Below, one piece after another: positions 1 to 64,000 of a stretch of DNA of 64,000 nucleotides. This stretch comes from a virus. Taxonomy: Duplodnaviria; Caudoviricetes. The DNA lies in the IMG/VR virus record IMGVR_UViG_3300047160_001275, positions 12,250-76,249 of that record. One strand, given 5' to 3'. Position numbers and translations under genes: made by a program. How positions within the stretch are numbered: position 1 is the first letter of the stretch; the number at the start of each line of letters is the position of its first letter. The notes under the pieces were generated by a model, which worked only from the letters and a program-made list of their open reading frames with translations, ran no database searches and was not told the origin of the DNA.

Positions 1-651
1 CGTCTCAGCCGGGGCGGCCAGACGGATCGCCCCGCCCTGCGGCGCTGGCCCCGGCATGGTCATGCGCGGCTTCTTGACCTCGGCCTTGCGCCCAGGCTCA
101 GCCAAAAACAGCCGTTGCAGAATCGCGCTTTTGGCGTCGGGAGCGACGAACTTCGACAACAACGCTGTGAACATCCCCTCGCAGCCGTCCTCGCCCCAGT
201 ACGGTAAACCGCTCACCCATCTGAGGCACGCGGGCCAGATGTCCATCCGCAAGCCCCGCTTCTTGAGGTAGCGAGAGGCGAGGTCGGTGCCGTCCAGCAT
301 CCTGGCCCGATACCACAGGGCCTGCATGTCGGCCTTCTGCATCTCCTGGGTGACGAAGCTCGGTTTGCGCCCGTCGAACCGCGCCCTCCCGATCACGCTC
401 TCGACCAGTTTCACCGCCTCGGTCCAATCGATCTTCTTCCATGTCATCACCAAATCCAGGCCCGAACCGTGGCCGCAGTTGTTGCACCACCAATCGCCGT
501 CGCCCTTGAAATTCGTGAACCGCCACCTGTCGACGCCGCCGCAGAACGGGCATGGGCCGTTGCGGCGGCTGTTCAGGAAACTGCGGTCGAACCCCAGCGC
601 CCCCAGAATCGACTCCCACCGACCGTGGGTCCGGTCAACGACGCTGTCCAT
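1..651 (-). CDS. DNA primase with N-terminal zinc-binding domain (P4 alpha-type), 3' end runs off the window
   Basis: Not in the ORF track because it is open to the edge. My translation from ATG at 651: MDSVVDRTHGRWESILGALG...GPCPFCGGVDRWRF...WWCNNCG...YLKKRGL. CPxCGGxDR plus CxxC zinc ribbon; overlaps the helicase stop. Confidence 0.85.
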   Translation of the reverse strand, partial: MDSVVDRTHGRWESILGALGFDRSFLNSRRNGPCPFCGGVDRWRFTNFKGDGDWWCNNCGHGSGLDLVMTWKKIDWTEAVKLVESVIGRARFDGRKPSFVTQEMQKADMQALWYRARMLDGTDLASRYLKKRGLRMDIWPACLRWVSGLPYWGEDGCEGMFTALLSKFVAPDAKSAILQRLFLAEPGRKAEVKKPRMTMPGPAPQGGAIRLAAPAET

Positions 652-2137
652 GCGCTTCCTTCCCCTTGGCGAACGCGATCTTGCGCGACTTGATCCACAT
701 CAGGGTCGGCCATGTCGGCGCGCGCGGGGCGTCGTCGTTCCACGCCCACGGCGGCCATTCTCCGAACCGGTTCCGGTAGCTCGCCGTCGGCCATTTCTGG
801 TTGTGGAGCTTGTCGGCCCCATACCAGCGAAGCTCGGCGTAAAAGGCCCGCCGCTCGGCTCTGGTCCATTGCTTGTCGCCGACCTTGACCGTCGGCTCCT
901 TGCCGACCTCGTACAACTCGCCGTTGACCGTCCTGACCTTGGAGGCGCGCTTGAACTCGTAGCCGCACCGGCACATCGTCGCCGTCGCCGGGACGATCTC
1001 GCCGCACCTTGGGCACTCTCTCGGCCTCGGCAATTCCGGCGGCTTCTTCTCCTCCGACCCCTCGGCGGGCTTGCCGCCGCGCAACTCCGTGCGCCCGATC
1101 TCGGTCACCAGCCCCAATTCGAGCGTGGCGTTCGAATGGTCCAAGATCAGCAAATGATCCTTGCCCTCGGCCTTGCGCAGACCCCTGCCGATCGCCTGCA
1201 CATAGAGAATCTCTGACTTGGTCGGCCTGACGAAGCTGATGCATCGGACGTCCATGTCGACGCCGTGGGTCATCGTGCCGACCGAGCAGATCACCTCGAT
1301 CTGTTTCATGTGAAACAGGTTGCGGATCGCCGCCCGCTCCTCGCGCGTGGTGTTCATGTCGACGTAAGCCGTCTTCACCCCGGCGTCGCGGAACTCGTCC
1401 GCCAGCTTTCCGGCATGAGCCCTATCCACAGCAAACAGCATGGTCGGCCTGCGATCAGCCTTCTCCAGCCACGTCCCCACCACGTCGGCGGTGATCTGCT
1501 TCTGGCTCATCCGCTCGCTAAGCTGGCCCTGGTTATAGTCGTCGGCCACCATCTCGATGCCCTTGAGATCGGGCTTGGTCGGAGCGAAGCAGCGGAAATC
1601 GCACAGATCCCCAGCCTTGATCATGTCGCGGATGGTCGCCGGGATCAGCAGATCGTCGTAATATTTGGCCATGCCCTTGGCCCAAGGAGTCGCCGACAAT
1701 CCAACGAAAATCTTCCGCTCGTCCTCCTCCATCCACTCCAGCACCGATCGGTACATGAGATGGCTCTCGTCGACGATCACGAACTCGACCTTCGGATTCT
1801 CGCGCTTGCCCAAGGTCTGCACCGAGCAAATCTGGATCGGCGCATGTGGACGCTTGAGCGGGTGATCGGCCTGCATCACCCCGATCTGCTCCGGGTCGAT
1901 GCCGTTCTGCTCGAACCGCTCGATCGTCTGGTCGACCAGCGAAATCAGCGGCACCGTGAACGCGGCCCTGTTCCCCTTCTCCAACGCCGAGGCGATCATG
2001 TGCGCCGCAATCACCGTCTTGCCCGCCGCTGTCGGCAACTGAAGCTGCGGACGTTTCTTGCCGCCGCGCACCGACGCCCGCATCATATCAAGCGCCTTGG
2101 CCTGAACCGGGCGAAGCGGGAACAGACCCTCGCTCAT
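635..2137 (-). CDS. Superfamily II DEAD/DEAH-box helicase (RadD/YejH-like) with C-terminal zinc finger
   Basis: LRPVQ, PTAAGKT (motif I), DESH (II), SAT (III), QAIGRGLR (VI), CPRCG...CRCG. Start moved to MSEGLF at 2137. Confidence 0.9.
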   Translation of the reverse strand: MSEGLFPLRPVQAKALDMMRASVRGGKKRPQLQLPTAAGKTVIAAHMIASALEKGNRAAFTVPLISLVDQTIERFEQNGIDPEQIGVMQADHPLKRPHAPIQICSVQTLGKRENPKVEFVIVDESHLMYRSVLEWMEEDERKIFVGLSATPWAKGMAKYYDDLLIPATIRDMIKAGDLCDFRCFAPTKPDLKGIEMVADDYNQGQLSERMSQKQITADVVGTWLEKADRRPTMLFAVDRAHAGKLADEFRDAGVKTAYVDMNTTREERAAIRNLFHMKQIEVICSVGTMTHGVDMDVRCISFVRPTKSEILYVQAIGRGLRKAEGKDHLLILDHSNATLELGLVTEIGRTELRGGKPAEGSEEKKPPELPRPRECPRCGEIVPATATMCRCGYEFKRASKVRTVNGELYEVGKEPTVKVGDKQWTRAERRAFYAELRWYGADKLHNQKWPTASYRNRFGEWPPWAWNDDAPRAPTWPTLMWIKSRKIAFAKGKEAHGQRR

Positions 2138-2373
2138 TGTTCTTCCGCCCACTCCAAGAGCTTGCGCGCCAGCTTGGCCGCCTCTCCCCTGGCGAGCGTC
2201 ACCAGACGCCTGCCACGGCTGCCGCCATGACGAATCACGAACTCTCCGTCATCATCGCAGAACGTCAGCAGATCCTCCGCGTCCTCGCTGTCGAGGATTT
2301 GGTAGATCACCCACTCAAAGTTGTTCGGCTTGCGCTTGCGCGTGCTCCCAGAGCCAGGCGCCCTCTCCCTCAC
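2134..2373 (-). CDS. hypothetical protein
   Basis: 79-aa ORF coupled to the helicase start by an ATGA overlap. Confidence 0.55.
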   Translation of the reverse strand: MRERAPGSGSTRKRKPNNFEWVIYQILDSEDAEDLLTFCDDDGEFVIRHGGSRGRRLVTLARGEAAKLARKLLEWAEEQ

Positions 2374-2402
2374 TCATTGCATCCCGCCTCGGCTGACGTC
2401 GC

Positions 2403-2678
2403 TCATTGCAGCGTCTCGCCCTCATGCCGATCGGCGTGCGTCTCGGAGTAAGCCCCGTGCGCCGCATTGACCACCGACTGGCGTGCGGACTCGATCCACT
2501 CGGAGACGTCTTCGATCTCCACCCCCCGTTGCACCATCGCCGCCATGAATCCACCCATCTCAGCAGAGAAATGAACGGCCGCCGCGCGCGGATTGCGCTT
2601 GTCGTAATAGCGCTGGGTCGCCTTGATGATCTTGCTCGCCGTCTTATACGCCCAGCGCTTGGCCTTCTTCTTGTTCAT
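2403..2678 (-). CDS. hypothetical protein
   Basis: 91-aa ORF in operon orientation with overlapping start/stop. Confidence 0.6.
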   Translation of the reverse strand: MNKKKAKRWAYKTASKIIKATQRYYDKRNPRAAAVHFSAEMGGFMAAMVQRGVEIEDVSEWIESARQSVVNAAHGAYSETHADRHEGETLQ

Positions 2679-2866
2679 TGCTTGCCGCTCCAGCCGTTGT
2701 CAGAAATCCATTGCGCCTCTGGCGTCAGCTTGGCCTTGGGCAGGTCAGGCGGCCGGTTCCATCTGGGCGCGCACTCCCGGAAATGGGCCAAGCGCGGCGC
2801 AGCGTCCAGCGTCACCATCTCGCCGCAGTGCGGGCACCGCTTGCGCCCCCATGTCCTGCTGGTCAT
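2675..2866 (-). CDS. small CxxC (CPHC) protein
   Basis: MTSRTWGRKRCPHCGE, GGAGG upstream of the start, coupled to the next gene. Confidence 0.5.
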   Translation of the reverse strand: MTSRTWGRKRCPHCGEMVTLDAAPRLAHFRECAPRWNRPPDLPKAKLTPEAQWISDNGWSGKQ

Positions 2867-3579
2867 CCCCGGTCCTCCCATTGCTTGATCTGTGGCCCGT
2901 CTCCCGTCATGCCCACACGGCGTCGATCCGCCAAGTTCTGCTTCCCCAACGTGGCCTCCCATAGCCTCATCCACCCTAGAGCCTTGGCAGCCGAAGCCGC
3001 GAGCGAAGCGAGAAAGGAAGGAAGCCCTGTACCGTCGGGTTCCACCGCGCTCCGCTGTGCCAATGCCCTAGACAGCATCGGCACCAAGGCCCCGCATCAG
3101 TGAGAGAGGACGCTATCAGGTCGCCCCGTGACGTGGGGCAAGGCGCTTGGCTGTGGGTACGTCGCCCCTCACAAGGCTACTGTGCCGCCAATATCCTGAC
3201 CTGTTTCGCTCCTTGCCAACTGCGGGAATTGAACGGGAACCGCCGGGTCAGCGGGCCTCTCTTCGCCACGATGCGCGTGGCCCTGCGCCTCGACCCATTG
3301 CCCGCTCCACAGACGCAGGCTACCGGCATTCCGGTCGTGGCTCTGGCGTGGCTTGGACGGGAGGAGGACTTGGGGATCGGCTATTTCAGCGCCGCCGGTG
3401 GCGCGTCTCAGGCGGGCATTGGCGACCCCATGCAGAAGCTGAAGCCGCAAGCGCCTTGACGGGGCCGGATCTTTTTGCTTAAGTTTGCGTCAGGCGACGC
3501 CATCTGAAGCTCGCGGCATTCGAGTTTCGTGGCGGTAGGGGGGTTGGTTCCACGGCCGACCTCCCCGCCACTTCCATTC

Positions 3580-3609
3580 ATATCGACTCATGTCCGACCG
3601 AGAGTCAAG
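3580..3609 (-). promoter_or_regulatory. putative sigma70-type promoter, CTTGAC-N18-CGATAT
   Basis: Close to the rhizobial CTTGAC-N17/18-CTATAT consensus; lies upstream of a ~500-bp poorly coding segment and the replication genes. Confidence 0.4.
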
Positions 3610-3629
3610 ACAGTAGTCTGACGAAATTG

Positions 3630-3998
3630 TCACGCCCCGCGCCCCGCCGTCATTTTGTGATGCAGGTCGCAGTAGCGCGGCTCCCGGTCGATCGGGCAAG
3701 GCGCGCAGCAATAACGGAAATCCTCACCCTTGGGGTCGCCGAAGGGATAGCGGCACTGGTCTGGCTCGATCGACAGGATCGCCAGCCCGGCGGCCGAGAC
3801 GGTTGTGAATAGCGGGGATAAGTCAGTCGGCCGGGGCGGCAAAATTGCGGTCGCGCTGAGGCCTAGCCTCCATATCTTCCCAACGATCGCCCCATACGAC
3901 CGCTGCATCATCACGGCGATCATCGTCGCCTGGAACTCGCCCACGAGGCTCCTCAGTTCCGCGATCTCCGCCTCGGTCCACAGATCCTCCCTTGGCAC
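3630..3998 (-). CDS. gcrA: GcrA-like cell-cycle transcription regulator
   Basis: N-terminal WTEAEIAELRSL...SYGAIVGKIWRLGL HTH; C-terminal ILSIEPDQCRYPFGDP...FRYCCAP...YCDLH. Confidence 0.8.
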   Translation of the reverse strand: MPREDLWTEAEIAELRSLVGEFQATMIAVMMQRSYGAIVGKIWRLGLSATAILPPRPTDLSPLFTTVSAAGLAILSIEPDQCRYPFGDPKGEDFRYCCAPCPIDREPRYCDLHHKMTAGRGA

Positions 3999-4281
3999 CC
4001 TTGGCCCTCAGCAATTCGCGCAGCACATCCTGCGCCTGTTCATCGTTGCTGATTCGGGTTAACAGCAGCAAGATCTTTTCCAGCACCAGCGTCTTCCGTC
4101 CCCAGACTGGGGCCCCGGTCCGCCATTGAGGATCAACCTTGGCCCAGCCGCGCGCCGAGGCGCAACGCATGGCGATCTCCTCGTCGAGGACGGCGATCAT
4201 CTCGGCCAAGAGAACCTTGCCTTGGCTCTGCGCCGACAGGAGAGCCACGTCGACCTCGGCGCGCGCTTCGTCGTCGGTCAA
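3823..4281 (-). CDS. hypothetical protein
   Basis: 152-aa ORF coupled to the upstream gene; C-terminal part overlaps the gcrA-like gene. Confidence 0.45.
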   Translation of the reverse strand: MTDDEARAEVDVALLSAQSQGKVLLAEMIAVLDEEIAMRCASARGWAKVDPQWRTGAPVWGRKTLVLEKILLLLTRISNDEQAQDVLRELLRAKGAKGGSVDRGGDRGTEEPRGRVPGDDDRRDDAAVVWGDRWEDMEARPQRDRNFAAPAD

Positions 4282-4532
4282 TGGACAGACACCTGGGACA
4301 GTTCCAGCCAGCCCTCCCGCAGCCCGATCCGAGTCAGCGACAGCGACGTGGTCAAGAGGATCTTCTCGTCCAGCTTGGCCGCCTCGACCACCGCCATGGC
4401 CAAGGCGGCGCTTAGCAGCATGTGCCGGTGGTCCTCGTCATCGACATGGGCGGCGATATAGGCTTGCGCCAGCCGGATCATCCGGCTCGCCACGGTCGCC
4501 ACGATGTCTCTGTCAGGGGCGTCGAGCGGCAT
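4278..4532 (-). CDS. hypothetical protein
   Basis: MPLDAPDRDIVA..., start overlaps the upstream stop. Confidence 0.5.
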   Translation of the reverse strand: MPLDAPDRDIVATVASRMIRLAQAYIAAHVDDEDHRHMLLSAALAMAVVEAAKLDEKILLTTSLSLTRIGLREGWLELSQVSVH

Positions 4533-4723
4533 CAGGATTCCGCGAACTCTGGCGTGAGGGGGCGCACATGGACCTTGCACTCCTCGCCGTGCATCTCCTG
4601 CGCGGCCAAGTGGTAGCCCTGAATGTTGAGCAGGCGGTTAAGGAGCGGATAGAGGGCGCGGTCAAGCAGCAGCGGGCGGTCCACCTGCATCGCCGTCTCG
4701 ATCACTTTCTCTAGGCTGGTCAT
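4532..4723 (-). CDS. hypothetical protein
   Basis: MTSLEKVIETAMQ..., GGAG upstream. Confidence 0.45.
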   Translation of the reverse strand: MTSLEKVIETAMQVDRPLLLDRALYPLLNRLLNIQGYHLAAQEMHGEECKVHVRPLTPEFAES

Positions 4724-5723
4724 CTCCACTGGCGGCCTCCAAGTCCAACGGCGCCTCGGCGCCATAGGCGTCCCAGCCCGCGCGCCGCTGGCGGGCGTAG
4801 AGTTCGATCTTGGGAACAGTTGGGAAGTAGTCTTCGACCAACTGATAAAATTCCTCTGGCTTCTCACTGTGGTCGCCTTGGTTGGCGTCGAACGCCGACG
4901 GCCATTGCCTTCCCTGCGCAGGCGCAGGGGGCTTGCCGCGCACCCCAACCAGCAGGAGTTCGTGAATGTTTCGGAACCAGTAGCCTAAGCCTTCGCGTTC
5001 CTTTAGCCACACGCAATGGCTGCGATAGTCAAAGCCCCATGCGGCCATGACGTCGAGGGCGGCGTGGAGCATGGGAACCGTGGCCCACAGGAACAGGACA
5101 CAGTCGTCCGCGCTGATCGACGCAATGTCGCGATCCTTGATCGCCCTCAAGGGTGATGTGGCATAATGGTTTTCAGGAGCCCTGTCCATCCCCGTCTCGT
5201 CCGACCAGGGAATGAACTGCCACGGCGGATCGGCCATGATGACGGCATAGCGCTTGGTCGGCAGGGCCAAGACCCGCTCGGCAAGGGCGGCCTCATGGGC
5301 GGCTCGGCGGGCCTGTTTCTCAGCTTTGGTGGTGCCATCGAGAGCGTGGTTGGCGCGCTTCTGAGCTTCCAGCACTCGCTTCTCGAAATCCTCTTGAGCC
5401 AGCTTGCTAAGGCTTTGCCAGTCGTGGGATTGAGCCTTAGTGACTCCAAGTTCCTTGTTGCTGGGCAAAGTTCGTTCTCCCGAACTATGCTCGCCTCCCC
5501 GCCTCTCGCCAAACTGTCGAATCAATTCTCCAGCCCGCCGCTCCGCGCGCATCCGAATGTCGGTGGCGTCATTGAGCATCTGCCGGTCTCTGGCCTGCTT
5601 GGCGTAAGCCTGATAGGCGACCATCTTGTCGCGGATGTTCTTGACCTCGTCGACTCGCCTCACCTCGGCGAGGGCTGACTTGGCGGCGTCGTACAGGATG
5701 AGTTGAACAGGCTCGTCGTTCAT
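4662..5723 (-). CDS. MT-A70-family N6-adenine methyltransferase with N-terminal helical domain
   Basis: YAVIMADPPW, LFLWAT, GLGYWFRNIHELLLVG, HSEKP, IELYAR. Confidence 0.9.
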   Translation of the reverse strand: MNDEPVQLILYDAAKSALAEVRRVDEVKNIRDKMVAYQAYAKQARDRQMLNDATDIRMRAERRAGELIRQFGERRGGEHSSGERTLPSNKELGVTKAQSHDWQSLSKLAQEDFEKRVLEAQKRANHALDGTTKAEKQARRAAHEAALAERVLALPTKRYAVIMADPPWQFIPWSDETGMDRAPENHYATSPLRAIKDRDIASISADDCVLFLWATVPMLHAALDVMAAWGFDYRSHCVWLKEREGLGYWFRNIHELLLVGVRGKPPAPAQGRQWPSAFDANQGDHSEKPEEFYQLVEDYFPTVPKIELYARQRRAGWDAYGAEAPLDLEAASGDDQPRESDRDGDAGGPPAAA

Positions 5724-6241
5724 GTCAGGGCGAAGCTCGCTGCTCGATTGGCGAAATGGCTGCACGCGAAGTCGTACAAGGCGACCGCGTCGGCCATGTC
5801 GGTATCGTAGCAGTCCTTGGCGATGTAGCCCAGCACTTGCGCCGTCTTGACCACCATTTCCTTATCGGCGAATCCGTTGCCGCAGAAATGCTTGCGGATG
5901 GTCTGGACCGCCGGGGCGCGCACCGCCGTCTCCTGCAAACCGCAGACGGCGCGGATCGCCCCATGCATCAGCACGGCCGCGTCGCGGGTGTCGGACGACG
6001 TCCTGCCCTTAAGCGCCCCATGCGGAATGTAGGCTTCGACCGCCACCAGATCGATCGCGCCCGTGTCGGCCCCGCCGATGAGCAGCTTCTCCAGCCATAG
6101 CGCGAGGCGCGGGATCGCCTCCTCGATCCGCTCATCCTTCTGGCGCAGCTTGAACACGCCGATCTCAGGCTTCGCTTTGCCAGAGAAGCCGAGCGCCCAG
6201 CCGACCCGGTGTTCGGCTGGGTCAAGCGCCAGGATACGCAT
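5720..6241 (-). CDS. RuvC-like Holliday junction resolvase
   Basis: ILALDP (catalytic D), VAVE, DMADAVAL. Confidence 0.75.
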   Translation of the reverse strand: MRILALDPAEHRVGWALGFSGKAKPEIGVFKLRQKDERIEEAIPRLALWLEKLLIGGADTGAIDLVAVEAYIPHGALKGRTSSDTRDAAVLMHGAIRAVCGLQETAVRAPAVQTIRKHFCGNGFADKEMVVKTAQVLGYIAKDCYDTDMADAVALYDFACSHFANRAASFALT

Positions 6242-6397
6242 CGAGCCTCGTCAGTCCGACAACCCACCACGCGCCCATGTCCAAGCTCGGCGAGGATGCG
6301 TTCGCGGCCAATGCCATACCGGCTGCCGCCCCAAATCTTGTCTGGTGGCCCCACCAGCCAAGTCTAACTTTGAGCTTGGCAAGTTCAACACGCATCG

Positions 6398-6652
6398 TTA
6401 TTGCGCCGCCACCGCGTCAAAGAGGTCCGCCTGGAGCCCGAGCGGGCGCTTGAGCCACGCCGCCACCCGGATCTGCAACTCGACGCGCTCACGCGGCTCC
6501 TCGCCTTCCTGTCGGCGCAACCAGAGCGCATAGGTCCGCTCTTCGAGAGAGAAGCCCTCGATCTTCATCGGGTCCATATCGCCTGCGGCTCGCCGGAAAT
6601 CCTCAAGGCGGTGGGCTGCATCTCGGAGTGCAGGCGGGAAGGCGTGAGCCAC
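6398..6652 (-). CDS. GapR/DUF2312-like protein, paralogue 2 (start uncertain)
   Basis: C-terminal half aligns with 6738..7064: MKIEGF...YALWLRR...QIRVAAWLKRPLGLQADL vs MKVEGF...YALWIRK...QLKVAEWLGKPLGFQAAL. Confidence 0.5.
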   Translation of the reverse strand: MAHAFPPALRDAAHRLEDFRRAAGDMDPMKIEGFSLEERTYALWLRRQEGEEPRERVELQIRVAAWLKRPLGLQADLFDAVAAQ

Positions 6653-6737
6653 GTTGCGCTACGGCGCAGCCGGAACGCCTTGATCAGAACTACCGCCGCC
6701 TCACGCGCCAACGTGGGGGCGGCTTCCTCAACATAAG

Positions 6738-7064
6738 TCACTGCGCCGCCAGATCCAAGGCGGCCTGGAACCCCAGCGGCTTGCCGAGCCACTCGGCCAC
6801 CTTCAGTTGCTGGGCCAGCCTTTCCTTGGCGACCTCCTCGCCTTCCTTCCTGATCCACAGCGCATAGTCGACCTCGGGCCGCATGAACCCCTCGACCTTC
6901 ATCTGTTTGCGGTGAACCCGAATCGCCGCCACCGCGCCGTCCTTGGCGTCGATCAGCTTCTCAAGCCGCTGGAGGTTGACGACGAACAATCTGGCCTTTG
7001 CCTCGTCGTCGAGATCGTTGCTTATCACCGGCCGCAATTCCAACGACGCCTGCTTTCTGGGCAT
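6738..7064 (-). CDS. GapR/DUF2312-like nucleoid-associated protein, paralogue 1
   Basis: RLEKL...AIR...K.EGF...LWIRK...WLG spacing matches the GapR pattern RIERL...DIK...KG.GF...IRLRK...ALG; by-eye alignment only. Confidence 0.55.
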   Translation of the reverse strand: MPRKQASLELRPVISNDLDDEAKARLFVVNLQRLEKLIDAKDGAVAAIRVHRKQMKVEGFMRPEVDYALWIRKEGEEVAKERLAQQLKVAEWLGKPLGFQAALDLAAQ

Positions 7065-7263
7065 GATCGATCTCTCCTAAGAAGTCGTTGGGCGTCACCT
7101 CGCCTGCCGTGAGGGTAAAAATACGCATAGCGATGTCGCGGCGAACCGGCCACCAGTCGTCCTGCCGACAGCGCCACACCTGGGTCGTCCTGACCCCCAT
7201 CTGCCGCGCCACCTCGGCGAGGGTCAGATCGTGCGCCTCCATCCACCGGCCGAACGCATTCAT
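6961..7263 (-). CDS. Cro-like XRE-family HTH regulator
   Basis: LTLAEVARQMGVRTTQVWR HTH and LTAGEVTPNDF; first gene of the leftward operon at a divergent intergenic region. Confidence 0.7.
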   Translation of the reverse strand: MNAFGRWMEAHDLTLAEVARQMGVRTTQVWRCRQDDWWPVRRDIAMRIFTLTAGEVTPNDFLGEIDHAQKAGVVGIAAGDKQRSRRRGKGQIVRRQPPAA

Positions 7264-7313
7264 GACGGATGACGCTAGCATGACACAAATTTTCACGCCA
7301 GCGTGTCTTTTCA

Positions 7314-7344
7314 CTTGCGCGTTAAAAACGAACGTCTATATATT
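7314..7344 (+). promoter_or_regulatory. putative rightward early promoter, CTTGCG-N16-CTATAT
   Basis: AT-rich divergent intergenic region 7264-7375 upstream of the recombination operon. Confidence 0.4.
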
Positions 7345-7375
7345 CGGTCCTATTAAGAGTTTCGCCGAGGGCAGG

Positions 7376-7684
7376 ATGAAAGAGATCACGATCGTCGCCT
7401 ATGAAAGCTGGGACGGCGAGGTGTTCAAAACGCGCGCCGCCTGCGAGGCGCACGAGGCCAAAAGCATCCACAAGCGGATCGTCGGCTTGACCGAGGAGCA
7501 GTGCATCAACGCGATCAATCGCGACGACTGCGAACTGGCCGAGGTGTTAGAGAAGGTCGGGCTGATGATCAGGGCGGCTAGGCGGAAGGCTGGCGACCTC
7601 AAGCGCCCGCCGCGCGCCCAAAGCCCGCCCAAGCTCGCGTCAGCGACTCCGGTCAACGGAGCCACCGAGGGGGCGGCGCTATGA
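7376..7684 (+). CDS. hypothetical protein
   Basis: MKEITIVAYESWDGEVF..., GAGG upstream, coupled to the next gene. Confidence 0.65.
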   Translation: MKEITIVAYESWDGEVFKTRAACEAHEAKSIHKRIVGLTEEQCINAINRDDCELAEVLEKVGLMIRAARRKAGDLKRPPRAQSPPKLASATPVNGATEGAAL

Positions 7685-8646
7685 ACATCCTGCCATGGAA
7701 CGGCAAGCCCATAACAAAGCCCGGCTTCTACTCCGGGGTGCCGATGACCAAGTACCACAGCGGTCGGCTTTGCGTCGGCCCGTCCCTGTCGTCGAGCGGC
7801 CTGCGCAAGATCTTCTACCAGTCGGAGGCCCACTTTTTCGATTCCTGGCCGCTCAACCCCAATTTCGACCGGGACGCCCACAAGCCGAACGAGGGCATGG
7901 TGTTGGGCCGCGCCGCTCACCACTTGCTCCTGGGTCAGCCCGCCTTCGCGCGCGAGTTCGTCATCACCCCGCAGATGGCGGCTGACGCCAAGGGCGTCTT
8001 GAAGCCCTGGTCTTACCAACTGACCAGCGCCAAGGAATGGAAGGCGCAGCAAGAGAAGTCGGGGCTGACCGTGCTCACGGTCGAGCAGGCCGAGGCGGTG
8101 ATGGCGATGGCCGAACGCTTAGGGCGGGAGCCGCTGATCAGGGCTGGCGTCCTCAATGGCTACAGCGAGATCACGCTCGCGTGGCAGGATCGGGACAGCG
8201 GCGTGTGGCTCCTGGCGCGGCCCGACGTGATCCCGACCGACGATGATTTCTGCGATCTGAAGACCACCCGAGACGTGGTCAGCTACGGCAACCTCGTGCG
8301 CGCGATCGGCGAGCACGGCTACCATTGCCAAGCGGCCCTGACCGGCGAGGGCTGGCGGGTGCTGGAAGGCAAGCCGATGAAGAGCTTTTCGTTCTACTTC
8401 GTCGAGAGCCGCCGTCCGCATTGCGCCAGGATGGTGACGCTCAAGGCCGAGGATCTCGATCTCGGCTGGCGGCAGTGCCGCTCGGCGCTGAAGCGATTTG
8501 TCACAGCGATGAACTCTGGATCATGGCCGGGGCCAGGCGGATTGCAGGAGGCGGTGCAATACGTGGATCTCTCGGAGGCCCGCCGCCAAGGGATCGAGAG
8601 CGAGCTTAGCCAGCAAGGCGAGGCCAAGGAACGGAGGGCGGCGTGA
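7681..8646 (+). CDS. RecE/exonuclease VIII-like PD-(D/E)XK nuclease (DUF3799-like)
   Basis: SLSSSGL, GRAAHHLLLG, ARPD, DLKTT, GYHCQAA. Confidence 0.85.
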   Translation: MNILPWNGKPITKPGFYSGVPMTKYHSGRLCVGPSLSSSGLRKIFYQSEAHFFDSWPLNPNFDRDAHKPNEGMVLGRAAHHLLLGQPAFAREFVITPQMAADAKGVLKPWSYQLTSAKEWKAQQEKSGLTVLTVEQAEAVMAMAERLGREPLIRAGVLNGYSEITLAWQDRDSGVWLLARPDVIPTDDDFCDLKTTRDVVSYGNLVRAIGEHGYHCQAALTGEGWRVLEGKPMKSFSFYFVESRRPHCARMVTLKAEDLDLGWRQCRSALKRFVTAMNSGSWPGPGGLQEAVQYVDLSEARRQGIESELSQQGEAKERRAA

Positions 8647-8977
8647 GCCAGCGCGATCCAACCACATGGAGCGTCCACCCAGTCGGCTGCGGCGACGATA
8701 AGTCATGGCTATTCGAAATTGAGGACGACATCGGCGTGACGCTCGACGTCTGCCCATGCTGCGGCGACAGGGCTGACCAGACCGATGGCCGACGCCATCG
8801 TGCGCAAGCTCAACGGCGGGGCGCTAAGCTGGATCGCTCTTTTGGATGAGAGAGAGAAATGGCGGTGACGGATGCGAGGCCAAAGAGCGGAGGGCGGCGT
8901 GAGCGATTACAACAAGCCAGACTACTTGGTATGCGAGGATTTCATCCCCTCCGCGCGCAAGGAAAAGGACAAGGACA

Positions 8978-10084
8978 ATGGCTGAGCAGGGTGACCAGCG
9001 AGGCGAGGATCTGCGCGCCGAGAGAATCGAGAGCCGCGTCAACGAGGAGCGGGCCAAGTCGATATCGGTCTCCCTCGGCGGCGGACTGGACATCGCCGAT
9101 ATGGCGCAAGTCTTTGAATACGCTAAGGGCATGTCCCTCAGCGGGCCGATGGTTCCAGCATTTTGCCGGAACAGGCCGTGGGTCTGCTTTGGGATTTGCG
9201 TCCAAGCGATCGAGTGGGGGATCAGCGCCTTTTCGCTGGCGCGCGGAGCCTATGAGGTCAAGGACAACCGGTCGGGCGAAACAACGGTCGCGTACACGTC
9301 CCAAGTCCTGCACGCGGTGTTAGAGAAACGAGCCCCGATCAAGGAGAGGCTCGACGTCCGCTACGAGGGCGAGGGCGACGATCTCGTCTGCATCGTCACC
9401 GGCGCCTTCAAGGGCGAGGAGAAGGCCCGTGAATGGAGGTCGCCGAAGCTGGGCGAGCGGCGGCCGGAAAAGATCAAGAAGCGCAGCCGCTATAACGATG
9501 GCGAGGAATATGAGGTCATCCCCGGCAGCCCGCTCTGGTATTCCAAGCCGATGGTGCAATTGTTTTATGACACCAGCCGGGACTGGGGAAGAGTGTTCTG
9601 CCCCGATGTCATCATGGGCGTCTATGACCGCGACGAGATGCAGGAGCACGGGTTCGAGCCGACTGCTGGCTCGACTGGGACGCCGCCAGACGACGGCGGT
9701 CTCGGCGAACGGCTGAGCGCGCGGGCGATCTCGCAGATGGGGTTCGCCCCGGCGCACGTCGTCGCCAACGCGGTTGACGAAGCCAAAGCCAAGGCCGATA
9801 TGTCACAAACAGCGAGCCATCAGGTAGCTTCCCCAAGTCCTGATGCCGTTAGCGGCGAGGTTGAGACTCCTTCTCCCTCGCCGCGCCTTTCTCCAGATTC
9901 AGACGCGCCGCCACCCGAAGCCGCAACGACAGGCGGCGGCGCTACCGACGAGTCTATCCCCATGGAGTCGTCGGGGCCGCCGGTCGACAGTGGCTCGCCC
10001 GCCGCGAGTCGACCGGCGGATGCTTCAACACGTCCCAGCCATAGGGTAAGAAGAGGCCGTGAGGAAGGGGCTAGGCTGGTGTAA
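8978..10084 (+). CDS. RecT-family single-strand annealing protein
   Basis: SPLWYSKPMVQLFYDTSRDWGRVFCPDVIMGVYD motif, low-complexity C-terminus, position after the exonuclease. Confidence 0.7.
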   Translation: MAEQGDQRGEDLRAERIESRVNEERAKSISVSLGGGLDIADMAQVFEYAKGMSLSGPMVPAFCRNRPWVCFGICVQAIEWGISAFSLARGAYEVKDNRSGETTVAYTSQVLHAVLEKRAPIKERLDVRYEGEGDDLVCIVTGAFKGEEKAREWRSPKLGERRPEKIKKRSRYNDGEEYEVIPGSPLWYSKPMVQLFYDTSRDWGRVFCPDVIMGVYDRDEMQEHGFEPTAGSTGTPPDDGGLGERLSARAISQMGFAPAHVVANAVDEAKAKADMSQTASHQVASPSPDAVSGEVETPSPSPRLSPDSDAPPPEAATTGGGATDESIPMESSGPPVDSGSPAASRPADASTRPSHRVRRGREEGARLV

Positions 10085-10127
10085 TTGCTAAGGATAGTTG
10101 CAACCAATAAGTTGTTCCGTGAACGTT

Positions 10128-10553
10128 ATGGATAAGATCGCCGACAACCGGCAATGGGTGCTCGACAAGCTCAAGCACGAGCCCGTCATCGCTTGCGGCG
10201 GTTGCACCCGATGCTGCTGGAACAAGGCGGTGTTTCTCTATCCCGACGCTGGCGACAATCCGCTCCTCTACCAAACGGTCGAGGCGTACAACCCATATTG
10301 GGGCGGTCCTGGCTTCAGGCTCGACCACAAAGCAGACGGCTCATGCGTCTACCTGACAGAAGCCGGATGCGGTATCCATGCCAATAGGCCAGCAGCGTGC
10401 CGCGCCTATAGTTGCGTCGAGCAGGTGGAAATGTGGAGCCGAGCCGAGATCCGGCGGCTGAAGAGGGATAAGAAATGGCGACCGGAGGACGACGAGGGCG
10501 AGCGCCGTCTAAAGCTTCAGAGGACGTCGGCGCCACTCCCAGACCAAAGCTGA
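10128..10553 (+). CDS. YkgJ-family cysteine-cluster protein
   Basis: CGGCTRCC...CVYL...CGIHANRPAACRAYSC. Confidence 0.8.
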   Translation: MDKIADNRQWVLDKLKHEPVIACGGCTRCCWNKAVFLYPDAGDNPLLYQTVEAYNPYWGGPGFRLDHKADGSCVYLTEAGCGIHANRPAACRAYSCVEQVEMWSRAEIRRLKRDKKWRPEDDEGERRLKLQRTSAPLPDQS

Positions 10554-10924
10554 CCCCGACCCAGCGGCTGGCCTTGTTCGAGGTCCACCGGGGGATCTGC
10601 GCCATCTGCAACAACAAGATCGAGGGGTCGTTCATCTGCGAGCACATGCGGGCGCTGGGTCTCGGCGGCAAAGCCAGAGGCGATAACCTCGTGGTGGCCC
10701 ACACCCGGTGCGCCGAGCTTAAGACCAAGGCCGACCGCGCCATGATCGACAAGGCCAAGGCGCAGAAGAAGGCGCGCCACGGGATCAAGCGACACGCCGC
10801 CCCGCTCAAGAGCCGCAACGATCTGCCGACGAGCGCCCAAGCCGAGAAGCGGGCCAAGGACCGCTTGCCGCCGTCGGAAGGGCCGACCAACCTTCAGCGC
10901 CGCTATGGGATCATCGAGAAATGA
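10475..10924 (+). CDS. HNH endonuclease
   Basis: CAIC...CEHMRALGLGG...DNLVVAHTRC. Confidence 0.8.
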   Translation: MATGGRRGRAPSKASEDVGATPRPKLTPTQRLALFEVHRGICAICNNKIEGSFICEHMRALGLGGKARGDNLVVAHTRCAELKTKADRAMIDKAKAQKKARHGIKRHAAPLKSRNDLPTSAQAEKRAKDRLPPSEGPTNLQRRYGIIEK

Positions 10925-11226
10925 CCAACGAGATGCGCGCTTTCATGGAGAGGCGCGACGCCGCGTTCCGAAACCCCACGCTGGAGACCGCGCGCGGCCT
11001 ATTGCCTGAGACGATCGTCGTGGGGAGGGTAGACTCGCCGCTCGCCGCGCTGCACAAGGCGAGATTGCAATGGCTGGAGGCCACCGACGCCATGCTGGTC
11101 GAGTCGAAGAAGTGGCTGGAGGATCACGGCTATATGCCGTCATGGAGGGGAGCGCCGCCGATGACCCCGCTCCAGCGGGATGTCGATCGGATGCGGCTTG
11201 GCAAGCCGCCGCTGAGGGGCAAGTGA
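10921..11226 (+). CDS. hypothetical protein
   Basis: 101-aa coupled ORF. Confidence 0.6.
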   Translation: MTNEMRAFMERRDAAFRNPTLETARGLLPETIVVGRVDSPLAALHKARLQWLEATDAMLVESKKWLEDHGYMPSWRGAPPMTPLQRDVDRMRLGKPPLRGK

Positions 11227-11474
11227 GAACGGAGTGGGCGTGGTTCCTCTTGCTGATCGCCTTCTTGCTGACGGTGGTCGCCCTCATGGCTTACGCCGCA
11301 CCGGCCGAGGCCCATTGCTACAGCGTCTGGAAATACCCTTACCCGCAGCGGTGCGGGATCTATGCGCGGGCCGACAACGCCCGCGTGTGGTATGTGGAGA
11401 TCACCAAATTCCCCGCCGACTGGGAAAGAGACGAAGCGGTGGCCAAGCTGAAGGCTATGCTCAACGGACATTGA
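11223..11474 (+). CDS. small exported/membrane protein
   Basis: GTG start, hydrophobic N-terminus ending AAPAEA, then HCYSVW...QRC. Confidence 0.55.
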   Translation: MRTEWAWFLLLIAFLLTVVALMAYAAPAEAHCYSVWKYPYPQRCGIYARADNARVWYVEITKFPADWERDEAVAKLKAMLNGH

Positions 11475-11697
11475 CGAGCCTCGCCTCGTCGCAATCCATC
11501 GGGACAAAGACGCCGGTAAACCGAGCCCTGACGTAGCAGAGCCGTGGCTGGTCTTGCTGCTGAAGCGCCCGCCGCAAGAGCAGCACCCCGCCGCCAGGAA
11601 GCGTGATCGCCTCGTCGTTGCCCCCGGCGTCAATCACCTGCGGCCGGTCAACGTTGCAGCCGCTAAGCAGAGCGGCGAGGACGATTATGGCCCTCAT
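11461..11697 (-). CDS. putative lipoprotein
   Basis: MRAIIVLAALLSGC lipobox; last gene of the late operon. Confidence 0.55.
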   Translation of the reverse strand: MRAIIVLAALLSGCNVDRPQVIDAGGNDEAITLPGGGVLLLRRALQQQDQPRLCYVRARFTGVFVPMDCDEARLVNVR

Positions 11698-12067
11698 AGA
11701 CGTAGCCTCCTCGTCCCGCTTGCAGCCATTTCTGGACGCTGGTGGTGGTGACGCTGAGTTCGACCCCGATCGCCTCATGGGTCCAGCCCTGATTGCGAAG
11801 CTCGATGATCCTGGCCATAGTGGCTTCGGAATAGCGCGACGCTTTCCTGCTGCGATGTCGGCGCATCTTCGCCTCTCCTTGCAGCCTCCCCCGCTTGCAG
11901 CCGCACGATTGCGTCCATCCCTCCCGCAAGGAGGTCCACCTCGCCACCTTCCGTCCGCCGCAGTCGCAGCGGGCGACGACGAACATTCCGAGATCTTCCT
12001 CGACTGTCAGACGACCGAAGCGGACGCCGATCAGGGACGGATGCTTCCGCCGCACACCAGCGTGCAT
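11663..12067 (-). CDS. HNH-associated zinc domain fused to an HTH (no nuclease core)
   Basis: RFGRLTV...CDCG...LREGWTQSCGC followed by IIELRNQGWTHEAIGVELSVTTTSVQKW. Confidence 0.55.
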   Translation of the reverse strand: MHAGVRRKHPSLIGVRFGRLTVEEDLGMFVVARCDCGGRKVARWTSLREGWTQSCGCKRGRLQGEAKMRRHRSRKASRYSEATMARIIELRNQGWTHEAIGVELSVTTTSVQKWLQAGRGGYVYEGHNRPRRSA

Positions 12068-12312
12068 GGGCCGCTGCCGGGCGGGTGGCCGGGTCCGATC
12101 GCCGACCTCACCATGTCGCAATTTTCGTGGACCGGGATGAACCTTCCCGAAGTCGTCACGATCAGGCACCCCGTTCCGTGCGCCCAATGACCGGCCGAGA
12201 ACGTCCTCGGGTCGCGGATCGAGGTGATCTCGTTCGGATTGATGTCGACCCTGTGGCTGCCGTCAGGGGTCGAGAACTGGGCTAGCACGAGGGCGACGGT
12301 GAGCAGGCTCAT
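12031..12312 (-). CDS. small exported Cys-containing protein
   Basis: Signal-like MSLLTVALVLAQ; four Cys. Confidence 0.5.
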   Translation of the reverse strand: MSLLTVALVLAQFSTPDGSHRVDINPNEITSIRDPRTFSAGHWAHGTGCLIVTTSGRFIPVHENCDMVRSAIGPGHPPGSGPCTLVCGGSIRP

Positions 12313-13216
12313 GGCCGAGGTTCCAGTAATGACGCGCTCCCTCCCGCAGGGAGGCGAAGCGGAAATCAGGGACGATTTCCATGAGCTTATGGGTGTCGGC
12401 TTGGGTGAAGCTTTGATAACGTGGCCGCCACCCGTCAGGGAACGGCGCGACCTCCAGCGCCACGCTCTGGCTCGCCTCCTCCATGCAGATCTTGGCGACG
12501 TCGACGAAGCTCACCGCGACCCCGGTGCCGACGTTGTAGACACCAGGCGGAAATGGGCCGCCGGTCAGGAGATCGCACGTCAGGCGAGCCACATCGTCGA
12601 CATAGACCCAGTCGCGTTTGTAGGCGTCGCTGCCCTTGAGGAGACGGATCGGGACGCCAAGACGGATGGCGTCGAGGCACTTGCTGACGAAACTCTTCAT
12701 GTCGCGCTTGTGGGCCTCGCCAGGCCCGTAGACGTTGAAGAGCCTCAAGCCCGCCCATAGCGGCGGCGCGGGTCTGAGCTTGGCCAGCGCCTGATCGGCG
12801 GCGAGCTTGCTGGAGGCATAGGGGCTAAGCTCCGAGAGAGACGCCGGATAATCCTCCCGCTGCTCCTCTCGCCGCCCATAGACCGAGGCGCTCGACGCAT
12901 AGAGGAACGGCCAGCGCCGATCGGCGCACAGGGTGAACAGGTCGATCGTCAGGTTGGTGTTAGTCTCGAACAGCGCCGCCGCGTCGTTGTCCAGGGTCGA
13001 GGTGCGCGCCCCCATGTGGATGACAGCGGTGTCGCGCGGGCAGGCGGACAGGAAGTTGAAGGCGTCGCGCGGGTCGATCAGCGTGTGCTTGAGGCGCTTA
13101 CGGTCGATGTTGGCCCAGCGCCGGTCGATGGACGCAATCGGGCCGAGGCCGCGGCACCGGAGCGCGCGGACGATGGTCGAGCCGATGAAGCCTGCGCCTC
13201 CGGTGACGACGTACAA
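12263..13216 (-). CDS. hldD: ADP-L-glycero-D-manno-heptose 6-epimerase
   Basis: GGAGFIGS, YASSASVYG, YASSK (YxxxK), LFNVYGPGEAHK, RDWVYVDDV, YQSFTQAD; TTG start after GAGAGGA. Confidence 0.85.
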   Translation of the reverse strand: MYVVTGGAGFIGSTIVRALRCRGLGPIASIDRRWANIDRKRLKHTLIDPRDAFNFLSACPRDTAVIHMGARTSTLDNDAAALFETNTNLTIDLFTLCADRRWPFLYASSASVYGRREEQREDYPASLSELSPYASSKLAADQALAKLRPAPPLWAGLRLFNVYGPGEAHKRDMKSFVSKCLDAIRLGVPIRLLKGSDAYKRDWVYVDDVARLTCDLLTGGPFPPGVYNVGTGVAVSFVDVAKICMEEASQSVALEVAPFPDGWRPRYQSFTQADTHKLMEIVPDFRFASLREGARHYWNLGHEPAHRRPRASPVLDP

Positions 13217-13662
13217 GCGATCCTCTCGATAAGCTGGGTGGTGCTGATCCGGTTGACCAAGGGGACGAACTCGACCCTGTCGACATGCTCAGCCCCAACG
13301 ATCGTCTTGCCCTTCCAGTCCGCGCCCTTGAACAGGACATCGGGGGCGATCCCGGCGATCAGAGGATCGAGCATGTCCTCGCTGAACACGATCACCGCAT
13401 CGACCGGCTTCAGCGCCGCCACCATTCGCGCCCGCTCATTGGCCGAATAGATGGGGCGGCCCGGCCCCTTCAGCGCCCTGACCGCCGCATCGTCGCTGAT
13501 GCCGACGATCAGCCGCCAGCAATGCGCCTTGGCGTGGACGAGCATCCCCACATGGCCGAGGTGGAGGAGGTCAAAGACTCCGTTCGTCCAGCCTATCGTG
13601 AGATTACTTTCACGCCATCGAGCCACGCGCCTCGCCAGCGTCGCTTGGGTGTCGATTCTCAT
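13078..13662 (-). CDS. hldC: heptose-1-phosphate adenylyltransferase (RfaE domain II / HldC-type)
   Basis: TNGVFDLLHLGH (HxGH), VRALKGPGRPI, KGADW, ISTT. Confidence 0.88.
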   Translation of the reverse strand: MRIDTQATLARRVARWRESNLTIGWTNGVFDLLHLGHVGMLVHAKAHCWRLIVGISDDAAVRALKGPGRPIYSANERARMVAALKPVDAVIVFSEDMLDPLIAGIAPDVLFKGADWKGKTIVGAEHVDRVEFVPLVNRISTTQLIERIACTSSPEAQASSARPSSARSGAAASARLRPSTGAGPTSTVSASSTR

Positions 13663-13865
13663 CGCGCGAACGCGCCATGCAGATCTTCCTCGGCCGCCCG
13701 TCTGTAGCTTCTTCCGTCAATCCTTATCAGTCGATAACCCTGATCGTTGACCGCCCCAGCGTCATTGCCTGCTGGATTGCGGTTAGAGGCGGTAGCGATC
13801 CACGTCCAATTGCCGGTCTCAAGTTCGTACAGAAGCAGTTGCTTCAGACGCACCGCCGTCAACAT
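13659..13865 (-). pseudogene. internally deleted HNH-AP2 homing endonuclease remnant
   Basis: N-terminus LKQLLLYELETGNWTW...GYRLIRIDGRSY joined directly to the typical C-terminus YRRAAEEDLHGAFAR; HNH core absent. Confidence 0.6.
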
Positions 13866-13877
13866 CCTCGCCCCCTT

Positions 13878-14867
13878 TTAGTGAAGCCGATGGAGAGATT
13901 CTTCTCTCTCCACCGCCCGACCTTTTTTGCCAGCGTTGCCTGCGTGTCGATCCGCAATGGCTTTGACCTCGTCCAGCGTCACCGCCGCCGTGCCCGCCCT
14001 GGAGACGGCGACCGCTCCCGCCGCGTTGGCGAACAGCGCCGCCTCCATCACGCTTTGACCAGATCCCAGAAGGACCGCCATCGCAGCCGCAACCGTATCC
14101 CCAGCGCCGACAACGTCAACCGCGTCGATCTCCAGCGGCGGGATCGACAGCGCCCCGTTGCCGTCGGCGAGCATCATGCCGTTCGCGCCGCAGGTCAGGA
14201 GAACGTGATCAATCTCGGTCGCCTCGCGCAGCGCCATGGCCGCCGCCGCCGCCTCGAACTCGTTGCTCGGCGGGGAATGGTGCAAAGCTTCGCCGATCTC
14301 CTTGAGGTTGGGCTTGATCAGGGTCGCGCGCTTCCAGCACGGGGCCATCGGCGTCTTGGTGTCGACCACGGACGGGATCGAGCGTTTGCGCGCCTCCTCG
14401 ATCACGGCCTTGGCCACCGCCGGGGTGACGCCGCCTTTGGCGTAATCTGAGACCACAACCGCGTCCGGTTCGTCCGCCTTGGCGATCTCGGCCAGGATCA
14501 GCATCTCGGCGGCCTCGCTGAGGGCCTCGGTCCGCTCGATGTCCATGCGGAACACCTGCCCGCCATTGACCAGCATCCGCTGCTTGACCGTGGTGACCCT
14601 TCCCTCGCAAGAGACGAGGCATGGCGTGATGCGCTCGGTCATGGCCAGCGTCTTGTTGAGGCTCGCGCCGCTGTCGTCCTTGCCGATCGCCGCGATCAAG
14701 GTCGCGTCTTGACCTAGCGCGGCGACGTTCATCGCCACATTGGCGGCGCCGCCTGGCATGACCATGCTGGCGAAGGGCATGAAGATCGGCGCAGGCGACT
14801 CCTGGCTCTCCCGTATCTTGCCGTGGATGTAGAAGTCGATCATCACGTCGCCATAGACGAGGATCAC
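13878..14867 (-). CDS. hldA: heptose-7-phosphate kinase (RfaE domain I / HldA-type, PfkB family)
   Basis: GDVMID, ESPAP, GGAANVA, SDYAKG, IKPNLKE, DVVGAGDT. Confidence 0.88.
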   Translation of the reverse strand: MILVYGDVMIDFYIHGKIRESQESPAPIFMPFASMVMPGGAANVAMNVAALGQDATLIAAIGKDDSGASLNKTLAMTERITPCLVSCEGRVTTVKQRMLVNGGQVFRMDIERTEALSEAAEMLILAEIAKADEPDAVVVSDYAKGGVTPAVAKAVIEEARKRSIPSVVDTKTPMAPCWKRATLIKPNLKEIGEALHHSPPSNEFEAAAAAMALREATEIDHVLLTCGANGMMLADGNGALSIPPLEIDAVDVVGAGDTVAAAMAVLLGSGQSVMEAALFANAAGAVAVSRAGTAAVTLDEVKAIADRHAGNAGKKGRAVEREESLHRLH

Positions 14868-15457
14868 CGCGCCCTCACGATCACCGCCTGGGTGGTTTGC
14901 TGGCGGTTGGCGATCAGGTGGCCGAGGACGGTGAAATGGGTGGCCATGTAGCCCTCGAACTCATCGAAGCTCCACTCCCTGACGTGGCTCTTGTTGATCG
15001 GCGGCCCTAGCCTCAGATCGCGCGGCAAGCCGTAGAGGTCGCGGTCCGGGGTCGAGATCACCGCCAGTCCGTCCTTGCGCATCAAGGACTTGATGAACGT
15101 GATCGTCTCGTTGGCGTCGACCACATGCTCGATCACATCGGCGCAGAGCACGAGATCGGCCTTGGCGGTCGCGCCCGCGTCGATCGAGCACCACATCCGG
15201 TCGGGGTGCTGGACTCTGAGCCAATCGACGATCTCGGGCGTCTCAAAGCCGAGCGTGTCGTAGCCGCCGAGCATCGTCACGAGCTTGAAGCCTGAGCCAC
15301 AGCCGACATCGAACACCGTCCGCCATTGGTTGGCGGCCATCAGCGCCTGGGCGATCAGGTAGACCTCCCGCTGCCACTCGTCCCGCAGAGCGCGATCGTC
15401 CCACGGTTCTGGGTCAGTGCGATGACGGTAATGGTCGGGCAGGCAATACGCGCCCAA
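14864..15457 (-). CDS. class I SAM-dependent methyltransferase
   Basis: VFDVGCGSG, DLVLCADVIEHV, VISTPDR, HVREW. Confidence 0.85.
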   Translation of the reverse strand: MGAYCLPDHYRHRTDPEPWDDRALRDEWQREVYLIAQALMAANQWRTVFDVGCGSGFKLVTMLGGYDTLGFETPEIVDWLRVQHPDRMWCSIDAGATAKADLVLCADVIEHVVDANETITFIKSLMRKDGLAVISTPDRDLYGLPRDLRLGPPINKSHVREWSFDEFEGYMATHFTVLGHLIANRQQTTQAVIVRAR

Positions 15458-18400
15458 TCAGGCCGCCTTGGCCGCCAGCCCAATAAAACTTAGGTCAGGC
15501 TCGCCAAACGCCTCGCGCGTCCAGCCGCTCCATGAGCGTAGGAACGGGGCTAAGGCCGTCCTGCGGTTGTCCCAGGCCAGCCTGAAGCTGTCGCAGGCGT
15601 TCCAGTGCCCAGGCCCGCGCTTGAAATGGCCGCCCTCCTTGGTCATCGGCACCCCAGCCAGGATGATCCGGTCGTAGCCAAGCTGACGCGCCACCGCCAC
15701 CGCGAACAGTCCGCTTGAGCCGCGCCAGTCGTCGGCGACGTCGGTGATCCCGGCAAACGGGTGCCTTCTATCGCCCTTGGTGTGCGCCCACACTTGGCTC
15801 GGCGGCAAGCGTCGGGTCCGCGCCCGCGCGCTCAGCCAGTCCTTTGCCTTGTTGGGATGGAGGGTGACGCCGACGCAGTCGCCGTCGAACTCACTGATCA
15901 TGTCGTTGATCACGAACCATGTCGCCTGGACGCCGTCGAGCAGGGCGCGGGTCTGCTCGACCTCGTGCAGGACGTCGCCGCCGCCTCCGACCACCACCGC
16001 GATAGGCTTCGTTAGGGCTTGTCCATCAAAGTTGCCGGTCTGTTCCCGTCTGGTTCCTGATTCGGCGGCGAGACGCGGATTTAATTCGGCGGAAATTCGG
16101 GCGGCTCCCGGCTTGGCCGCCTCGAACGCCATCGACTCGATCTTGTTGAAGACGTCGCCGATCACCTTGCCGTGGCCCTCGACGCCACGAAGCTCAGGAT
16201 GGGGGCTTTGCCCGACCTCCCGCTCGCAGAGATATGAGAAACCAGCGTAGCGAAGCAGGGACGCCATCACGCTCACCGTCCACGCCATCTGGTGGCCATG
16301 TGAGAACAGGATCGCCTTGGCCGCGCCATGGGCGGAAGCCTCGCCGCTCCATTTCTTGGTGAACTCGAAATACGCCTGATCGTCGCAGGCCATGATCTTC
16401 TCGATGCTCGGCACCGTCACCCGCAAGATCCCGCCGGGGGCGAGCACCCGGAACGCCTCCTCGAAAAACCGGATTGCCTCGTGGCAAGAGACGTGCTCGA
16501 CGCAGTGCTCGATGAAGATGTAGCTCGCCGAATTGTCGCGCCATGGCAACGGGCGGGCGATGTCGACGTCGGAATCATGGTTCTCCCAGCCGGGGAGCTT
16601 GTTGTCGCCGCAGCCGAGGTTGAGCTTGATCAGGGCCGTCCGCGAATCGACGCGGGATGAACTGGAAAGGGGACTGACAGCCTCCCGGCCCACCAGCGCC
16701 GCCTCGACGAACCGATCGTAGCAGAAGACATCGTTATGGCAGTGCGTCACCCAGTCGAGATCGAGCGCAACGACGTTGGCGTTAGTGATTTGATGCTTGT
16801 CGCCGCGCCAGCCTTTGATCGGCAGCATGTAGAGGTTGGGATCGCCGACGATCCCGCGCACCACCACCTCAGGGGTTGGCCTGACCTCCCGGTGCGGCCA
16901 ATCGTAACGCTGGGTGAACTGGTTCCGTTTCACCCAGTCGACCGAGAAGGCCATCAGCCCCGTCTCGACCCATCCGGCGAAGTCGCGCTCCATGCCGCTG
17001 ACCGGGATCGACGCGACCGGCTTGCCCCATTTGACCATGTCGGCGACGAGGTTGCGCACCGGCAGGCGCAGGAGCGAGTCGCCCTCGATATGGGCGACGA
17101 ACTCGTAGCCGCGTTCGACCGCCAGATCGAGCCCCTTGGTGAACGCCCGTCCCCAGCCGTCGCGGCCCTTGCGTGAGAGATGGCCGACGTTGTCGCCGAA
17201 CTGGAACACCTCGCAGCGCGGTCCATTGCTTGGCTGGATAATCGGCAGAGGCGAAGCGCTGTCGACAAGTAGGAAGTCGCAGTCCGGGTTGAGCGCGCGG
17301 TGCAGGAAGAGCCACTGCACCGTCAGCTTCTGCCGGTCGGCCGAGTCGACGTAGGTGGTGCCGAAAATCAGAGTGCGGGAGCGAGCGCCGCCTTCTGGAG
17401 GGGGTGCCGCGCCCGCTCCCTCCGTCGGTCCCGCAGCGGGGGTCGTCTTCGGGAGCGACGTGCGCCATTGCGCGGCAAACTCCCTCACCCTGTCAAGCGC
17501 GGGCGGCAGGTCGATCTTCTTGTCGCCGCAGTCGTGCCGCTCGGTGTGGCAGTCGCACGGCTGGATCGGGTCTATGCCGAGAGTCGGCGCAAGATGCGCG
17601 CCTGCCCGCTGAGTCGTCCGGTAGGATTCCCGGCCGCCATAGACGCATATCGACGGCGTTCCGACCGCCTGAGCCAAGACCGGGGCAAATCCGGCATTAC
17701 AAAAGACGATGGCAGCCTGTTTGAATAGCGCAGCCATGCTCTGGAACGTGAGTTCGCCGCCATGGAATTTCAGGTCCGCTTCTGGTTCCGGCCCGACGAT
17801 CCACTCCTCCCCCGGCTGGAGGTCGGCGATCGACACCACGAAATAGCCATCCTTCGCCGCCTTGTAGAGCGTCTCGTAGCCCTCTGGGTCTGGGTTGCGG
17901 TTGGCGCTGTTCCATTCTCTTCTCAGGACGATGGGCCGATAGACGAGGAGTGGCTTCCCTCCGGTGTCGAACGCGGGCGCTCGCCATGAGCCGGGAACCG
18001 GCAGCGAAAAGTCGAGCGGCTTCAGGTGGTCGACCGGATGGCCCTGCTCGCTGATCGCCCCCGCCATCGCTTGAAGAATCGTGCCGTAATGGTCGATGGC
18101 GGGCTTCTTGTACCACAATTTGATGTGATGGGCGGACGCTGGCGCAGCGGGAACGACCCCGAACAGGCCCCGCTCGCGCGCGATTGTCTTGGCCTGCGCT
18201 CTAAGCCTTGTGTCCTTGAAGATCAGGTGCAGCCGGTCGCCGATCAGGTCATGATAGACATGCCAGTGCGAGGTGTGCAGCCACACCTCTTCCCGCTTCA
18301 TCAGTTCCCGCAGGATCGCCCGCTGGTGGAGGTTGTCGCCGATGCCATACATGCCGTCGATGACCACCGCGCCTCCGGGGCGAGCCATATCGGCTCGGTG

Positions 18401-18565
18401 CTCGGAGATCTCAAGTTCGTGCGGCGACCGATAGAGGGCCTGGACCAACGTGTACGGCAGGTCGACCCCTTGGATCGCCTCCCCCGGCTTGACCCGCACC
18501 TCCAGTCCAAACGAATCGTACACGATTCGCGTCGCTCGGCTATTATTTCGGAGGTCATACAACAT
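15458..18565 (-). CDS. multidomain glycan-modification protein: capsid-protein-like N-terminal domain, GT9-like, GT-A-like, SAM methyltransferase, DUF115/MAF-like
   Basis: GMYGIGDNL and ELTFQSMAALFKQAAIVFCNAGFAPVLAQAVGTPSICVYG (GT9-like); LLVDSASP...NVGH...AHIEGD (GT-A-like); LNLGCG...EHCVEH...RVLAPGG (MTase); AVVVGGG...SSGLFAVAVARQLGYDRIILAG (DUF115-like). Start set at MLYDL. Confidence 0.75.
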   Translation of the reverse strand: MLYDLRNNSRATRIVYDSFGLEVRVKPGEAIQGVDLPYTLVQALYRSPHELEISEHRADMARPGGAVVIDGMYGIGDNLHQRAILRELMKREEVWLHTSHWHVYHDLIGDRLHLIFKDTRLRAQAKTIARERGLFGVVPAAPASAHHIKLWYKKPAIDHYGTILQAMAGAISEQGHPVDHLKPLDFSLPVPGSWRAPAFDTGGKPLLVYRPIVLRREWNSANRNPDPEGYETLYKAAKDGYFVVSIADLQPGEEWIVGPEPEADLKFHGGELTFQSMAALFKQAAIVFCNAGFAPVLAQAVGTPSICVYGGRESYRTTQRAGAHLAPTLGIDPIQPCDCHTERHDCGDKKIDLPPALDRVREFAAQWRTSLPKTTPAAGPTEGAGAAPPPEGGARSRTLIFGTTYVDSADRQKLTVQWLFLHRALNPDCDFLLVDSASPLPIIQPSNGPRCEVFQFGDNVGHLSRKGRDGWGRAFTKGLDLAVERGYEFVAHIEGDSLLRLPVRNLVADMVKWGKPVASIPVSGMERDFAGWVETGLMAFSVDWVKRNQFTQRYDWPHREVRPTPEVVVRGIVGDPNLYMLPIKGWRGDKHQITNANVVALDLDWVTHCHNDVFCYDRFVEAALVGREAVSPLSSSSRVDSRTALIKLNLGCGDNKLPGWENHDSDVDIARPLPWRDNSASYIFIEHCVEHVSCHEAIRFFEEAFRVLAPGGILRVTVPSIEKIMACDDQAYFEFTKKWSGEASAHGAAKAILFSHGHQMAWTVSVMASLLRYAGFSYLCEREVGQSPHPELRGVEGHGKVIGDVFNKIESMAFEAAKPGAARISAELNPRLAAESGTRREQTGNFDGQALTKPIAVVVGGGGDVLHEVEQTRALLDGVQATWFVINDMISEFDGDCVGVTLHPNKAKDWLSARARTRRLPPSQVWAHTKGDRRHPFAGITDVADDWRGSSGLFAVAVARQLGYDRIILAGVPMTKEGGHFKRGPGHWNACDSFRLAWDNRRTALAPFLRSWSGWTREAFGEPDLSFIGLAAKAA

Positions 18566-18599
18566 GGGGATCTTAGGCGGCGATGTTGTCTGATGGGAT

Positions 18600-18785
18600 G
18601 TGTTTCGGTCGTTGGACCATCCTTCGTTTCTCCCACACCATAGCTTTGAGAATTTCCTGTCCGACATGGGGACAAAGCCAAGCCTGAAACACAGCATCGA
18701 CCGTATCGACAACGGCGGCCATTACGAACCATCCAATTGTCGTTGGGCTATGGTGTTGGAGCAAAGACGCAATCGTAGGTCTTAA
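18600..18785 (+). pseudogene. HNH endonuclease C-terminal fragment, antisense to the late operon
   Basis: [35 protein letters not shown]...EQRRNRR. Confidence 0.75.
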
Positions 18786-20473
18786 CCGCGAGGACGGACA
18801 GTCACGTTGCCCGCAACTCGCACGACCGGGCGGCCGTCATCACGCCGCTCAAGTCGTACAGCATCGCGTCCTCTTGTCTTCGCCTTGGCCGACTGCGGCT
18901 GCGACGGCGGCCCCTGGTCGCCATGCAGGCTGGGGTCGGGCTTATAGGCGACGATGGTCTTGTGCGGGATGAAGTCGCCGGTCGGCGAGGCTTGGCCTTC
19001 GTCGCTGAGCGAGCCCCGGTTCTCGCCGTTGATCCACTTGTTCGAGCCGTGCAGGAGGATCAGCGGCTCACCCAAGGCATGCGCCGTCACGCGGGGGTCG
19101 ACCGGCTTGCCGTCGGCGTCGACGAACAGCCGCCGGTTGGCCTCGCTGGCCGGATCGAGGATCTGGCCGGTCCACATCTGGAACTCCGCCATCTCGACCC
19201 GATAGATGTTGTCGACGTATTTAGGCTGGGCCGGGAAGCCCATCGGCTGGTCCTTAGCGGGCACCGACGGGTCGGTCAGCGTGTACTTGGGCAGGACGCC
19301 CGTGTCATAGTAAGCGCCGCCAGGGGTGCGCAGGCGCAGAAGTTGTGCTTGGTCCTGGCCGAGCAGGGTGAAGGCGTCGTCGGTGATGACCGCGTTCAGG
19401 TCGTCGGGATTTCCGGGCCAGTTGCTGTCGAGGTCGTAGCCGGTGAGGTTCTTGTCGTCGAAGGCCATATAGAGGTGCGACGCGGCGTCGACATAGGTCC
19501 AGTTGGGGCCGAATGGCTCACCCAAGATCGTGCCGTGGGTCTGAACCGTCGCGAGGTCTACCGAAACCAGAAGATGGTGCCACTGGTTCGGCGTGACGTT
19601 GATCCCCAGGCTGTAGATCGACCCGGTGGCGTTGAGCACGGTGGAGGAGATGTCGACGTAATTGAACACCGGGTCGACGACCACCGTAGGGCAGTTCGGA
19701 AAATCCACCCAATGGGTGTTGTCGGAGACGGTCCACGCTGGGCCGATCTGCTCGCTCACGAGCCCGAGGCCGGGATAGTGCCACTGCTCAACGCGGGTGC
19801 CGGTGAAGAAGGCGGCGCAAGGATCGTCAGGCGTGCCACCCGTCCCGCCAAAGTACACGCTGACCACGCAGGGAGGGCCGTAGCCGTACTCATAGCCCTG
19901 CGTCATGCTCCTTAGCTCGTACTGGAAACCCTCCACCGTCGCCTTCTGGCCGGTCTCAAAATTGACCCACAATTGCCCACCAGTGTTGACGCCGATGAAA
20001 GTCGGAAAGGTCGGATCGCCCAGACCGGTCGGCTCGGTGTCGTAGACCGTCCACATATCCGGCGGCTCAGTGACCGGCTGCAAATAGGCGCTTGGGTTAT
20101 AGACGTAGGTGCCTTGGGCGATGTTGTTGACCGTATCGACAGCCTCGATGGTGACGGAGTTGTCGACGCCGCAGTTCGCCACCCCCCAAGTGTGGGTAAC
20201 CGAGGCGACGACCTGACTCGGCGTCCCTTGGTAAGGCGTCTGAGCCTCGCCCTCCTTCCCCATCGTCACCAGCGGGATGACTCCCACCATAGGCGGCGGG
20301 TTGGCCGGAAACAGGTTGGCGGCGCTCCAGGCGTTATAGTCCGCATTGACCTGATCGAGCGCCGATTGCGGGATGCGGAACCAGAGCGAGATGATCGCCT
20401 GAGTGAAGTCGGGAATGCCGTCGGGCAGGTTCAGATAGCCCACGGGCTCAGGTGTCCTTGGGGTAGAACTCAA
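18782..20473 (-). CDS. tail-associated protein with a split LamG/concanavalin-like domain
   Basis: ISLWFR...[11 protein letters not shown]...MAEFQMW...RRLF; position in the tail module. Confidence 0.55.
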
Positions 20474-21242
20474 CCGCGAGCCCCGTGCTCCACGCCACGT
20501 TGACGATGGTCTGGAGAGGGTCGAGCCTGACCAGGGTCGCGTCGTCAGGCGATTGCTGAAACAGGGCGGCGACCGTCTTGTTGTTGGTCAGGACGTAGGT
20601 CATGTCCTGGCCCCTGTCGCCGGTCAGGACGTCGGCCCCGATCCTGAGCTTGAAGCTCTTGCAGCACTCGACGTCGACCTTCTGGCTTGAGTCCTGCTTG
20701 CCGCTCTGGAGCGCCGTCTGGTAATCGTCCCAATTGACCGGCCCCTGCGTCATATCCAGGCCGCCTTGGGAAGGATCGCCGCCGAGGTCGTTGTTGACCA
20801 CCCGGATCGGCGACACCTCGCGCACCTGCGACGGGTCCATCGTCTGGTCGCCGGGATCGCCGTCCTTCGGCACATTGTCGAAGGTGTAGGCGCGGACGAC
20901 ATGGGTGGCCGGGCCGCCCTTCTTGCTCGGGTCGTCGTCGCGATGGTCGATCTTCAGCTTGTCGACGATCCAGACCTGAACAAACTGGCTCTTGTCGTCG
21001 GGGTTGTAGACCTTGCGCTCGTCGGTCTTGCGCACCGGATTCTCTTGCCCGGTGTCGTCCTGAGCCTCGTCCTTCCATTGCTGGACGTAGAGCGTGTCCT
21101 GCGCCGTGGCGCCGCTCGGCTGGCCGCGATACTGGAACGCCCATTGGTCGATCCGCAGGATGTCGAGCCAGACGTCCTTGTCGGCGACGTTGCCCTGGTC
21201 GTCGGTCTGGTAGATCCGCTTCACATGGGCCTTGCGCACCAT
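20448..21242 (-). CDS. hypothetical tail-module protein
   Basis: MVRKAHVKRIY..., 264 aa, coupled to its neighbours. Confidence 0.6.
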   Translation of the reverse strand: MVRKAHVKRIYQTDDQGNVADKDVWLDILRIDQWAFQYRGQPSGATAQDTLYVQQWKDEAQDDTGQENPVRKTDERKVYNPDDKSQFVQVWIVDKLKIDHRDDDPSKKGGPATHVVRAYTFDNVPKDGDPGDQTMDPSQVREVSPIRVVNNDLGGDPSQGGLDMTQGPVNWDDYQTALQSGKQDSSQKVDVECCKSFKLRIGADVLTGDRGQDMTYVLTNNKTVAALFQQSPDDATLVRLDPLQTIVNVAWSTGLAVEFYPKDT

Positions 21243-21253
21243 GTCCACGGGGG

Positions 21254-22012
21254 TCAGATCCCCACCGCCAGCGCAGCCCCACGCGCGCGGATGGTCATGG
21301 CGACGGCGCTGGCCTGCCCGTTCGCTAGCCCTGCCGCCGTCGCCGGGGAGATCGCCGCCGCATTGGCCGCGCCGCCCGCCATACCCGCGCCCGCGAAGGT
21401 GTAGATCCCGCTCGGCCCGGCCGAGAAGCCGCCGGGCACGGAATAGGCGAAGGCCGTCGCGCCGAAGTTCGCCGTCTCGGTGGTCGGCGACGAGGAGGCG
21501 TTCTGGAAAGCCAGACCGGCAAAGGCGACGTTGGTCGGAAATAAGGCTGAAATGCTGATGCCGCCCGTGTTGGTCGCCGGGTTGGCGGTCGAGGAGGCGT
21601 TCCAAAGCTCGTTGTTGGTGCGGAACCAGATCGTCGAGTCGGTGAGGTCGACCGCGACGCAGCGAGTGGCGATATAGACGCCGCCGCTGGGATAGGCGGT
21701 GAGATTGGAAATCGCGACCCCGGTCGACGTCCCGTTGACCCAGATCCCGCCATTGGCGTACACGGTGGCGCTGCCCAGCGCGCTGGCCAGCGGCGAGCCG
21801 ATCAGCGACGCGGTCATGGCATAGACGCCGCATCCAGTGACAGAGCCCGCGCCGCCCCAACTGAACGCGACCTCGAAATAGAACTTGCCCGACGACTGCC
21901 CTTGGGTCGACCGCACCGCCGTCGACCCGTCGGTGGTCGCGCCAGCGGTCAGGTTGCCGTTCGAGAGGACAACGCCGGGGGCGGCGTCGTTCGGATTGAG
22001 GGCGGTCGTCAT
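21254..22012 (-). CDS. SPRY-like beta-sandwich virion protein
   Basis: LNPNDAAPGVVLSNGNLTA...SSGKFYFEV...ANFGATAFAYSVPGGF; paralogue of the N-terminus of 37155..38954. Confidence 0.6.
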   Translation of the reverse strand: MTTALNPNDAAPGVVLSNGNLTAGATTDGSTAVRSTQGQSSGKFYFEVAFSWGGAGSVTGCGVYAMTASLIGSPLASALGSATVYANGGIWVNGTSTGVAISNLTAYPSGGVYIATRCVAVDLTDSTIWFRTNNELWNASSTANPATNTGGISISALFPTNVAFAGLAFQNASSSPTTETANFGATAFAYSVPGGFSAGPSGIYTFAGAGMAGGAANAAAISPATAAGLANGQASAVAMTIRARGAALAVGI

Positions 22013-22449
22013 CAGCCTTCGGTGATGGTGGTGCCGGTGGTCAGTTGCGGCGGCGTGCCGACGGTGATGACGATGTTCGGCGTGATCGGCCCGCGATAGA
22101 GGATCATGCTGGCCCCGCTCGCCGCCACCCCGAGCGAGAAGTAGACCAGTGTCTGCCCCGCCCCACTGGTCGGCGCGGGGAAGTTAACCGCCGCCGCCAG
22201 GGTGACCGAGGCCCCGGAGACGGTGAACCCCGCCGTCGACCGCGCCACCGCCGTTCGCGCATAGCCGCCGTAGGTCGCCTCGCTGGCCGTCTGGTCGCCG
22301 CCGACGCCAGGATCGGCGGTGTGCAGCGCCAATTGATAGCTGGTCAGCGGGCTCGCCGTGACGTTCTGGGCAATCCCCGCGATCGTAGTGCCGTTAAAGA
22401 TGAGGAGAAGCAGCGCATTGTCAAAAGCGTTCGCCTTGCCGCCAGCCAT
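22012..22449 (-). CDS. virion structural protein (tail-fibre-associated)
   Basis: LALHTADPG...EATYGGYARTAV...FPAPT pattern common in phage structural genes. Confidence 0.6.
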   Translation of the reverse strand: MAGGKANAFDNALLLLIFNGTTIAGIAQNVTASPLTSYQLALHTADPGVGGDQTASEATYGGYARTAVARSTAGFTVSGASVTLAAAVNFPAPTSGAGQTLVYFSLGVAASGASMILYRGPITPNIVITVGTPPQLTTGTTITEG

Positions 22450-22458
22450 GATGGTCCC

Positions 22459-23478
22459 CTAAGCGTAAGCCTGTCCTACGCTATTGCCATAGACGGTGGC
22501 GCCGTTGTTGAAGCTGAGGAGGACAACGACGTCCTTGCCATTGGGCGTCAGCACCGGCTTCAGGCCGCCGGGAAAGAGTACGCCAGCCCCGCTCCAATCC
22601 CAGGTGTAGCCGCTGGTGTTGACGATCTCCAGCACCAAGCGGGCGGCCTGCGCCCCGGTCGGCCAGCCGGTAATGGGATTGGTGGTGACGTTGCCGGTGA
22701 CCGAGAACCGCTGCCACTCGCCGTTGGCCCGGCTGATGGTGACCGCGCCGTTGGCGGCGATCGGCGCGGCGCACGGCAGATCGACCGCCGACACGTTGGC
22801 CCATTTGGTCCCGTTAAAGACCAGCGGCTGGCCGACTGCGGGCGAGGAGACGAGGACGTCGGTGAGCGAGGCGAGCGTGCCCCCGCCGCCGCTGGAGACG
22901 ATGACCCCGTTGGTCCAGTTGGCGCCGGCCCACATGAGGACGTCGCCGGTCACTAGAGGCGAGGCGATCGAGACGTCGGTGAGATCTTCCAGATCTGGCT
23001 GGCCCCAAGTGGTCGAATAATCGACCGCAGACGCCTTCATCAGGAACGAGCCGACGGGGCCGCCTGGCGGCAAAGCGACCGACGGCTGGTTGAGGATCAT
23101 CTGATAATAATTGTGGCCCGCGCCATCGTTCGCGCCTGGATCGAAGGCCGCCGCCGAGGTGTGGTTGACCAAAACCACATAGGCCGCGCCGTTCTCACTC
23201 ACCACGTCATTGGCGAGGTAGGAGGTGTTCGGCGCCCACGCGCCCCGGAAGTTCAGGGTCGCGACCGGCAGTTCGTAGGGGCCGAGCAGGGTGTGATCCG
23301 ACAGCGCCACATACATCAGGTTGCCAGTCACCGTGATGTTGGCGATCCCGACCCCTTGCACGGCCTTGGCGGCGATGTCGCCCTGCGCCTGCCAGAAGTT
23401 CCCGTCCACCTCGGCGGCGGTCAGGTTCGCGCCCTTGCCTGGCCCCCACGCGCCTGGGGTGCGGTAAATGTAAGCCAT
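22459..23478 (-). CDS. tail fibre-like protein
   Basis: KGANLTAAEVDGNF N-terminus, FRGAWAPNTSYLANDVV carbohydrate-binding-like motif, LEDLTDV/LASLTDV repeats. Confidence 0.65.
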   Translation of the reverse strand: MAYIYRTPGAWGPGKGANLTAAEVDGNFWQAQGDIAAKAVQGVGIANITVTGNLMYVALSDHTLLGPYELPVATLNFRGAWAPNTSYLANDVVSENGAAYVVLVNHTSAAAFDPGANDGAGHNYYQMILNQPSVALPPGGPVGSFLMKASAVDYSTTWGQPDLEDLTDVSIASPLVTGDVLMWAGANWTNGVIVSSGGGGTLASLTDVLVSSPAVGQPLVFNGTKWANVSAVDLPCAAPIAANGAVTISRANGEWQRFSVTGNVTTNPITGWPTGAQAARLVLEIVNTSGYTWDWSGAGVLFPGGLKPVLTPNGKDVVVLLSFNNGATVYGNSVGQAYA

Positions 23479-23484
23479 CGAGGT

Positions 23485-23718
23485 TCAGCCCGCCGACGTC
23501 GCCAGTTCCACCGCCGACATGTCCATGTACGACGTGATGGTGAGCGAGGCCGAGCCGCCGCTGACCTGAAGCGGCGGCAACTGTCCCGACGAGGTGCCGC
23601 CGAACCCAGGCTTGACGATCACCGGCTCGTTGGTGGCAAGGTTGAAAGCGTTGAGCACGGTCTGGGCGAGCGTGTTCTGCGGCAATTGGTAGGGCCTGAC
23701 ATTGTCTTCCCACGCCAT
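23485..23718 (-). CDS. hypothetical tail-module protein
   Basis: 77-aa ORF in the operon. Confidence 0.55.
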   Translation of the reverse strand: MAWEDNVRPYQLPQNTLAQTVLNAFNLATNEPVIVKPGFGGTSSGQLPPLQVSGGSASLTITSYMDMSAVELATSAG

Positions 23719-23721
23719 TGG

Positions 23722-26700
23722 CTATCCTCCTGTGGACGGGGCCGAAAGGTCGATGGTCTTAGGGATCTGAAGATCGGTGGTGGTCACCACATAGGCCGCG
23801 CCGAACGGCCCGTTGGTCAGGGGCTTCATCACGAGTTCGTACCACAAGCCATGGCCTTGCTGAAGTTGCTTGATCACCGCCTGCTCGACCGCGTTGGCGA
23901 TTGCACCCCAGTCGGTCTGCGGGACCGAGATGCTCTCCGACGCCGTGCCGCCGATCGCCGAGACCGGCCCGCTATAGGTCGAATGGGCCGCCGCGACCGC
24001 CTGCTTCACCGTGGTGTTGATGATCTCGTTATAGGCGTCGACGTTCAAGCTATCGAGGGTCGAAGCGGTTCCGTGCCAGGCGCTGATCAAGATCAGATCG
24101 TTGGGCGAAGCCGGAAAGGTCAGCCCGTCGTCGGTGACCTGCTCGACCGGCGGCGCATAGCCCATCGCCCCTGGCGGCTCCTGAAGCGGCGGCGGGATCG
24201 GATCGGAGACATAGCCGCCGCTGACTGGGGGCGCTGGCCACCCCGATGGCGGCCCATTGCCAGGAGGCGCCCCCCCGGCCGGGATTGCGCCCTGCCCTGC
24301 GGGCGGCGTTGGAGCCACAGCGGCTATTGCGCCGTCATAGACCTGATAGTCGAGCACATAGCCGTCGACCACGTATTCCGGCACGCCCTCGACCGCAGGG
24401 CTCGACGGCGAGGACAGCGTCATGGCCGAGGGAACCCCCGGCGCATATTGGCCGATCGAGCAGCCGAGGGTGACGTTGGCGGAAACGCGGCCGGTATCGC
24501 CGTCAGCGATCAGCTTGTAGGCAATCACCTTGCCATAAGCCTGAGCGCCCGGCAGTCGAGCGTCGGCGATGCCCGCGCTCATCCGGCAGCTAAGCTGCGC
24601 CGCCTGCTCGAACCGCGTGTCGAACGAGATCTGCACCGCCCGTGCGCGTTTGCGCAGATGCGCCCGCGCCCGCATCATCATGTGCTGGAGCGATTGCTGG
24701 CCACGGTCGGACGGGAAGTAGGATCGGGCTGGCGTCATCCCAGGCCAGCCGCCGATCGGCACCGTCACCAGCCCGATGTTCTGCCAAACGACCGTCCCGT
24801 CCGTCGTCTGCGAGCCGTAGTTCTCGTTGAAGGTGGTGCGGAACAGGCCCGTCTGCCCGCTCTTCACGCACACGTACAGGAACATGCCCGACGGATTGAT
24901 AAAGGTCTGCATCACCGCCTGGGCGCTCGCCGTGCTCGTCCCCGCTAAGCCGAGAGACGACGGCGTGGTGCCGCTCAAACCGCCGATGAACCCTGCTTGC
25001 GTCACTTCGTACATGGCCGCGCCTGGGCCGCCAGCGCCGTCGGTCAAGACCTCGAACGTGGTCACGGCGGTCCCGCTCGGCGGATAGTTGAGCGAGCCGG
25101 GCTTGAGCATCGAGTTCATATCCGCCACCCCGGAGAGCGGCTTCGGCAGCACCATCGCGCCCAGCGGCACATTGGCGCTTCTCACCCAGTCCTGCACCTG
25201 CTCGACCGGCTGGCTCGCGCCGAGCGAGGTCCAAACGACCGTGCCGTCCGCCGTGGTCGCGCCAGAGACATTGGAGAACAGAGGCTCGACCAGTCCCGTT
25301 GTTCCCGCTGTAGTGCAGATCTGGCTTGAGGTCTGGCCGGGCGCCAGCGGATTGTCGGGGAAGACCATGGTCCCCAGGCTGACCGGCTGCCCCGCCACGC
25401 TCGACCAGTTGAGCAGATTGGCCACTGGCATCGACAGGTCGCCGGTCTTCAGCGTGATCTGCTCGGTGTCTTCGGTGACCAGCGGATCGATCAGGATCGG
25501 CTGGACGTCGGCCTTGAGGGTGAACTCCAGTTGCTCATTGCGCTTGCGGTTGGGCTCGTAGACGAGGGAGAGCGTGGCGACCGACTGCTTGCCCAGGAAG
25601 TCCAGGGCGTAGGTCCGCCAAGTGACGAAATGGGACTCCTCATGCAGCGGCTGGTTGGTCGGATCGGGATTTCCGCCCGCATCGACCGTATACGGGTTGA
25701 TGATGCCGGGGACCGACACCGAATAGGTGACGACCATGTTGCTGTTCGGCGGCAGCGAAGTGTAGTCGGACACGATCGACATCGTGTCCCCTTGCTCATG
25801 GTGTTTGGCGGTGTTGCGCCACTCGTAGTGGACTGTCGGCGCGCCTCCAGCCATCTGCGCCAGCATCGACGCCGCTATGCTGGGGTCTCGTTCTCCTGCC
25901 CACGAGATCGCCGCCGAATAGCCGCCGCCAAGCCCAGACCCGCTCTTCGGCCAGTCGCCGACAAAGCTGTCGCCGCCGAGCGTCGGATAGGACCATGAGC
26001 CGACGTTGAAGAAGCCACGATAGCGTTGCTCCCAGGTCACCTCGGCCTTGACGTTGACCGCGACCAGCGGGCTTTGCAGGAGCCGCATCTGGACGCTGTC
26101 GTAGAAGACATCCTGGGTATGGAAGGAAACGACCGCGTCCTCGCCCAGCAAAATGTCGGAGACGCTGACCTGATTTGTGATCCGGTCGACATGATAGAGG
26201 GCCGACCAGCCCTCAAGGATGGCGTCGGGATCGTCGCGCTTGGACGGCTCGAAGAAGATCGGATCATATTCCGGCAGGATCTTCAGCGACTCGGCGACTT
26301 GCTGCTTCTGATAGATGTAGTTCGGCGCGCGGGCGATGAACTGCATCTCCACCACATTGGCCAGGATCGAGGTCGGGATGCCGACCAAGCGGCCGAAGAA
26401 CAATGGCTGCGCCGGTCCCGCGTCGCGGGCGTAAGAGAGCCAGAACCAATAGTTGCGGGACGGATTGATCAGGCCGACACGCGGGTTCTTGACCTGAAGG
26501 GTGAGCTTGGGGATTTGCCCTTCGTCGTGCTCGATGGTGAATGAGAAGACGTTCTCGTCGAACCGCGCGTATGACTGGCTCCAGGCGGTCGCGGTCTGTG
26601 GCTCCCATGCGGTGTAGAAGGTGAGCCCGGCGGTCGACCCTGGCGCGATCCACGCCATAACCTTGATGGCGTCTTGCGCCTGCGCCCGCTCGGCCACGGC

Positions 26701-27231
26701 GACTTTGGTGTGAACGACGACCGAGAGGTGGTCGGACGCATTCGCCGCGTGTTCCACCACCACAAAGGCTTTGTAGGCGAAGATCGTTGGATGATCGGCC
26801 GCATGGGACGCCTCAACGACGGCGACATGGCGAACGATCGCGCTGTTCAAATGATCGGCGGCGGATGCGGCGTCGGTCTGGGTGAACGTCCAGCGGGTGG
26901 GAGAGGCCGGATGGTCCTGCGCCGTAGCACGCTCTACGACAGACAGAAGGGCGCGAACGGTGACGCCGACGATATCAGCAGCGGACGCCGACTCATTCAG
27001 CGACTGGCGCGGGATATAGACGCCGATGCTGTCGACGGCGGTCGCTCTCTCGGTGAGGCTGACCGACCAATGGGCGGGGACGTGGGCGTCGAGCGTGTCG
27101 ACGGCATGCGCCGTCTCGACGATCGCCGATGACGGGATGACGACGGCGTCGACGGCATGCGCCGTCTCGACGATCGATACGGAGACGGGCGGAGGCGGGG
27201 CGACGCCGAGTCCTGGCAGGAACCCCGTCAT
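23722..27231 (-). CDS. large tail-tip / central fibre protein
   Basis: 1169 aa after the distal-tail-like gene; N-terminal ExAxAxD repeats; internal TxDGTVVW modules. Confidence 0.7.
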   Translation of the reverse strand: MTGFLPGLGVAPPPPVSVSIVETAHAVDAVVIPSSAIVETAHAVDTLDAHVPAHWSVSLTERATAVDSIGVYIPRQSLNESASAADIVGVTVRALLSVVERATAQDHPASPTRWTFTQTDAASAADHLNSAIVRHVAVVEASHAADHPTIFAYKAFVVVEHAANASDHLSVVVHTKVAVAERAQAQDAIKVMAWIAPGSTAGLTFYTAWEPQTATAWSQSYARFDENVFSFTIEHDEGQIPKLTLQVKNPRVGLINPSRNYWFWLSYARDAGPAQPLFFGRLVGIPTSILANVVEMQFIARAPNYIYQKQQVAESLKILPEYDPIFFEPSKRDDPDAILEGWSALYHVDRITNQVSVSDILLGEDAVVSFHTQDVFYDSVQMRLLQSPLVAVNVKAEVTWEQRYRGFFNVGSWSYPTLGGDSFVGDWPKSGSGLGGGYSAAISWAGERDPSIAASMLAQMAGGAPTVHYEWRNTAKHHEQGDTMSIVSDYTSLPPNSNMVVTYSVSVPGIINPYTVDAGGNPDPTNQPLHEESHFVTWRTYALDFLGKQSVATLSLVYEPNRKRNEQLEFTLKADVQPILIDPLVTEDTEQITLKTGDLSMPVANLLNWSSVAGQPVSLGTMVFPDNPLAPGQTSSQICTTAGTTGLVEPLFSNVSGATTADGTVVWTSLGASQPVEQVQDWVRSANVPLGAMVLPKPLSGVADMNSMLKPGSLNYPPSGTAVTTFEVLTDGAGGPGAAMYEVTQAGFIGGLSGTTPSSLGLAGTSTASAQAVMQTFINPSGMFLYVCVKSGQTGLFRTTFNENYGSQTTDGTVVWQNIGLVTVPIGGWPGMTPARSYFPSDRGQQSLQHMMMRARAHLRKRARAVQISFDTRFEQAAQLSCRMSAGIADARLPGAQAYGKVIAYKLIADGDTGRVSANVTLGCSIGQYAPGVPSAMTLSSPSSPAVEGVPEYVVDGYVLDYQVYDGAIAAVAPTPPAGQGAIPAGGAPPGNGPPSGWPAPPVSGGYVSDPIPPPLQEPPGAMGYAPPVEQVTDDGLTFPASPNDLILISAWHGTASTLDSLNVDAYNEIINTTVKQAVAAAHSTYSGPVSAIGGTASESISVPQTDWGAIANAVEQAVIKQLQQGHGLWYELVMKPLTNGPFGAAYVVTTTDLQIPKTIDLSAPSTGG
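27097..27176. repeat. two exact 29-bp direct repeats (27097-27125, 27148-27176), in frame
   Basis: GTCGACGGCATGCGCCGTCTCGACGATCG twice at 51-bp spacing; encodes the (S)IVETAHAVD repeat. Confidence 0.9.
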
Positions 27232-27235
27232 GGGC

Positions 27236-27721
27236 TTAGATCTCTTCTAAGCCAAGCTCCCAGCTATACAGCGCGGGATATTCGCTGAACGACGACGTGA
27301 TCTTGGACACCATCATGGTCAGCACCGGCCGGTAATAGGTGATGGTGCCCTGAGCGCGCGGCGAACCAGAAACCGCCGACCGCTGCGGGATCGCGCCTTG
27401 CGGAAAGGAAAGCTCGCAGGCGCACTCGACCTCGCATTGCTCGCCGAGCCACGCCCCGTCGAGGCACGGGCTTTCGCCGTCGCGGCAGGTGACGGTCGAA
27501 TGGTACTTGCGGAACCGTGGATCGGCGACCGATCGCATCCAGCCATTGACGTCTCGCCGTAGCCACGCGCTTCCCTGCCCGCCCGCGCCAGAGATCGGCT
27601 CCAAGGTCTGGGTGATGCCGCGCGCCGAATAGGGGGTGAGGGTCACCGCCGTCGAGCCAGACAGCGGGATCAGCACCAGAAGCGTGCCCTGCGGCAGGAG
27701 AAGCGGGGTCACGAGTACCAA
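27236..27721 (-). CDS. distal-tail-like protein
   Basis: Directly follows the tape measure gene; assignment by position only. Confidence 0.55.
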   Translation of the reverse strand: MVLVTPLLLPQGTLLVLIPLSGSTAVTLTPYSARGITQTLEPISGAGGQGSAWLRRDVNGWMRSVADPRFRKYHSTVTCRDGESPCLDGAWLGEQCEVECACELSFPQGAIPQRSAVSGSPRAQGTITYYRPVLTMMVSKITSSFSEYPALYSWELGLEEI

Positions 27722-30700
27722 GACGGACGGGTGCCCGTCGACGTGAGCTTGGCGCCGATGGCGGAATTGGTGATCGCGTCCATCACGCCCTGGCTGGCGG
27801 TAACCCCGAACTCGCCGCCGTCGGTGACCAGATTGAGGCTGTAGCTGGGGGTCGCGCCCATCCGGCCGAGGCTGCTCATGGAGCCGCCATAGAGGTCGGC
27901 GGTCGGCACCAGACCTTGAGCGAAGCCCATCTCGGCCTGCATCGCCTGCCGGGCCGCCATGGTGACGCCAGGCTGACGCATCGCCAGCGCCATCATCGAG
28001 CCAGAGAGCGAGATGTCTCGCGCCAAGGCGGGGTTCAGCGCGAGCGCCCCGGCGATGCTGAGCGGCGGGCCGCCAGCGCCCTCGCCAGCCGCCAGCGAGG
28101 TTAGGCCGGTGTATTGCTGCGACACTGCCCCAGGAGCCAACGGAGAAGCTCCAGAGAAGCCAAAGAACGGGCCGCCTGCGGCGAACCGGCCAGCGTTGAG
28201 CGCGTCGAACAGGCCGATCCCGTAGCGCGACACCGCCCCGCCGCCCATCAGGTATTCGCCGTTGGAGACCAGCGCCGGAACGAGGCCGCCGCCGCCGTAA
28301 AACTCGCCCGCCTCATAGCGCCGCGACCAGCCGAAACCCGCCTCGCTGCCTCCGGTCACCGGATTGAGGGAGCGCAGCCGACGCTCCCAATCTGGCATGG
28401 TTGCCTGCGGTCGCTGTGCAAGCGACGCCCAATACTGCCACCATGCCGCCGCTCGCTGGGCCGCCTCCAGCCTGCGCTTGGCCAGAGTTCCTTTCGGCAC
28501 GCCGAGACGATTCTCTTCTGCGGCGTCCTCGGTCGCCTGATCCGGCGCGCCTGCGCCGAAGCCAGAGAACGAGCCGAAAGCTCCCAGCGTCGGCTGATTG
28601 GGGAAATTGGGATCGGGGCCGATGACAGGGATCTTATTGATTACAGACACGCCTGGCATATTGCTGGTGTAGTCGATCACACCGCCGCCCTGGAAGCGGC
28701 GGCCGTTGAGCGCATTGAGCAACGGCAACCCGATCCGCGCCGTCTGAGCGGCGTTGATCACGTACTCGCCCGCCGACAGCATCATCGGGATCGAGTCCGA
28801 GGTGCCCGATCCCGGACCGACGATCAAGCCGCCTGCCGCCTGTCCAGCAGGCCCAGTGCCGTGGGGCTCCTCTGGTGTGACCCCGGTCGCGCCTTCCGGG
28901 TTCACCTGCTGCGGGATGGCGCCGCCGAAGCCATGCGGGCCGATGGTTATCGATTGGTTGATCGTATTCAGAATCCTATCCAGCGCCTCCAGCCCAGTCG
29001 CGGCCCGTCCCGCAGCGTCTCCGAGCCGCTTCAGGTCATCGGTGGCGGCGGGCATGGCCGCTAGGCCAGCCTTCACCTGTAGGATCTGCGACTGGAGATC
29101 GGCCATGGCGGCGGCGCGGCCATAGGCGCTGGATGGCTCATAACCTCCCAGCATGGTCTCCGCATACCGCCGCCGGATCGGCTCCAGTTCTGGGGCGACC
29201 TCGGTCATTTCAGGACCGATGGCGCGCAGCTTGCTCAGGAGTTCGACCGGAGCCATCCCGCCGAGCACGCGCGGGGTCAGGCCGAGCGCCTCGAACATCC
29301 TGAGCGCCGCCTGGGTCGACGGGCCGGGAGCCGCCCCTTCCTTTTCCTCTGGCACGTATTGACGGATGAACTGCGCCAACGCCGAGAACGGTTGGCCCTG
29401 AAATTGAGTGTTGGCGATGTCGAAGACGGCGGCGCGCAAGGTTTCAGGCCGCGCCGTCTGCAAGATGCCAGGGACATCGCCGCCCCGGATCATTTGCTCG
29501 ACCGGGCCAAGCTGCCGTCCACGCAAGTCTTCGGCCGCCCGCTCCGCTGCCCGCTCCCCCCTCTCCATCTGTTTGATCAGGTCGCGGGTGGCGTCGATAT
29601 TCTGCCGCGTCGTGTCGGCATTGCGCTGAAGCTGTTCCGCGAACGCCTGCGGTCCAGGCCCTCCGGTCGGGCTTAAGCCCCTCCCCTGATACTCGCGCGC
29701 CTTCTCTCCTTCTTCGACCGCGCGCTCACGGGCGGCGGTGGCTTCTCGCGACTGCAACGCCGCCGATTGAAGGTCCAATTGGTTAAGCTGATATTGCAGG
29801 TACTGCGCCATTTCCGGGTTGTCAGCGCCAGCCACCCGCATCTGGGTCTGGACTTCGCGGATCTGCGCCCGCTGCTCGGCGATGGCCGCCGACTCTGGCC
29901 GGAACTTCTCAAGCTCCTGCGCTTGCAGCCGCTGCTCCTCGGCTGCGTGCTCGCCCTCGATCGTCGCCTTGGCCTGGGCCTCGGTCGCCGACTCGATCGC
30001 GTCCTGAAGGCTGCGCTTGGAATCCGCCACCTTGCGGTCGGCGGCGACGATGGCGTCAGTCGCAGCCTCCGTCTCGTCCGCCGCGTCACGCTGGGAGCGG
30101 GCGATCTCCTGCATCGAGGCGCGGGACTCGGCAGCGACGCGAGCGTAGGCGCGCCCCAAGACCTCGACATGCGCGCCATGGCTGGCGAAATTGACCGCCA
30201 GCGCCGCCATCTGCTCGGCGGATATACCCGCCGTTTCCGCCATCTCGCGGAACCCGCCGACCAGTTCCTTGGCGTTGCGGGCGGCGATCTGCTCGGCCGT
30301 CTCGACCGCCGCCAGACCGGCGATGATCGCGGTGATCGGGCTGGCCAGCGCCGTCAGCGCCCGCGCCATGAACCCGATTGCGCCGCCAGCCTCGGTGGCC
30401 GCCGTGGTGATCTTGACGAAGCCTTCGGCGACCTCGGCCAGAGACCCCGCCTCCACGCCCTCGGAGATGATCTTCAGCGACTCGCCGAACTTCTTCATCC
30501 CCTCGCCAGCCTGGGTGGCGCTCTCTCCGGTCTCCTTTAACTTTTCCGGCAACCCGCGAAGGAAGCCGAGAATGCCGCTGAAAGCCCCGCCGCCAACGCC
30601 GCCTGCCGCACCGCCGCCCCCGCTCACCATGGCTTGCAACGCCTGGGCGACCGCCGCCGTGCCCGCCTGATGCGCGGTGGGCTCGTTCAGCGCTTGCCGG

Positions 30701-30984
30701 ATCGCGGCCATCCCGGCGCGATGGGCGCGTTGCGTGTGCTCGACGAAAGCCTTGCCGTATGCCTCCCCGTGCCGAGCCCCTTCGCGTTGAAGCGCCTCCC
30801 CAATTGGGGACATTCCTTTGACGATGTCGTCAGACTTAATCGCCTTCGAGACATCGATCTGACCGAGCGCCTGCTCGACCCCTTGCTTGATCTTCGACCC
30901 GGTTTGCGACGCCTTCTGAGCGACGTCCGAGTCGTCGTACTGGACTTTGATCGTAAAGACGTCGCTGGTGTCGTCGTCAGCCAT
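27709..30984 (-). CDS. tape measure protein
   Basis: 1091 aa, Ala/Gly/Glu-rich helical; GPGSGTSDSIPMMLSAGEYVINA C-terminal motif; synteny. Confidence 0.85.
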   Translation of the reverse strand: MADDDTSDVFTIKVQYDDSDVAQKASQTGSKIKQGVEQALGQIDVSKAIKSDDIVKGMSPIGEALQREGARHGEAYGKAFVEHTQRAHRAGMAAIRQALNEPTAHQAGTAAVAQALQAMVSGGGGAAGGVGGGAFSGILGFLRGLPEKLKETGESATQAGEGMKKFGESLKIISEGVEAGSLAEVAEGFVKITTAATEAGGAIGFMARALTALASPITAIIAGLAAVETAEQIAARNAKELVGGFREMAETAGISAEQMAALAVNFASHGAHVEVLGRAYARVAAESRASMQEIARSQRDAADETEAATDAIVAADRKVADSKRSLQDAIESATEAQAKATIEGEHAAEEQRLQAQELEKFRPESAAIAEQRAQIREVQTQMRVAGADNPEMAQYLQYQLNQLDLQSAALQSREATAARERAVEEGEKAREYQGRGLSPTGGPGPQAFAEQLQRNADTTRQNIDATRDLIKQMERGERAAERAAEDLRGRQLGPVEQMIRGGDVPGILQTARPETLRAAVFDIANTQFQGQPFSALAQFIRQYVPEEKEGAAPGPSTQAALRMFEALGLTPRVLGGMAPVELLSKLRAIGPEMTEVAPELEPIRRRYAETMLGGYEPSSAYGRAAAMADLQSQILQVKAGLAAMPAATDDLKRLGDAAGRAATGLEALDRILNTINQSITIGPHGFGGAIPQQVNPEGATGVTPEEPHGTGPAGQAAGGLIVGPGSGTSDSIPMMLSAGEYVINAAQTARIGLPLLNALNGRRFQGGGVIDYTSNMPGVSVINKIPVIGPDPNFPNQPTLGAFGSFSGFGAGAPDQATEDAAEENRLGVPKGTLAKRRLEAAQRAAAWWQYWASLAQRPQATMPDWERRLRSLNPVTGGSEAGFGWSRRYEAGEFYGGGGLVPALVSNGEYLMGGGAVSRYGIGLFDALNAGRFAAGGPFFGFSGASPLAPGAVSQQYTGLTSLAAGEGAGGPPLSIAGALALNPALARDISLSGSMMALAMRQPGVTMAARQAMQAEMGFAQGLVPTADLYGGSMSSLGRMGATPSYSLNLVTDGGEFGVTASQGVMDAITNSAIGAKLTSTGTRPSWYS

Positions 30985-31597
30985 TGCGGGTGGCTTTCAT
31001 CTTCGCCTTGAACAGGAGCGGCAGCTTCTTGGCCGCCGCCAGCGAGATCGGGCGCAGGTGGAATTTTTGCGGGATGGTCACCGACTCCTTGCCGAAATAT
31101 TTCGGCTGCTTGTCTTCGGCGCTCAGCAAGAGCGGCGCGAGATAGCCGCCAGCGAACCGGCCTGTCGTCGGATTGCGCTTCTGCCCGCGCCAGCCAGCGC
31201 CGCTCTGACGGGTGCGATCGACCCTAAACAACCGGCCGGGATAGTCGCGCGCCCAGATTCCCTGGGCGTCCTGGGCGAACGGCAGCGGTATCCACAAGAG
31301 CGGCTTGCCTCGGATGACCGCCCCGTACTCGAACACGGTCCAGTAGGGCACGTCCTCAATCACGTCGATCTTGACCTGCCCGCCGCCCTCGGAGATGTCG
31401 GCGTGAAAGCCGTCGATCCAGCGCGAGCCGAACCTGCCCGCCCGCTCGATATCGGCGCGGCCCTCGGTCTCGATCTCGGTCGCCACATCCTTGGCCGAGG
31501 CGCGCAGGGCGTCACGGCCGCGCTTGCCCCATCGGTTCGAGGCGCGCTTGAACACCTCGGTGATCTGGTTGTCGTCGACGTAGATGCGGACCTTCAT
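30977..31597 (-). CDS. HK97 gp10-like tail completion protein
   Basis: ALRASAKDVATEIE...YWTVFEYGAVI. Confidence 0.55.
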   Translation of the reverse strand: MKVRIYVDDNQITEVFKRASNRWGKRGRDALRASAKDVATEIETEGRADIERAGRFGSRWIDGFHADISEGGGQVKIDVIEDVPYWTVFEYGAVIRGKPLLWIPLPFAQDAQGIWARDYPGRLFRVDRTRQSGAGWRGQKRNPTTGRFAGGYLAPLLLSAEDKQPKYFGKESVTIPQKFHLRPISLAAAKKLPLLFKAKMKATRNG

Positions 31598-31823
31598 GTC
31601 TGCCGCTCGATCTCGTTGAGCCGCTCCTTGACCGACTCGGCGGCGCCCCGCGCGCCCAAAGCCGCCGTGTGGATGGCGAACGCCTGATCGAGCAGCCTGC
31701 GCCGGTCGGCGAAGAACATGGTCGCCGCTAGCTGGCGGGGGGTGAGTTCCCAGACTCGGTCGTCGAGGGGTGCGCCGCAGGCGGCGGCGGCGTAGGCGAT
31801 CTCGTACCCTGGCCCCTTGAAGG
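31594..31823 (-). CDS. tail assembly chaperone gpT-like segment (-1 frame relative to upstream gene)
   Basis: VWELTPRQLAA motif in the -1 frame overlapping the 3' end of 31728..32213; 5' boundary uncertain. Confidence 0.45.
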
Positions 31824-32213
31824 AGCGACGGTGAGATGCTCCATCAGCGCCCCCAGGCGCGTGACGAAAGGGCCGAAGCCTCTGGAGAAGGTGAGCTTGA
31901 GCGACTCCGTGATCACGTAGCTCTGATCCTCGGCGGTGAGGTTCTCCTCGGCCGACTTCTCCGCTTCGGAATCGTTGTGGTTGCCGCAGGCAGAGGCGAT
32001 CCACGCCGCGATCGCGCCCGGCGTCGCCTTGAGCGCGTCGGCTGGCGACAGGTTGCCGCCGATGGACATGGTGGCGAGCGGCGGGAACCGCTCCAGATGA
32101 TCGCAGATCTCGCGCGCCGACAGTCCCTGAACCCTGAGTCCTTGCTCGCCGCCGTCGATCGGCACCAGCGCGGACTTGCGCCGCAGGTCAGAGAGGCTGA
32201 TCGGCTCGGTCAC
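31728..32213 (-). CDS. tail assembly chaperone (gpG-like)
   Basis: GTG start overlapping the tube-protein stop; lies between the tube and tape measure genes. Confidence 0.65.
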   Translation of the reverse strand: MTEPISLSDLRRKSALVPIDGGEQGLRVQGLSAREICDHLERFPPLATMSIGGNLSPADALKATPGAIAAWIASACGNHNDSEAEKSAEENLTAEDQSYVITESLKLTFSRGFGPFVTRLGALMEHLTVAPSRGQGTRSPTPPPPAAHPSTTESGNSPPAS

Positions 32214-32818
32214 GGGTGGGCGTTGGGCGAGTAGAGCCAGCCGAATTGGCCGCTCGTCTGATCGAACAAGACGTCGCCCTCCATGTCGATCGCCGACCAT
32301 GTCCCGGTGCCCTCCGAGATCATCTGGAAGGCGGCGGCTGGCGACAGCAGCACCAATGGAAACACCGCGTTCCATTGCGGCCCGACGCTCGACGTGTCGG
32401 TGAAATTGAGCGAGGCGTAGTATTGTGGGTTGGTCATCAGGTCGACCGAGCCGGTCGCCGACTCCAGCGGGAAGCCCAGGCAGTACATCGCCATATTCCT
32501 GACCGTGGCCTCTTCAAGGCTCATGGTCAGTTTTGCATCCAATTGCGTCACCACCGTCAGATCTTTCTTGCGAATGCCGACGCGCGACGAGTAGTGGTCG
32601 AGGCGGGTGACGTTATTAATGAACGTGAACCGCGTGCAGTTGCCCATGTCTTGATAGGTCGACTCGCCTTGCAGCCTCATCGACAGATAACCTCTGCCGA
32701 CCCTGTAGTTGCCGACATTGGGCGAGGAGCCGGTCGGCAGGTTCATAGGCATCACGCCGGGGCCGCGCGGAGTTCCGCCTTGGTCGATACCGGCGACATT
32801 GATTGCAGGCGCAGCCAT
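32210..32818 (-). CDS. major tail tube protein
   Basis: NYRVGRGYL...DMGNC...LDHYSSRVG...LEEAT; synteny. Confidence 0.75.
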   Translation of the reverse strand: MAAPAINVAGIDQGGTPRGPGVMPMNLPTGSSPNVGNYRVGRGYLSMRLQGESTYQDMGNCTRFTFINNVTRLDHYSSRVGIRKKDLTVVTQLDAKLTMSLEEATVRNMAMYCLGFPLESATGSVDLMTNPQYYASLNFTDTSSVGPQWNAVFPLVLLSPAAAFQMISEGTGTWSAIDMEGDVLFDQTSGQFGWLYSPNAHP

Positions 32819-32892
32819 GGGTCATTGCTCCTTCGGGAGGGCGCGCGGGAGCGTCCCGCCACGCGGGGTGAGAGGGGTTCAGGGTGGGAGGA

Positions 32893-33405
32893 TCAGCGGC
32901 CGGTCAGAACTTGCGGCGGCTGCCAGATATAGTGGAAATCAATGAATAGCTGGAGTTCGCCGCGCAGCAGGCGGCCGGTCGCCATGTCGGTCTGGCTGCC
33001 CCGGTAGACGATCTGGCCCGACGTAGTCAGCATCGACACCAAGGTTGGGTCATTGACTAGATGCGCCAGCACCACGTCGCGCCAGCCGCTGAGTTCCGGC
33101 CCGATCGGGTCGTCCTGGCCGTCGAGGGTCAGGTTGGTGGCGTCGTCGCGCTCCCGGCAGATGACGAAGATCTGCGGCTGGAGGCGGAAGATCGCGGGCG
33201 TCATCTGCACGCTCTTGAGCGGCGGGATATTGGAGACGATGTCCTCGCGCCCGTCCAAGACCACGATCGCGGGCAATTTCTCGTCGCCCATCAATCCTCG
33301 GTCGCGATAGACGCCCATGACCCCGGAGATCGAGCCCAGGACGGCGACGATCTGCGCCAGGATCTGCTCGCGGGTGGCGATGGCCTGGGCGGCGAGAACG
33401 TTCAT
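32893..33405 (-). CDS. tail terminator-like protein
   Basis: REQILAQIVAVL...LPAIVVLDG; position before the tube gene. Confidence 0.6.
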   Translation of the reverse strand: MNVLAAQAIATREQILAQIVAVLGSISGVMGVYRDRGLMGDEKLPAIVVLDGREDIVSNIPPLKSVQMTPAIFRLQPQIFVICRERDDATNLTLDGQDDPIGPELSGWRDVVLAHLVNDPTLVSMLTTSGQIVYRGSQTDMATGRLLRGELQLFIDFHYIWQPPQVLTGR

Positions 33406-33548
33406 GGCATTGTCGAACAATGACCGAGCGCACGCCCATCCGAGATGAGACTGGACTCCAGTTCGAACGGTGGACGGTCCTCAGATTCTCGCACAAGAAT
33501 CATCGGCTTCAGCCTTACTGGTTACGTGATTATTGCTTTTAGACATCG

Positions 33549-33720
33549 GAAGCAACATTCGCAGGCGACCGCTCTGAAAAATCTGCGCTGATCTAGACAA
33601 TCTGCGCTTCTCTTTCTTCCTGCCTCGCCGAGGCTCGTTTCACGCGCGGCTTGCGCTGCGCGCCAGAGCGTTCCTCTCCGCAGGCTGTCGCCGCAGAGCT
33701 TGCGGCGTAGAGTGAGAGAT
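33549..33720 (-). ncRNA. predicted TnpB omegaRNA scaffold plus ~20-nt guide (TCGCCTGCGAATGTTGCTTC)
   Basis: Established rule that the omegaRNA derives from the tnpB 3' end and right end, with the guide from flanking DNA; right end inferred at ...TTTTTCAGAGCGG (GG at 33570-33569). Boundaries approximate. Confidence 0.5.
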
Positions 33721-34771
33721 TGACCGCCGCGTTGACGTCGCGGTCAGCCTCGAAACCGCAATCGGCGCACTCAAAAATCTCTGCGCCGCGAGCCAACGTC
33801 GCCTTGACGACGCCGCAGCAAGAACAGGTCTTGCTCGATGGATACCAGCGGTCGACCATCACCATGGTCGAGCCGTAGAGCTTGGTCTTGTAGTCCAACT
33901 GGCGGCGGAACTCGTGAAAGCCGCCGTCCATAACCGAACGCGCGATGTTGCCGCTCGCCATGCCGCGCACGTTGAGGTCCTCGACGCCGATCGCCTGATA
34001 GGTCTTGGCCAACCGAGTGGTCAGTTTGTGGGTTGCGTCGCGCCGGATGTTGGCGATACGAGCGTGCAGGCGCGCCAGACGACGCTTGGCCTTCCTGAAA
34101 TTGGCCGAGCCGCGCCGCTTGTGGGCGAGCGCTTTGTTGGCGCGACGAAGCCGTTTCAGCGCCGCCTTGTGCGCCTTCGGCCCTTCGATCTTCTCTCCGG
34201 TCGACAGCGTCGCCAGCGTGCGGCAGCCGAGATCGACGCCGACGACGGCTTCCGGCTGCTCGACTGGCTGGATGTCGTCCGTCTCGATCATGATCGAGGC
34301 GAACCAACGGTCGGCCTCGCGCGCCACCGTGACGCGCTTTAGAGCGCCGCTGAAGCGGACGCTCTCGCGCATTCTGACCCAGCCGATCACCGGGAGCTTG
34401 ATCTTTTCGCCGTCGCAACGGAACGTCCCGACCTCGTTGGCGGCGCAGAACGACGCCTTGCCGTCCTTGCGCTTGAACTGGGGATACTTGCCGCGCTTGG
34501 CGAAGAACGCCTTGAACGCCATGCCGACGTCGATCACGGCCTCCTGCGCAGCACACTTGGTGACGTCGAAATACCAAGGGAATTGTTCACGCTTGAGCGC
34601 GTTCAATTGCCGCCGCAATGAGACTTCGGACGGTTTCAAGCCGAGCGCGTACTGACGCTTCCATTCGCCCAAGGCCCAATTGTAGGCGTGGCGAGCCGTT
34701 CCGGCAGCACGAGCGAAATAGACTTCCTGTTCTGCGTTAGGTGCAAGTGCGATCTTATGCGCCAACAGCAT
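33593..34771 (-). CDS. tnpB: RNA-guided endonuclease TnpB (IS607-associated type)
   Basis: AHKIALAPN HTH, GVDLG (RuvC-I), VEDLNV (RuvC-II), SSKTCSCCG...CADCG zinc finger, DRDVNAA (RuvC-III). Confidence 0.95.
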   Translation of the reverse strand: MLLAHKIALAPNAEQEVYFARAAGTARHAYNWALGEWKRQYALGLKPSEVSLRRQLNALKREQFPWYFDVTKCAAQEAVIDVGMAFKAFFAKRGKYPQFKRKDGKASFCAANEVGTFRCDGEKIKLPVIGWVRMRESVRFSGALKRVTVAREADRWFASIMIETDDIQPVEQPEAVVGVDLGCRTLATLSTGEKIEGPKAHKAALKRLRRANKALAHKRRGSANFRKAKRRLARLHARIANIRRDATHKLTTRLAKTYQAIGVEDLNVRGMASGNIARSVMDGGFHEFRRQLDYKTKLYGSTMVMVDRWYPSSKTCSCCGVVKATLARGAEIFECADCGFEADRDVNAAVNLSLYAASSAATACGEERSGAQRKPRVKRASARQEEREAQIV

Positions 34772-34982
34772 GGCCGTTCGCTTCGCTGAAAGCCTCGATC
34801 AATTTCTTGGTCTTGTGGGAGCGCGCCCCATAGAGCCGCGCCGAGAACACCGTGATGATCTCCAGCACGTTGGCGGCGAGGAACAGGTTCCAGACCGCGC
34901 GGCATTGCCCGCCGATCCGCGCCACAGCGCCAAGCCCGCCGCCATAGAGCCGTCCCTTCGCCGCTTGCATGACGGTGGTCAT
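34755..34982 (-). pseudogene. chimeric ORF: TnpB-like N-terminus fused to IS607 TnpA C-terminus
   Basis: MQAAKGRLY...GQCRAVWNLFLA (OrfB HTH-like) joined to VLEIITVFSARLYGARSHK (IS607 TnpA C-terminus). Confidence 0.7.
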
Positions 34983-35008
34983 GCGAACAACTCGCGCAAG
35001 CGGAGCTA

Positions 35009-35398
35009 TTAGCGACGAAGTGAGAGCTTCCAGAACACCAGAGTGCCCGCTGGCTTGATCGGCTCTGGGCGGACGATGATGCGCAGGTTCTCATCCTCGA
35101 CCGGGACATCTCCGAGCGGCTGCAAGAACGTAATCAGCCGGTCGAGGTCGTGATCAGGCGGCGGATTGATCGGGGCCAGAAGCGCCATCCTGACCAAGGG
35201 ATCGGCGAGGCCGCCCATCATCTCGCGCGCGTTCCAGCGGCGCAGGAACACCCTGACCCAGCGGTCCTGGGCGTTGAGTTGGCCGCCCCGACGCAGGATC
35301 GCAGGCTGTCCGTGCTGGGCGATGATCGCCGCGCATTGCTGCGACAAAGCCCAGTAGTTGAACGGCGCGGCGGGGTGGGGGATCGGCAGCGGGATCAT
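35009..35398 (-). CDS. head closure protein
   Basis: IIAQHGQPAILRR...; follows the DUF4054-like gene. Confidence 0.6.
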   Translation of the reverse strand: MIPLPIPHPAAPFNYWALSQQCAAIIAQHGQPAILRRGGQLNAQDRWVRVFLRRWNAREMMGGLADPLVRMALLAPINPPPDHDLDRLITFLQPLGDVPVEDENLRIIVRPEPIKPAGTLVFWKLSLRR

Positions 35399-35769
35399 AC
35401 CAGGCCTACCGCCGGGATCTTGAGCGAGCAGATCTCAAGGAACCGCACGCCGAACGGAGTGGTGGCGAGGTCGGTGTGATCGGCCAGGGTGGGCGGCGGC
35501 ACCGTCTCGTAGCTGTAGGAGATCTCGCCGCCGACGCTGACCGAGCGCAGCACCTGCCCCGCCCCCCCGGCCAGGGTCTGCATCGCCCGCATGACGATGT
35601 GGGCGACATAATAGAGGAACGCCATCAGATACCAGTCATCGAACACCGACGGGTCGACCGAGAGGTTGGCCTCCTCGATCGCGAACTCGATCAGGGCGTC
35701 CTCGACATTGCGAAAGACGGGGAAGCGGATCTTGACCGAGGCTGCGGTGATGGCGTTCGGCAGACTCAT
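35395..35769 (-). CDS. DUF4054-like head-tail adaptor
   Basis: KIRFPVF...YYVAH...SVGGEISYSY...TTPFGVRFL. Confidence 0.75.
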   Translation of the reverse strand: MSLPNAITAASVKIRFPVFRNVEDALIEFAIEEANLSVDPSVFDDWYLMAFLYYVAHIVMRAMQTLAGGAGQVLRSVSVGGEISYSYETVPPPTLADHTDLATTPFGVRFLEICSLKIPAVGLV

Positions 35770-35805
35770 GGCGTCGTCTCCATGATTCGGGAACAAAGCG
35801 CCGCG

Positions 35806-36774
35806 TCATTCCACATTATACGGAGGGCCGCCTTTGTATGGATGTCCTGCCGGAAGGTTAGCTTGCATCCCCCACTTCCAAGCGAGGTAGCCTTCGAGCT
35901 TCTGGCGGTCGGCGGTTGTAACGCCAGCGCATGCTATCGCTTCGCCATAAGTGCCGGAAGTAAACGGATGCCCATAGGCCGTGCCAAACCGAACCTGATC
36001 GCCAGTGGACCCGTAAGAAGTTGCGCCAGCTGGCTGGCTATTCGTGACAACTGTTCCATTGTTACTTTCAACCAGCGCATCGCTCGGACGATCATAATTG
36101 CGGATAAACACAACTGGGGTAGTCGTTTGCGGAAATGCTGAGCCTAATGCTGCTTGCGTGGACCCATCTCCGATATAAACCCCCCCGCTTTCATCGTATA
36201 TTGGGTCAGCGTTGTACGGAGAGGCAGACAACACTTGGGAAAACAATCCACCATGAAAATTGACGGTGTTTGCCGTAACCACATAGGCGCAGCTTACGGC
36301 AGTGGGGAATTGGCCAGTGGGAATAGATAATTGCAAGTAATTGTTCGTTCCATTGAACGTCAGCGCCGGATAGCCGTTCAGCCCCGTTGCATTATAGGTT
36401 GGCTGGTAAGCGGCAGTCCCCTGCACGGCGTTGTAGCCATGCCCGCTCTGATCGTTCCATTGCGATACAGTCAAACCATTGAGGATAATGCTCGATGTAT
36501 TTTGTGCGTCGTACCAAGCAACGAGGTTAGACATGAGGGCAGGTGTCCAAGCCGCTGCAAAATGCTCATAGTCCCACAACGCCCTAACCGGATCGAGATA
36601 GGCGGCCTTGGAGAACACCGGCTGACCGAGCGCCGCCTCGATGTGCCTCATGGCGTCGACTGGGTCCAGATAGGTGTGCGGCGGGAACAGCATCGGACTG
36701 TTCAACTGGATCGCAATCTGTCTCATCGTCAGCGCCGGATCGAGATAGCTATATTGGGTGAACGGAACGATCAT
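35806..36774 (-). CDS. lectin/LamG-like virion protein with three N-terminal YLDP repeats
   Basis: LVAWYDA...VSQWNDQSG...QPTY...RQKLEGYLAWKWG; visibly lower GC than the flanks. Confidence 0.7.
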   Translation of the reverse strand: MIVPFTQYSYLDPALTMRQIAIQLNSPMLFPPHTYLDPVDAMRHIEAALGQPVFSKAAYLDPVRALWDYEHFAAAWTPALMSNLVAWYDAQNTSSIILNGLTVSQWNDQSGHGYNAVQGTAAYQPTYNATGLNGYPALTFNGTNNYLQLSIPTGQFPTAVSCAYVVTANTVNFHGGLFSQVLSASPYNADPIYDESGGVYIGDGSTQAALGSAFPQTTTPVVFIRNYDRPSDALVESNNGTVVTNSQPAGATSYGSTGDQVRFGTAYGHPFTSGTYGEAIACAGVTTADRQKLEGYLAWKWGMQANLPAGHPYKGGPPYNVE

Positions 36775-36781
36775 GGCCGCC

Positions 36782-37147
36782 TCACGCGATCATCGCCAAG
36801 GTGACCGCCATCATCCCTTGCGTCACCGTGGCGCGGTTGCCGTTGACGTCTTGGATCGCGGCCTCGTGGTAATAGTTGCCGGGCGGCAGGCTGATCGTGT
36901 CTGCGCTCGCCAAGTGAACGATGAACTGGAGCGGCGACGGCAGGATGGTGATCTGGCCGAGGGCCGTGCTCGCCTTCAGGATCACCTCGCCGCCCGAGGC
37001 GAGGCTGGTCGGCACGGCGAAGTTCTGCTCGAACGCCGCCCAGGTCACCGTCGCGCCGGTAAGCGAGATCTGATCGGTCGGGTCGAGGTTGAAGACGACG
37101 TCCATGTCATCCCCCTGCGGGACGCTGAAGTCCTGAATGGCGGGCAT
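36782..37147 (-). CDS. BppU N-terminal-like adaptor domain protein
   Basis: QGDD...LTGATV...ADTISLPPGNYYHEA. Confidence 0.55.
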   Translation of the reverse strand: MPAIQDFSVPQGDDMDVVFNLDPTDQISLTGATVTWAAFEQNFAVPTSLASGGEVILKASTALGQITILPSPLQFIVHLASADTISLPPGNYYHEAAIQDVNGNRATVTQGMMAVTLAMIA

Positions 37148-37154
37148 TGAAGCC

Positions 37155-38954
37155 TCAGATGGCTGAGATCGATGGCCGGTCGCGATCGGCGCGCAGGCCG
37201 ACGGGGGCGCGTGAGGCGGCGACGAACGCCATGTCGCGGTCGGCGCTGACCGAGATCCGGCGCGCGTTGACGCCCGTGCGGTGCTGAGTCGCGCTGATCA
37301 GATCGGGGGCGATGGCTGCTTCCGCCGCCGCGATCACCCCGCGCCATGTCGCTCTAGGCAAGTCGCTGGCGGAGGCCGCCTCGATCAGAGCCTGATGGTG
37401 GTTGGCGACGGCGGATGGCGCGTCGATGGCGAGAGCGTGCTCGTCGCCGCGCTCCAGCCATACCGGCGGCGGCGGAATGGCGAACAGGTCGATGGCGCGG
37501 GCGGTGTCGGCGACCAGCGCGTTAATGACCCGCTGCGCCGACACCACGTCGCCTGCAACGGACCCCTCGACTACCGATGGGTTGATGGTCCTCGTCGCCA
37601 GCGGAGATCCAGAGGCCGCCGCAAGCTCATTGACCACAACGGCGTGCTTGGCCGCAGTCGTCGGCTGATCGATCGCCGACGCCATCTCGACCAGGGCGGG
37701 ACGCCATGCCGACGGGCTGATTTGCGGATGGTCGATGGCCGCCGCCGCCTCGGCCGCCATGCCCGTGAAACCAGCGATGAGCAGCGAATGGTCGATGGCC
37801 GCCGCCGTCGCGCTCAAGCCCGCCACGCCCTTGAAGCCGCCCGTCGGGTGGTCGATGGCTGAGGCTGGCGCAGTCAGAGCGGCGACGAAGCTCGCCTTGA
37901 GCGATTGCACCGACCCCGCGACCGCCGCCTCGGTGAAGCTGACCGGCCACGTCGGGCCGGTGGGGAGCAGCGCCGCGATCCCTTCCTCGCGTTTGTGCTC
38001 GATCCTGAGCGCCCGCGCCTTGCCCGTGCGTGCGCCGAAGAACTTGGGAGCCTTCTTGTCCTTGCCGGTCTGGCTGCCCTTGCCGGTGGTGGCGGGAGGC
38101 GGCGGCACGTAGACCGGCGGCCCCGACGTCTCGATCAACGCGGCGCCAGGCAGGAACGAGTTGACCGACTGGGTCTGGCTGAGGGCGACGATCCCGAAGC
38201 TCGGAGCGCCCGGCGTCACCACGCTCTGGCTCTTGGACGGCGCTCCGACCACGTTGACCGAAGCCCACACTTCGACCGCGCACTGGGTCACCTGCATTCG
38301 CGGCGGTTGTGGCGCTGCCCAGATCTCGGTCGCCGCCTGGGTCACCTGCATCTGGGTCGGCGGGGGGACAATCGAGTCCCATGACGAAAAGCCGCTTGGA
38401 ACCGGGTAGGCGAACGCCGTCGCGCCGAAGTTCGCTACGACTGCGCTGCCGGAAAGGAAGGAAGCAAAAAACGGATATGCGCTCTGCCCACTGAAACCTG
38501 CGCCAGAAAGGCTTATGCCCCCGGTGTTGGTCGCCGGATTAGCGGCGCCCGAATTATTCCAGTTGCCGCCGTTGATCCGCGCCCAGAAGGTCAGGTTGAC
38601 GAGATCGACGGCGATGGAGACGACTTGCCCCGTAGCGAGAGTTACGCTCACAGCCCCAACGATGGCGTTGTTGCTGACGATGTTGCTGGGCGGCTGAACT
38701 AAGCAAGAATGCAGGCAATTCTGGGTGTTCAGGATTTGGGCCGCCGTTGCGACGCCAATGTCGATGATCGCGCCGCCGCTGCCGCCACTGCCAAGCGTCA
38801 AAGTCGCTTCAAAATAATATTTGCCCGCAGCGGCGGCAGCGGCGGGGTAGCCCCGAACGCCGCTGTCGGTCGAACTCGACATCGTCGCTGTCAGGTTGAA
38901 GTTGCTGAGAACGACACCGCCAGATAAATCAGCCGAGTTCCAAGTCGCAGTCAC
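37155..38954 (-). CDS. SPRY-like domain plus repeat-shaft fibre protein
   Basis: WNSADLSGGVVLSNFNLTA...GKYYFEA; C-terminal AxAIDHP repeats. Confidence 0.65.
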   Translation of the reverse strand: MTATWNSADLSGGVVLSNFNLTATMSSSTDSGVRGYPAAAAAAGKYYFEATLTLGSGGSGGAIIDIGVATAAQILNTQNCLHSCLVQPPSNIVSNNAIVGAVSVTLATGQVVSIAVDLVNLTFWARINGGNWNNSGAANPATNTGGISLSGAGFSGQSAYPFFASFLSGSAVVANFGATAFAYPVPSGFSSWDSIVPPPTQMQVTQAATEIWAAPQPPRMQVTQCAVEVWASVNVVGAPSKSQSVVTPGAPSFGIVALSQTQSVNSFLPGAALIETSGPPVYVPPPPATTGKGSQTGKDKKAPKFFGARTGKARALRIEHKREEGIAALLPTGPTWPVSFTEAAVAGSVQSLKASFVAALTAPASAIDHPTGGFKGVAGLSATAAAIDHSLLIAGFTGMAAEAAAAIDHPQISPSAWRPALVEMASAIDQPTTAAKHAVVVNELAAASGSPLATRTINPSVVEGSVAGDVVSAQRVINALVADTARAIDLFAIPPPPVWLERGDEHALAIDAPSAVANHHQALIEAASASDLPRATWRGVIAAAEAAIAPDLISATQHRTGVNARRISVSADRDMAFVAASRAPVGLRADRDRPSISAI

Positions 38955-40477
38955 GTCAACACCTTAGGCCCGACCTGGAGGCTATTGACTGCGGACGCGG
39001 TCCACCCCGCCCCAGTGTTCGGGTCGTTAAGATAAGCGCCCCACACCCACCCAAAGGAGGTGTTCAACAAAGTCTGCCCGTTGGGGGCCTGGACTGTCGT
39101 CGCGCTGCTCTTCAATTGCACCGTTCCAGTGCGCGAGCCCGCATCGCCCTTCTGCGCGAACCCACGGGCAGTGACGCCAATAATGGAGGCGGGTGTGAAC
39201 CCTAGCGGGGCGACGCCATAGAAGTCGGCGTCGCCGGGGGTCGAGTCGTAAACAAGAGTCGTCGCGCCGTCTTGCTGCGGCTCGCTGCAAAGAAAGGCGT
39301 TTAACGGCGTGAGCATGGCCGCAAGCTCGCTGCCGAGCACGTTTGGGGCTTGCAGAATCGCGCTGGCCCCTGTCGATGGCAACGACCCGGTGTACGTGTA
39401 GCTCTGGCGATAAACGCCGGGGTCAGTGGCGGCGCCGTAGACGCTGATCGACACGTTCCCGTTGAGCGCGACAAAGTATTTCGTCCCCACCGTGATCGTC
39501 GGCGGGGTCGCGAACGTGAAGATGTTGTTGCCGATAATCCCGTTCACGAGGACCGAGGTCGTGCCGTTCGTGAGGAGATTGCCCGGCCCGCCGCCAGTCC
39601 CGGTCGCATCATAAAGGCCGCAAACCGCATTTCCCGTGAAACCGGCGGACGAGCGGATGATGATCGATTGGACGGGGCCGAAGATCCCGACCGGCGCGGT
39701 GAAGGGCATGAATTGAAGGACGTTCCCGGCCGGGCCGGTCGCATTGCTTTGCGGCGGGGTCAACTGGAACTGGAGCGAAGACGGAGACTTGCTGAATTGC
39801 ACGCCCTGATCGCTAACCGGCATCCGCGTGTAACAGCGGATGTCGCCCACCCATGGAACCGAGGACGGATCGGAGCGCCAGAGAAGGTCGTCCATCACTG
39901 GGCCGACGGGGAAGCCGTTGTAGCCAACCACAAGCTTACTGGCGTAATTGTTCGTGCTGCCAGCCCGCGTGTTCAATCCGGTCGCCGAAAAGCTGTTGGC
40001 GGTCGCGCCGTTGGTCCTAACCGCGAACGAACCCGTGGCGTTATTGACAACCACCTCGAACTCGAACGCGTACCACGTGCTGGCTATCGGGATCGCGTTG
40101 GCGTAAGTCGCCAGCGTCGCGCCGCCGATGCTGCCGGATTGGAGCAGCACCGTGCCGTCCAGCCGAAAGTAGACCGTGCATTGGTTGGTCGCGCCGTCGG
40201 CGAAGGTAAAGTATGGCCCGGCGCCGGTGTTCCCGTAATTCTGGTTTATGTTGATGGCGACGACAACGTGGTGAACCGCATCGTTGGCTCCGCTTGATTT
40301 TGTGAAGCATGTCCCTCCGTTGTTGCCAAAGTACCAACCCCGCCCGACGCCAAACCGCGTCGTGGCGCTAACACCTCCGTTGTTGCCGCCTGCGCTTCCT
40401 GAGTCCCAGTATGCTGCGGCGGCGTCCGCAGTCGCCGCATAAAGGTCGAATCCGTCCCCGAACATCTGCATGGTCAA
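38951..40477 (-). CDS. virion fibre/lectin-like protein
   Basis: MFGDGFDLY...WYAFEFEV...DDLLW...WVGDIRC; Ser/Thr/Gly-rich. Confidence 0.6.
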   Translation of the reverse strand: MTMQMFGDGFDLYAATADAAAAYWDSGSAGGNNGGVSATTRFGVGRGWYFGNNGGTCFTKSSGANDAVHHVVVAININQNYGNTGAGPYFTFADGATNQCTVYFRLDGTVLLQSGSIGGATLATYANAIPIASTWYAFEFEVVVNNATGSFAVRTNGATANSFSATGLNTRAGSTNNYASKLVVGYNGFPVGPVMDDLLWRSDPSSVPWVGDIRCYTRMPVSDQGVQFSKSPSSLQFQLTPPQSNATGPAGNVLQFMPFTAPVGIFGPVQSIIIRSSAGFTGNAVCGLYDATGTGGGPGNLLTNGTTSVLVNGIIGNNIFTFATPPTITVGTKYFVALNGNVSISVYGAATDPGVYRQSYTYTGSLPSTGASAILQAPNVLGSELAAMLTPLNAFLCSEPQQDGATTLVYDSTPGDADFYGVAPLGFTPASIIGVTARGFAQKGDAGSRTGTVQLKSSATTVQAPNGQTLLNTSFGWVWGAYLNDPNTGAGWTASAVNSLQVGPKVLT

Positions 40478-40483
40478 CCAAAC

Positions 40484-42421
40484 CTAATAGATTCCTGGGT
40501 CGAGGTAATAAACCATCGAGGGCCGGGAAAATTTCGGGTAACAATAGAGATACCCGGCCAGTCCAGGCTGCGGCGACGACAGGGTGAGCGTCATCGAAAA
40601 CCGGCAGCCCGCCCTGAAGGTCGCGGCGCCGTCGGTCACCGGGACGCCGTCGACCGCCGACGCATAGCCCGGCTCGCTCGACGCGCTGGTCCCCGCCGTG
40701 ATGCAGAAGAACACGCGCCCCGGATTGCTCGCCGTCTTGATGACCTGCCCCACGGTGTAGGCGGTCGAGTTGGCCCTCAGCGGCGCGCCCGTGTCCCAGG
40801 CCGAGCCGTCGGCGGGCAGGGCCGTTGGCGACGCCAGCGACAGCACCCCGCCGCGCGCGTAGGAGGATTGCGGGGTCGAGGACGAGCCGAGGTACTCGAC
40901 GTCGAACCACGCCTCGGCGTTGGTCGGCACCCGCGTGTCGTTGGCCACGCCGAAGATCGAGACGTTGCGGTTGGCCCCAGTGACCGTGTTCCAGACCGCC
41001 AGCGGGATGGCGTTGTAGACAGACATCCAGTTGACGGCGTTGGCGCTGGTGGCGACCTGATGCGAAACCGCGACCCCGCCGTCGGCCGCCCCGCCCGTGC
41101 GGACGACCGTGGTCGACGTCGTCTCTGTGGCGAGACTGGTGTGCCGTTCGTTGCGGTAGGCGGCGCCGCCGCTGTCGCAGCGGTTGAGGTCGATCACCAG
41201 ACTGTCGGGCATAGCGGAGTCGCCGCCCCGATAGACGCTGGCCATGGTGGATGAGAGCTTGCAATCCTTGAACACGATGTAGCCAAAGGGCACGCTGGCG
41301 TCGTAGTTGTTCGGCCCGACCAAAGGGGTGCTGCTGACCACGTTGGTGCTGAGGTCACAGCCCTCGATGACGGCGTTCACCTGCTGACTGCTGCCGCCGA
41401 ATATCTCGTTGGCGGAGCCGCCGATTGATCCGGTGATCGAACACCCCTCCAGCCTGACCGAGCCGAACAGCGTGAACACGTGCCCCGCATTGCCCAAACA
41501 CTGCAAGCTGCAATTCCTGAACGTGATCAACCCGCCGCAATTGTTCTGGTCGCCGAGGCCGTAATTGTATGGATTCGTGTTGGCGGAGCCCGATCCAACG
41601 ACACACTGCTCAAATATGACGCGCGATCCCTGCGCGTTCCCGACCGACCCGTTGTTTCCGCCGCAATATGCGGTCACCCCGTAAACGTAACTGTTAAACG
41701 CTCCGGTTGCTGTGCTGTACCAAAACGGCGTCCCATTGTTGGAATAAAATGTCGCCCCCGGTTTCAAATTGGCGGACGTCAATGGGAACGCCGCCGTATG
41801 ATCGACAGAGAGCAGTCGCGTGGTTAGCCCATACGCCCAAGTCGTGGTCCAAGGCCCTTCGTTATGATCGTCGCCGACAAATATCGTTACGCCATTATTT
41901 CGCGTCCAAGTGAACTGGAAAACATTGTTCAAGCTATTGATCGGAGCCGCCCAGCGCGCCGTGAAAGCGCTGATCGCGCCGACGCAGGTCCAGACCGCGC
42001 TGGCGTCTGTCGTCGTCGATCCGGCGGTCGTGTTCCAGGCTGGCTCGGCCCCCGTGCCGCCAGCCCCGGCTGTGGTGCAGATGAAATAAGATGTCGCCGC
42101 GACGTTCTTGATGAACTGCCCGAGCGCCGGGGTCTGGCTCGCCAGCCAGGAGTTGCTGTTGGCGCTGTCGCCGTTCGGCGCAGGCTGAGCCGAGCATTCC
42201 TGCCACACCGGGCCACCCGTCTCGGTGGTCTTTGCTCCCTGCCCCGTGCTCCAAGTCGGCTCAGTCGAGAGCGACGTTCCGGCCGTGATGCAGATGTTGC
42301 AGCGGTTCGACGCAGATCCGCGAACAATCTGCCCGACCGTATAGGCGTGAGTCGCCGCCCATGCCGCGACCGCAGTGTAGGCGACCGAATCGATGTAGAT
42401 CGCGCTTTCGGTGTAAGCCAC
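40484..42421 (-). CDS. virion fibre protein with repeated carbohydrate-binding-like modules
   Basis: WAATHAYTVGQIV / WLASQTPALGQFI / RANSTAYTVGQVI followed by C.TAGTS...EP...TxD modules; lower-GC central domain. Confidence 0.65.
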   Translation of the reverse strand: MAYTESAIYIDSVAYTAVAAWAATHAYTVGQIVRGSASNRCNICITAGTSLSTEPTWSTGQGAKTTETGGPVWQECSAQPAPNGDSANSNSWLASQTPALGQFIKNVAATSYFICTTAGAGGTGAEPAWNTTAGSTTTDASAVWTCVGAISAFTARWAAPINSLNNVFQFTWTRNNGVTIFVGDDHNEGPWTTTWAYGLTTRLLSVDHTAAFPLTSANLKPGATFYSNNGTPFWYSTATGAFNSYVYGVTAYCGGNNGSVGNAQGSRVIFEQCVVGSGSANTNPYNYGLGDQNNCGGLITFRNCSLQCLGNAGHVFTLFGSVRLEGCSITGSIGGSANEIFGGSSQQVNAVIEGCDLSTNVVSSTPLVGPNNYDASVPFGYIVFKDCKLSSTMASVYRGGDSAMPDSLVIDLNRCDSGGAAYRNERHTSLATETTSTTVVRTGGAADGGVAVSHQVATSANAVNWMSVYNAIPLAVWNTVTGANRNVSIFGVANDTRVPTNAEAWFDVEYLGSSSTPQSSYARGGVLSLASPTALPADGSAWDTGAPLRANSTAYTVGQVIKTASNPGRVFFCITAGTSASSEPGYASAVDGVPVTDGAATFRAGCRFSMTLTLSSPQPGLAGYLYCYPKFSRPSMVYYLDPGIY

Positions 42422-42423
42422 GG

Positions 42424-42894
42424 CTAGCCGCCGATTTCCTCGAACGTCACCCCGCCGCTGAGATGCACAGCGGGCGAGAAGGCGGTCAGAAGCTCGAACA
42501 CGTAAGCCGCGCCCGCCGGGATGACGTAAGGCTCGTCCAGGGCGTCGTCATAGCCGTTGTAGAGATGCGCCCCGTCCTCCCACAGGATCACCGCCGTCGC
42601 CGAGGTGGTCGCCTTGGCGGTCGAGTTGCAGCGAATGGTGGCGGTGGTCAGCGGATCGCCGGGGTCGAGCGATCCGACCTGCGGCGTCGAGCCGCCGCTG
42701 CCATGAGTCACCGTGGCGGGCAGGTAGCGTTCCCTGAGCGCGAACATCTGCGCCGCCGGGATGTTGTTGTCGGTGCAGCCCACCCACCGATGCAACACCC
42801 TGATCATCCTGGGCGCGACCGGCGAGATCTCGACGAGGTCCGTGAAGGTCGAGCAGGCGATCTGTTCGAACGTCACGCGGCCGATGCGGCTCAT
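42424..42894 (-). CDS. hypothetical virion protein
   Basis: 156-aa ORF in the operon. Confidence 0.6.
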   Translation of the reverse strand: MSRIGRVTFEQIACSTFTDLVEISPVAPRMIRVLHRWVGCTDNNIPAAQMFALRERYLPATVTHGSGGSTPQVGSLDPGDPLTTATIRCNSTAKATTSATAVILWEDGAHLYNGYDDALDEPYVIPAGAAYVFELLTAFSPAVHLSGGVTFEEIGG

Positions 42895-42974
42895 GAGCGA
42901 TAAATCCTGTTATGGATGATGTTCTGGATTGTCCGATTAGTCAGCGGTAAGTAATTGATATTATAAATAAAATT

Positions 42975-43571
42975 TCACATGCTTGTTGAATAACTGACAG
43001 TTACGGTGTCACCCGAGCCGACGGTCTTCGCCCCGCCGGAGAAGGTGCCCGCGCTCCACAGCACGCCAGCGGCGCTGTCCTTGGTCGCGGTCGCCCCGGT
43101 GCCGTAAAGGACGAAAGCCCCCTCCAGCGTGCCCGCGCCGGTCATCGAGTAGGAGAGGTTCGAAGACAGCGCGATGGCCCCGCCCGAGGCCGCCGCCCAG
43201 GCGCAGGTCTGCCGGTTGCCCGAATACGGCGGCGCGTTGGTCCCGCCCGCCTCCTTCCATTGATTGGTGCCGTTGATCTGCGCCCCGGTGTCGCTGGCCT
43301 GGGTCTGGGTCCAGCCGACCGACGAGATCAGCCCCATGAACGGGCCGATGACGGTGTAGGCGGTCCCGGCCAGGAAGGTGCCGAACGCGAGGTTCTTGCC
43401 TTCCGTACAGACCACGTTCGAGATCTCCTCGAACCATTTGATCGCGCCGTCAGGGCCATGGCACCAGATCTTATAGACGCCACCGGCGTGCGCCTGCTCC
43501 TCCATTCCCGCGCGACGCGCGACCGTCGCGCCCACCGCGTCAGCGGCGGCGGCCTTGGCTTTCATGTTCAT
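42975..43571 (-). CDS. hypothetical virion structural protein
   Basis: KWFEEISNVVCTEGKN...YSGNRQT...GAFVL...LWSAGTF...VSYS pattern common in phage structural genes. Confidence 0.65.
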   Translation of the reverse strand: MNMKAKAAAADAVGATVARRAGMEEQAHAGGVYKIWCHGPDGAIKWFEEISNVVCTEGKNLAFGTFLAGTAYTVIGPFMGLISSVGWTQTQASDTGAQINGTNQWKEAGGTNAPPYSGNRQTCAWAAASGGAIALSSNLSYSMTGAGTLEGAFVLYGTGATATKDSAAGVLWSAGTFSGGAKTVGSGDTVTVSYSTSM

Positions 43572-43586
43572 GTCCTTCGATGAGTC

Positions 43587-43647
43587 GCGGATCGTCCCGC
43601 TTGGGGCCGTTACCGGCGCGTTTACGGGCTTAGGCGGGACGACCCGC
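43587..43647. other. intergenic stem-loop
   Basis: GCGG-A-TCGTCCCGC ... GCGGGACGA-C-CCGC inverted repeat between capsid-proximal genes. Confidence 0.45.
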
Positions 43648-43679
43648 TTCTTGGCTGGTCATGCCAAGCCCGGTGGTTC

Positions 43680-44006
43680 TCAGCGCGGCGAGCGCTTGAC
43701 GTGGCCGTGCGGCTCTGGCGCAGGCTCAGGAGCAGCGTCGGCAGGAGGGCTGACGAATGGGCGCAGCGGAGCGAACTCCGACTCGAACTCGCCCTCGAAC
43801 GGCCCCTTGTCCGTATATCGGACCTCTTGACCTTCGGCCGCCTTCGCCGCGCCCTTGAGCAGGAAAGCGAGCAGCGGCCGGGGGAGCACGATCTCCTTCG
43901 TCTCGCCCGGCCCGATGCGGTACTGCTCCATGCCGTCAGGGCCGCCGTGGATGACGCGCGGCGCGGGTGTGACGTTGGCGACTTCGACTCTGACCAAATC
44001 TGGCAC
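43680..44006 (-). CDS. small capsid-associated protein downstream of the major capsid gene
   Basis: VEVANVTPAPRVIHGG...RIGPGETKEIVLP, Pro-rich tail; synteny. Confidence 0.65.
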   Translation of the reverse strand: MPDLVRVEVANVTPAPRVIHGGPDGMEQYRIGPGETKEIVLPRPLLAFLLKGAAKAAEGQEVRYTDKGPFEGEFESEFAPLRPFVSPPADAAPEPAPEPHGHVKRSPR

Positions 44007-44016
44007 ACGCTCCTCC

Positions 44017-44961
44017 TTAGATGCCGTCAGTGTAACAGAACGCGCCAGGCCGCCGGATCTCGGTCGAGCCGATCCTGAACACGCCGGGGATGTCGAACGT
44101 CATCGGCCCCGTCTGCCAGACCGAGAAGAACCGATGCGGCATCGGGATGTGCAGCTTCACGATCTGCGGGTCTCTCCGATAGGTCACCATTCTCGCGGTG
44201 CCGCCGATCCCCATCGTGTCAAGGTTGATGGTGGCCAGGATGGTGAGGTCTTGGCCGGTGGTTTGCTTGTAGAGGTTGTACTTCTGCAAGTACTCCAGCG
44301 CGTTGCCATAGGTGTTAGGCACGCGGGTGTTGGCCAGAAGCTGGAGGTTGGCGATCGGCAGCAGCACCGTGTCGGCCATCTCGACCGTCAATGACCCCTG
44401 ATAGACCTGGGTCAGAGAGTTCTGGACGTCGGCGATCATCTGATCGGCCGTCTTGTTGACCCACAAGGACGATGAGCCGGTGCCGGTCGCTGGCGCAGTG
44501 ACTTGCTGGACGAGGGCGTTGTTGAACAGGCCGGTGACATTCTTGCGCTTGTCGCCGACGCGGGCCATCCGGTCGACGAACTCCTCATAGGCGCGTCTGG
44601 CCGCCGCCGCCCTTTCGGTCGACAAGTTGAGGTTGGGGATCATCATCGCCTGCCCCAGTTCCTCAAGCGTATAGCGGTAGCCGATCGCCGCCATCTCGAT
44701 CGATTGCTCGTATTTGTTGCGGTTGATGTCGGCGACCGGCATGGCGGTTGCGTAGCCGTCGTACCAATCGGCGTTGCCGACCTTGTCGACCGAGTAGTAA
44801 GTGACGCTCTTCGCCCATTCGGACGCCGAGCTATCGATCGGGATCAGCCGTGTATAGAGAATATCCGGGTACTGGATGCGATAGACTTCCGGCTCTATGT
44901 GAGACGTTTGAGAAACGAGGAACCCAAACGCTTGTTGGGTGTCGTACATAGGGAATCGCAT
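44017..44961 (-). CDS. major capsid protein (DUF2184 / encapsulin-like HK97 fold)
   Basis: FLVSQTSHIEPEVY...YPDILY.RLIPI...IGYRYTLEELGQA...GDKRKNVTGLFNN. Confidence 0.9.
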   Translation of the reverse strand: MRFPMYDTQQAFGFLVSQTSHIEPEVYRIQYPDILYTRLIPIDSSASEWAKSVTYYSVDKVGNADWYDGYATAMPVADINRNKYEQSIEMAAIGYRYTLEELGQAMMIPNLNLSTERAAAARRAYEEFVDRMARVGDKRKNVTGLFNNALVQQVTAPATGTGSSSLWVNKTADQMIADVQNSLTQVYQGSLTVEMADTVLLPIANLQLLANTRVPNTYGNALEYLQKYNLYKQTTGQDLTILATINLDTMGIGGTARMVTYRRDPQIVKLHIPMPHRFFSVWQTGPMTFDIPGVFRIGSTEIRRPGAFCYTDGI

Positions 44962-45069
44962 AGCTGTCTCCTCGCCCGCCGTTGCGCCATGCGACGTGCC
45001 TAGTCTTGAGATTTAGTTGTGGGGAGGAAGAGAAGCCCGCTTAGACCATCGCGGACGTAGTACGAACGA

Positions 45070-45606
45070 TCAGGCCATCGAGGTCAGACGAATGACCGCC
45101 AGACCGTTGAAGTTGATTTGCGGCTGCGACGAGTTCGGCAACGAGGTCATCCAGATCGAGTCCTCGATCAGCACCGCATTGGCGATGCCAGAGCCGCCAA
45201 GCTGGCCGGTGACCGAGTTGAAGTAGGCCGGGTTGCCCGACGCCACATTGCCGAGCGGCTGGACCCAGATGTCGCCGAAGGTTTGCACCGGCACCGTGTC
45301 GGTGTCGTAGAACGTGTCGATCTTGCGCGATGCGCCGCTGGGAAGCGGCGTGGTGGCGACCGCCAAGACGCTGGAGGCGTGAGTGATGCCGACGAACGCG
45401 CCGCCAGAGAGTGCGCCCAAGGTGCAGCCCTTGTCGCTCTTGTAGCCCTGACACACGGCCAAGCCGAACCCGACGCCGTTGCCGGTCGGCTCCTCAAGGA
45501 TGCGCGGATCGAGTTGCGGCTGGCCTGCGGTCGAGGCGGTCATGCCGTTCTGGGCCACGGTTTCGTATTGCTGATAAGTCGTTTGGGTGGGTGCCGGGAC
45601 GATCAT
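45070..45606 (-). CDS. capsid decoration/cement protein
   Basis: VGFGLAVCQG...GDIWV; directly upstream of the capsid gene. Confidence 0.7.
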   Translation of the reverse strand: MIVPAPTQTTYQQYETVAQNGMTASTAGQPQLDPRILEEPTGNGVGFGLAVCQGYKSDKGCTLGALSGGAFVGITHASSVLAVATTPLPSGASRKIDTFYDTDTVPVQTFGDIWVQPLGNVASGNPAYFNSVTGQLGGSGIANAVLIEDSIWMTSLPNSSQPQINFNGLAVIRLTSMA

Positions 45607-45686
45607 CGCCCGTCTCCTTTCTCTTCAGGTTGTTAGGGAGATTTCTTGCTTTCGCGCCTCATTTCGAGGAGCGAGAAAGCTGGAAA

Positions 45687-47795
45687 TCAGTTGCGCCGGT
45701 CGGCCATTGGGGTCTTGTAGTCGTCCTGAATGCGCTTGCAGTACTCGTCGTAAGCGATGTCCTTGTCGGTCATCTGCACGCCGCTCTGATAGAAGCCAGC
45801 GCTGCGGCGGACGCCGTCCGACATGCCGTCGGCCATCCTGCGCACGCCCGATGCTTGCGCCTGGGCGGGGCCAGCGACTGCAAGATTGAACGCGCCGAGA
45901 ACCTGGGCGTCGTCCCAGCCGTCGATGAGCTTCTCGCCGCCCATCGCCGCCGCCGCGACCGCACGGCGGATCTCCTTCAGGCTCTGGGTTCCAAACTCAT
46001 ACGAGTCGCCGAGAACCTTGCGCGCCTGCGCCTTGACGGTGTCGCGGTCGCGCAGGATCTGCTCCTGCCGCTCCTCGCTGAACTCGGAATCCCTGAGCTT
46101 CTTCTTCAGGAGCGCAATCTCGCCGTCGCGGGCGGCGATCGAGTCGCGATAGCCGCGCTCCTTCTTCTCACGCGCCTGCTCAGCCGCCACCGCGTCTTGA
46201 TCGCGGGCGTCGGTGTCGTCTTCGTCATCGTCGTTGTCGTCGCCGCCATTGCCATTCTTCTTCTTGAACGGCGTGGCCTTCTTGCCGCCGAAGTTCTCGG
46301 CCTGATCGGCCACAAACTGTTCGAGGATCGACGCCGAAGCGCCATCGGAGACCTGCACCGGCAGGCCCCGGATCATCACCGTAACCATGTTCTCTGCTCC
46401 TTCCACGCCGCCATCGGCGTCTCCAGTTTCACCCAGTCCAGGCTCGCCCAGTTCGCGGGCGCGGCGGTTGATCAAGGCGCGGGCTGCCGCTGGGTTCTTG
46501 GCCCGCCCAATCGCCTGCTTGGCGTTAGCGAGATCGGCCTTGTTCTTGATCGGAAAGCCGCCATGCGGCAGCGCCTTGCCCTGCTTGGCGAGGCTCTTGC
46601 GTTCTTCTTCGCTGACGTCGCGGTCGTAGACCGCGGCCTCCGGGTATTTGGCGAAGTAGGCTTCCAGATCGGCGTCGCGGGTTTGCTTGCTCTTCGGCTG
46701 CCAGCGCTGAGCCTCGGTCGGCTTGCGCCAGCCGCGTGGGCCGAGCGGGCCTTCGTAGGAGTCAGGCTCACGCTCTGGCTCTTGGCCGGGCTTGCGCCAG
46801 CCGCGCCGGGCCAAATAGCCTTCAGAGGTGTCTGGGCTGGCCTTGGCTTCCTTCTCCCGCGCCGCCCAGGTGCGCTTCCGCGCCTCCAGCGCCGCCGCTC
46901 GCGCCTCCTCGCTCCAGGCGTCGTCGATGTCCGCGTCGCCGCCTTGGGTCGGCCGCTCGCGATAGCCGCAGGACGGGCATTCGTTGGCGTCCATCATCGC
47001 GCCACAGTTCGGGCACGGGCTCTTGGTCACCCCGTCGCCGAACCGTAAGGAGCGCCCGCCCCTGGCCACCGGCACCAGGGCGTGATGATTGGCTCTGATG
47101 TCCCGCTGCACCCCGTCATAAGCCTCGCCGTCGGGCGTCTGGCCTGGGGTCCAATCAATGTCGGTGGTGTAGCCGACGCTGAGTTCACGAACCCCGTTCT
47201 CGTAAGCCTCGATCGCCGCCGCGTCGGTCAGCATCAGCGGCACCCGCACATACTCGCCGTCCCTGACCACGTCGGAGCCAGAGAAGCCCTTGGCCACCTT
47301 GGCCCACGTCTTGGTGTCGACCATGCGCGACGGATGGGTGAGGGTGATCGGCTTGTTGGCCATCGAGTGCATGGCCGAAGCCGAGAACACTTCTTCCGGC
47401 GGACGATAGAGGGTGACGAAGTCGCGATCCCTCAGCCCGACCTCGCGGCCCCGGTAGCGCTGGGTGCCGACGCGGGCCACCAGCGCCTCGCACACCATGT
47501 AGCCGTCGCTAGTTCGCCTAACGTCGTCGAGCAGCGCCACGTCGTCGAGCAGCACGTCGCGGGTCCACATCTGTCCCTCCTGGTCGAGCAGGGCGTCGGC
47601 GGCGTGGGGCGGATGGGCCTGCCGCCACGCCGAGGACTTCTTGCCTCGGAGCTTGCCTTGCTTGGTTGCGGTCGCAGTGCCGGGCTTAAGGTTTCCGGCC
47701 TTCTGCATGGCTGCGGTGGCGATGGCCCAGGCCGAGGACTCGGAATGGCCCTTGGCCTGAATCTTCTCGGCCGCCTTGTGCAGGATGACGGGCAT
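45687..47795 (-). CDS. DUF2213 prohead protease/scaffold with inserted modules
   Basis: ARVGTQRYRG...RPPEEVF...KPITLTHP...ELSVGY...NHHALVPVARGG; extra N-terminal peptide, CPNC..CPSC, DAWSEEAR, and GKALPHGGFPIKN modules. Confidence 0.88.
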   Translation of the reverse strand: MPVILHKAAEKIQAKGHSESSAWAIATAAMQKAGNLKPGTATATKQGKLRGKKSSAWRQAHPPHAADALLDQEGQMWTRDVLLDDVALLDDVRRTSDGYMVCEALVARVGTQRYRGREVGLRDRDFVTLYRPPEEVFSASAMHSMANKPITLTHPSRMVDTKTWAKVAKGFSGSDVVRDGEYVRVPLMLTDAAAIEAYENGVRELSVGYTTDIDWTPGQTPDGEAYDGVQRDIRANHHALVPVARGGRSLRFGDGVTKSPCPNCGAMMDANECPSCGYRERPTQGGDADIDDAWSEEARAAALEARKRTWAAREKEAKASPDTSEGYLARRGWRKPGQEPEREPDSYEGPLGPRGWRKPTEAQRWQPKSKQTRDADLEAYFAKYPEAAVYDRDVSEEERKSLAKQGKALPHGGFPIKNKADLANAKQAIGRAKNPAAARALINRRARELGEPGLGETGDADGGVEGAENMVTVMIRGLPVQVSDGASASILEQFVADQAENFGGKKATPFKKKNGNGGDDNDDDEDDTDARDQDAVAAEQAREKKERGYRDSIAARDGEIALLKKKLRDSEFSEERQEQILRDRDTVKAQARKVLGDSYEFGTQSLKEIRRAVAAAAMGGEKLIDGWDDAQVLGAFNLAVAGPAQAQASGVRRMADGMSDGVRRSAGFYQSGVQMTDKDIAYDEYCKRIQDDYKTPMADRRN

Positions 47796-47797
47796 GG

Positions 47798-48130
47798 TCA
47801 GAACTCCACGGGAACGAAGAAGCAGCGGAGCGTCGGATCGCCTGCGATGTAGCCGAAGAACAGCCAGTACTCGCCGTCTTGGCTCGGCAGGGCGAAACGG
47901 TTCGGGATCGGGTGCGGGAAGATGTCGACCACCCAGTCGCCTGCGCCGTTGCGGTGAACCTGCTCAGGCTTGAGGTGATGCGCGTCCGTCTGGCCGCAGC
48001 ACGCCGCCTTGACCCAGCCGGGAACGATCGCCCCATCGGCCCATTGGTCGTGGCCGAACGCCGATGTTGAGACTAACGCGAAGAACGCCGAAATAAATAT
48101 TTTCGCCTTCGTAAGTCCTTTGCCCGTCAC
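47798..48130 (-). CDS. small exported Cys-containing protein
   Basis: Signal-like FISAFFALVSTSAFG followed by HD...ACCG...LRCFFVP. Confidence 0.6.
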   Translation of the reverse strand: MTGKGLTKAKIFISAFFALVSTSAFGHDQWADGAIVPGWVKAACCGQTDAHHLKPEQVHRNGAGDWVVDIFPHPIPNRFALPSQDGEYWLFFGYIAGDPTLRCFFVPVEF

Positions 48131-48181
48131 ACCAGCCCTCGCGCAAGTCCTTTATGTTATCTCAATTCCACAAACCGCGAT

Positions 48182-48209
48182 TTGCATTTGGCGAACTAAT
48201 GCTTATATT
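48182..48209 (+). promoter_or_regulatory. putative sigma70 promoter TTGCAT-N16-TATATT
   Basis: AT-rich stretch upstream of the only plus-strand intact gene in the late region. Confidence 0.5.
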
Positions 48210-48264
48210 ACAGACTCGAGGCGATAACCCTCGCATGCTGTTTGACAACCAAAGGGAAGCAACT

Positions 48265-48630
48265 ATGAAGAACGGAATCCACCCGAACGCCAACCTGTCG
48301 AAGCTCAAGAAGTTGCTTGGCGCGAACTTCCGCTATCGGCTCGATCCGAAGGCGGCGACACAGGAGGAAAGGGACGAGGCGCGGGAGAAGGCGCGCGACG
48401 ACTATCGCAATGCGCTCCTACAAGGCGATCAGAAGCACCAAGAACTGGTCGCCGCCGCGAAGGACGCCAAGGAGCGAGCCGGAAGGCTCATAGCCAGATC
48501 GAGGAGCTACAAGATCACGGCTGGCACGGTCGATCAGGCTGGGAGCTTCGGCTTCTTCAGCGTGAGGGCCGAGGGCGACACCTGGGCGCAGATCGTGGAG
48601 AAACTGGACAGGACGGACAGGCGAGCCTAA
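48265..48630 (+). CDS. moron-like hypothetical protein
   Basis: AGGGAAG then ATG; own promoter and terminator; antisense to the late operon. Confidence 0.65.
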   Translation: MKNGIHPNANLSKLKKLLGANFRYRLDPKAATQEERDEAREKARDDYRNALLQGDQKHQELVAAAKDAKERAGRLIARSRSYKITAGTVDQAGSFGFFSVRAEGDTWAQIVEKLDRTDRRA

Positions 48631-48701
48631 GCTCCCAGCGGTCCTCAGATTGGACTGCACTGGAAGCGAATTAACCCCCTCTACTACTTACTCTCGATGA
48701 C

Positions 48702-48735
48702 TGGCGGCCTCGTCAAAGGGGCCGCCTTTCTTTTT
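48702..48735 (+). terminator. rho-independent terminator
   Basis: GGCGGCCTC-GTCAAA-GGGGCCGCC stem-loop followed by TTTCTTTTT. Confidence 0.7.
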
Positions 48736-48892
48736 GCCCGAACACCTTCTCCAGCCGGTCGCGCGCAAGCTCGACCCGCCGCGCGGTGTCGGTCATCCGA
48801 TACGCCCGCCACGCCAGCAGCCACGCGCTCACCGCAATGAGCGCCGCCACCGCCGCCAACGCGACGGCGATGGCGGGCAGCCAATCGTTCAA
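48713..48892 (-). CDS. small single-pass membrane protein
   Basis: Not in the ORF track. My translation from TTG: MNDWLPAIAVALAAVAALIAVSAWLLAWRAYRM...KERRPL. Confidence 0.45.
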   Translation of the reverse strand: MNDWLPAIAVALAAVAALIAVSAWLLAWRAYRMTDTARRVELARDRLEKVFGQKERRPL

Positions 48893-49278
48893 CGGCGGCC
48901 AGGAAGGTCCGGCTCAAGGCCCGAGCCTTCGTAAGGCACGAACACCATGCACTTGTAGTAGGGCGAGTAGGCCCAGAAGCCCCTGGCCCCGACGATCTCA
49001 ACGCCGCCTTGCGCTGGGCGAGAACGCATTACGGGCTCATTGTCATCGGCTCGAGGATGACCCTGACGACTGGCCATGATAGGGAGCGCCATGATGACCC
49101 ATGAAGACGCCCATGAAGACGTGATGATGCTGTTCGACATGGAGGAGCCCGAGGCGCTCCTGGGCGAGCATCCTCCACGCCAAGCCCGGCTTAATGTTGT
49201 GAGATGACTTTCCGGCTTACGGTGCGAGGATCAACGGCCGACATTCTGCGCGCCCAGATGACTCTACCTCATGGAAAT

Positions 49279-49430
49279 GGCGGCAAGGTTTTCACGCCTC
49301 GCCGCCTCGTTTGGTCGCTGCCGGATGGCGAGGGATTCGACCCCCTCGCCTTCACCGCTCGCATCGGGGCGCGCGCCGAATTTGGACGGGTCTTCGTCGT
49401 CCCAGATTCAGGGGGCGGCGAAGCCCGTCC
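49279..49430. other. cluster of three stem-loops (candidate structured RNA)
   Basis: Hairpins at 49279-49306, 49327-49350 and 49384-49430. Confidence 0.5.
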
Positions 49431-49458
49431 GAGCCGCGGCAGATGCGCTGCCTTTCGC

Positions 49459-50007
49459 TCACGCGGGCGGCGTCGGGGCCGAAGGAGTCGGCACTTCCGT
49501 GCCTTCCGTCGGCACGATGATCACCGTCCAACCGGTGCGCAGCGTCCATACGGGCTTAGCCTCCCAACCCTTGATCGGCTCGGGCGGCGTCTCGCCTGGA
49601 GGCAGCGGATGACCGGCGACGGGCGGATAGCCGCTGCCCGGAGGCAGTTCGACCCCCGGAGGCCCCCAGATCGGGAACGTCGGCTCCCCCGGCGATCCGC
49701 CGCCCGGAGGCTGTCCGCCACTCGGCGGCTGGCCGGGAAAACCGGGCCAATAGATCGGCGGCGTCGGTCGCGGGTCGGTTGGCCCCCAAATGCCGGGAGG
49801 CTGGCCGCCTTCCGGCGGATAGCCGCCCGGAGGCACGATCGGATGGGCCGGGAACACCGGCTCGCCGGGCTCCGGGGGCGGCACGATGGGACCGCCGCCG
49901 ATGCCCAGCCCCAGGATTGAGGCTTGGCCGGTCAGGGTCACCTTGGTCGGTTTCTTCTGGGCGTGGTCCCATAGCACGCCGTCGATTTGAATAGGCACTG
50001 ACGCCAT
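49459..50007 (-). CDS. Pro/Gly-rich repeat protein
   Basis: GGGPIVPP, PAHPI, PPGIWGP, PPIYWP, PIWGPP motifs. Confidence 0.7.
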   Translation of the reverse strand: MASVPIQIDGVLWDHAQKKPTKVTLTGQASILGLGIGGGPIVPPPEPGEPVFPAHPIVPPGGYPPEGGQPPGIWGPTDPRPTPPIYWPGFPGQPPSGGQPPGGGSPGEPTFPIWGPPGVELPPGSGYPPVAGHPLPPGETPPEPIKGWEAKPVWTLRTGWTVIIVPTEGTEVPTPSAPTPPA

Positions 50008-50008
50008 T

Positions 50009-50329
50009 TTATTTCGCTCCTTTGCTGGATGTCGCAGTCGGCGGAACGAGCATTCCCGGCGGCGGCTTGGGTGTCTCTTCCGGCGGCAGCACCGGAATAT
50101 AGATCGGATGCTCGGGATGGGCGTCGGTCGGCGGCGTCCACCCTTCCGGCGGCTTCTCCCCGCCGTTCGGCGGCGGCCCCGGGATGTAGATCGGCGGCTT
50201 CGGCCATGGGCCGGGCGGACCCCATATGCCCAAGGGCGGCTCGCCGGGACCGGGAATGATCGGCCCGCCGCCGATGCTCAGACTGCCGTCATAGATCTCG
50301 CCCTTGATGACTATGGGCTTGCCTGCCAT
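50009..50329 (-). CDS. Pro/Gly-rich repeat protein (paralogue)
   Basis: GGGPIIPG, PLGIWGPP, PPIYIP, PEHPIYIP. Confidence 0.7.
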   Translation of the reverse strand: MAGKPIVIKGEIYDGSLSIGGGPIIPGPGEPPLGIWGPPGPWPKPPIYIPGPPPNGGEKPPEGWTPPTDAHPEHPIYIPVLPPEETPKPPPGMLVPPTATSSKGAK

Positions 50330-50463
50330 CCTTAATCTCCTGCGATGCTGAGTTAACCCTTAGGTGCGGGGATCGCCCATGGGTTGAGCGAGTGCAGCGT
50401 TACGCTCCTCCGCGCCCACGCGCTAGAGCCTTATGCCAAAATTTCATGTCGCCCTGCTGACGA

Positions 50464-50850
50464 TCAATGACTCACGATCGTCACGTCGGCCGTCCCGCTT
50501 AGGACCACATACAACCCGACATGGTACGCCCACGGCGTGCTGCCGGTGATCCCCGCGCCGTTCTTCGACACGTCCAGCACCCCTATCACCGCGCCGGTCG
50601 CATCGACCCCGTCATAGACCCTCAGGCTGCCGCTGGTCGCGGCGGTGTTGACCGCGATGCTGCTGATCCAGCCCGAGCCGGTCTTGATCAGCGTCGATCC
50701 CGCCGCGCTCAGGTGAGTCAGCGTCTGGCCGTTCGGATTGGGCGCGAGCCACACCGGCTGGGCGTTAGCCGGATTCTCGGTCGGCGGCCGAGGCTGCTGA
50801 GCCAAAGCGGGAGAGGCCAAGAGCGCCAGCGCGAGACCGAGCCGTCTCAT
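50464..50850 (-). CDS. exported protein with phage structural-like beta domain
   Basis: Signal peptide MRRLGLALALLASPALA; TLIKTGSG...YDG...GLYVV. Confidence 0.6.
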   Translation of the reverse strand: MRRLGLALALLASPALAQQPRPPTENPANAQPVWLAPNPNGQTLTHLSAAGSTLIKTGSGWISSIAVNTAATSGSLRVYDGVDATGAVIGVLDVSKNGAGITGSTPWAYHVGLYVVLSGTADVTIVSH

Positions 50851-51095
50851 CCGGTGACGAGCCCGCAAGCCGCAGCCAGACCGTCGGGCGACCAGTGCGG
50901 ATCGGTGATGCCGCGATCAAGCGGGCTCAGCTTGCGGAACGCGTTGAGCCCGGAATAGGCGTTCAACTGCTTCTCGGCCCGCGTCGGGTCGAGCACGCTC
51001 CACTTGTCCAAGATCACCGAGCCTGCCTGGGCGTTGACCGCCTGCATGATCGCCAGCGGGCTCTTGGCCTTATGCGGGTCGAGCGGGTGAGCCAT
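50847..51095 (-). CDS. hypothetical protein
   Basis: 82-aa coupled ORF. Confidence 0.55.
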   Translation of the reverse strand: MAHPLDPHKAKSPLAIMQAVNAQAGSVILDKWSVLDPTRAEKQLNAYSGLNAFRKLSPLDRGITDPHWSPDGLAAACGLVTG

Positions 51096-51098
51096 CTC

Positions 51099-51695
51099 TC
51101 ATCTCCTCACATAGATGTCGTTGTGAGTGCAGCGCTGCGCGAACTCATAGCCCTGCGGCTCCAGCACGGAGCAGATCGCCTGAGACTCGGCGTCGCACAT
51201 CGCCTCGACGCAGATGACCATCGGCCCGTTGATCTTGAGGTTGGCGGTCTTCAGCACCGGCAGGTCCATGCCCTCGATGTCGAGATCGAGAAAATCGGGA
51301 TAGACGCCGCCCCAGTGCGCGTCGACGATCGCCCTCATCGTCGTCAGCTTGACCGTTTCCTGGCTGGTGACCGGGGCGTAGCTCAGAAGCCGCCCCTTGA
51401 CCAGCGAGTTGCAGCCCCTCGTCTCGGTCGAACGATAGAACGTCGCCTCGCCCGGCGCGACAGAGATCCCTACGCACAGGTTGACGTCGTCTGGCCGGTG
51501 CTTCTGAAAAAGCTCGATCGCCTCATGATCGGCGTCGACATTGATGCCGCGCGATCCCCGCTCGTAGAGCAACGCGGTGTTGGAGATCTCGAACGGATGG
51601 AAGCAGCCGACGTCGAGATAGCCAGGCTTCTCCACCCCCAGCTTCTGGAACAGGTCGACGAGGATGATGTCCTCGCCGTGCTGGGAATAGCCCAC
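51099..51695 (-). CDS. FkbM-family methyltransferase
   Basis: YSQHGED, YLDVGCFHP...SNT, LDLDIEGMD...VICVE. Confidence 0.88.
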   Translation of the reverse strand: MGYSQHGEDIILVDLFQKLGVEKPGYLDVGCFHPFEISNTALLYERGSRGINVDADHEAIELFQKHRPDDVNLCVGISVAPGEATFYRSTETRGCNSLVKGRLLSYAPVTSQETVKLTTMRAIVDAHWGGVYPDFLDLDIEGMDLPVLKTANLKINGPMVICVEAMCDAESQAICSVLEPQGYEFAQRCTHNDIYVRR

Positions 51696-51699
51696 GCTT

Positions 51700-51894
51700 T
51701 TAGGCGGGACGGCGCGGGGGCTTGGGGGGCTTGGAGTGCCGCGCCGTCCCTTCCCTACGGCGAGCTAGCGCCGCAGCCCGTGCTTCGATTCTCCCTTGCG
51801 GGGAAAGCCAATTCTTCGCCCCGGTCTCCAGATCCATCTTCGAGAGATCGACCTCGATCGTCCCGTCGGGCTTCTGAGTCACCCAGTCAGGCAT
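51700..51894 (-). CDS. hypothetical protein
   Basis: 64-aa ORF overlapping the MuF stop. Confidence 0.45.
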   Translation of the reverse strand: MPDWVTQKPDGTIEVDLSKMDLETGAKNWLSPQGRIEARAAALARRREGTARHSKPPKPPRRPA

Positions 51895-54800
51895 GCTGGC
51901 CCTTCACTTCTTTCTGCACCGCAGCAATCATCTCTTCCTTGGTCGCCTCGCGCTCTGCGCCGATCGGCACCCAGCCGACGCTCGGCGCTTGGCGGTGATA
52001 GGCGTCCCACTTCTTCCACGCCGTGCCCGCGACCACCACCTCCTGCTCGCTCGCCGTGTTCTTGCCAAAGGCGGGAACCGACAGGATCGCGGTGCGCGGC
52101 GCGTTCAGCCTTATCACCGTCCGGTCGCTGCCGTCCCAGTTGTTGGCGATATGGTCGGCGACCGAGAATGAAGCCAGCCCGTTCTTCTTGATGTCCACCT
52201 TCGGCATCAGCCGGTACTTGAGATTGCCCACCGCAACCTCGATCTTCGCCGCGATGTCGGTGATCGCCTCCGGCAGGGTGACGCTGCGGTAGAGGTTCAG
52301 TTCCTTCATCCCGGCGTGGTCAAGCAGGTACTGCGTGGTCTCCCACTTGGCCCGCGCCAGAGCCTTGATCCCCTCATAGCCGCCGATCAGCGGATAGTTG
52401 GTGTCGGCCCACTCGACCACGTCGTGGCGGTCGATGCTGTAGTGCGCCCCGCCGCTCTGCAACCGGCCGCCCAATTCCTCGCTGGCCGCCAACTGCAACA
52501 ACTGGCCGCCCTTGGTCGACGAGGCGTCCAGCCAATCGCTCCACAGGAAGTCGTCGGCCAGCACGACCATGCCGGTGGGGTTCTTGATCCCGCCCGGCTT
52601 GATCAGCCCGCGTTGGTCGAGGATCTCGCCAGCCCGCCGGTTGAACAGGGCCTTGGCGATCCGCTGGGTGTTGACGTAGTCCATGCCCGAAGTTGCGTTC
52701 AGCGGATCAAGCTTGGCGGGCCGGGTGATGCGCCCCCAGTCCGCCTGCTTGAGGCTCGGCATCTGGTTCATGGCTATGGCGAACTTGTCGACGTCGTCCT
52801 TGTCGTCCCAATCCTGATTGACGCTCTCGGTCGCGTACTCGCCGAGATAATCTGGGGGGTCCATCTGGTCGATCCGCTCGTCCACCACCTCATCCATCGC
52901 CTTCTTGAGAGTCGCGACGATCTTGTCGCGCATCGCGGGCGTCAGCAGCTTGGCGTAGTCAGGCTTCTCGAACCCCTCGAACTGCGGCTGATCGCCGCCC
53001 ATTCTGGCTCTGATCGCGGCGCGGATCGCGCCTTCGGCCCAGCGGAACTCCAGTTCGCCGCCGTGGTGGTCGTAGCGCGCCTCCAGCGCGTTCAGAATCT
53101 GGTCCTTGCCCAGCGGCAGCGGAGCGAGCCCGCCCTTCTCCCACTGGCTCGGCTGCGGCAAGTGGTCCTCGTCCGACGTCTGCGGCTCGAACAGGTCGTT
53201 GAGCGCCTCCGTCGGCCATTGGTTGTCGGCCTGATGGTTGAACTCGTCGGCCAGCAACTCATAGGCGTCGGCCTTGGCCGATTCCTCCTGCCAGGAGTTG
53301 ATCTGATAATCGAGTTCCTGCTGGTAAGCGTCATGCTTCCAGTTATCCGCGACCTCGTCCTGCTGCTGACTGGTGAGATCGGCCCAGGTCGTCCGCGCCC
53401 CGCCGCCGGTCTCGACCTTCCCGGCCTTGTAGATCGCCTCGGCGTCCGCCTCGACCGTCGGCTTCGCGGCCTGCCATTCCCGCTCCAGCCGCGCCGCCGT
53501 GTGCCGGTTCCAGGCGTCGCCGCCGACGTCCACCACCGCAGGGTCGAGACCCGCCACGTCGATTGGTGGCGAGGGAGCCGTGTCATCGGCCTGCGGCCCC
53601 GCCTTCCGGTCCTCCTGCCATTGCGCGAACGCCAGCCTGAAGCCAACCAGATCGACCGGCTTGCCCGACGGCATGAACTTGTCGAGATTGGCGCTCATCC
53701 ACCGGTGCATCTCGGGGGCGGCTTCGGGGTGCGCCTTCTCAAACTTGTCGGTAGCCGCGTTGACCGCGTCGATTTTGGCCTTGTCGTCCCCGCTCGGCCC
53801 GAACTGCTGGAACCCCGCGCCGGTCTTGGCTACCTGCTCAGCCAGCGAACCGCTTTCCCCCTTCGGCGCGAACTGCCCGCCCTTGCCGCCCTCGGCCCCG
53901 GCAGGCTCGTGCAGCGGGTTGAAGTCAAGGATCGCGTCGCCGAACATCCCCACCGGGGCGAACAGGCAGCGGCAGTTGGGGTGGGCCGGAATCAGCCCGC
54001 GCGCCACATTGATGCGGTACGGGCCGTTGTCCGCGATGTCCTCGCAGACCTTGCACACCTTGTCGTCCTGCGCCGTCAGGACGTCGACCTCTAGCGGTGC
54101 GCGCCGAAACGCGGCTTCCGCCCGCTCGGCCCTGGCCTGCAAACCCTCGATCGGCAGGTAGCGCCTGAACCGCCCGGTGCGCTTGCTCCTGTATTTCTCG
54201 CGCATCTCGGCCGGGCCCCGCGCAGCCGCAGGCGACGGCGTTGGAGGCGGCGGCCCAGCCTGCCCGATCAGCCGCTCGGCCAGAGCCGCCTGCCTCACCG
54301 AAATACCGCGCAATCCGGTCGAGGCTAGCATGAGATCTCTAGCAAGCTGGCTGGCGTCGGCCGGGAGCCTGCTCCGCGCCTCGCTCAATCGGCTGATCAG
54401 ATCGGCCTGCCTCTCGGCCCCGATGTCAGGCTTGAACCACGGCTTGTTCGCCGTCTCGCGGATCAGCCGCGCCAAATCCTTGTCGCTGGTGCGCGCGTCG
54501 TCGAACAGGGCGTCCTTCACCCCATAGAGATCGTCGAGGGCGTCGTGCGCGAGGGCCGCTGACCACCGATGATGAAGCCTTTGCCAGACGGCTCGACCTT
54601 CTTGAACCGGGGATCTTGCAATAATGCCTTCGTATTCTCTTCGTGCGTCGTCCCGCTGCTCCCGGTCGGTCCCGTCTTCCTTGTGGGCGCCGATGAACTC
54701 GGCCCGCCCGTCCCGCCAGTGGATGTCTGAGCCATATCTCTGAGCCGCCTTCGCAGTCGCATCCTTAAGAGAGCCGTCTGTGTCGACCACATGAACCACG

Positions 54801-55954
54801 GCTCCGTTCGACGTGGGCTCCAATGTATGGAACGCCAGCCCGTCCGCCAGTAGGTTCTGATGTATTTTGCCCAGATCCCCTTTGGCCGGGAACGAGTACA
54901 TGTGGGCATTGGATTCAGGCCCCTCTTCCTCGCGGAAGATCAGCACCGCCTTCTGATCGCCGAGATGGCCCTTCATCGCCCCGGCCAGCTTCAGGCGATC
55001 CCAGTCCTCGCCGTCGACCTCGGTCATCAGGCTGCGTTCGGCCCCGTCCGCCCAAGCCCCGATCACCTGCGACGGGTAGCCGGTCATCCCCAGTTGCTGG
55101 TCGACGTCCTCGCTCGCCTCGGCGAACTTGCGCTCCCGCCTGGACAGCGGCGCTGTCGCTTGCGGCCAGTCCGACTGCCCGACATTGGGCGACACGAACT
55201 CGTAGCCCTCGGCGGAAGCCTCGGCCGTCCAGCGCCCGTGCGGATCGCGCGCCTCCGAGGGATCGAAGTCGAACATGGCGTCGAGCATCTTGTGCTCGCT
55301 CACCGTGCCGACCCATTGCACCCCGGCGTCCTCATAGGCGTCCAGGGTCGCCTGAGTGAACGCTTGCGTCAGCGCATGCTCGGCCAGCATCTTGCTGCGT
55401 TGAAGCCCGACGCCCATCTCGCGATCAACAAGCGCGGCGATCTGCGACGCCTGCCCACGGGGATGTGACAGGAGCCAGGCCGAAACGAGGGAAGAGACAT
55501 CCCGGCTGGCATCGTCGCAGACGCTCGCCAAGGACGCGACGCTGGCGTCCTTGCAAGCCTCACTGGAGCGCGGCCTCTTCTTGCGTTCGACGTATGACGT
55601 CTGGCTGACCGGCGGCCCGGCGAGGCTCTGGTAGTCCGCCACATAGGCGTCATGCACGCCCGTCGAGGCCCTCGCCCCGGCCGCGTCGACGTACGGCGCA
55701 AGCCATGAGCCATCGTCTCCCAGCACGTCGCTGGTCAACCGCTCGCTGAGCCAGCGCTCGAACAGCGCGGCCCTGTCGTCAGACGCCATGACCATAGCTC
55801 TCGGCCCTAAGCCCAGAGCGTCCTGGCTCACGATCGCACGCTTGACGTTCCGCGCCGCCTTGGTCCAGCGCCGCGCCATCTCGCCCTTGAGATAGACCCG
55901 CAAGTCCTCCAGCCCCATCGGGTCGGGCTTGGCGTCAAGGAACGGCGCGTTCAC
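51887..55954 (-). CDS. MuF/SPP1 gp7-like head morphogenesis protein with internal insertion and C-terminal ART-like domain
   Basis: RSKMLAEHALTQAF...; VLTAQDDKVCKVC...IPAHPNCRC (MuF core); C-terminal LYRS / ASFS / EQEVVV. Confidence 0.8.
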   Translation of the reverse strand: MNAPFLDAKPDPMGLEDLRVYLKGEMARRWTKAARNVKRAIVSQDALGLGPRAMVMASDDRAALFERWLSERLTSDVLGDDGSWLAPYVDAAGARASTGVHDAYVADYQSLAGPPVSQTSYVERKKRPRSSEACKDASVASLASVCDDASRDVSSLVSAWLLSHPRGQASQIAALVDREMGVGLQRSKMLAEHALTQAFTQATLDAYEDAGVQWVGTVSEHKMLDAMFDFDPSEARDPHGRWTAEASAEGYEFVSPNVGQSDWPQATAPLSRRERKFAEASEDVDQQLGMTGYPSQVIGAWADGAERSLMTEVDGEDWDRLKLAGAMKGHLGDQKAVLIFREEEGPESNAHMYSFPAKGDLGKIHQNLLADGLAFHTLEPTSNGAVVHVVDTDGSLKDATAKAAQRYGSDIHWRDGRAEFIGAHKEDGTDREQRDDARREYEGIIARSPVQEGRAVWQRLHHRWSAALAHDALDDLYGVKDALFDDARTSDKDLARLIRETANKPWFKPDIGAERQADLISRLSEARSRLPADASQLARDLMLASTGLRGISVRQAALAERLIGQAGPPPPTPSPAAARGPAEMREKYRSKRTGRFRRYLPIEGLQARAERAEAAFRRAPLEVDVLTAQDDKVCKVCEDIADNGPYRINVARGLIPAHPNCRCLFAPVGMFGDAILDFNPLHEPAGAEGGKGGQFAPKGESGSLAEQVAKTGAGFQQFGPSGDDKAKIDAVNAATDKFEKAHPEAAPEMHRWMSANLDKFMPSGKPVDLVGFRLAFAQWQEDRKAGPQADDTAPSPPIDVAGLDPAVVDVGGDAWNRHTAARLEREWQAAKPTVEADAEAIYKAGKVETGGGARTTWADLTSQQQDEVADNWKHDAYQQELDYQINSWQEESAKADAYELLADEFNHQADNQWPTEALNDLFEPQTSDEDHLPQPSQWEKGGLAPLPLGKDQILNALEARYDHHGGELEFRWAEGAIRAAIRARMGGDQPQFEGFEKPDYAKLLTPAMRDKIVATLKKAMDEVVDERIDQMDPPDYLGEYATESVNQDWDDKDDVDKFAIAMNQMPSLKQADWGRITRPAKLDPLNATSGMDYVNTQRIAKALFNRRAGEILDQRGLIKPGGIKNPTGMVVLADDFLWSDWLDASSTKGGQLLQLAASEELGGRLQSGGAHYSIDRHDVVEWADTNYPLIGGYEGIKALARAKWETTQYLLDHAGMKELNLYRSVTLPEAITDIAAKIEVAVGNLKYRLMPKVDIKKNGLASFSVADHIANNWDGSDRTVIRLNAPRTAILSVPAFGKNTASEQEVVVAGTAWKKWDAYHRQAPSVGWVPIGAEREATKEEMIAAVQKEVKGQHA

Positions 55955-56282
55955 CCGCTTCGCTCGGTATCTGGCGGATCACGTCCTTGTCGTCATGCGG
56001 CGTCGACGCCTCAAAGATCGTCCCCGCCTCCAGGCAATGCACCCGATGGACGCTGCGCGGCTTGACGTCCAAGGTGTCGCCGGGGCCGAGCAGATGTTTC
56101 ATCCCGTCCAGCGTCACCTCGAACTTGCCCGACAGCACGATCCAGCTTTCGTGCTTGAACCGGTGATAGTGCTCGCTAGCCCACGCGCCCTTGTCGAAAT
56201 GCAGCGACTTGCCGGTGTAGCGCTCGGTTTCCGCCCACACCTCCTCATGGCCCCACACCTTGGGCGCCACCCGCGCGATCAC
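55935..56282 (-). CDS. cupin-domain protein (sugar isomerase-like)
   Basis: PKVWGHEEVW...SEHYHRFKHESW...HRV...EASTPH. Confidence 0.8.
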   Translation of the reverse strand: MIARVAPKVWGHEEVWAETERYTGKSLHFDKGAWASEHYHRFKHESWIVLSGKFEVTLDGMKHLLGPGDTLDVKPRSVHRVHCLEAGTIFEASTPHDDKDVIRQIPSEAGERAVP

Positions 56283-58309
56283 GCGCGCCGTCCCGGCCTG
56301 ACCCCTTCGATGGTCTGGCCCAGATACGGATTGGCCTTGTCGAGAGCGAACGCCCGATGAATCAGATCCGACACGTCGTCGTCGGACTCGGCGTCGTGAG
56401 TGGCAGGCGCGTGATGCCGCAACCCCTCCAGATAGACGTGCGCCTCGCGCAACGCCAACTGCCCTTCGCCGACCGCAACCCCGACCCGGCCGATCGCGCC
56501 CTTGCGCATGTCGCCGACCGCAAACACGCCAGGGATCGAGGTCTCCAGCTTGGCGTCGGTCTGCACCCGGCCAGCCGGATCACGCTTCACCTTGCCCTCC
56601 AGCCAGCCGGTCTCTGGCACGCTGCCCAGGAACACCCCCAACGCCTTGGCGGGCACCACCCGCCCATGGTCGGTCTCGACGCTGATCGGATCGCCATGCG
56701 CGTCCCGATTCATCTTGGTCACCGTATCGCCCTCGATCACCGTCACCTTCGGATGGTTGCGCAACGCCTCGACCTGATAGTCGCTCATCCCCTTGGTGAT
56801 CAGCGATCGGGAGATGAGGGTGACGTGCTTGGCCTTGCTGGCCGCGCCCAGCGCCGCCTGGGCCGCCCCATTCGAGCCGCCGACCACCACCGCCTCGCCG
56901 TCCTTGCACGCCTCGGTCAAAGCCTTGCCGTCGCCGACGATCACCCCAGACCCTTCCGATCCGGCGAACACCGGGTGGCGGAACTCCACCCCGCCCGCCA
57001 GGATCACCGTGCGGCTGTCGACGTGCTCGCCATTGCTCAAGGTCAGGTGCTTGATCCCGGTCGCCGGGTCATAGTCGATGCCGGTCACCCGCTGGCCGAG
57101 CTTGGTTTCCGCCCCCAGCCGCGTCGCCTGGGCGAACATGTCGCTCGTTAGCTTCTCGCCGGTCACCCCCACCGGGAAGCCGGGGAAATTCTCGATCCGG
57201 CTCGAATACTTGGCCTGCCCTCCAGGCGCGGCGTTGCTCTCCACCACCAAAGTGTCGAGGCCCTCAGCGCCGCCGAAGATCGAAGCCGCCAATCCGCCGG
57301 GGCCTGCGCCGACCACGGTCACGTCACGCGGCCCTCCCGGCAGCCCGATCCCTTCCGGCCCGCCAGGATCGGCGTGCAGGCCGTGCATCTGGTGGACCAA
57401 AGCCTCAAGCTCGTCGATCTTCTTCTGCGCTTCCGGCGAGTCTGGCCTGTCGACATAGGTCAGTAGCTCATTGTTGACCTTGGCCCACTGGTCCTTGAGG
57501 CGATGGAACTTCTCCACGTCGCCGGGCGCCAAGCCATAGCCGCCCGACGTCCATTTGCCCGCCGGATCGCGTGGCTCGTCGGGGTCGAAGTCGGAGATCT
57601 CGCGCGGATCGAAGTCGTCCAAGGCGTCGGCGAAATCCTGCAAGCCAGCCAACACCGTATCCTCGGCGTCCGCCTGCCCGCGCCAGTCGACCGGACGCTC
57701 GCTCAACTCAGGCAGCTTGGTGATCTCGTGATAGTGGTCGAGCACCGCATGAGTCGCGCTCTTCAAGATCTCGTGCGCCCGCTCAGGCGTGAAGCCATGC
57801 TTTTTGGCCAGATGCCCGATCGCATATTTGACCACCTCGTGGCCGAGATAGCCAGCGCCCCAGGCGAACGCCGCCGGAATGCCGAGATGCGCCACCCCCA
57901 TCGCCGTGGCAGCGCCGCCGATGATCTCGATCACATGCGCCGACACCTCGCCCAGGACCGCGTGATGCGCCACCCCCTCGGCGTGATGGGCGACGAAATG
58001 CGCAATGGCGTTGGGGATGGCGTGCGCGACCCCAGGATGAGCTAGGAGCGCGTCGACCGCCGCCTGATGAGCGATGAACGCCGCCGAGGTCGCCGCCGCC
58101 TGCGGGATGAACCACGCCGTCATCTGGGACCAGTCATGCTCGCCGAACTCGCTCTCGGCCGAAGACCCCTCGGCCGTGGTCCATTCGCCCCGCTCGTTGC
58201 GCGGCTGGTCGGGATCGTAATCCTCTAGCTCTTCGTCCTCTGGCTCTAGCTGCTCGGCCAGTTCCTCTTCTTCATCGGGGTCGAACCAGATCCGCTTGAG
58301 CGCGGTCAT
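56279..58309 (-). CDS. tagged protein with C-terminal thioredoxin-reductase-like FAD oxidoreductase domain
   Basis: GAGPGG, APGGQA...SSRIENFPGFP.GVTG, ETSIPGVFAVGD; two DxDPxxPRxxxGxW tags; no CxxC. Confidence 0.8.
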   Translation of the reverse strand: MTALKRIWFDPDEEEELAEQLEPEDEELEDYDPDQPRNERGEWTTAEGSSAESEFGEHDWSQMTAWFIPQAAATSAAFIAHQAAVDALLAHPGVAHAIPNAIAHFVAHHAEGVAHHAVLGEVSAHVIEIIGGAATAMGVAHLGIPAAFAWGAGYLGHEVVKYAIGHLAKKHGFTPERAHEILKSATHAVLDHYHEITKLPELSERPVDWRGQADAEDTVLAGLQDFADALDDFDPREISDFDPDEPRDPAGKWTSGGYGLAPGDVEKFHRLKDQWAKVNNELLTYVDRPDSPEAQKKIDELEALVHQMHGLHADPGGPEGIGLPGGPRDVTVVGAGPGGLAASIFGGAEGLDTLVVESNAAPGGQAKYSSRIENFPGFPVGVTGEKLTSDMFAQATRLGAETKLGQRVTGIDYDPATGIKHLTLSNGEHVDSRTVILAGGVEFRHPVFAGSEGSGVIVGDGKALTEACKDGEAVVVGGSNGAAQAALGAASKAKHVTLISRSLITKGMSDYQVEALRNHPKVTVIEGDTVTKMNRDAHGDPISVETDHGRVVPAKALGVFLGSVPETGWLEGKVKRDPAGRVQTDAKLETSIPGVFAVGDMRKGAIGRVGVAVGEGQLALREAHVYLEGLRHHAPATHDAESDDDVSDLIHRAFALDKANPYLGQTIEGVRPGRRA

Positions 58310-60669
58310 TTGACGATGCTCACGTCGACCACGAACGGATGCTGCGGCGTCTTGCGGCCCAGCCTCGGCACGTTGCCCAGATGAATCACCTCCTGATTCG
58401 GCGCATGCACCCCGTCGATCCTGAACTTGACGCCCCTAGGCAGGATCACCTCATGCTGCTGCATGCCACTCTTGAAATCCTGCGAATGGCGGAAGTTGGT
58501 GCCATGCGTGTCGAACGCGCTCTGGCCTTTCTCGGCGTGGATGTGGAACACGATGTGCTCGCCAGCGTGCGGCCCAAAGGCGTAATCGTAGGCGACCGCC
58601 TGCTTGGTGGTCGCCGAAGTGAAGCCCTTCATCTGGACCACCTTGCCCAGCGCCTGGGTCAGCGTCTTGGACGACAGCTTCTTGTTGCCCATCAGCCCGC
58701 GATAAAGCAGCGTGTCATTCTGGAGCTTCGATCGCCGGATCGCCTTGTCAGTATCAGCGACGCCTCTGGCGTCGGCCTGCGACATGTACGACTTGCCAGT
58801 CCCCTGGCCGCGCAACGCTCGGTTCCAGCGCTTGTAGCCTTCCTCGGTGTACTTGCCCAAGCCCTTGATCTCGTCCCTGCTCAACGGCCCGCCGTGCAGC
58901 TTGGAGAGCTTGCCGACCGTGTCGCCCTTGCTGAACGATCCGCCGCCGCCCGACGTCCATTCGCCCTTGGGATCGCGCGGCTCGTCGGGGTTGTAGTCCT
59001 CGAATGCGGCGTCCTTGCCAAACCGACCGCCCCCTTGCTGCGGCATCGGCGACGGCGGCAGCGCCCGTCCAGGCGGGGCGCGAATCGGCAACCCTGCCTG
59101 CTGCATCTGCTGGGCGCGCATCATGTGGAACGGGTTGGCCTCGAACTGCCCCTTGTTCATCATGCCGGGAGGCGGGGTCGGCAATTGCCGCATCTGCTGC
59201 TGCGGCTCTTCCGGCTTCAGCCCGAACTCGTCAGCCGCGTCGTCCCACCCCGGATAGATGTCGTCCTCGGAGATCTGCGACGCCACCGACTGCCGGAACA
59301 TGTCGTCGTTGAACAGCCCCAGCGACGAATAGACCTGCGTCGTCTGCGCCTTCTGCAACTCGGCCTGCGCCTTCTCGGCAGGCGTCGGCTTGTACAAAGG
59401 GTTCCAGATGTAGTCGATGTCGGGGTCGTACTTGCCCAACGCCGACGATTGGATCGCCACGTCAAGCGGGTGCATCAGCGGCTTGTAACGGGTGCGCTGA
59501 TCGGCCGCGATCGAATCGTAATAGTTGCGAATGTCGACCTCGCCGCCGCTCGACCCCTTGGCGTCCAAGCCGCGCGCAGGCGCTGACCCCATCGCCCGGC
59601 TCTGCGGAATGCCGCCCGCCGCGCACACGATCTGCATCACCACCCGAATAAGCTCAGGCGTCGAGCCGAAGCTGGTCTGAATCCGGTTCCACTCTTCTTC
59701 CTTGTCGAGCAGGAGGGTGTTGATGCTGCTCTTCGCCGTGTTGGCCAGGGTGAACCGCTGCAACAGCTTGTTGGTCAGTTCCGGCGTCGACATCTTGCGC
59801 GACAGTTCCGGCAGCTTGACCACGTCCATCTTGGCGTCGTTGATCATCGAGGCGAGGCCGCCGACGATCATGGCGAAGTCGGAGAGCGCATCCTCGACCG
59901 TCTGCAACACCGAGTCGCCCCAGCCGCCGCCCATCGGCGCGAGCCGCCAGTCGGGCAACTCGTTGCCGTAGAACTCGATCACCCGCGACGGGTGGATGTA
60001 GACCGGGTTCTGCGCCTCCACCCACTGCCTGCTCTTGTCGCCCCCAGGCGGGTCCTTGCCGTATGAGACCGGCGGCGGCGATGCGCCGAACCGGCCCGCA
60101 GGATCTCTGCCGAAGCCGCTGACCGGGATTTGGCTCCCCGGCCATGCGCCGCCCTGTTCGCCCATGAAGCCGAACATCGGCGTCGCGATCTGATAATATT
60201 CCGGCCGCGTGTAGTACGGCGAGTTGACGTTGTAGATGCGCGGCCCGGCGTTCAATTCGTAGCGATTCAAAACGACCACAAACTCCAAATCGTCCTTGCC
60301 GATGTCCTCAAGGTCAAGCTCATCCTCGGGCTGGCCCTGGTCGACCCCCATCACCAGAGCCGCGCCGCCGTAGAGCCGCGCGCGGATCAACGCCATCTGC
60401 ATCTTCTTCTGGACTTGCAGCTTACGCTCACACGCGCCGATCGCCGCGATCTGCTTGTCGTTGGCCTGCCACGCCCGCCATTCCTTGGTCGCGTCCTCGG
60501 CGGGGGCGTCGACGATGATCTTGGCCAGCCAGTCAGAGCGATACATCGTCTCCAAGACGCTCCGGTCCAGTAGCTGGAGCATCCACTGGTTGCCGGTGCG
60601 CGGGTCTTTCTGCGTCCCCAGGCCAGAGACGAAATTGACCAGCGTGTCGCGCAGGGTGATGAAGCCCAT
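58306..60669 (-). CDS. DUF1073 portal protein fused to a C-terminal VIP2-like ADP-ribosyltransferase
   Basis: Portal: YRSDWLAKIIVDAPAED...ARLYGG...IHPSRVI...WGDSVL. ART: KYTEEGYKRWNRALR...LYRG...FTSAT...QHEVILPRG.KFRI. Confidence 0.88.
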   Translation of the reverse strand: MGFITLRDTLVNFVSGLGTQKDPRTGNQWMLQLLDRSVLETMYRSDWLAKIIVDAPAEDATKEWRAWQANDKQIAAIGACERKLQVQKKMQMALIRARLYGGAALVMGVDQGQPEDELDLEDIGKDDLEFVVVLNRYELNAGPRIYNVNSPYYTRPEYYQIATPMFGFMGEQGGAWPGSQIPVSGFGRDPAGRFGASPPPVSYGKDPPGGDKSRQWVEAQNPVYIHPSRVIEFYGNELPDWRLAPMGGGWGDSVLQTVEDALSDFAMIVGGLASMINDAKMDVVKLPELSRKMSTPELTNKLLQRFTLANTAKSSINTLLLDKEEEWNRIQTSFGSTPELIRVVMQIVCAAGGIPQSRAMGSAPARGLDAKGSSGGEVDIRNYYDSIAADQRTRYKPLMHPLDVAIQSSALGKYDPDIDYIWNPLYKPTPAEKAQAELQKAQTTQVYSSLGLFNDDMFRQSVASQISEDDIYPGWDDAADEFGLKPEEPQQQMRQLPTPPPGMMNKGQFEANPFHMMRAQQMQQAGLPIRAPPGRALPPSPMPQQGGGRFGKDAAFEDYNPDEPRDPKGEWTSGGGGSFSKGDTVGKLSKLHGGPLSRDEIKGLGKYTEEGYKRWNRALRGQGTGKSYMSQADARGVADTDKAIRRSKLQNDTLLYRGLMGNKKLSSKTLTQALGKVVQMKGFTSATTKQAVAYDYAFGPHAGEHIVFHIHAEKGQSAFDTHGTNFRHSQDFKSGMQQHEVILPRGVKFRIDGVHAPNQEVIHLGNVPRLGRKTPQHPFVVDVSIVK

Positions 60670-60672
60670 GGC

Positions 60673-60894
60673 TCAGCCGTAACGGATGAGATGGACCGGC
60701 TCGCCCAGCAACAAGCCGATGAACATCGCCAGGGCAATTAGCGCCACCACGGCGACATAGAGCCTCTGCACGATCATCGGCGCTGGCCAGCCCAAGGCCG
60801 TCAGCACCCATTGGATGACCGCGCCGACCAGAATCAACGCCACCACCGCGATGATGATGTTGATCAGCCCCAGGAGCACGCCAGTCAGGCTCAT
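60673..60894 (-). CDS. small two-TM membrane protein
   Basis: Two hydrophobic helices separated by GWPAP. Confidence 0.65.
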   Translation of the reverse strand: MSLTGVLLGLINIIIAVVALILVGAVIQWVLTALGWPAPMIVQRLYVAVVALIALAMFIGLLLGEPVHLIRYG

Positions 60895-61118
60895 GGCGCG
60901 TACCGCCATGTCAGAGCCTTCACGCACCACATCTGGGCGGTCATGCTCTCGCGGATAGCCTCTATGAAGAGAGCCTCGTGCTCTGGGCCGTTGGCCTGCG
61001 CCATAAGCTCATGGCACAGGTCGATGATCTCTGCGAACTTGGTCTTGACCCTGTCGACGTCGGGGTTGGCGCTCGGGTTGAAGTCCAAGCCAACCGCCTT
61101 CTGTCCATAAGTGGTCAT
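60891..61118 (-). CDS. Acb2/Tad1-like helical-hairpin protein (putative signalling-nucleotide sponge)
   Basis: VGLDFNPS...VDRVK.KFAEIIDLC...AQMWCVKALT pattern; recognised from memory. Confidence 0.6.
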   Translation of the reverse strand: MTTYGQKAVGLDFNPSANPDVDRVKTKFAEIIDLCHELMAQANGPEHEALFIEAIRESMTAQMWCVKALTWRYAP

Positions 61119-61342
61119 GGGATGGCTCTAATATTTAGGGTCTTGGCGGCTTCGGCTTTGGCCTTGGCTTGCCCTTCGATGTCTTTCCCATCGCGTTCCG
61201 CCTCTCTCGCCTCGACCTGCTTGGCGAACTCATCGCACACGTCTTGGAGCAACGCGGCCAGATCCTGACGGTCGCAACGATCGGCCCTGCTGTTGCGCAG
61301 GAACCAGAACGCCATTTCGATGCATTTCGAGTCGATGGCCAT
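61115..61342 (-). CDS. hypothetical protein
   Basis: MAIDSKCIEMAFWFL..., coupled. Confidence 0.55.
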   Translation of the reverse strand: MAIDSKCIEMAFWFLRNSRADRCDRQDLAALLQDVCDEFAKQVEAREAERDGKDIEGQAKAKAEAAKTLNIRAIP

Positions 61343-61451
61343 CAGTCCATCACCCCGCGCTCTGTCGTAAGCTCTAGGAACCACCACCAGATGGCTATGG
61401 ACGCGCCGATGACAGCCATGGCGACGGCGAACAGGCTCACGATCAGAACCG

Positions 61452-61736
61452 TCAGGCCGCGTCCTTCGCCGCCATCGCCTGCTGGACCTGATCCAAAGCT
61501 TCGACCATCTGGACCCATCGGTCAGCCTCATTGCGGTCGCTGGCGTGGATAGCGATTGTGGTCTTGTGCTCGGCGATCCGCTTGAGCACGGCCAGCATCG
61601 CGCTTGGCTCGTTGGCGTCCAAGAGGCGGCCGAGCATCGCCTCAATCGCCAGCCGCTCAGACGGCCTCAGATCGAAGCCCCGCCGAGGGCCGATGTGTTG
61701 CTCGATGTCCTCGAACTTGTTGAAGGCCACCGGCAC
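61452..61736 (-). CDS. hypothetical protein
   Basis: 94-aa ORF downstream of terL. Confidence 0.55.
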   Translation of the reverse strand: MPVAFNKFEDIEQHIGPRRGFDLRPSERLAIEAMLGRLLDANEPSAMLAVLKRIAEHKTTIAIHASDRNEADRWVQMVEALDQVQQAMAAKDAA

Positions 61737-61793
61737 TCAGAGCGTCCCAGCCTTCTTGCGCTGCTCGTACTGGCGATCGGCCCTCGATGGCAT

Positions 61794-63149
61794 TCACCCC
61801 ACCCAAGACAGAGTCGAATCGTATTGTGACCCGGTGATCATCAGTTCGCTCAACGCCCACACCAGCGCGTCGACGCGATCCGGCGAGCCCTCGCCCATAT
61901 AGCCGTCGGTCGCCATTTGCGTCATCTGGTCTTCTAGGAGCGGCATGTCGCCGACATGGGACACCAGGGAGCGCTCATAGAGGGTCGCCACCGGCTCGGC
62001 CCGCTGGATCTTGCCGCGTGAGGCGACGACCTCCTGATAGGCGACATATTCATTGGCCCCGGCAGCCATCTTGATCGTGTGCTCGACCATCGCGCCGCCG
62101 AAATTGCGTTCTGCGACAATGCGATCGGCGTCGAACTCGCGATAGGCGTCTATGGCCCGTCGAGCCCAAGCGGCAGGGGATAGCTTGCAACTACGATCAG
62201 CCAGCACATAGCCTCGACCATCCACGCCGCGACCAGCCACCACGATGCCAATAGAAGAGGAAGCCACATCGCTCATCGTCCTCGCGCCTGACGGATCGAT
62301 CGCCACCACCACGCGGGCGAGATCGGGAACCGGAGATGGCGCGTTGGCCCTGGCGTCATCGATCATCGTGCGGGTCCAAAGCGCGCCGGGCAAATCCTCG
62401 ATGATCTCGGCGTTGATCTCCTGGCGGCCGACCCGCGTGCCCTCCAAGGGCTTGATCACCTCGTCGTAATAAACTTGGTTAAGGTTGACCCGGTTGTCCC
62501 AGGTCGAGCCGACGGTGAGGTGGGTCGATTCAGCTTTCGCCAGCCGTTTGATCAGCGGAATCGGCCGTGGCGTGGTGGTGACGATGCCCCTCGGCTTGCC
62601 CTCGCGCATGCCGAACAGCATGTTGGTCCAGCCGTCCTGGGCCCGCCGAGCCTTGGCTAGCTCGTCCCACCAGAAGAAAGAGCCCGAAGCGCCGCGCGTC
62701 ACTTCGGGGTCCTCCGCCGAGAACAGGAGGGCTCGCGCGCCATTCGGCCATTTCAAAACGGACTGGCCGGGATGGTAAGAGGGCCTGTGCTCGGGCGGTC
62801 CGACGTTGAGGAACCCACTCTGCCCCTCGATCGAGTATTGCCGCATATCGAAGGCGGTGTCGGCGACGAAGCTCATCACCCGAGGGCAGTGTGGCGCGGC
62901 GATGAGCGGCGTCGGGCCCCGGATCATTGCGGCGATGTTCTCGACCGCCGTGCGGGTCTTGCCCCAACCGCGCCCGGTCATGATCATCCAGATGAACCAG
63001 TCGCCTTCTGGCAACTGTTGCTCGGGGCGACCCCAAAAGCCCCAGTCCCAGGTCAGCGCTTTTGCCTGCGTCTCAGTTAAGCCGTCGAGGATCGCGTTCC
63101 TCTGCGAGGCGCTCAGCAATGCCAGCGATCCTGCCTCGGATAAGCTCAC
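61794..63149 (-). CDS. terL: terminase large subunit
   Basis: GRGWGKTR (Walker A), FWWDE (Walker B), VTTTPRP, VVAIDPS, SPDRVDALVW. Confidence 0.95.
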   Translation of the reverse strand: MSLSEAGSLALLSASQRNAILDGLTETQAKALTWDWGFWGRPEQQLPEGDWFIWMIMTGRGWGKTRTAVENIAAMIRGPTPLIAAPHCPRVMSFVADTAFDMRQYSIEGQSGFLNVGPPEHRPSYHPGQSVLKWPNGARALLFSAEDPEVTRGASGSFFWWDELAKARRAQDGWTNMLFGMREGKPRGIVTTTPRPIPLIKRLAKAESTHLTVGSTWDNRVNLNQVYYDEVIKPLEGTRVGRQEINAEIIEDLPGALWTRTMIDDARANAPSPVPDLARVVVAIDPSGARTMSDVASSSIGIVVAGRGVDGRGYVLADRSCKLSPAAWARRAIDAYREFDADRIVAERNFGGAMVEHTIKMAAGANEYVAYQEVVASRGKIQRAEPVATLYERSLVSHVGDMPLLEDQMTQMATDGYMGEGSPDRVDALVWALSELMITGSQYDSTLSWVG

Positions 63150-63615
63150 GCGCCGAGATCTCCTCCACCTGCACCGGACCGCCGTCCTTGCCCTGTAGCT
63201 CTAGCACGCTGGGCTCCTTCCACCCCATCTGGGTCTTGGCCCAGAACTTGGCGGCCTCCACTGTCGCCCCAGTATGGGTGGACGAGGTCGCCGCCGAGAG
63301 CAATTTGCCAGCCACCGCCACATCAACGGTTTCTTTGCCGCTCGCCCATTCGGCGCGGTAGTATTTGTCAAAGGTGTCCCGGCTTATCCCCATCAACTCG
63401 ACCGTCATGCCGATGGTCTTGCCGAGCGCCTTGCAGATTTTGGCTAGGTTGCGGGCGGCTTCAGTCGGCACGTGGGCAGGCCGCCCGCCCACGTCGCGCG
63501 AACCGCCGAGGCGGCGCTTCGGCTTGCGGGCGGGCTTGGGCTTGGGCTTGCGCCGTCCGCCCGCCAGCAGCGGAGCCTGCTGCAAGACGGTGTTCTCCGG
63601 TTTCTTTCGCGGCAC
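63073..63615 (-). CDS. terS: terminase small subunit
   Basis: HVPT...GISRDTFDKYY HTH...AAKFWAKTQMGWKE...ELQGKDGGPV; directly upstream of terL. Confidence 0.8.
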   Translation of the reverse strand: MPRKKPENTVLQQAPLLAGGRRKPKPKPARKPKRRLGGSRDVGGRPAHVPTEAARNLAKICKALGKTIGMTVELMGISRDTFDKYYRAEWASGKETVDVAVAGKLLSAATSSTHTGATVEAAKFWAKTQMGWKEPSVLELQGKDGGPVQVEEISARELIRGRIAGIAERLAEERDPRRLN

Positions 63616-64000
63616 GCTGCACCTCGCTGAATGTCCGCCCGCTGCCCTCATGCACCGCGTCGCGCCCGGTGAACGCCTGCCAGCGCAGCACCGACACGTC
63701 GATATAATCCGGCGAAATCTCAAGCGCATGAATGGCGCGGCCGGTCATTTCGCCCGCGATGATCGTGCTGCCTGAGCCGCAAAACGGCTCATAGACCGCT
63801 TGGCCGGGGGAAGAGTTGTTCTCGATCGGGCGACGCATGCATTCCACCGGCTTCTGGGTCGAATGCCCCGTCTCGCTCTTCATCGGCTTGTCGATCCGCC
63901 AGACCGTCGTCTGCGTTCGATCTCCGCTCCAATGCCCGGTCTTGCCGTTGCGAACCGCGTACCAGCATGGCTCGTGCTGCCAATGATAGTCGCCTCGGCC
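63461..64000 (-). CDS. site-specific DNA methyltransferase (N6_N4_Mtase), 5' end beyond the window
   Basis: YHWQHEPCWY...VW.IDKP...HSTQKPVE...VYEPFCGSGSTIIA...ALEISP.YIDV; frame open to the edge. Confidence 0.9.
   Translation of the reverse strand, partial: GRGDYHWQHEPCWYAVRNGKTGHWSGDRTQTTVWRIDKPMKSETGHSTQKPVECMRRPIENNSSPGQAVYEPFCGSGSTIIAGEMTGRAIHALEISPDYIDVSVLRWQAFTGRDAVHEGSGRTFSEVQRAAKETGEHRLAAGSAAGGRTAQAQAQARPQAEAPPRRFARRGRAACPRAD

Follow-up and report, generated by a model that had tools for sequence, protein, structure and literature searches.

The minus-strand segment running from 18565 to 12263 in the window (the 64,000-nucleotide stretch analysed here, from the 76,249-bp genome of an uncultured tailed phage) is interpreted as a late-expressed phage glycosylation module, in which a core enzyme is joined by an accessory cassette supplying the donor and which likely heptosylates a phage structural protein, an explanation that we hold with about as much confidence as doubt. 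The core enzyme, which we name BIG, is followed by tightly packed genes for a methyltransferase, HldA, orf68, HldC and HldD. The features are the following (domain residues numbered as in P0001):

15458..18565, minus strand: BIG, multidomain glycosylation enzyme, 1035 aa (ORF list, translation, 30-sequence alignment)
18401..18565, minus strand: BIG N-terminal beta-rich module, ~50 aa (P0001 residues 50-104; model)
17450..18385, minus strand: BIG GT-B domain, residues about 110-421 (fold nearest to TibC and GT9 heptosyltransferases; phrog_6804)
16682..17392, minus strand: BIG GT-A fold glycosyltransferase domain, residues 441-677 (VIA, Foldseek, motifs)
16073..16630, minus strand: BIG class I SAM methyltransferase domain, residues about 695-880 (Methyltransf_11, E 6.6e-6; phrog_6636; Foldseek)
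15461..16012, minus strand: BIG C-terminal domain, residues 901-1084 (weakly MptE-like (DUF115) or sialyltransferase-like)
14864..15457, minus strand: 197-aa SAM methyltransferase (Methyltransf_23, E 4.3e-12); its start abuts the BIG stop codon
13878..14867, minus strand: HldA-type kinase (TIGR02198, 256.5 bits, model positions 10-312 of 315; GAGD motif)
13659..13865, minus strand: orf68, N-terminal remnant of an HNH homing endonuclease, 68 aa (three-frame reading, tblastn)
13078..13662, minus strand: HldC-type heptose-1-phosphate adenylyltransferase (TIGR02199, 140.9 bits; phrog_7878; HLGH and ISTT motifs)
12263..13216, minus strand: HldD-type ADP-glyceromanno-heptose 6-epimerase (TIGR02197, 227.6 bits, model positions 2-310 of 316; GGAGFIGS and YASSK motifs)

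The initial annotation had described five contiguous and co-oriented genes, among them a SAM methyltransferase, lying after the tail genes on the late strand; all five are indeed present on the minus strand, and the module closes the long structural (late) strand at its 3' end, next to the tail genes. From BIG through hldD, neighbouring genes abut or overlap (ORF list, three-frame reading and junction sequences): hldA and the methyltransferase gene share 4 nt, orf68, placed between hldA and hldC, ends in a stop codon that shares an ATGA with the start of hldC, and the HldC domain ends near 13216 while its frame continues for 45 codons, overlapping hldD. The latter is the last gene of the late strand, and beyond it a convergent plus-strand gene ends at 12190. 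The possibility that the segment is host chromosome beyond a prophage end was rejected, since it is flanked by tail genes on one side and by the convergent recombination operon (PDDEXK exonuclease, RecT-like, HNH) on the other, its GC content is uniform (~0.64) and CheckV gives a completeness of 100% for the record. A promoter and terminator scan returned nothing above chance. The genome also encodes two signal-peptide PEP-CTERM proteins and an MT-A70 DNA methylase.

The BIG frame is open up to 18712, and an alignment of 30 homologues places the conserved start at the ATG at 18565. At least 150 homologues were found, many of them on contigs of 72-82 kb. The protein consists of four catalytic-type modules and the N-terminal module. 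Its GT-B domain had been called GT9-like; this label fails in Pfam, where PF01075 scores 12.7 bits against a cut-off of 22 bits, and it therefore rests on the fold. The BAHT model TIGR04414 is not among the NCBIfam families matched by BIG or its homologues, and membership in either GT9 or BAHT at the sequence level was rejected. The sub-threshold NCBIfam matches of 26 homologues were to RfaQ (11), heptosyltransferase types II and III (5), MurG (2) and enoyl-CoA hydratase (1). The predicted structure (pLDDT 90.4) is nearest in fold to four heptosyltransferase structures: Foldseek places TibC first (4rap, E 1.3e-9), with 3tov, WaaC and WaaF next, and the VIA Z scores to the group formed by TibC, a GT9 protein, WaaF and WaaC are 19.2, 19.0, 17.3 and 17.2, 19.0 being the value for TibC (rmsd 3.4, 261 residues aligned) and unrelated GT-B proteins scoring about 10.

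TibC, from the TibC/Aah (BAHT) family (PDB 4RAP, 4RB4), is thus the best or tied-best structural match to the GT-B domain; it transfers heptose from ADP-heptose onto a protein acceptor in the cytoplasm, and the fold is therefore capable of protein heptosylation (PMC4358343). Both proteins are soluble, carry an N-terminal beta domain ahead of the GT-B fold, conserve a Cys-rich metal-type cluster towards the end of the C-lobe and have an aspartate after the first strand (Asp110 in TibC, GxGD in BIG). Among the BIG homologues, GxGDxxHQR is invariant and the CxCHxxxHxC cluster is conserved. Nevertheless, identity to TibC is about 10-12%, the cluster of TibC consists of four spaced cysteines, its N-terminal domain is a 97-aa barrel where BIG has a module of ~50 aa homologous to small phage proteins, BIG has three more domains fused to its GT-B, and no autotransporter or Ser-rich acceptor lies near it. 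The GT9 enzymes WaaC, WaaF and RfaQ (PF01075; PDB 2H1H, 1PSW, 3TOV) are also GT-B fold neighbours (Z 17-19), and the weak sequence traces of BIG fall in their nucleotide-sugar-binding stretch (PF01075 positions 170-217; RfaQ 248-291). The donor of these LPS heptosyltransferases is ADP-L,D-heptose, also the product of HldD, and ADP-heptose is likely the donor of BIG. Yet BIG falls under every curated GT9 threshold, hhalign gives a probability of 27% to WaaC, where GT9 enzymes have the motif surrounding the heptose-binding Asp, BIG has NAGFAPVLAQAVGTP, and BIG lies in a phage structural operon, whereas the LPS enzymes lie in an LPS core cluster.

The GT-A domain of BIG matches GlyE (5gvv, VIA Z 15.7) as well as TarP, SpsA and PBCV-1 A64R, Foldseek adds glycogenin, LgtC, UGGT and LARGE1, and its VDSxSP and EGDS motifs are invariant in the alignment. 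The methyltransferase assignment of residues about 695-880 comes from phrog_6636, itself a methyltransferase, as well as from Foldseek matches. The C-terminal domain falls in MptE-like clusters by protein-atlas features (0.91 and 0.88), and PF01973 was matched below threshold in 5 of 15 homologues (best E 0.0077) and CST-I in one of the 15.

The N-terminal module, predicted to form five short strands and one helix, provides a link to the capsid region, where two further features are relevant:

43680..44006, minus strand: 108-aa protein directly after the major capsid gene, its N-terminus sharing the BIG N-terminal module
44017-44961: major capsid gene (phrog_264 major head protein, E 1.9e-85)

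A profile of the module retrieved 172 proteins (E<=0.001) among 1.84 billion, most of which stand alone and are 72-160 aa long. Comparison with the 108-aa protein gives an hhalign probability of 74% directly and of 95.4% between the small-protein family and the post-capsid ORF, and weak reciprocal cross-genome matches were found in three relatives (G001, G006 and G009). As judged from these profile comparisons, the N-terminal 50 residues of BIG are homologous to the small post-capsid protein. Synteny with the capsid gene is by itself no proof of capsid binding by the shared module; the module lends indirect support to virion heptosylation.

An apparently split version of BIG occurs in the Detrevirus group of Pseudomonas D3-like phages (D3 orf12/orf13; PAJU2 gp10-gp12). 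PAJU2 gp11 is a clear homologue of the GT-B domain (hhalign 99.9%, 34% identity) that has retained the GxGD..QRA motif along with a CxCx4HxCDK-type cluster, and its gene lies within the virion genes, between those for head closure and the tail terminator. The genes on either side carry the annotations methyltransferase and alpha-2,3-sialyltransferase and mirror the methyltransferase and C-terminal domains of BIG. These are separate genes, in contrast to the single fusion in BIG; the match of gp10 to the C-terminal domain is weak (hhalign 33%), gp12 has no BLASTP match to the methyltransferase domain, and the PAJU2 stretch examined contains no GT-A domain, N-terminal module or Hld genes. A literature search for this split module found no paper on its function.

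To our knowledge, mycobacteriophage virions are the only tailed-phage particles for which glycosylation has been demonstrated experimentally. In these phages, phage glycosyltransferases are described as decorating capsid and tail-tube subunits (Freeman et al. 2023, as cited in PMC12619734), but the hosts are actinobacteria, the transferases belong to families other than those of BIG and the glycans sit on C-terminal tails of a kind not seen in the source phage. The capsid and tail-tube proteins of the latter have no obvious Ser/Thr tails, and no protein with Ser runs, Ser-rich or collagen-like was found in its genome. A second comparison is offered by the chlorovirus PBCV-1, whose A064R and A111/114R are, like BIG, virus-encoded single polypeptides stringing together glycosyltransferase domains and have the capsid protein of the virus itself as their substrate; A064R extends the capsid glycan by two rhamnoses and, through a methyltransferase at its end, methylates the terminal one (PMC7826918). 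The action proposed for BIG would resemble this synthesis, and the two GT-A domains share a fold (2p6w, Z 14.1) with no sequence relationship. Unlike BIG, the chlorovirus enzymes come from a eukaryotic algal virus, use rhamnose, xylose and fucose chemistry and have no GT-B heptosyltransferase-like domain.

Host-conversion cargo, too, is often carried where a late operon ends. BIG and the Hld enzymes could instead act on the LPS core of the host, on an exopolysaccharide or on a protein that is secreted or lies at the surface, with the PEP-CTERM proteins of the phage itself among the candidates, and thereby convert the lysogen or mask receptors, giving superinfection exclusion or keeping progeny from being trapped on debris. 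WaaC and WaaF do act on the LPS core, the sole NCBIfam traces counted for BIG are LPS heptosyltransferases, TibC modifies adhesins before their export, homologues of BIG with three domains were found in proviruses as well as in genomes of Bradyrhizobium and Mesorhizobium, and viral Hld genes are commonly interpreted as LPS auxiliary genes (PMC11671562). Nevertheless, no integrase or resolvase was found in the genome, and a scan of neighbouring genes showed no membrane-associated Gtr-type partner. BIG belongs to the core genes and is tied to the structural operon, its homologue in D3-like phages lies between the head-closure and tail-terminator genes, and the N-terminal module of BIG recurs beside the capsid gene. 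We regard host-surface remodelling as rather unlikely.

The identities of the three Hld genes, as proposed from the outset, are established by sequence at the family level: each of the three models is the top family for its protein and is matched over its full length, with scores under the NCBIfam equivalog cut-offs (274.6, 181.5 and 345 bits). HldA branches in a clade of stand-alone metagenomic HldA (support 0.985), and orf68 has tblastn matches in 323 phage records, with 41-52% identity among the matches listed, several of which are annotated as homing or HNH endonucleases. The reported absence of gmhA and gmhB from the window extends to the whole genome, and gmhB is in no genome of the phage group, while GmhA is encoded in G009. 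The initial annotation's pairing of a transferase with three ADP-heptose enzymes holds in this genome; as one conserved unit it was rejected when related contigs were surveyed. BIG is core to ~50 related phage contigs, directly after the tail genes in the loci that retain the upstream flank, and the Hld cassette is accessory: by tblastn, none of 50 related loci has it beside BIG or matches the 197-aa methyltransferase. HldA-HldC-HldD were found in two of 19 other relatives searched (G006 and G009), sited away from BIG, and in G001 BIG is directly followed by a stub of 73 aa that is 53% identical to the HldA of the source phage. Hld genes are lacking altogether in most relatives that carry BIG, so that BIG could use another donor or one made by the host.

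This distribution would also be expected if the cassette were a free-standing auxiliary one sustaining host LPS heptose, and BIG, which lies below the GT9 sequence thresholds, used other donors, for instance UDP or CMP sugars. The differing sites of the cassette in G006 and G009 fit such independence, as do at least 113 viral loci with HldA-like genes, the best 80 of which have no BIG nearby. Against it, BIG and the Hld genes are translationally coupled, judging from the gene junctions, the G001 stub directly follows BIG, the fold neighbours of BIG are specifically ADP-heptose enzymes, a GT9 match accompanies Hld genes in 13 of 29 other viral records (including all five that are >=90% complete), and the closest HldA homologues lie on contigs of exactly the same sizes as BIG homologues (8358, 6996 and 73672 bp); unlinked functions are thus improbable. 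Glycosylation and methylation of phage DNA bases against restriction, with ADP-heptose as donor, is very improbable, for although some phages have glycosyltransferases that attach a variety of glycans to DNA (Pyle et al. 2024, as cited in PMC12619734) and the MT-A70 methylase is present, the genome has no thymidylate-synthase-like hydroxymethylase, DNA glucosyltransferases are not near the top of the fold matches and the genes belong to the structural operon rather than to the replication module.

Heptosylation of the virion is still the reading that we favour for the module. In the order of reactions that we propose, D-glycero-D-manno-heptose-7-phosphate would be supplied by the host (GmhA step) and phosphorylated by the phage HldA, a host phosphatase would remove the 7-phosphate (GmhB step), and the phage HldC would make ADP-D,D-heptose, which HldD would convert to ADP-L,D-heptose. 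The TibC/GT9-fold domain of BIG would then transfer the heptose to an acceptor, the most conjectural element of the scheme and most likely a phage structural protein, to which BIG may be brought by the N-terminal module that it shares with the small post-capsid protein. The GT-A and MptE-like domains would add further sugars, and the product would be methylated by the methyltransferase domain of BIG and the neighbouring 197-aa enzyme. What is new here is the split between a core enzyme and an accessory cassette, the group-wide absence of gmhB, the shared N-terminal module and the apparent split version in D3-like phages of Pseudomonas.

The core late genes of a group of soil phages include that of a four-module enzyme whose lead domain adopts the ADP-heptose transferase fold, and some members of the group add a donor pathway. 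The member studied here (G000) is the 76,249-bp record IMGVR_UViG_3300047160_001275, rated 100% complete by CheckV; the window spans its bases 12250-76249. Its virion genes form one long minus-strand block, the last members of which run from the gene of the multidomain enzyme (hereafter BIG; 15458..18565) through those of a 197-aa SAM methyltransferase (14864..15457), hldA (13878..14867) and hldC (13078..13662) to hldD (12263..13216). The block also includes:

45687-47795, minus strand: protease
44017-44961, minus strand: major head protein
27709-30984, minus strand: tape measure
minus strand: tail terminator, major tail protein, large distal tail proteins and fibre-like proteins

Past hldD lies a convergent plus-strand operon coding for a PDDEXK exonuclease, a RecT-like protein and an HNH protein. 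Since the virion block and this phage operon stand on either side and the GC content is even (about 0.64), the BIG/Hld segment is internal phage DNA; together with the completeness of the record, this removes the concern, raised in the initial annotation, that the segment might be host chromosome beyond a prophage end. Megablast of the region gave no match among isolated phages, a promoter and terminator scan yielded chance-level results only, and the hairpin 3' of hldD was not significant (z = -0.37).

The virion operon also contains a 392-aa transposase (phrog_506, E = 5e-112; 33593-34771) adjoining the tail-terminator gene. A 470-aa ORF at 20448-22012, overlapping a plausible 252-aa gene (21254-22012, phrog_10080), has an N-terminal half that resembles out-of-frame Arg-rich sequence, and the true gene probably starts near residue 215. 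Repeats of the form C.TAGT.G..EP.W....G..T.DG.V.W (phrog_20658, head decoration) are common to structural proteins of 645 aa (40484-42421) and 1169 aa (23722-27231), the former also having 21% Ser+Thr and a beta-helix-like, Cys-punctuated middle part. Two minus-strand PEP-CTERM ORFs lie in tandem ahead of the window (274 and 244 aa; locus L079, 1601-3188) and have signal peptides and PEPRTWVM-type tails. They hint at a Gram-negative host with an exosortase, and their products are possible candidates for exported glycosylation substrates.

By an alignment of 30 homologues, BIG starts with the ATG at 18565 and is 1035 aa long (residues are numbered here on the longer ORF open to 18712). The only segment recognised by Pfam is the methyltransferase: no GT9 is listed at E ≤ 0.01, PF01075 (CAZy GT9) reaching 12.7 bits against a 22-bit cut-off over model positions 170-217 only, and NCBIfam has no family at E ≤ 0.01. 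Across 26 BIG homologues, the sub-threshold NCBIfam matches are mostly heptosyltransferases, and TIGR04414 (the BAHT model) is not among the families matched at E ≤ 10. Sequence-only searches of the PDB, whether with BIG or with N-, M- and C-domain profiles, returned nothing but chance-level matches to designed TIM barrels and a carboxypeptidase, and were discarded. In the predicted structure of residues 50-440 (pLDDT 90.4), a small beta-rich module precedes a GT-B fold. The first Foldseek match of this model is TibC (E = 1.3e-9), followed by the GT9 protein 3tov, WaaC and WaaF (GT9 E-values of 7e-9 to 1e-6); VIA Z-scores are 19.2 for 3tov, 19.0 for TibC, 17.3 for WaaF and 17.2 for WaaC, with unrelated GT-B proteins from about 10, and the VIA superposition on TibC aligns 261 residues at an rmsd of 3.4. 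A GxGDxxHQR motif after the first strand and a CxCHxxxHxC cluster are invariant. G123, G125, D126 and H129 do not vary across 30 homologues, the hhalign comparison with WaaC (catalytic Asp13) reaching 27% only. Where TibC has a four-cysteine iron finger, BIG conserves the different CxCHxxxHxC pattern, and the N-terminal beta-barrel of the dodecameric TibC differs in size from the beta-rich N-terminal module of BIG. The initial description as a GT9-like transferase is thus upheld by the fold (Z of 17.2-19.2 to TibC and GT9 structures) but not by the sequence. From the model we conclude that the GT-B domain would work like an ADP-heptose transferase, ADP-heptose being the predicted donor; by sequence it is a member of neither GT9 nor BAHT.

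The model of residues 441-1084 (pLDDT 88.7) comprises a GT-A domain, a class I methyltransferase and a C-terminal domain. The first (model residues 1-237) has the GT-A fold with a DxD-type motif (GT2/GT8-like) and VIA Z-scores of 15.7-13, including 15.7 to GlyE and 14.1 to a domain of PBCV-1 A64R; its VDSxSP and EGDS motifs are invariant, and it matches no Pfam family at threshold. The C-terminal domain, not resolved in this model, gives weak signals of an MptE-like nature: PF01973 (MptE-like/DUF115) has no match in the window's own C-terminal domain sequence, is found sub-threshold in 5 of 15 BIG homologues (best E = 0.0077), and the protein-atlas MptE-like feature scores 0.91 and 0.88.

Pfam, NCBIfam and PHROGs bear out the epimerase, adenylyltransferase, kinase and 197-aa methyltransferase of the five-gene set first proposed. 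The best family of HldA is TIGR02198 (RfaE domain I, PfkB kinase; 256.5 bits against an equivalog cut-off of 345, model positions 10-312 of 315, GAGD present), that of HldC is TIGR02199 (RfaE domain II, cytidylyltransferase-like; 140.9 bits against 181.5, positions 3-143 of 144, HLGH and ISTT) and that of HldD is TIGR02197 (ADP-glyceromanno-heptose 6-epimerase, SDR; 227.6 bits against 274.6, positions 2-310 of 316, GGAGFIGS and YASSK), the runner-up family of the latter, GalE, scoring 61.5 bits only. Since all three scores fall below the NCBIfam equivalog cut-offs, these proteins are divergent family members; for HldA, the score does not amount to exclusion. The genes abut or overlap, the BIG stop codon touching the methyltransferase start and the methyltransferase gene overlapping hldA by 4 nt.

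Between hldA and hldC, a 68-aa ORF (13659-13865) overlaps the hldC start with its stop codon; it is what remains of the N-terminal part of an HNH homing endonuclease and matches 323 phage records (41-52% identity among the matches listed). Upstream of it, about 27 codons of the HldC N-terminus are repeated out of frame and overlap the end of hldA. An endonuclease insertion that split an hldE-like pair seems to have left its scar in the region 13659-13990. The HldC frame runs 45 codons past its domain as a low-complexity tail (13078-13216), overlapping the hldD start in another frame, which could mean that a stop codon was lost or that sequencing introduced a frameshift.

The five-step pathway to ADP-L,D-heptose (GmhA, HldA, GmhB, HldC, HldD) is incomplete in this phage, which has HldA, HldC and HldD only. 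The absence of gmhA and gmhB, initially claimed for the window, extends to the full 76-kb genome, where SIS_2, gmhA and gmhB have no match at E ≤ 1. Among four related genomes (G000, G001, G006 and G009), GmhA is present in G009 and GmhB in none. In the proposed route to the donor, host GmhA would act first, before phage HldA, and a host phosphatase would act next, before phage HldC and finally phage HldD.

Homologues of BIG number at least 150, many of them on contigs of 72-82 kb. Related IMG/VR loci were found with an alignment as query, a single protein finding none. BIG relatives occur in 50 such loci, and whenever the locus retains its upstream flank, the same tape-measure and tail-protein genes precede them. 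Proviruses and the genomes of Bradyrhizobium and Mesorhizobium contain shorter forms with three domains, which points to Hyphomicrobiales-type hosts. The survey of related contigs suggested by the initial annotation found the cassette next to BIG in none of the 50 loci, with no Hld gene or 197-aa methyltransferase within 10 kb (0/50). In 20 related genomes searched, the HldA-HldC-HldD set is found elsewhere than after BIG in G006 and G009 only: in the former it lies between terminase and portal and is accompanied by a small cupin protein, and in the latter it adjoins the terminase gene and is accompanied by a fused HldE and by GmhA. The G006 cupin (126 aa, after hldD; locus L059 10761-11141, G006 70761-71141) has weak matches to lyxose and mannose-6-P isomerases and could substitute for the missing GmhA isomerase. 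Because a 73-aa stub with 53% identity to the G000 HldA directly follows BIG in G001, the cassette must once have been adjacent to BIG there and later have been deleted. In the HldA tree, the G000 copy belongs to a clade of stand-alone metagenomic kinases (support 0.985), sister to G006, G009 and other viral copies (support 0.79). From this tree and distribution, the cassette seems to have resided in this phage group for a long time while being dispensable.

HldA-like genes are present in at least 113 viral loci, of which the best 80 include HldC in 38, HldD in 16, GmhA in 15 and GmhB in 8. A GT9 match is found in 13 of 29 viral records with Hld genes, including 5/5 of the near-complete ones. 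A metagenome scan for HldA returned mostly bacterial sequences (31-41% identity), none with BIG nearby among the matches listed. The closest HldA homologues may lie beside BIG homologues, as suggested only by contigs of identical length.

Two observations link BIG to the particle. The first is the homology of its GT-B domain (hhalign 99.9%, Cys/His cluster kept) to PAJU2 gp11 and D3 orf12, GT9-like genes for whose function literature searches found no study. PAJU2 gp11 lies between the head-closure and tail-terminator genes and is flanked by an annotated methyltransferase and sialyltransferase (gp10-gp12, locus L069 5504-7447). The flanking gp10 and gp12 have weak matches or none to BIG domains, and gp10-gp12 may be the split counterpart of BIG in D3-like phages. 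The second concerns the first 50 or so residues of BIG and a 108-aa protein encoded directly after the capsid gene (43680..44006, minus strand). Pairwise BLASTP finds no match between them, a word-based homologue search with the 108-aa protein retrieved itself only, and PHROGs has no annotation for the small-module proteins. The profile of the N-terminal module matches the 108-aa protein at 74% (hhalign), and weak reciprocal matches between BIG N-termini and post-capsid ORFs occur in all four genomes. The same profile retrieves 172 of 1.84 billion proteins, mostly stand-alone and of 72-160 aa, and with this small-protein family the match to the 108-aa protein rises to 95.4%. The profile comparisons show that the common module is real, and we infer from gene order only that it docks on the capsid. 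No Gly-X-Y or Ser/Thr-rich acceptors were found in real reading frames.

Several scenarios may explain these data. The best reading, held with middling confidence, is that a phage structural protein is glycosylated at a late stage, first with heptose and then with further sugars, and capped by methylation. A more specific version is tentative: the module of about 50 aa would recruit BIG to the head, where a methylated heptose-containing oligosaccharide, its ADP-heptose partly phage-made, would be built on a head protein, giving the first heptosylated virus particle and a widespread, unstudied toolkit, split in cultivable Pseudomonas D3-like phages. That the system remodels the host surface instead is a serious though less probable alternative; the LPS enzymes among the GT-B fold neighbours, the short BIG forms in proviruses and the two secreted PEP-CTERM proteins would fit it, but even in distant phages BIG stays linked to structural genes, and lysogenic conversion is weakened since neither integrase nor resolvase was found in the genome. 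An auxiliary Hld cassette unlinked to BIG has little probability, given the gene coupling from BIG to hldD, the G001 stub and the co-occurrence of Hld and GT9 genes in viral records. Finally, DNA glycosylation is unlikely because no hydroxymethylase was found in the genome.

Glycans are known from mycobacteriophage virions, to our knowledge the only tailed-phage particles whose glycosylation has been proven experimentally, and we know of protein-bound heptose only from bacterial adhesins. Literature searches found no study of the BIG enzyme family in phages. Protein heptosylation of the TibC type (PMC4358343) and multidomain glycan enzymes of chloroviruses (PMC7826918) are known, and viral Hld genes have so far been listed as LPS auxiliary genes (PMC11671562). 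What is particular here is the fusion of four modules, the N-terminal module common with a capsid-neighbour protein, the clear split between a core transferase and an accessory donor cassette, and an apparent split form in cultivable D3-like phages. With this last form in Pseudomonas D3 and PAJU2, the question can be addressed in the laboratory. If the particle is indeed the target, viruses would be decorated by a chemistry new to them, which might serve stability, adsorption or escape from host recognition. The "LPS heptose auxiliary genes" of metagenomic viruses would then have to be reread since, given how often GT9-type genes accompany them, they may serve phage transferases and not the host LPS.

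Follow-up and report, generated by a model that had tools for sequence, protein, structure and literature searches.

The enzymes of self-glycosylating phages have to find their substrates on the virion. To our knowledge, phage self-glycosylation is established solely for a few mycobacteriophages, and we know of no description there of a docking domain shared with a protein of the head module. Their glycosyltransferases reportedly decorate virion proteins, the substrates are said to be tails at the C termini of the capsid and tail-tube subunits, and the hosts are actinobacteria. The locus described here poses a concrete question: why does a large, putatively glycan-building enzyme begin with a segment that resembles a small protein encoded right after the major capsid gene? 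The window, the 64,000-nucleotide (nt) stretch of DNA analysed here, covers the greater part of an IMG/VR virus record that is complete at 76,249 bp. An earlier note on this DNA had aligned the two segments by eye and suggested that the shared module could dock the enzyme on the capsid or procapsid. Here we report that the two segments are homologous at the profile level, that they define a previously undescribed domain family, and that the domain may act as an address tag for the assembling head.

Architecture of the enzyme polyprotein

The enzyme is encoded by a long minus-strand open reading frame (ORF) located past the last tail gene (15458–18565, −), in which the first ATG with a coding signature lies at 18565 and yields a 1,035-residue protein. 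The N-terminal domain copy (residues 1–55; 18401–18565, −) is followed by a short linker, identified in the sequence, that contains an internal methionine, Met60 (residues 56–63; 18377–18400, −), and by a GT9-like/GT-B-like transferase domain (residues about 64–390; 17396–18376, −). The remainder of the polyprotein (15458–17395, −) comprises a Pro/Ala linker, a GT-A-like domain, a class I SAM methyltransferase and a DUF115/MptE-like domain (residues about 855–1033), as assigned from Pfam, PHROGs and BLASTP to the fusion proteins P0046 and P0076; the last 180 residues resemble the DUF115/MptE-like body found in other fusion proteins. The methyltransferase held up in Pfam (Methyltransf_11, residues 671–714, 27.2 bits against a gathering cut-off of 21.2) and is the sole domain of the polyprotein confirmed there. 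In PHROGs, the enzyme also matches the methyltransferase family phrog_6636 and, weakly, phrog_4603 (E 0.35).

Residues 67–352 match phrog_6804 (E 6.6e-37, PHROGs), and the homologues of the GT9-like part in D3-like phages carry GT9 or GT-B labels from their depositors. This part gave no match to PF01075 or any other Pfam family at E ≤ 1, and no PDB sequence match by single sequence or profile. Its Atlas language-model features score 0.97 to PF01075 clusters, and 13 of the 30 nearest clusters fall in the PF01075-carrying set. The GT9 label thus derives from the depositor annotations of homologues and from language-model features, with no support from Pfam or PDB sequence searches.

The gene is placed in a late operon adjoining sugar-activation genes, and downstream of it follow genes for a methyltransferase, a PfkB kinase and an NAD epimerase. 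We also considered a role in DNA glycosylation and rejected it, as a non-exhaustive check of ten genes found no base-hydroxymethylation gene among them.

Homology between the enzyme N terminus and the post-capsid protein

The small ORF (43680–44006, −) encodes 108 residues and starts with a GTG codon located 10 nt past the capsid stop codon and preceded by a GGAGGAG Shine–Dalgarno site. Its position right after the capsid gene, the residues quoted in the earlier note and the enzyme start at ATG 18565 all agree with the sequence. The protein is fronted by the domain copy (residues 4–65; 43812–43997, −) and ends in a low-complexity, Pro/Ala/Glu-rich tail (43680–43811, −), which, as judged from the translation and the alignments, varies among relatives and in the window sequence contains few Ser/Thr residues. 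The Atlas model of the small protein has low overall confidence, and an Atlas search with it returned only unnamed viral clusters.

Pairwise methods do not detect the relationship. BLASTP of the enzyme against the small protein gave no alignment at E ≤ 100, single-sequence searches of their own genome with either protein retrieved only the query itself, and a word-indexed search for homologues of the small protein yielded only its self-match. These failures are explained by the divergence of the copies, which are 21–40% identical. Relatives were therefore gathered by synteny: in viral contigs, we collected six related capsid loci, every one of which has a small ORF right after the capsid gene, and these six ORFs share a common N-terminal motif.

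Profiles built from these relatives revealed the enzyme. Among the 1,172 six-frame ORFs of the window, a profile of the six post-capsid ORFs together with that of the window matched just one other ORF, the enzyme (E 7.9e-4, from Met1; next ORF 2.2). A window-free profile, made from the six relatives' proteins, retrieved the post-capsid ORF (E 3.3e-5) and the enzyme ORF (8.1e-4; next 4.2) from the same set. The converse searches gave the same pair: two relatives' enzyme N termini retrieved the post-capsid ORF at E 8.7e-4 and the enzyme at 8.1e-4 (next 0.5), and twelve enzyme-fused copies from unrelated metagenomes retrieved them at 3.3e-5 and 8.5e-9, respectively (next 0.67). Furthermore, the profile–profile comparison that the earlier note had proposed as a check was significant, as hhalign joined the post-capsid set to the enzyme set with a probability of 98.2% (E 5e-14, 46 columns) and reproduced the register of the alignment made by eye. 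Pairwise BLASTP between the window enzyme N terminus and other enzyme-fused copies gave E values of 1e-4 to 1e-5. At the level of sequence profiles, and at that level only, the resemblance is thus confirmed as true homology, and the claim that the enzyme starts with a copy of the small-protein domain is borne out, the profiles singling out just these two ORFs.

Translation start of the enzyme

The GC content of the domain segment by codon position (0.65/0.37/0.75) follows the pattern of the rest of the gene, whereas this coding pattern is absent from the in-frame 147 nt upstream of ATG 18565 (0.37/0.53/0.65; 52% overall). The enzyme orthologues of two complete relatives likewise begin with the domain, and one of them is preceded by a GGGAGGGG site. 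Moreover, nine of the 80 closest GT9-like loci, which lie on viral contigs, bear the domain, always in the same ORF and directly ahead of the catalytic domain; in three of these nine, the first residues of the domain are fixed as the start by in-frame stops or a strong Shine–Dalgarno site. The segment is therefore almost certainly translated as the enzyme N terminus. The earlier note had allowed for a true start at the downstream MARPGG methionine, and the coding GC pattern and the starts in relatives argue against this and place the domain inside the protein. An additional internal start at Met60 may be used.

We regard as improbable in the extreme, and as already contradicted by these data, the reading in which the resemblance is due to chance or the segment is an untranslated leader ahead of a true start at Met60. 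It could draw on the failure of BLASTP, on the D3-like homologues, which start near residue 53–70, and on ATG 18565 itself, which, unlike the start of the small ORF, has no Shine–Dalgarno site in front. Against it stand the four independent profile tests, hhalign, the codon-position pattern and the nine relatives that keep the domain in frame, including the three with a fixed start.

A 217-bp low-GC (52%) gap separates the last tail gene from the enzyme start. A 61-residue ORF on the opposite strand of this gap (18600–18785, +) has no Pfam match and aligns, at 66% identity (E to 6e-15), with the C-terminal part of HNH endonucleases from many phages. It has the look of a homing endonuclease gene that has decayed next to the domain start, and such a remnant may explain the missing Shine–Dalgarno site.

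A previously undescribed domain family

In an AlphaFold2 (AF2) model of the enzyme copy from ten sequences (pLDDT 93.2), the domain of about 55 residues is predicted to comprise four strands (residues 2–7, 13–16, 22–25 and 30–35), a helix (38–46) and a last strand (51–55). The earlier note had placed the segment at 18420–18565; the location was right, and the whole domain is slightly longer, since the last strand carries it to residue 55, at about 18401. The model of the post-capsid set alone (pLDDT 75.8) shows an identical order of elements, so that the structural check on each copy gave agreement; the enzyme-copy model was built from a mixed alignment (A3), and the two models are not fully independent. 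Both retrieved the same unnamed phage proteins in BFVD, with A0A385IRI3 first (probability 1.0, TM up to 0.80), and a few of these neighbours are annotated as HeH/LEM.

The domain matched no Pfam family at E ≤ 10 with 10 members or at E ≤ 0.01 with 138 members, and hence no known carbohydrate-binding module (CBM) family, and none of the 138 gave a PHROG, NCBIfam or PDB sequence match. We took the top PDB profile match, ribosomal L3 (E 0.09), as chance and dismissed PsaD-like entries in a Foldseek search of the PDB (E about 0.5) as a common arrangement. A nearly invariant Asn was considered as an N-x-S/T sequon and rejected, because the third position is often not Ser/Thr and a Pro follows the Asn; from the alignment we read this residue as a structural turn. 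On these comparisons, the domain is a new, previously undescribed family, which we define here as the post-capsid N-terminal domain. The enzyme copy belongs to it both by its match to the profile of post-capsid proteins from other genomes and by its predicted fold. The earlier note knew of no description of such a fusion, and we likewise found none in Pfam, PHROGs, NCBIfam, PDB sequences or the literature searched.

The post-capsid gene lies in the head-gene block

The small protein lies directly downstream of the major capsid protein gene (PF09950, 256.5 bits; 44017–44961, −), which is preceded by a gene for a cement/decoration protein of the E217 gp24/Pam3 gp6 type (PF22758, 64.8 bits; 45070–45606, −); a head-to-tail adaptor of the DUF4054/E217 gp27 type is encoded further on (PF13262, 56.3 bits; 35395–35796, −). 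The head-gene order in the window is therefore cement, capsid, domain protein, adaptor. In distant contigs, small members of the family are also placed between the capsid gene and an E217-gp27-type adaptor gene, with a cement gene before the capsid gene in one of them. The label 'capsid-associated' given to the small protein derives only from this position between the capsid and adaptor genes. The positional equivalent in E217, gp26, is missing from the modelled proteins of the solved E217 virion, the head-gene order of which is identical. We rejected gp26 as a solved counterpart of the small protein, as the two have no detectable sequence similarity.

The small post-capsid gene is separated from the adaptor gene by about 8 kb (35806–43571, −) of large, fibre-like genes that are rich in Ser/Thr/Gly/Ala and gave no Pfam matches, and one of them (42975–43571) is conserved in the relative G012. 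These could possibly encode head fibres, which would be candidate glycan acceptors. A 128-residue ORF in another frame (43622–44008, −) overlaps the small post-capsid gene; as homologues and codon-position GC favour the 43680–44006 frame, we consider it an artefact of high GC content, although gene-calling software might select it.

Two domain copies per genome

Nine related phages of 60–78 kb carry two domain copies each, one at the extreme N terminus of the enzyme and one in the small ORF right after the PF09950 capsid gene. In all nine fused-enzyme genomes in which the capsid region is covered (G000, G001, G002, G006–G010 and G012), we found exactly one further copy, always in the post-capsid ORF. 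The pairing is thus strict among these genomes, and each partner also occurs on its own elsewhere. G003, a relative with a complete genome, encodes the small protein but lacks an enzyme homologue, which argues that this protein has its own function. G004, L009 and the D3-like phages have the enzyme without the domain; since some relatives such as G004 have enzymes without it, the domain appears to be an accessory that is dispensable for them.

Copies from the same genome are no closer to each other than cross-genome pairs (permutation p 0.64) and show no sign of co-evolution; together with their low identity, this indicates that the duplication is old.

In G004 (IMGVR_UViG_3300012001_000025, an incomplete record), the four enzyme domains occupy separate frames or ORFs (28272–31535), and the GT-A-like match contains one in-frame TAG; these ORFs represent either a split or a decaying polyprotein.

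Spread of the domain and its fusion partners

Among 1.84 billion representatives searched with a profile of the domain, 204 clusters matched at E ≤ 1e-3 and 52 of these at E ≤ 1e-10. Most are small proteins (median length 107 residues) with an N-terminal domain, and about nine of the 204 are long fusions, in which the domain is joined to four unrelated types of enzyme body: GT9-like (P0076, P0089 and P0083), DUF115-like (P0046), GT-A-like (P0007, P0097 and P0128, the last with an internal copy) and a body of unknown type (P0054 and P0086). Three fusion proteins hold two tandem copies of the domain. The linkers that join it to the bodies are Pro-rich and measure 17–45 residues in relatives, and that of the window is short. 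In each of three fusion-bearing gene clusters, one enzyme carries the domain and the others lack it. These features support the domain being, as far as sequence can tell, an autonomous and portable module.

In a tree of 151 copies (63 columns, poorly resolving), the enzyme-fused copies cluster beyond chance (9 changes against 14.5 when shuffled), and the tree is compatible with one or several origins of the fusion. The P0054/P0086 body of about 290 residues (locus L017, 8001–9065) is matched by no family of Pfam, PHROGs or NCBIfam; its gene follows tail genes and precedes two methyltransferases and the lysis genes, and it is probably a further glycan-related enzyme of unknown family.

Among cultured phages, tblastn of three family members found nothing in 50,697 phage records, so that no cultured phage there has a close member. 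The sole cultured-phage profile match is weak (12–14 bits), to the post-capsid protein of Rhizobium phage RHph_TM3_3_3 (L024, MN988468.1, 11852–12142). The closest cultured relatives by capsid identity (41–47%; L023, L024 and L025) have small post-capsid proteins with a strand-rich N-terminal part. By eye, a C-terminal HeH/LEM-like helix motif can be recognised in some distant small members and in post-capsid proteins from cultured phages of Rhizobium and Pseudomonas.

A putative address tag for the assembling head

Because the domain is folded, tethered, swapped among unrelated bodies, sometimes doubled and accompanied by a free-standing paralogue, we interpret it as a domain for targeting or assembly. 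Since the paralogue keeps a constant place within the head-gene block and is closely coupled in translation to the capsid gene, a component of the assembling head would be the most economical partner. We therefore infer three things, namely that the domain binds a partner, that this partner is the head and that virion proteins are the substrates, and propose the following mechanism. A copy of the ancestral small-protein N-terminal domain would have been placed ahead of a late-expressed, glycan-building polyprotein. It would fold independently, tethered by the linker to the GT9-like, GT-A-like, methyltransferase and DUF115-like domains, and would bind the same partner as the domain of the small protein, so that the enzymes become concentrated at that partner. 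If the partner is the assembling head, the glycan would be made on virion proteins and not on host lipopolysaccharide (LPS).

We give about even chances to this reading, in which the domain is an address tag that brings the enzymes to the assembling head for glycosylation of virion proteins and in which the head is deduced from gene position. The homologous enzyme pair of D3-like phages, which sits inside the head–tail joining genes, speaks for it. Several observations weigh against it: the cement slot of the head is already taken by the PF22758 gene, just nine of the 80 closest GT9-like loci bear the domain and relatives have the enzyme without it, the same-genome copies give no co-evolution signal, ATG 18565 lacks a Shine–Dalgarno site, and the post-capsid product of E217 is not modelled in the virion. 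The wider proposal, in which a family of address domains derived from the post-capsid gene recruits interchangeable glycan enzymes to the head, as a general modular form of virion self-glycosylation in phages of Gram-negative bacteria, is possible but rather doubtful.

Three other functions were weighed. The domain could be a general accessory module that acts independently of the head, by binding carbohydrate, nucleotide sugar or nucleic acid or by oligomerisation, with the small protein using it otherwise. A domain, a Pro-rich linker and a catalytic body are the classic architecture of carbohydrate-active enzymes, and the HeH/LEM-like C-terminal motif seen by eye in some small members, along with the HeH/LEM annotations in BFVD, fits such a role; yet none of the 138 members matches a CBM or other Pfam family, the small members keep a fixed slot among head genes, and in each cluster one enzyme carries the domain. 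On balance we find the accessory role unlikely. Similarly improbable, in our judgement, is a pairing of domain with domain, in which the enzyme copy binds the small-protein copy, for example by sheet joining, and the small protein serves as substrate or adaptor with no direct contact to the shell. Such pairing would account for each genome having two copies and no more, with one on each partner, and for the tandem copies in some enzymes, and the variable, exposed, low-complexity tail of the small protein could accept sugars. It sits less well with same-genome copies being no closer than cross-genome pairs (p 0.64), with G003, whose complete genome encodes the small protein but no enzyme, and with a tail that is poor in Ser/Thr in the window.

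The remaining alternative, a tag that loads the enzyme into the head interior for delivery to the next host, we hold to be highly unlikely. In its favour, a protein of the head module contains the same domain, and some small members have, by eye, a possibly DNA-binding end motif; however, a four-enzyme glycan line needs activated sugars, the genes for which are co-expressed late in the producing cell, and a folded domain of 55 residues does not resemble the short tags known so far.

The address tag, as we read the domain, offers a candidate element to delete, swap or use as bait, and two copies in one genome, one post-capsid and one on an enzyme, provide a genomic marker for such systems. Binding of the tag to the head would tie the widespread GT9-like/methyltransferase cassettes, among them the one in D3-like Pseudomonas phages, to virion coating over LPS conversion, and the domain might then serve as an anchor for capsid display. 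If the partner differs, the post-capsid gene, which is unannotated in the three cultured relatives examined, would still gain a first functional lead.

Comparison with known systems

Targeting domains are well known as a principle. The T4 capsid-targeting sequence, which the prohead protease cleaves off the N terminus, and the cargo-loading peptides of encapsulins are both short and linear, and they direct proteins into the interior of HK97-fold shells. The window element resembles them in being a terminal element common to unrelated proteins that would be sent to the same shell, and differs in being a folded 55-residue domain with a free-standing paralogue. CBM–linker–catalytic enzymes and dockerin–cohesin systems use a small autonomous domain, single or in tandem, on a Pro-rich tether with interchangeable catalytic bodies. 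Our domain is likewise tethered by a Pro-rich linker to swappable enzyme bodies, but it is unrelated in sequence to the CBM and dockerin Pfam families, and its free-standing copy is a head-module gene.

The N-terminal domain of YqbF from the Bacillus subtilis skin prophage (PDB 2HJQ, PF14553) is also a small sheet-plus-helix domain at the N terminus of a short phage protein. Against our domain model, it gave a VIA-align Z of 4.2 (r.m.s.d. 2.5 Å over 50 residues, chain residues 1–50), tied with ribosomal L30 and subtilisin propeptides, and a Foldseek TMq of 0.51 at E of about 1. The domain has no match to PF14553, however, and the structural likeness may be just a common arrangement. The C-terminal partner of the YqbF domain we take, following Pfam, to be HeH/LEM, and we know of no function or enzyme fusions for YqbF.

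Mycobacteriophage virion glycosylation, for which PMC12582341 cites Freeman et al. (2023; its reference 80), is the established biology that comes nearest. The likeness to the window lies in phage-encoded glycosyltransferases acting late; for the window phage, virion glycosylation is itself a proposal.

The D3-like Pseudomonas phages (D3 orf12/orf13, PAJU2, PMG1 and PP9W2) encode a homologous GT9-like domain (29–32% identity, E to 1e-26) adjoining a methyltransferase. In contrast to the window polyprotein, each of their enzymes is a small protein of its own that begins directly with the catalytic domain, and the N-terminal domain is absent. In PP9W2 (L015, NC_074662.1, 7076–8471), D3, PAJU2 and PMG1, the GT9-like and methyltransferase genes lie between head-closure and tail-component genes, and the D3-like phages that carry this pair can be cultivated.

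Follow-up and report, generated by a model that had tools for sequence, protein, structure and literature searches.

A recurrent tag peptide heads cargo modules among the head genes of an uncultured tailed phage and of phages with unrelated head machineries

The window analysed here is a stretch of 64,000 nt from an uncultured Caudoviricetes virus (positions 12,250-76,249 of IMG/VR record IMGVR_UViG_3300047160_001275). Its head genes lie on the minus strand and follow each other, in the 76-kb virus record, in the order large terminase (TerL), portal fused to an ADP-ribosyltransferase (ART), free protein and MuF-type minor head protein, with the DUF2213 protein and the capsid protein further along (Table 1). 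Several polypeptides encoded here combine at least two unrelated effector or enzyme domains: the portal and the ART; a His/Ala-rich segment and a thioredoxin reductase (TrxR)-like module; MuF, its insert and its extension. These genes belong to the head module and are fused to, or lie beside, the portal or MuF, as is the case for phage-type polyvalent effectors.

Table 1. Head-module genes, tag peptides and DA-h-h-D motifs of the window (aa, residue numbers in the protein).
Feature	Position	Strand	Remarks
Large terminase (Terminase_6N/6C)	61794..63149	-	Pfam; upstream end of the head module
Portal Phage_portal_3/DUF1073 (aa 39-445), Q/P-rich linker, tag 1, ADP-ribosyltransferase (aa 596-756)	58306..60669	-	translation, Pfam, PHROGs
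Free two-module protein: tag 2, His/Ala-rich segment, tag 3, thioredoxin-reductase-like flavoprotein (aa 329-631)	56279..58309	-	translation, Pfam, NCBIfam
Split MuF-type minor head protein: MuF-N aa 3-229, tag 4, inserted module aa 243-504, MuF-C aa 620-676, variant tag, 660-aa extension	51887..55954	-	PHROGs, BLAST
DUF2213 prohead protease and scaffold-like tail	45687..47795	-	Pfam DUF2213, E 4e-48
Major capsid protein (Major_capside/DUF2184)	44017..44961	-	Pfam; without tag, without DA motif
Tag 1, DYNPDEPRDPKGEW, then TSGGGGS	58957..58998	-	portal-ART aa 558-571; 41.3 bits
Tag 2, DYDPDQPRNERGEW	58181..58222	-	free protein aa 30-43; 40.2 bits
Half-tag DFDPRE	57605-57616		ahead of tag 3 in the free protein
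Tag 3, DFDPDEPRDPAGKW	57551..57592	-	free protein aa 240-253; 36.4 bits
Tag 4, DFDPSEARDPHGRW	55229..55270	-	MuF protein aa 229-242, start of the MuF insert; 36.4 bits
Candidate fifth, long-loop variant tag, DFNPLHEPAGAEGGKGGQF	53870..53926	-	MuF aa 677-695, right after the end of the MuF zinc ribbon
ART-like core (YRS ... SFS ... EQE), putative	51965..52357	-	C-terminus of the MuF extension; motif pattern
DA-h-h-(E)D, KDAAFED	58996..59013	-	directly ahead of tag 1
DA-h-h-D, DALDD	57614..57628	-	ahead of the half-tag and tag 3
DA-h-h-D, DAMFD	55268..55282	-	directly ahead of tag 4
Two DA-h-h-D, DALDD and DALFD (aa 471, 481)	54500..54544	-	C-terminal part of the MuF insert
DA-h-h-D, DAILD	53924..53938	-	directly ahead of the variant tag
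DA-h-h-D, DALLD (aa 67)	47583-47597	-	just ahead of the protease domain in the DUF2213 protein

A tag of the strict pattern D[FY][DN]Px[EQ][PA]R[DN]xxGxW occurs four times, on the minus strand and confined to the portal-ART, free TrxR-like and MuF genes, exactly where it had been predicted. No further strict match was found in any of the six reading frames of the window or elsewhere in the 76-kb record; a reversed-pattern control gave 0 matches in the record. A profile from which the window's own copies were left out gives the four copies 36-41 bits. At the DNA level they are only 61-78% identical and share no long exact run, so the tag is conserved at the protein level. A half-tag, WFDPDE, stands ahead of tag 2 at residues 8-13 of the free protein, and another precedes tag 3. 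The tag was not found in the major capsid protein, and the tag profile detects none in the DUF2213/scaffold protein. The original prediction counted five copies; whereas the four strict ones stand, the long-loop variant is recognised by the narrow strict-tag profile in nothing beyond ILDFNP, and it is tied to the tag only through long-loop intermediates found elsewhere (...NPDQPRVPAGxxxGGQW and DFNPNHDPKTGQF). It is a plausible candidate for a fifth copy.

The cargo foreseen behind the four strict tags is present. Tag 1 precedes an ART (Pfam ADPrib_exo_Tox, residues 596-756, E 3e-13), tag 2 a His/Ala-rich segment read straight from the sequence, and tag 3 a TrxR-like flavoprotein (Pyr_redox_2, E 4e-34) that scores 153 bits against NCBIfam TIGR01292, under the 343-bit cut-off of that model. 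Tag 4 opens a 260-aa insert in MuF, homologous by BLAST to tag-headed modules at three other loci (L058, L057 and L014). MuF-N and MuF-C are contiguous at locus L017 (BLAST), whereas in the window they are split by this insert, which bears a tag at its start border and none at the other. The window MuF protein has no Pfam Phage_Mu_F match at E<=0.01; it is recognised by PHROGs head-morphogenesis and minor-head matches at ~1e-6 and by homology to MuF-type ORFs at other loci. The second ART proposed in its extension fared less well. The YR[SG]/SxS/ExE pattern of the extension is invariant in three homologues and a language-model atlas points weakly (0.90-0.91) to clusters of DRAT, DUF4765 and ART, but nothing was retrieved by BLASTP or hhalign against the portal ART, by phmmer against the PDB or by Pfam on the three homologues. 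The AF2 model of the extension is poor (pLDDT 47), too poor for a fold search. The window MuF protein may thus end in a candidate ART-like domain.

The xDA site that had been noticed near the tags is confirmed as part of a DA-h-h-D motif. It is found seven times in the three tagged proteins and the protease, against 0.24 expected from shuffling, for a motif whose definition is in part post hoc. Four copies immediately precede tags, and the other three, left out of the motif definition, lie at two other domain boundaries, one of them in the DUF2213 protein. The DUF2213 domain itself retains His70, Ser122 and His153 (numbered within the cut domain), invariant in 18 homologues. DA-h-h-D was not seen before tags in related phages. 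Tags of the Lichenihabitans group are preceded by a flank reading PTL then D, which is not repeated in the other head proteins of the sequence examined.

A degenerate DNA pattern retrieves 75 IMG/VR loci with 90 copies of the tag (0 loci for the reversed pattern), and the tag profile matches 3,636 protein clusters at E<=1e-3, of which 150 were covered as to their domains and neighbouring genes; among the matches listed, single proteins carry as many as 9 copies. The consensus spans ~20 residues, h-x-[KAD]-[FY]-[DNS]-P-[DNS]-[QE]-[PA]-R-D-[ED]-x-G-[RK]-W-[TS]-x-G-G-G, with conservation also at positions that the pattern had left open: K/R, commonest at -1, T after W, and then GGG. The residues P, R, D, G and W are invariant across thousands of clusters, which implies selection on the peptide itself, and the tag always runs into a flexible Gly-rich (Gly/Ser) linker. 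The suggestion that each tag starts at an Asp holds in the window but not in general, the first motif position being K, A or D across 602 instances. In these broader instances the residue before the Pro is D (380), N (134) or S (83), while the strict set has [DN] before the Pro without exception. The first tag lies at most 50 aa from the N-terminus in 59 of 198 proteins and the last one at most 50 aa from the C-terminus in 4 of 215. Successive tags are a median of 229 aa apart, and some free proteins open with the tag 3-10 residues after the Met. The hosts concerned span Alphaproteobacteria, Clostridia, cyanobacteria and Planctomycetota. Cultured strains with tag-bearing prophages include Bradyrhizobium elkanii WSM2783 (L083), Bradyrhizobium sp. 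BRP22 (L080) and Lichenibacterium ramalinae RmlP001 (L088). Folded alone, the peptide is predicted as a small hairpin at moderate confidence (pLDDT ~75 over the motif), which points to no function. No Pfam or NCBIfam family matches over the tag, no PDB chain does at E<=1, and multi-tag proteins carry no precomputed Pfam domain. A tblastn search with a 40-aa tag query, of low sensitivity at this length, gave no real match in isolated phages (INPHARED) and plasmids, and the strings QPRD and EPRD matched unrelated papers alone in the literature. No paper, Pfam model or PDB entry covering the peptide was found; the header peptide seems to be undescribed, while the class of its carriers (polyvalent, portal-fused and MuF-fused effectors) is already known.

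The genomic context of the tag is that of the head. Of 67 segments that precede a tag, 17 are portals, belonging to five Pfam families; genes upstream of tagged genes encode large terminases and portals, and those downstream prohead proteases (DUF2213, 9; S78, 6; S78_2, 3) and capsid proteins. The expected co-occurrence with heads of the DUF2213 type is observed, but the tag is found equally with S78 and XkdF-type proteases. It spans phages whose portal, terminase, protease and capsid families are unrelated, its carriers being portals, MuF and free head-module proteins. The domains behind it comprise ART, Zeta toxin, topoisomerase IB, RelA/SpoT, GNAT, NUDIX, PI3/4-kinase-like, DUF7178, MuF and proteases, and 16 tagged portals of the window's family have 11 unrelated cargo groups behind the tag. 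The tag is real, widespread and head-associated, and it heads modules independently of the cargo behind it, as expected for the general portable element that had been proposed. All-against-all BLAST of the ORFs of ~104 loci revealed no co-encoded family, beyond portal, protease, MuF and capsid, that could be a common receptor, and no gene family is present in most of these loci, which are short. Complex prediction of the tag peptide with three candidate partners (portal domain, capsid protein and DUF2213 domain), each as an alignment, gave a score of 0.00, which is no verdict either way.

The association with head modules is strong, but the tag is not restricted to them as had been supposed. 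A family of ~445-aa Tox-REase-5 toxins, encoded in Stellaceae-like chromosomes, carries it among ordinary metabolic genes, and the 10 kb on each side contain no phage genes. A tag with no head genes in this range suggests either that it acts independently of capsids or that the toxin is loaded in trans. In this family the variable part begins ~200 residues after the tag and not at the tag, which speaks against the tag serving there as a recombination junction.

Phages are known to carry enzymes in their heads that are injected with the DNA, but the selection and release of these enzymes have been worked out in only a few model phages, whose signals differ from one phage to the next. Quite possibly, if slightly short of an even chance, the tag is a label that sorts proteins into the head, and they would be cut at a phage-specific site close by, DA-h-h-D in the window. 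Every cargo module that such phages carry inside the head would have the tag at its N-terminal border, whether this module is placed behind the portal, behind MuF or inserted into it, or in a free gene of the head module. The tag would act as a sorting or docking signal that brings the module into the assembling prohead or holds it there, and the module would later leave together with the DNA. As the portal remains in the virion, a portal-fused enzyme is injectable only if it is cut off; release from the portal or MuF carrier would proceed by proteolysis at a separate phage-specific site beside the tag, DA-h-h-D in this phage, the enzyme probably being the DUF2213 prohead protease. Since the MuF insert is tagged at its start only, a label of the module fits better than a pair of release sites. 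Several points speak against this reading: modules fused to the portal or to MuF should need no loading signal; the portals, capsids and proteases of tag-bearing phages vary so much that no shared pocket for the invariant P, R, D, G and W is apparent; the chromosomal toxins have the tag far from any head gene; and DA-h-h-D is not seen before the tags of related phages. If common to thousands of uncultured phages, the tag would make cargo sorting directly testable, and it would be a sequence handle for metagenomic searches of injected anti-defence and host-takeover enzymes; if sufficient for loading, it would be a simple route to put chosen proteins into phage particles.

The logic of such a label would be that of the T4 capsid-targeting sequence, with a different, reusable peptide. 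The T4 sequence and the propeptides of phiKZ and SPN3US ejection proteins are N-terminal, mark proteins for the prohead interior and are linked to cutting by the prohead protease; each is confined to a single lineage, removed after Glu and present once per protein. They are the closest functional analogue, and the tag shows an N-terminal bias too, but it has no sequence resemblance to them, is common to unrelated head machineries and is repeated inside polyproteins. The cargo-loading peptides of encapsulins are short, sit on a Gly-rich linker and dock varied enzymes inside an HK97-fold shell, usually from the C-terminus and in a known groove. The tag shares with them the short conserved peptide and the flexible Gly-rich linker, but its sequence differs and it is an N-terminal header.

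It is somewhat unlikely that the tag is itself a processing signal, at which a prohead or cargo-delivered protease would cut the polyprotein into modules, and which would be a removable propeptide on free proteins. Tags do punctuate polyproteins at a domain-sized spacing, in as many as nine copies among the matches listed, and cargo fused to a portal must be freed for injection. The K/R preference at -1 goes in the same direction, and tags of one protein, together with their 4-5 preceding residues, are more alike than tags of different phages, as if co-evolving with a phage-specific enzyme. However, a single motif is shared across three prohead-protease families, one of the two borders of the MuF insert bears no tag, and neither the capsid nor the scaffold substrate of this phage contains it. 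In free proteins that have the tag 3-10 residues after their start, cutting would set free nothing of use, and a site made for cutting alone would serve no purpose. Absent from the capsid protein and paired with three protease families, the tag is not a general prohead-protease motif.

A broader version of the sorting label, in which the ~20 residues would be a universal address code that loads any protein into unrelated heads, with tagged chromosomal toxins taken along in trans by the phage, prophage or gene-transfer particles that the same cell makes, is unlikely. Quite unlikely as well is a role at the ejection stage, either as a leader or refolding nucleus for threading through the portal and tail, or as a motif binding a highly conserved host factor. 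The conservation of the tag from Alphaproteobacteria to Clostridia, cyanobacteria and Planctomycetota would fit a universal partner or an intrinsic property over a phage-specific receptor, and the toxin family devoid of nearby head genes, the constant Gly-rich linker and the hairpin predicted for the lone peptide are compatible with such a role. No result, however, points to a host factor or to a translocation mechanism, and the tag is tied very strongly to genes of the head module.

That the tag is a passive joint, a linker motif maintained because recombination between copies swaps cargo and devoid of biochemical function of its own, is very unlikely. It would account for the 11 unrelated cargo groups on one portal family and for the recurrence of the MuF insert module behind tags of other phages, but the low identity of the window DNA copies, the five invariant residues over thousands of clusters and the distance between tag and variable part in the toxin family all speak against it. 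Self-cleavage, by which an Asp-Pro or Asn-Pro bond would break through a cyclic imide or anhydride and release modules without a protease, is extremely unlikely: all strict copies do show [DN]-P, and related variants read N-P-x-H, resembling NPTH, but a Ser, which cannot cyclise in this way, precedes the Pro in 83 of 602 instances, the D/N/S-Pro followed by Q/E three residues on is the classic "capping box" of a helix N-cap and indicates a structural turn, and the known sites belong to folded domains whereas the tag lies between variable and flexible sequences. These precedents are the NPTH site of FlhB/EscU and the Asp-Pro site of FrpC. An NPTH site of the FlhB/EscU type was rejected on the residues found before the Pro (D, N or S) and on the variable or Gly-rich flanks. 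An EF-hand/DxDxDG calcium loop, with acidic ligands at positions 1, 3, 5 and 12 and Gly at 6, was rejected as well, the tag having K/A/D at position 1, Q/E at 6 and Gly at 12.

Junctions of polymorphic toxins (PxxxxDPxGL in Rhs, VENN in CdiA) consist of a short motif between a constant delivery part and a variable toxic part, the Rhs motif being located within a folded autoprotease. The tag is also present on Tox-REase-5 toxins, but there the variability is found far downstream. Effectors that are polyvalent or fused to portals, MuF or proteases have been described as multi-domain proteins of the head module, predicted to be packaged and injected, in which ART, Zeta toxin, NUDIX, InPase, topoisomerase and other domains are joined with MuF or portal (Iyer 2017, PMC5512222; Iyer 2022, PMC9503650). 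Their domain repertoire is the same as that behind the tags; text searches of both papers show no short inter-module header peptide, and the processing by zincin-like metallopeptidases that they propose differs from the situation here, where no such domain is seen. MuF polymorphic toxins of temperate phages possess an N-terminal MuF carrier and a variable C-terminal toxic domain, and the text describing them contains no wording on a motif, linker, cleavage, junction or recombination (Jamet 2017, PMC5576092). The window protein, a MuF-type carrier with a candidate ART-like domain at its end, may resemble them; it differs in that an inserted module interrupts its MuF part and that portals and free proteins bear the tag as well.

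The tag, a peptide of ~20 residues with the strict form D[FY][DN]Px[EQ][PA]R[DN]xxGxW, is encoded in three minus-strand genes of the window that all run in the same direction. The first encodes a portal (Phage_portal_3, residues 39-445, E 2e-80) followed by an ADP-ribosyltransferase (ART) domain (ADPrib_exo_Tox, residues 596-756, E 3e-13), and the second a free protein with a Pyr_redox_2 match (residues 329-616, E 4e-34). The third encodes a MuF-type protein without any Pfam match, whose ends (residues 8-213 and 626-668) are assigned to head-morphogenesis and minor-head families of PHROGs. Comparison with other loci suggests that it is a normal MuF split by a module (N part, residues 3-229; C part, residues 620-674); in the related virus L017, the two parts are contiguous, without this insertion. 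The module opens with tag 4, bears a tag at its start border only, and its domain (residues 243-504) is found again behind tags in three other loci (L058, L057, L014). The flavoprotein domain of the free protein scores 153 bits against TIGR01292, far below the 343-bit cut-off, and is a divergent relative, not a true thioredoxin reductase (TrxR); P0106, another tag-headed protein, exhibits the same Pfam families.

The four strict copies of the original prediction lie exactly where it placed them, and each opens an appended or inserted domain, as proposed. No other strict copy is present in the six frames of the window or in the complete virus record (76,249 bases, rated complete by IMG/VR). A narrow profile made solely from copies in other phages scores the four at 36-41 bits. 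The fifth, looser copy that had been proposed, DFNPLHEPAGAEGGKGGQF, is not recognised by this profile, but intermediate long-loop forms in other proteins (…NPDQPRVPAGxxxGGQW and DFNPNHDPKTGQF) bridge it to the main form; that it is a true tag is plausible, not proven. The free protein also has two half-tags, each located before a full tag and comprising the motif's first, capping-box-like half only. GRDPAGRF, in a Gly/Pro-rich stretch of the portal, resembles the second half, and the TrxR-like domain contains a comparable RDPAGR (residues 576-581); both may be due to chance.

Coordinates of the tagged genes, tag copies and associated features
Feature	Position	Strand	Length
Portal running into ADP-ribosyltransferase	58306-60669	-	787 aa
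Free protein	56279-58309	-	676 aa
MuF-type protein	51887-55954	-	1355 aa
Tag 1 (portal-ART protein)	58957-58998		
Tag 2 (free protein)	58181-58222		
Tag 3 (free protein)	57551-57592		
Tag 4 (MuF-type protein)	55229-55270		
Candidate fifth, looser copy	aa 677-695 of MuF-type protein		
Half-tag WFDPDE	58271-58288	-	
Half-tag DFDPRE	57605-57616	-	
GRDPAGRF	60088-60108 (portal aa 188-194)	-	
TrxR-like flavoprotein	56417-57325	-	
DUF2213 protein	45687-47795	-	
DUF2213 domain, as cut	47010-47543	-	
Portal-borne cargo chain, related virus	L017:182-6484	+	2101 aa
Tag-headed Phage_lysozyme, Nitrospinota MAG	L098:3802-4782		
Three-gene toxin islands, Stellaceae-like chromosomes	L109:10001-12284; L110:10001-12276		

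The tag is beyond chance and is not a local feature. Its back-translated pattern retrieves 90 copies in 75 loci of IMG/VR, and the reversed pattern none. Prokaryotes (one genome for each of 185,579 species) yield only 28 loci, mostly in Alphaproteobacteria (Bradyrhizobium, Lichenihabitans, Stellaceae) and Clostridia MAGs; a short query of 40 amino acids, of low sensitivity, matched no isolated phage or plasmid. Conservation extends to positions that the pattern left free, with K/R preceding the motif and, behind the Trp, a T followed by three or four Gly. Searched against 1.84 billion representatives, a profile of 108 copies matches 3,636 clusters (50% identity) at E<=1e-3, 542 of them reaching 1e-10, with up to 9 copies per protein. 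The consensus of 602 instances reads h-x-[KAD]-[FY]-[DNS]-P-[DNS]-[QE]-[PA]-R-D-[ED]-x-G-[RK]-W-[TS]-x-GGG. Because its third position is [KAD], the leading Asp, originally taken as a rule, is not general.

Positions were compared in 215 tag-bearing proteins. No more than 50 residues separate the first tag from the N-terminus in 59/198 cases, with some tags 3-10 residues after the start Met, whereas the last tag comes that close to the C-terminus in only 4/215. At least 100 residues follow the last tag in 97% of proteins, and tags are separated by a median of 229 residues. The repeating unit is therefore a tag, a Gly-rich linker and one domain, an arrangement that all copies in the window share. 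An extreme portal-borne cargo chain is the L017 protein, which assembles a portal, a tag, a cysteine-dioxygenase-like cupin, a second tag and further modules.

One tag shared by a portal, a MuF and a free protein is indeed seen in the window, and portals precede tags in 17/67 segments, representing five different Pfam families. In the portal family to which the window's portal belongs, 16 members bear a C-terminal tag, and the cargo behind it falls into 11 unrelated groups. Downstream domains include MuF, DUF7178, topoisomerase IB, Zeta toxin, PI3/4-kinase-like, RelA/SpoT, DUF3626, GNAT, ART, NUDIX, cupin dioxygenase and even prohead proteases. A tag also heads a Phage_lysozyme domain in L098, so that cell-wall hydrolases, too, are among the cargo carried behind tags; the neighbours of tagged genes include GH25, amidase and PG-binding proteins. 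The largest same-strand neighbour is most often a large terminase (three families) or portal upstream, and a prohead protease (DUF2213 9, S78 6, XkdF-type 3) or capsid protein downstream. The tag's co-occurrence with head genes is not confined to DUF2213 but extends to S78 and XkdF-type proteases. This repertoire and gene position are those of phage-type polyvalent proteins (Iyer et al. 2017, PMC5512222) and also match portal-, MuF- and protease-fused effectors (Iyer et al. 2022, PMC9503650). The protein class is already known. In the papers and family libraries (Pfam, NCBIfam) searched, the header peptide appears to have no earlier description: no paper searched, including the text of phage-effector papers, mentions the motif, and no solved structure bearing it was found in the PDB.

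The link between tag and head module is strong but not exclusive, because a toxin family of ~445 residues carries it on Stellaceae-like chromosomes without phage genes within 10 kb on either side. In these proteins, an N-terminal domain of 100 residues precedes the tag, which lies at residue 102. A hydrophobic stretch and a conserved middle part follow, and the proteins end in a variable Tox-REase-5 part, variability starting ~200 residues after the tag. The island lies between DinB and hydantoinase genes, with a transporter gene also nearby; its two small ORFs (~165 and ~139 amino acids) may be immunity genes.

Evidence for a label and for nearby cutting, weighed together, leads us to a tentative reading, quite possible if just short of probable: the tag would be a head-sorting or docking label for modules, which would be released by phage-specific proteolysis adjoining it. 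The original interpretation, a loading tag with protease release, is partly supported: the head context and the adjacent DA motif hold, but the tag is neither head-exclusive nor bound to a leading Asp. A label is favoured over a mere cutting site by the bias towards the N-terminus, which extends to tags right at the start of free proteins, by the single tag on the MuF insert, by the identical peptide alongside three different protease families, and by its absence from the window phage's capsid protein and, in the profile search, from its DUF2213/scaffold protein. Cutting nearby is suggested by the residues just before each tag, which are alike within one protein, and by the DA-h-h-D motif. Since the portal remains in the phage particle, its fused ART would reach the host only if released. 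An all-against-all BLAST of ORFs from ~104 short loci detected no gene family common to most of them as a candidate receptor. The window's copies are 61-78% identical in their DNA, so that selection acts on the peptide rather than on a sequence for recombination. Across the 602 instances, the invariant Pro is preceded by D, N or S, and Q/E stands three residues after that position; this is a helix N-cap pattern and disfavours obligatory Asn/Asp-Pro self-cleavage. A calcium loop fails on residue spacing in the same counts.

The three tagged proteins and the DUF2213 protein together contain seven copies of D-A-h-h-(E)-D (0.24 expected; 0/5000 shuffles reach seven). Four copies directly precede tags; of the others, which played no part in the motif's definition, one lies just before the protease domain (residue 67) and two are found in the MuF insert, in its C-terminal part (residues 471 and 481). 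The predicted 'xDA' site before tags thus holds in the window phage, but none is seen before tags of the related phages compared, so that the motif is a lead for the window phage only. In the DUF2213 domain, His70, Ser122 and His153 (numbered within the domain as cut) are invariant among 18 homologues, which fits an assemblin-type Ser protease; such prohead proteases are expected to keep an invariant His, Ser and His. Behind the domain, the protein extends into a long, charged tail that is scaffold-like and includes a CPNC...CPSC zinc ribbon.
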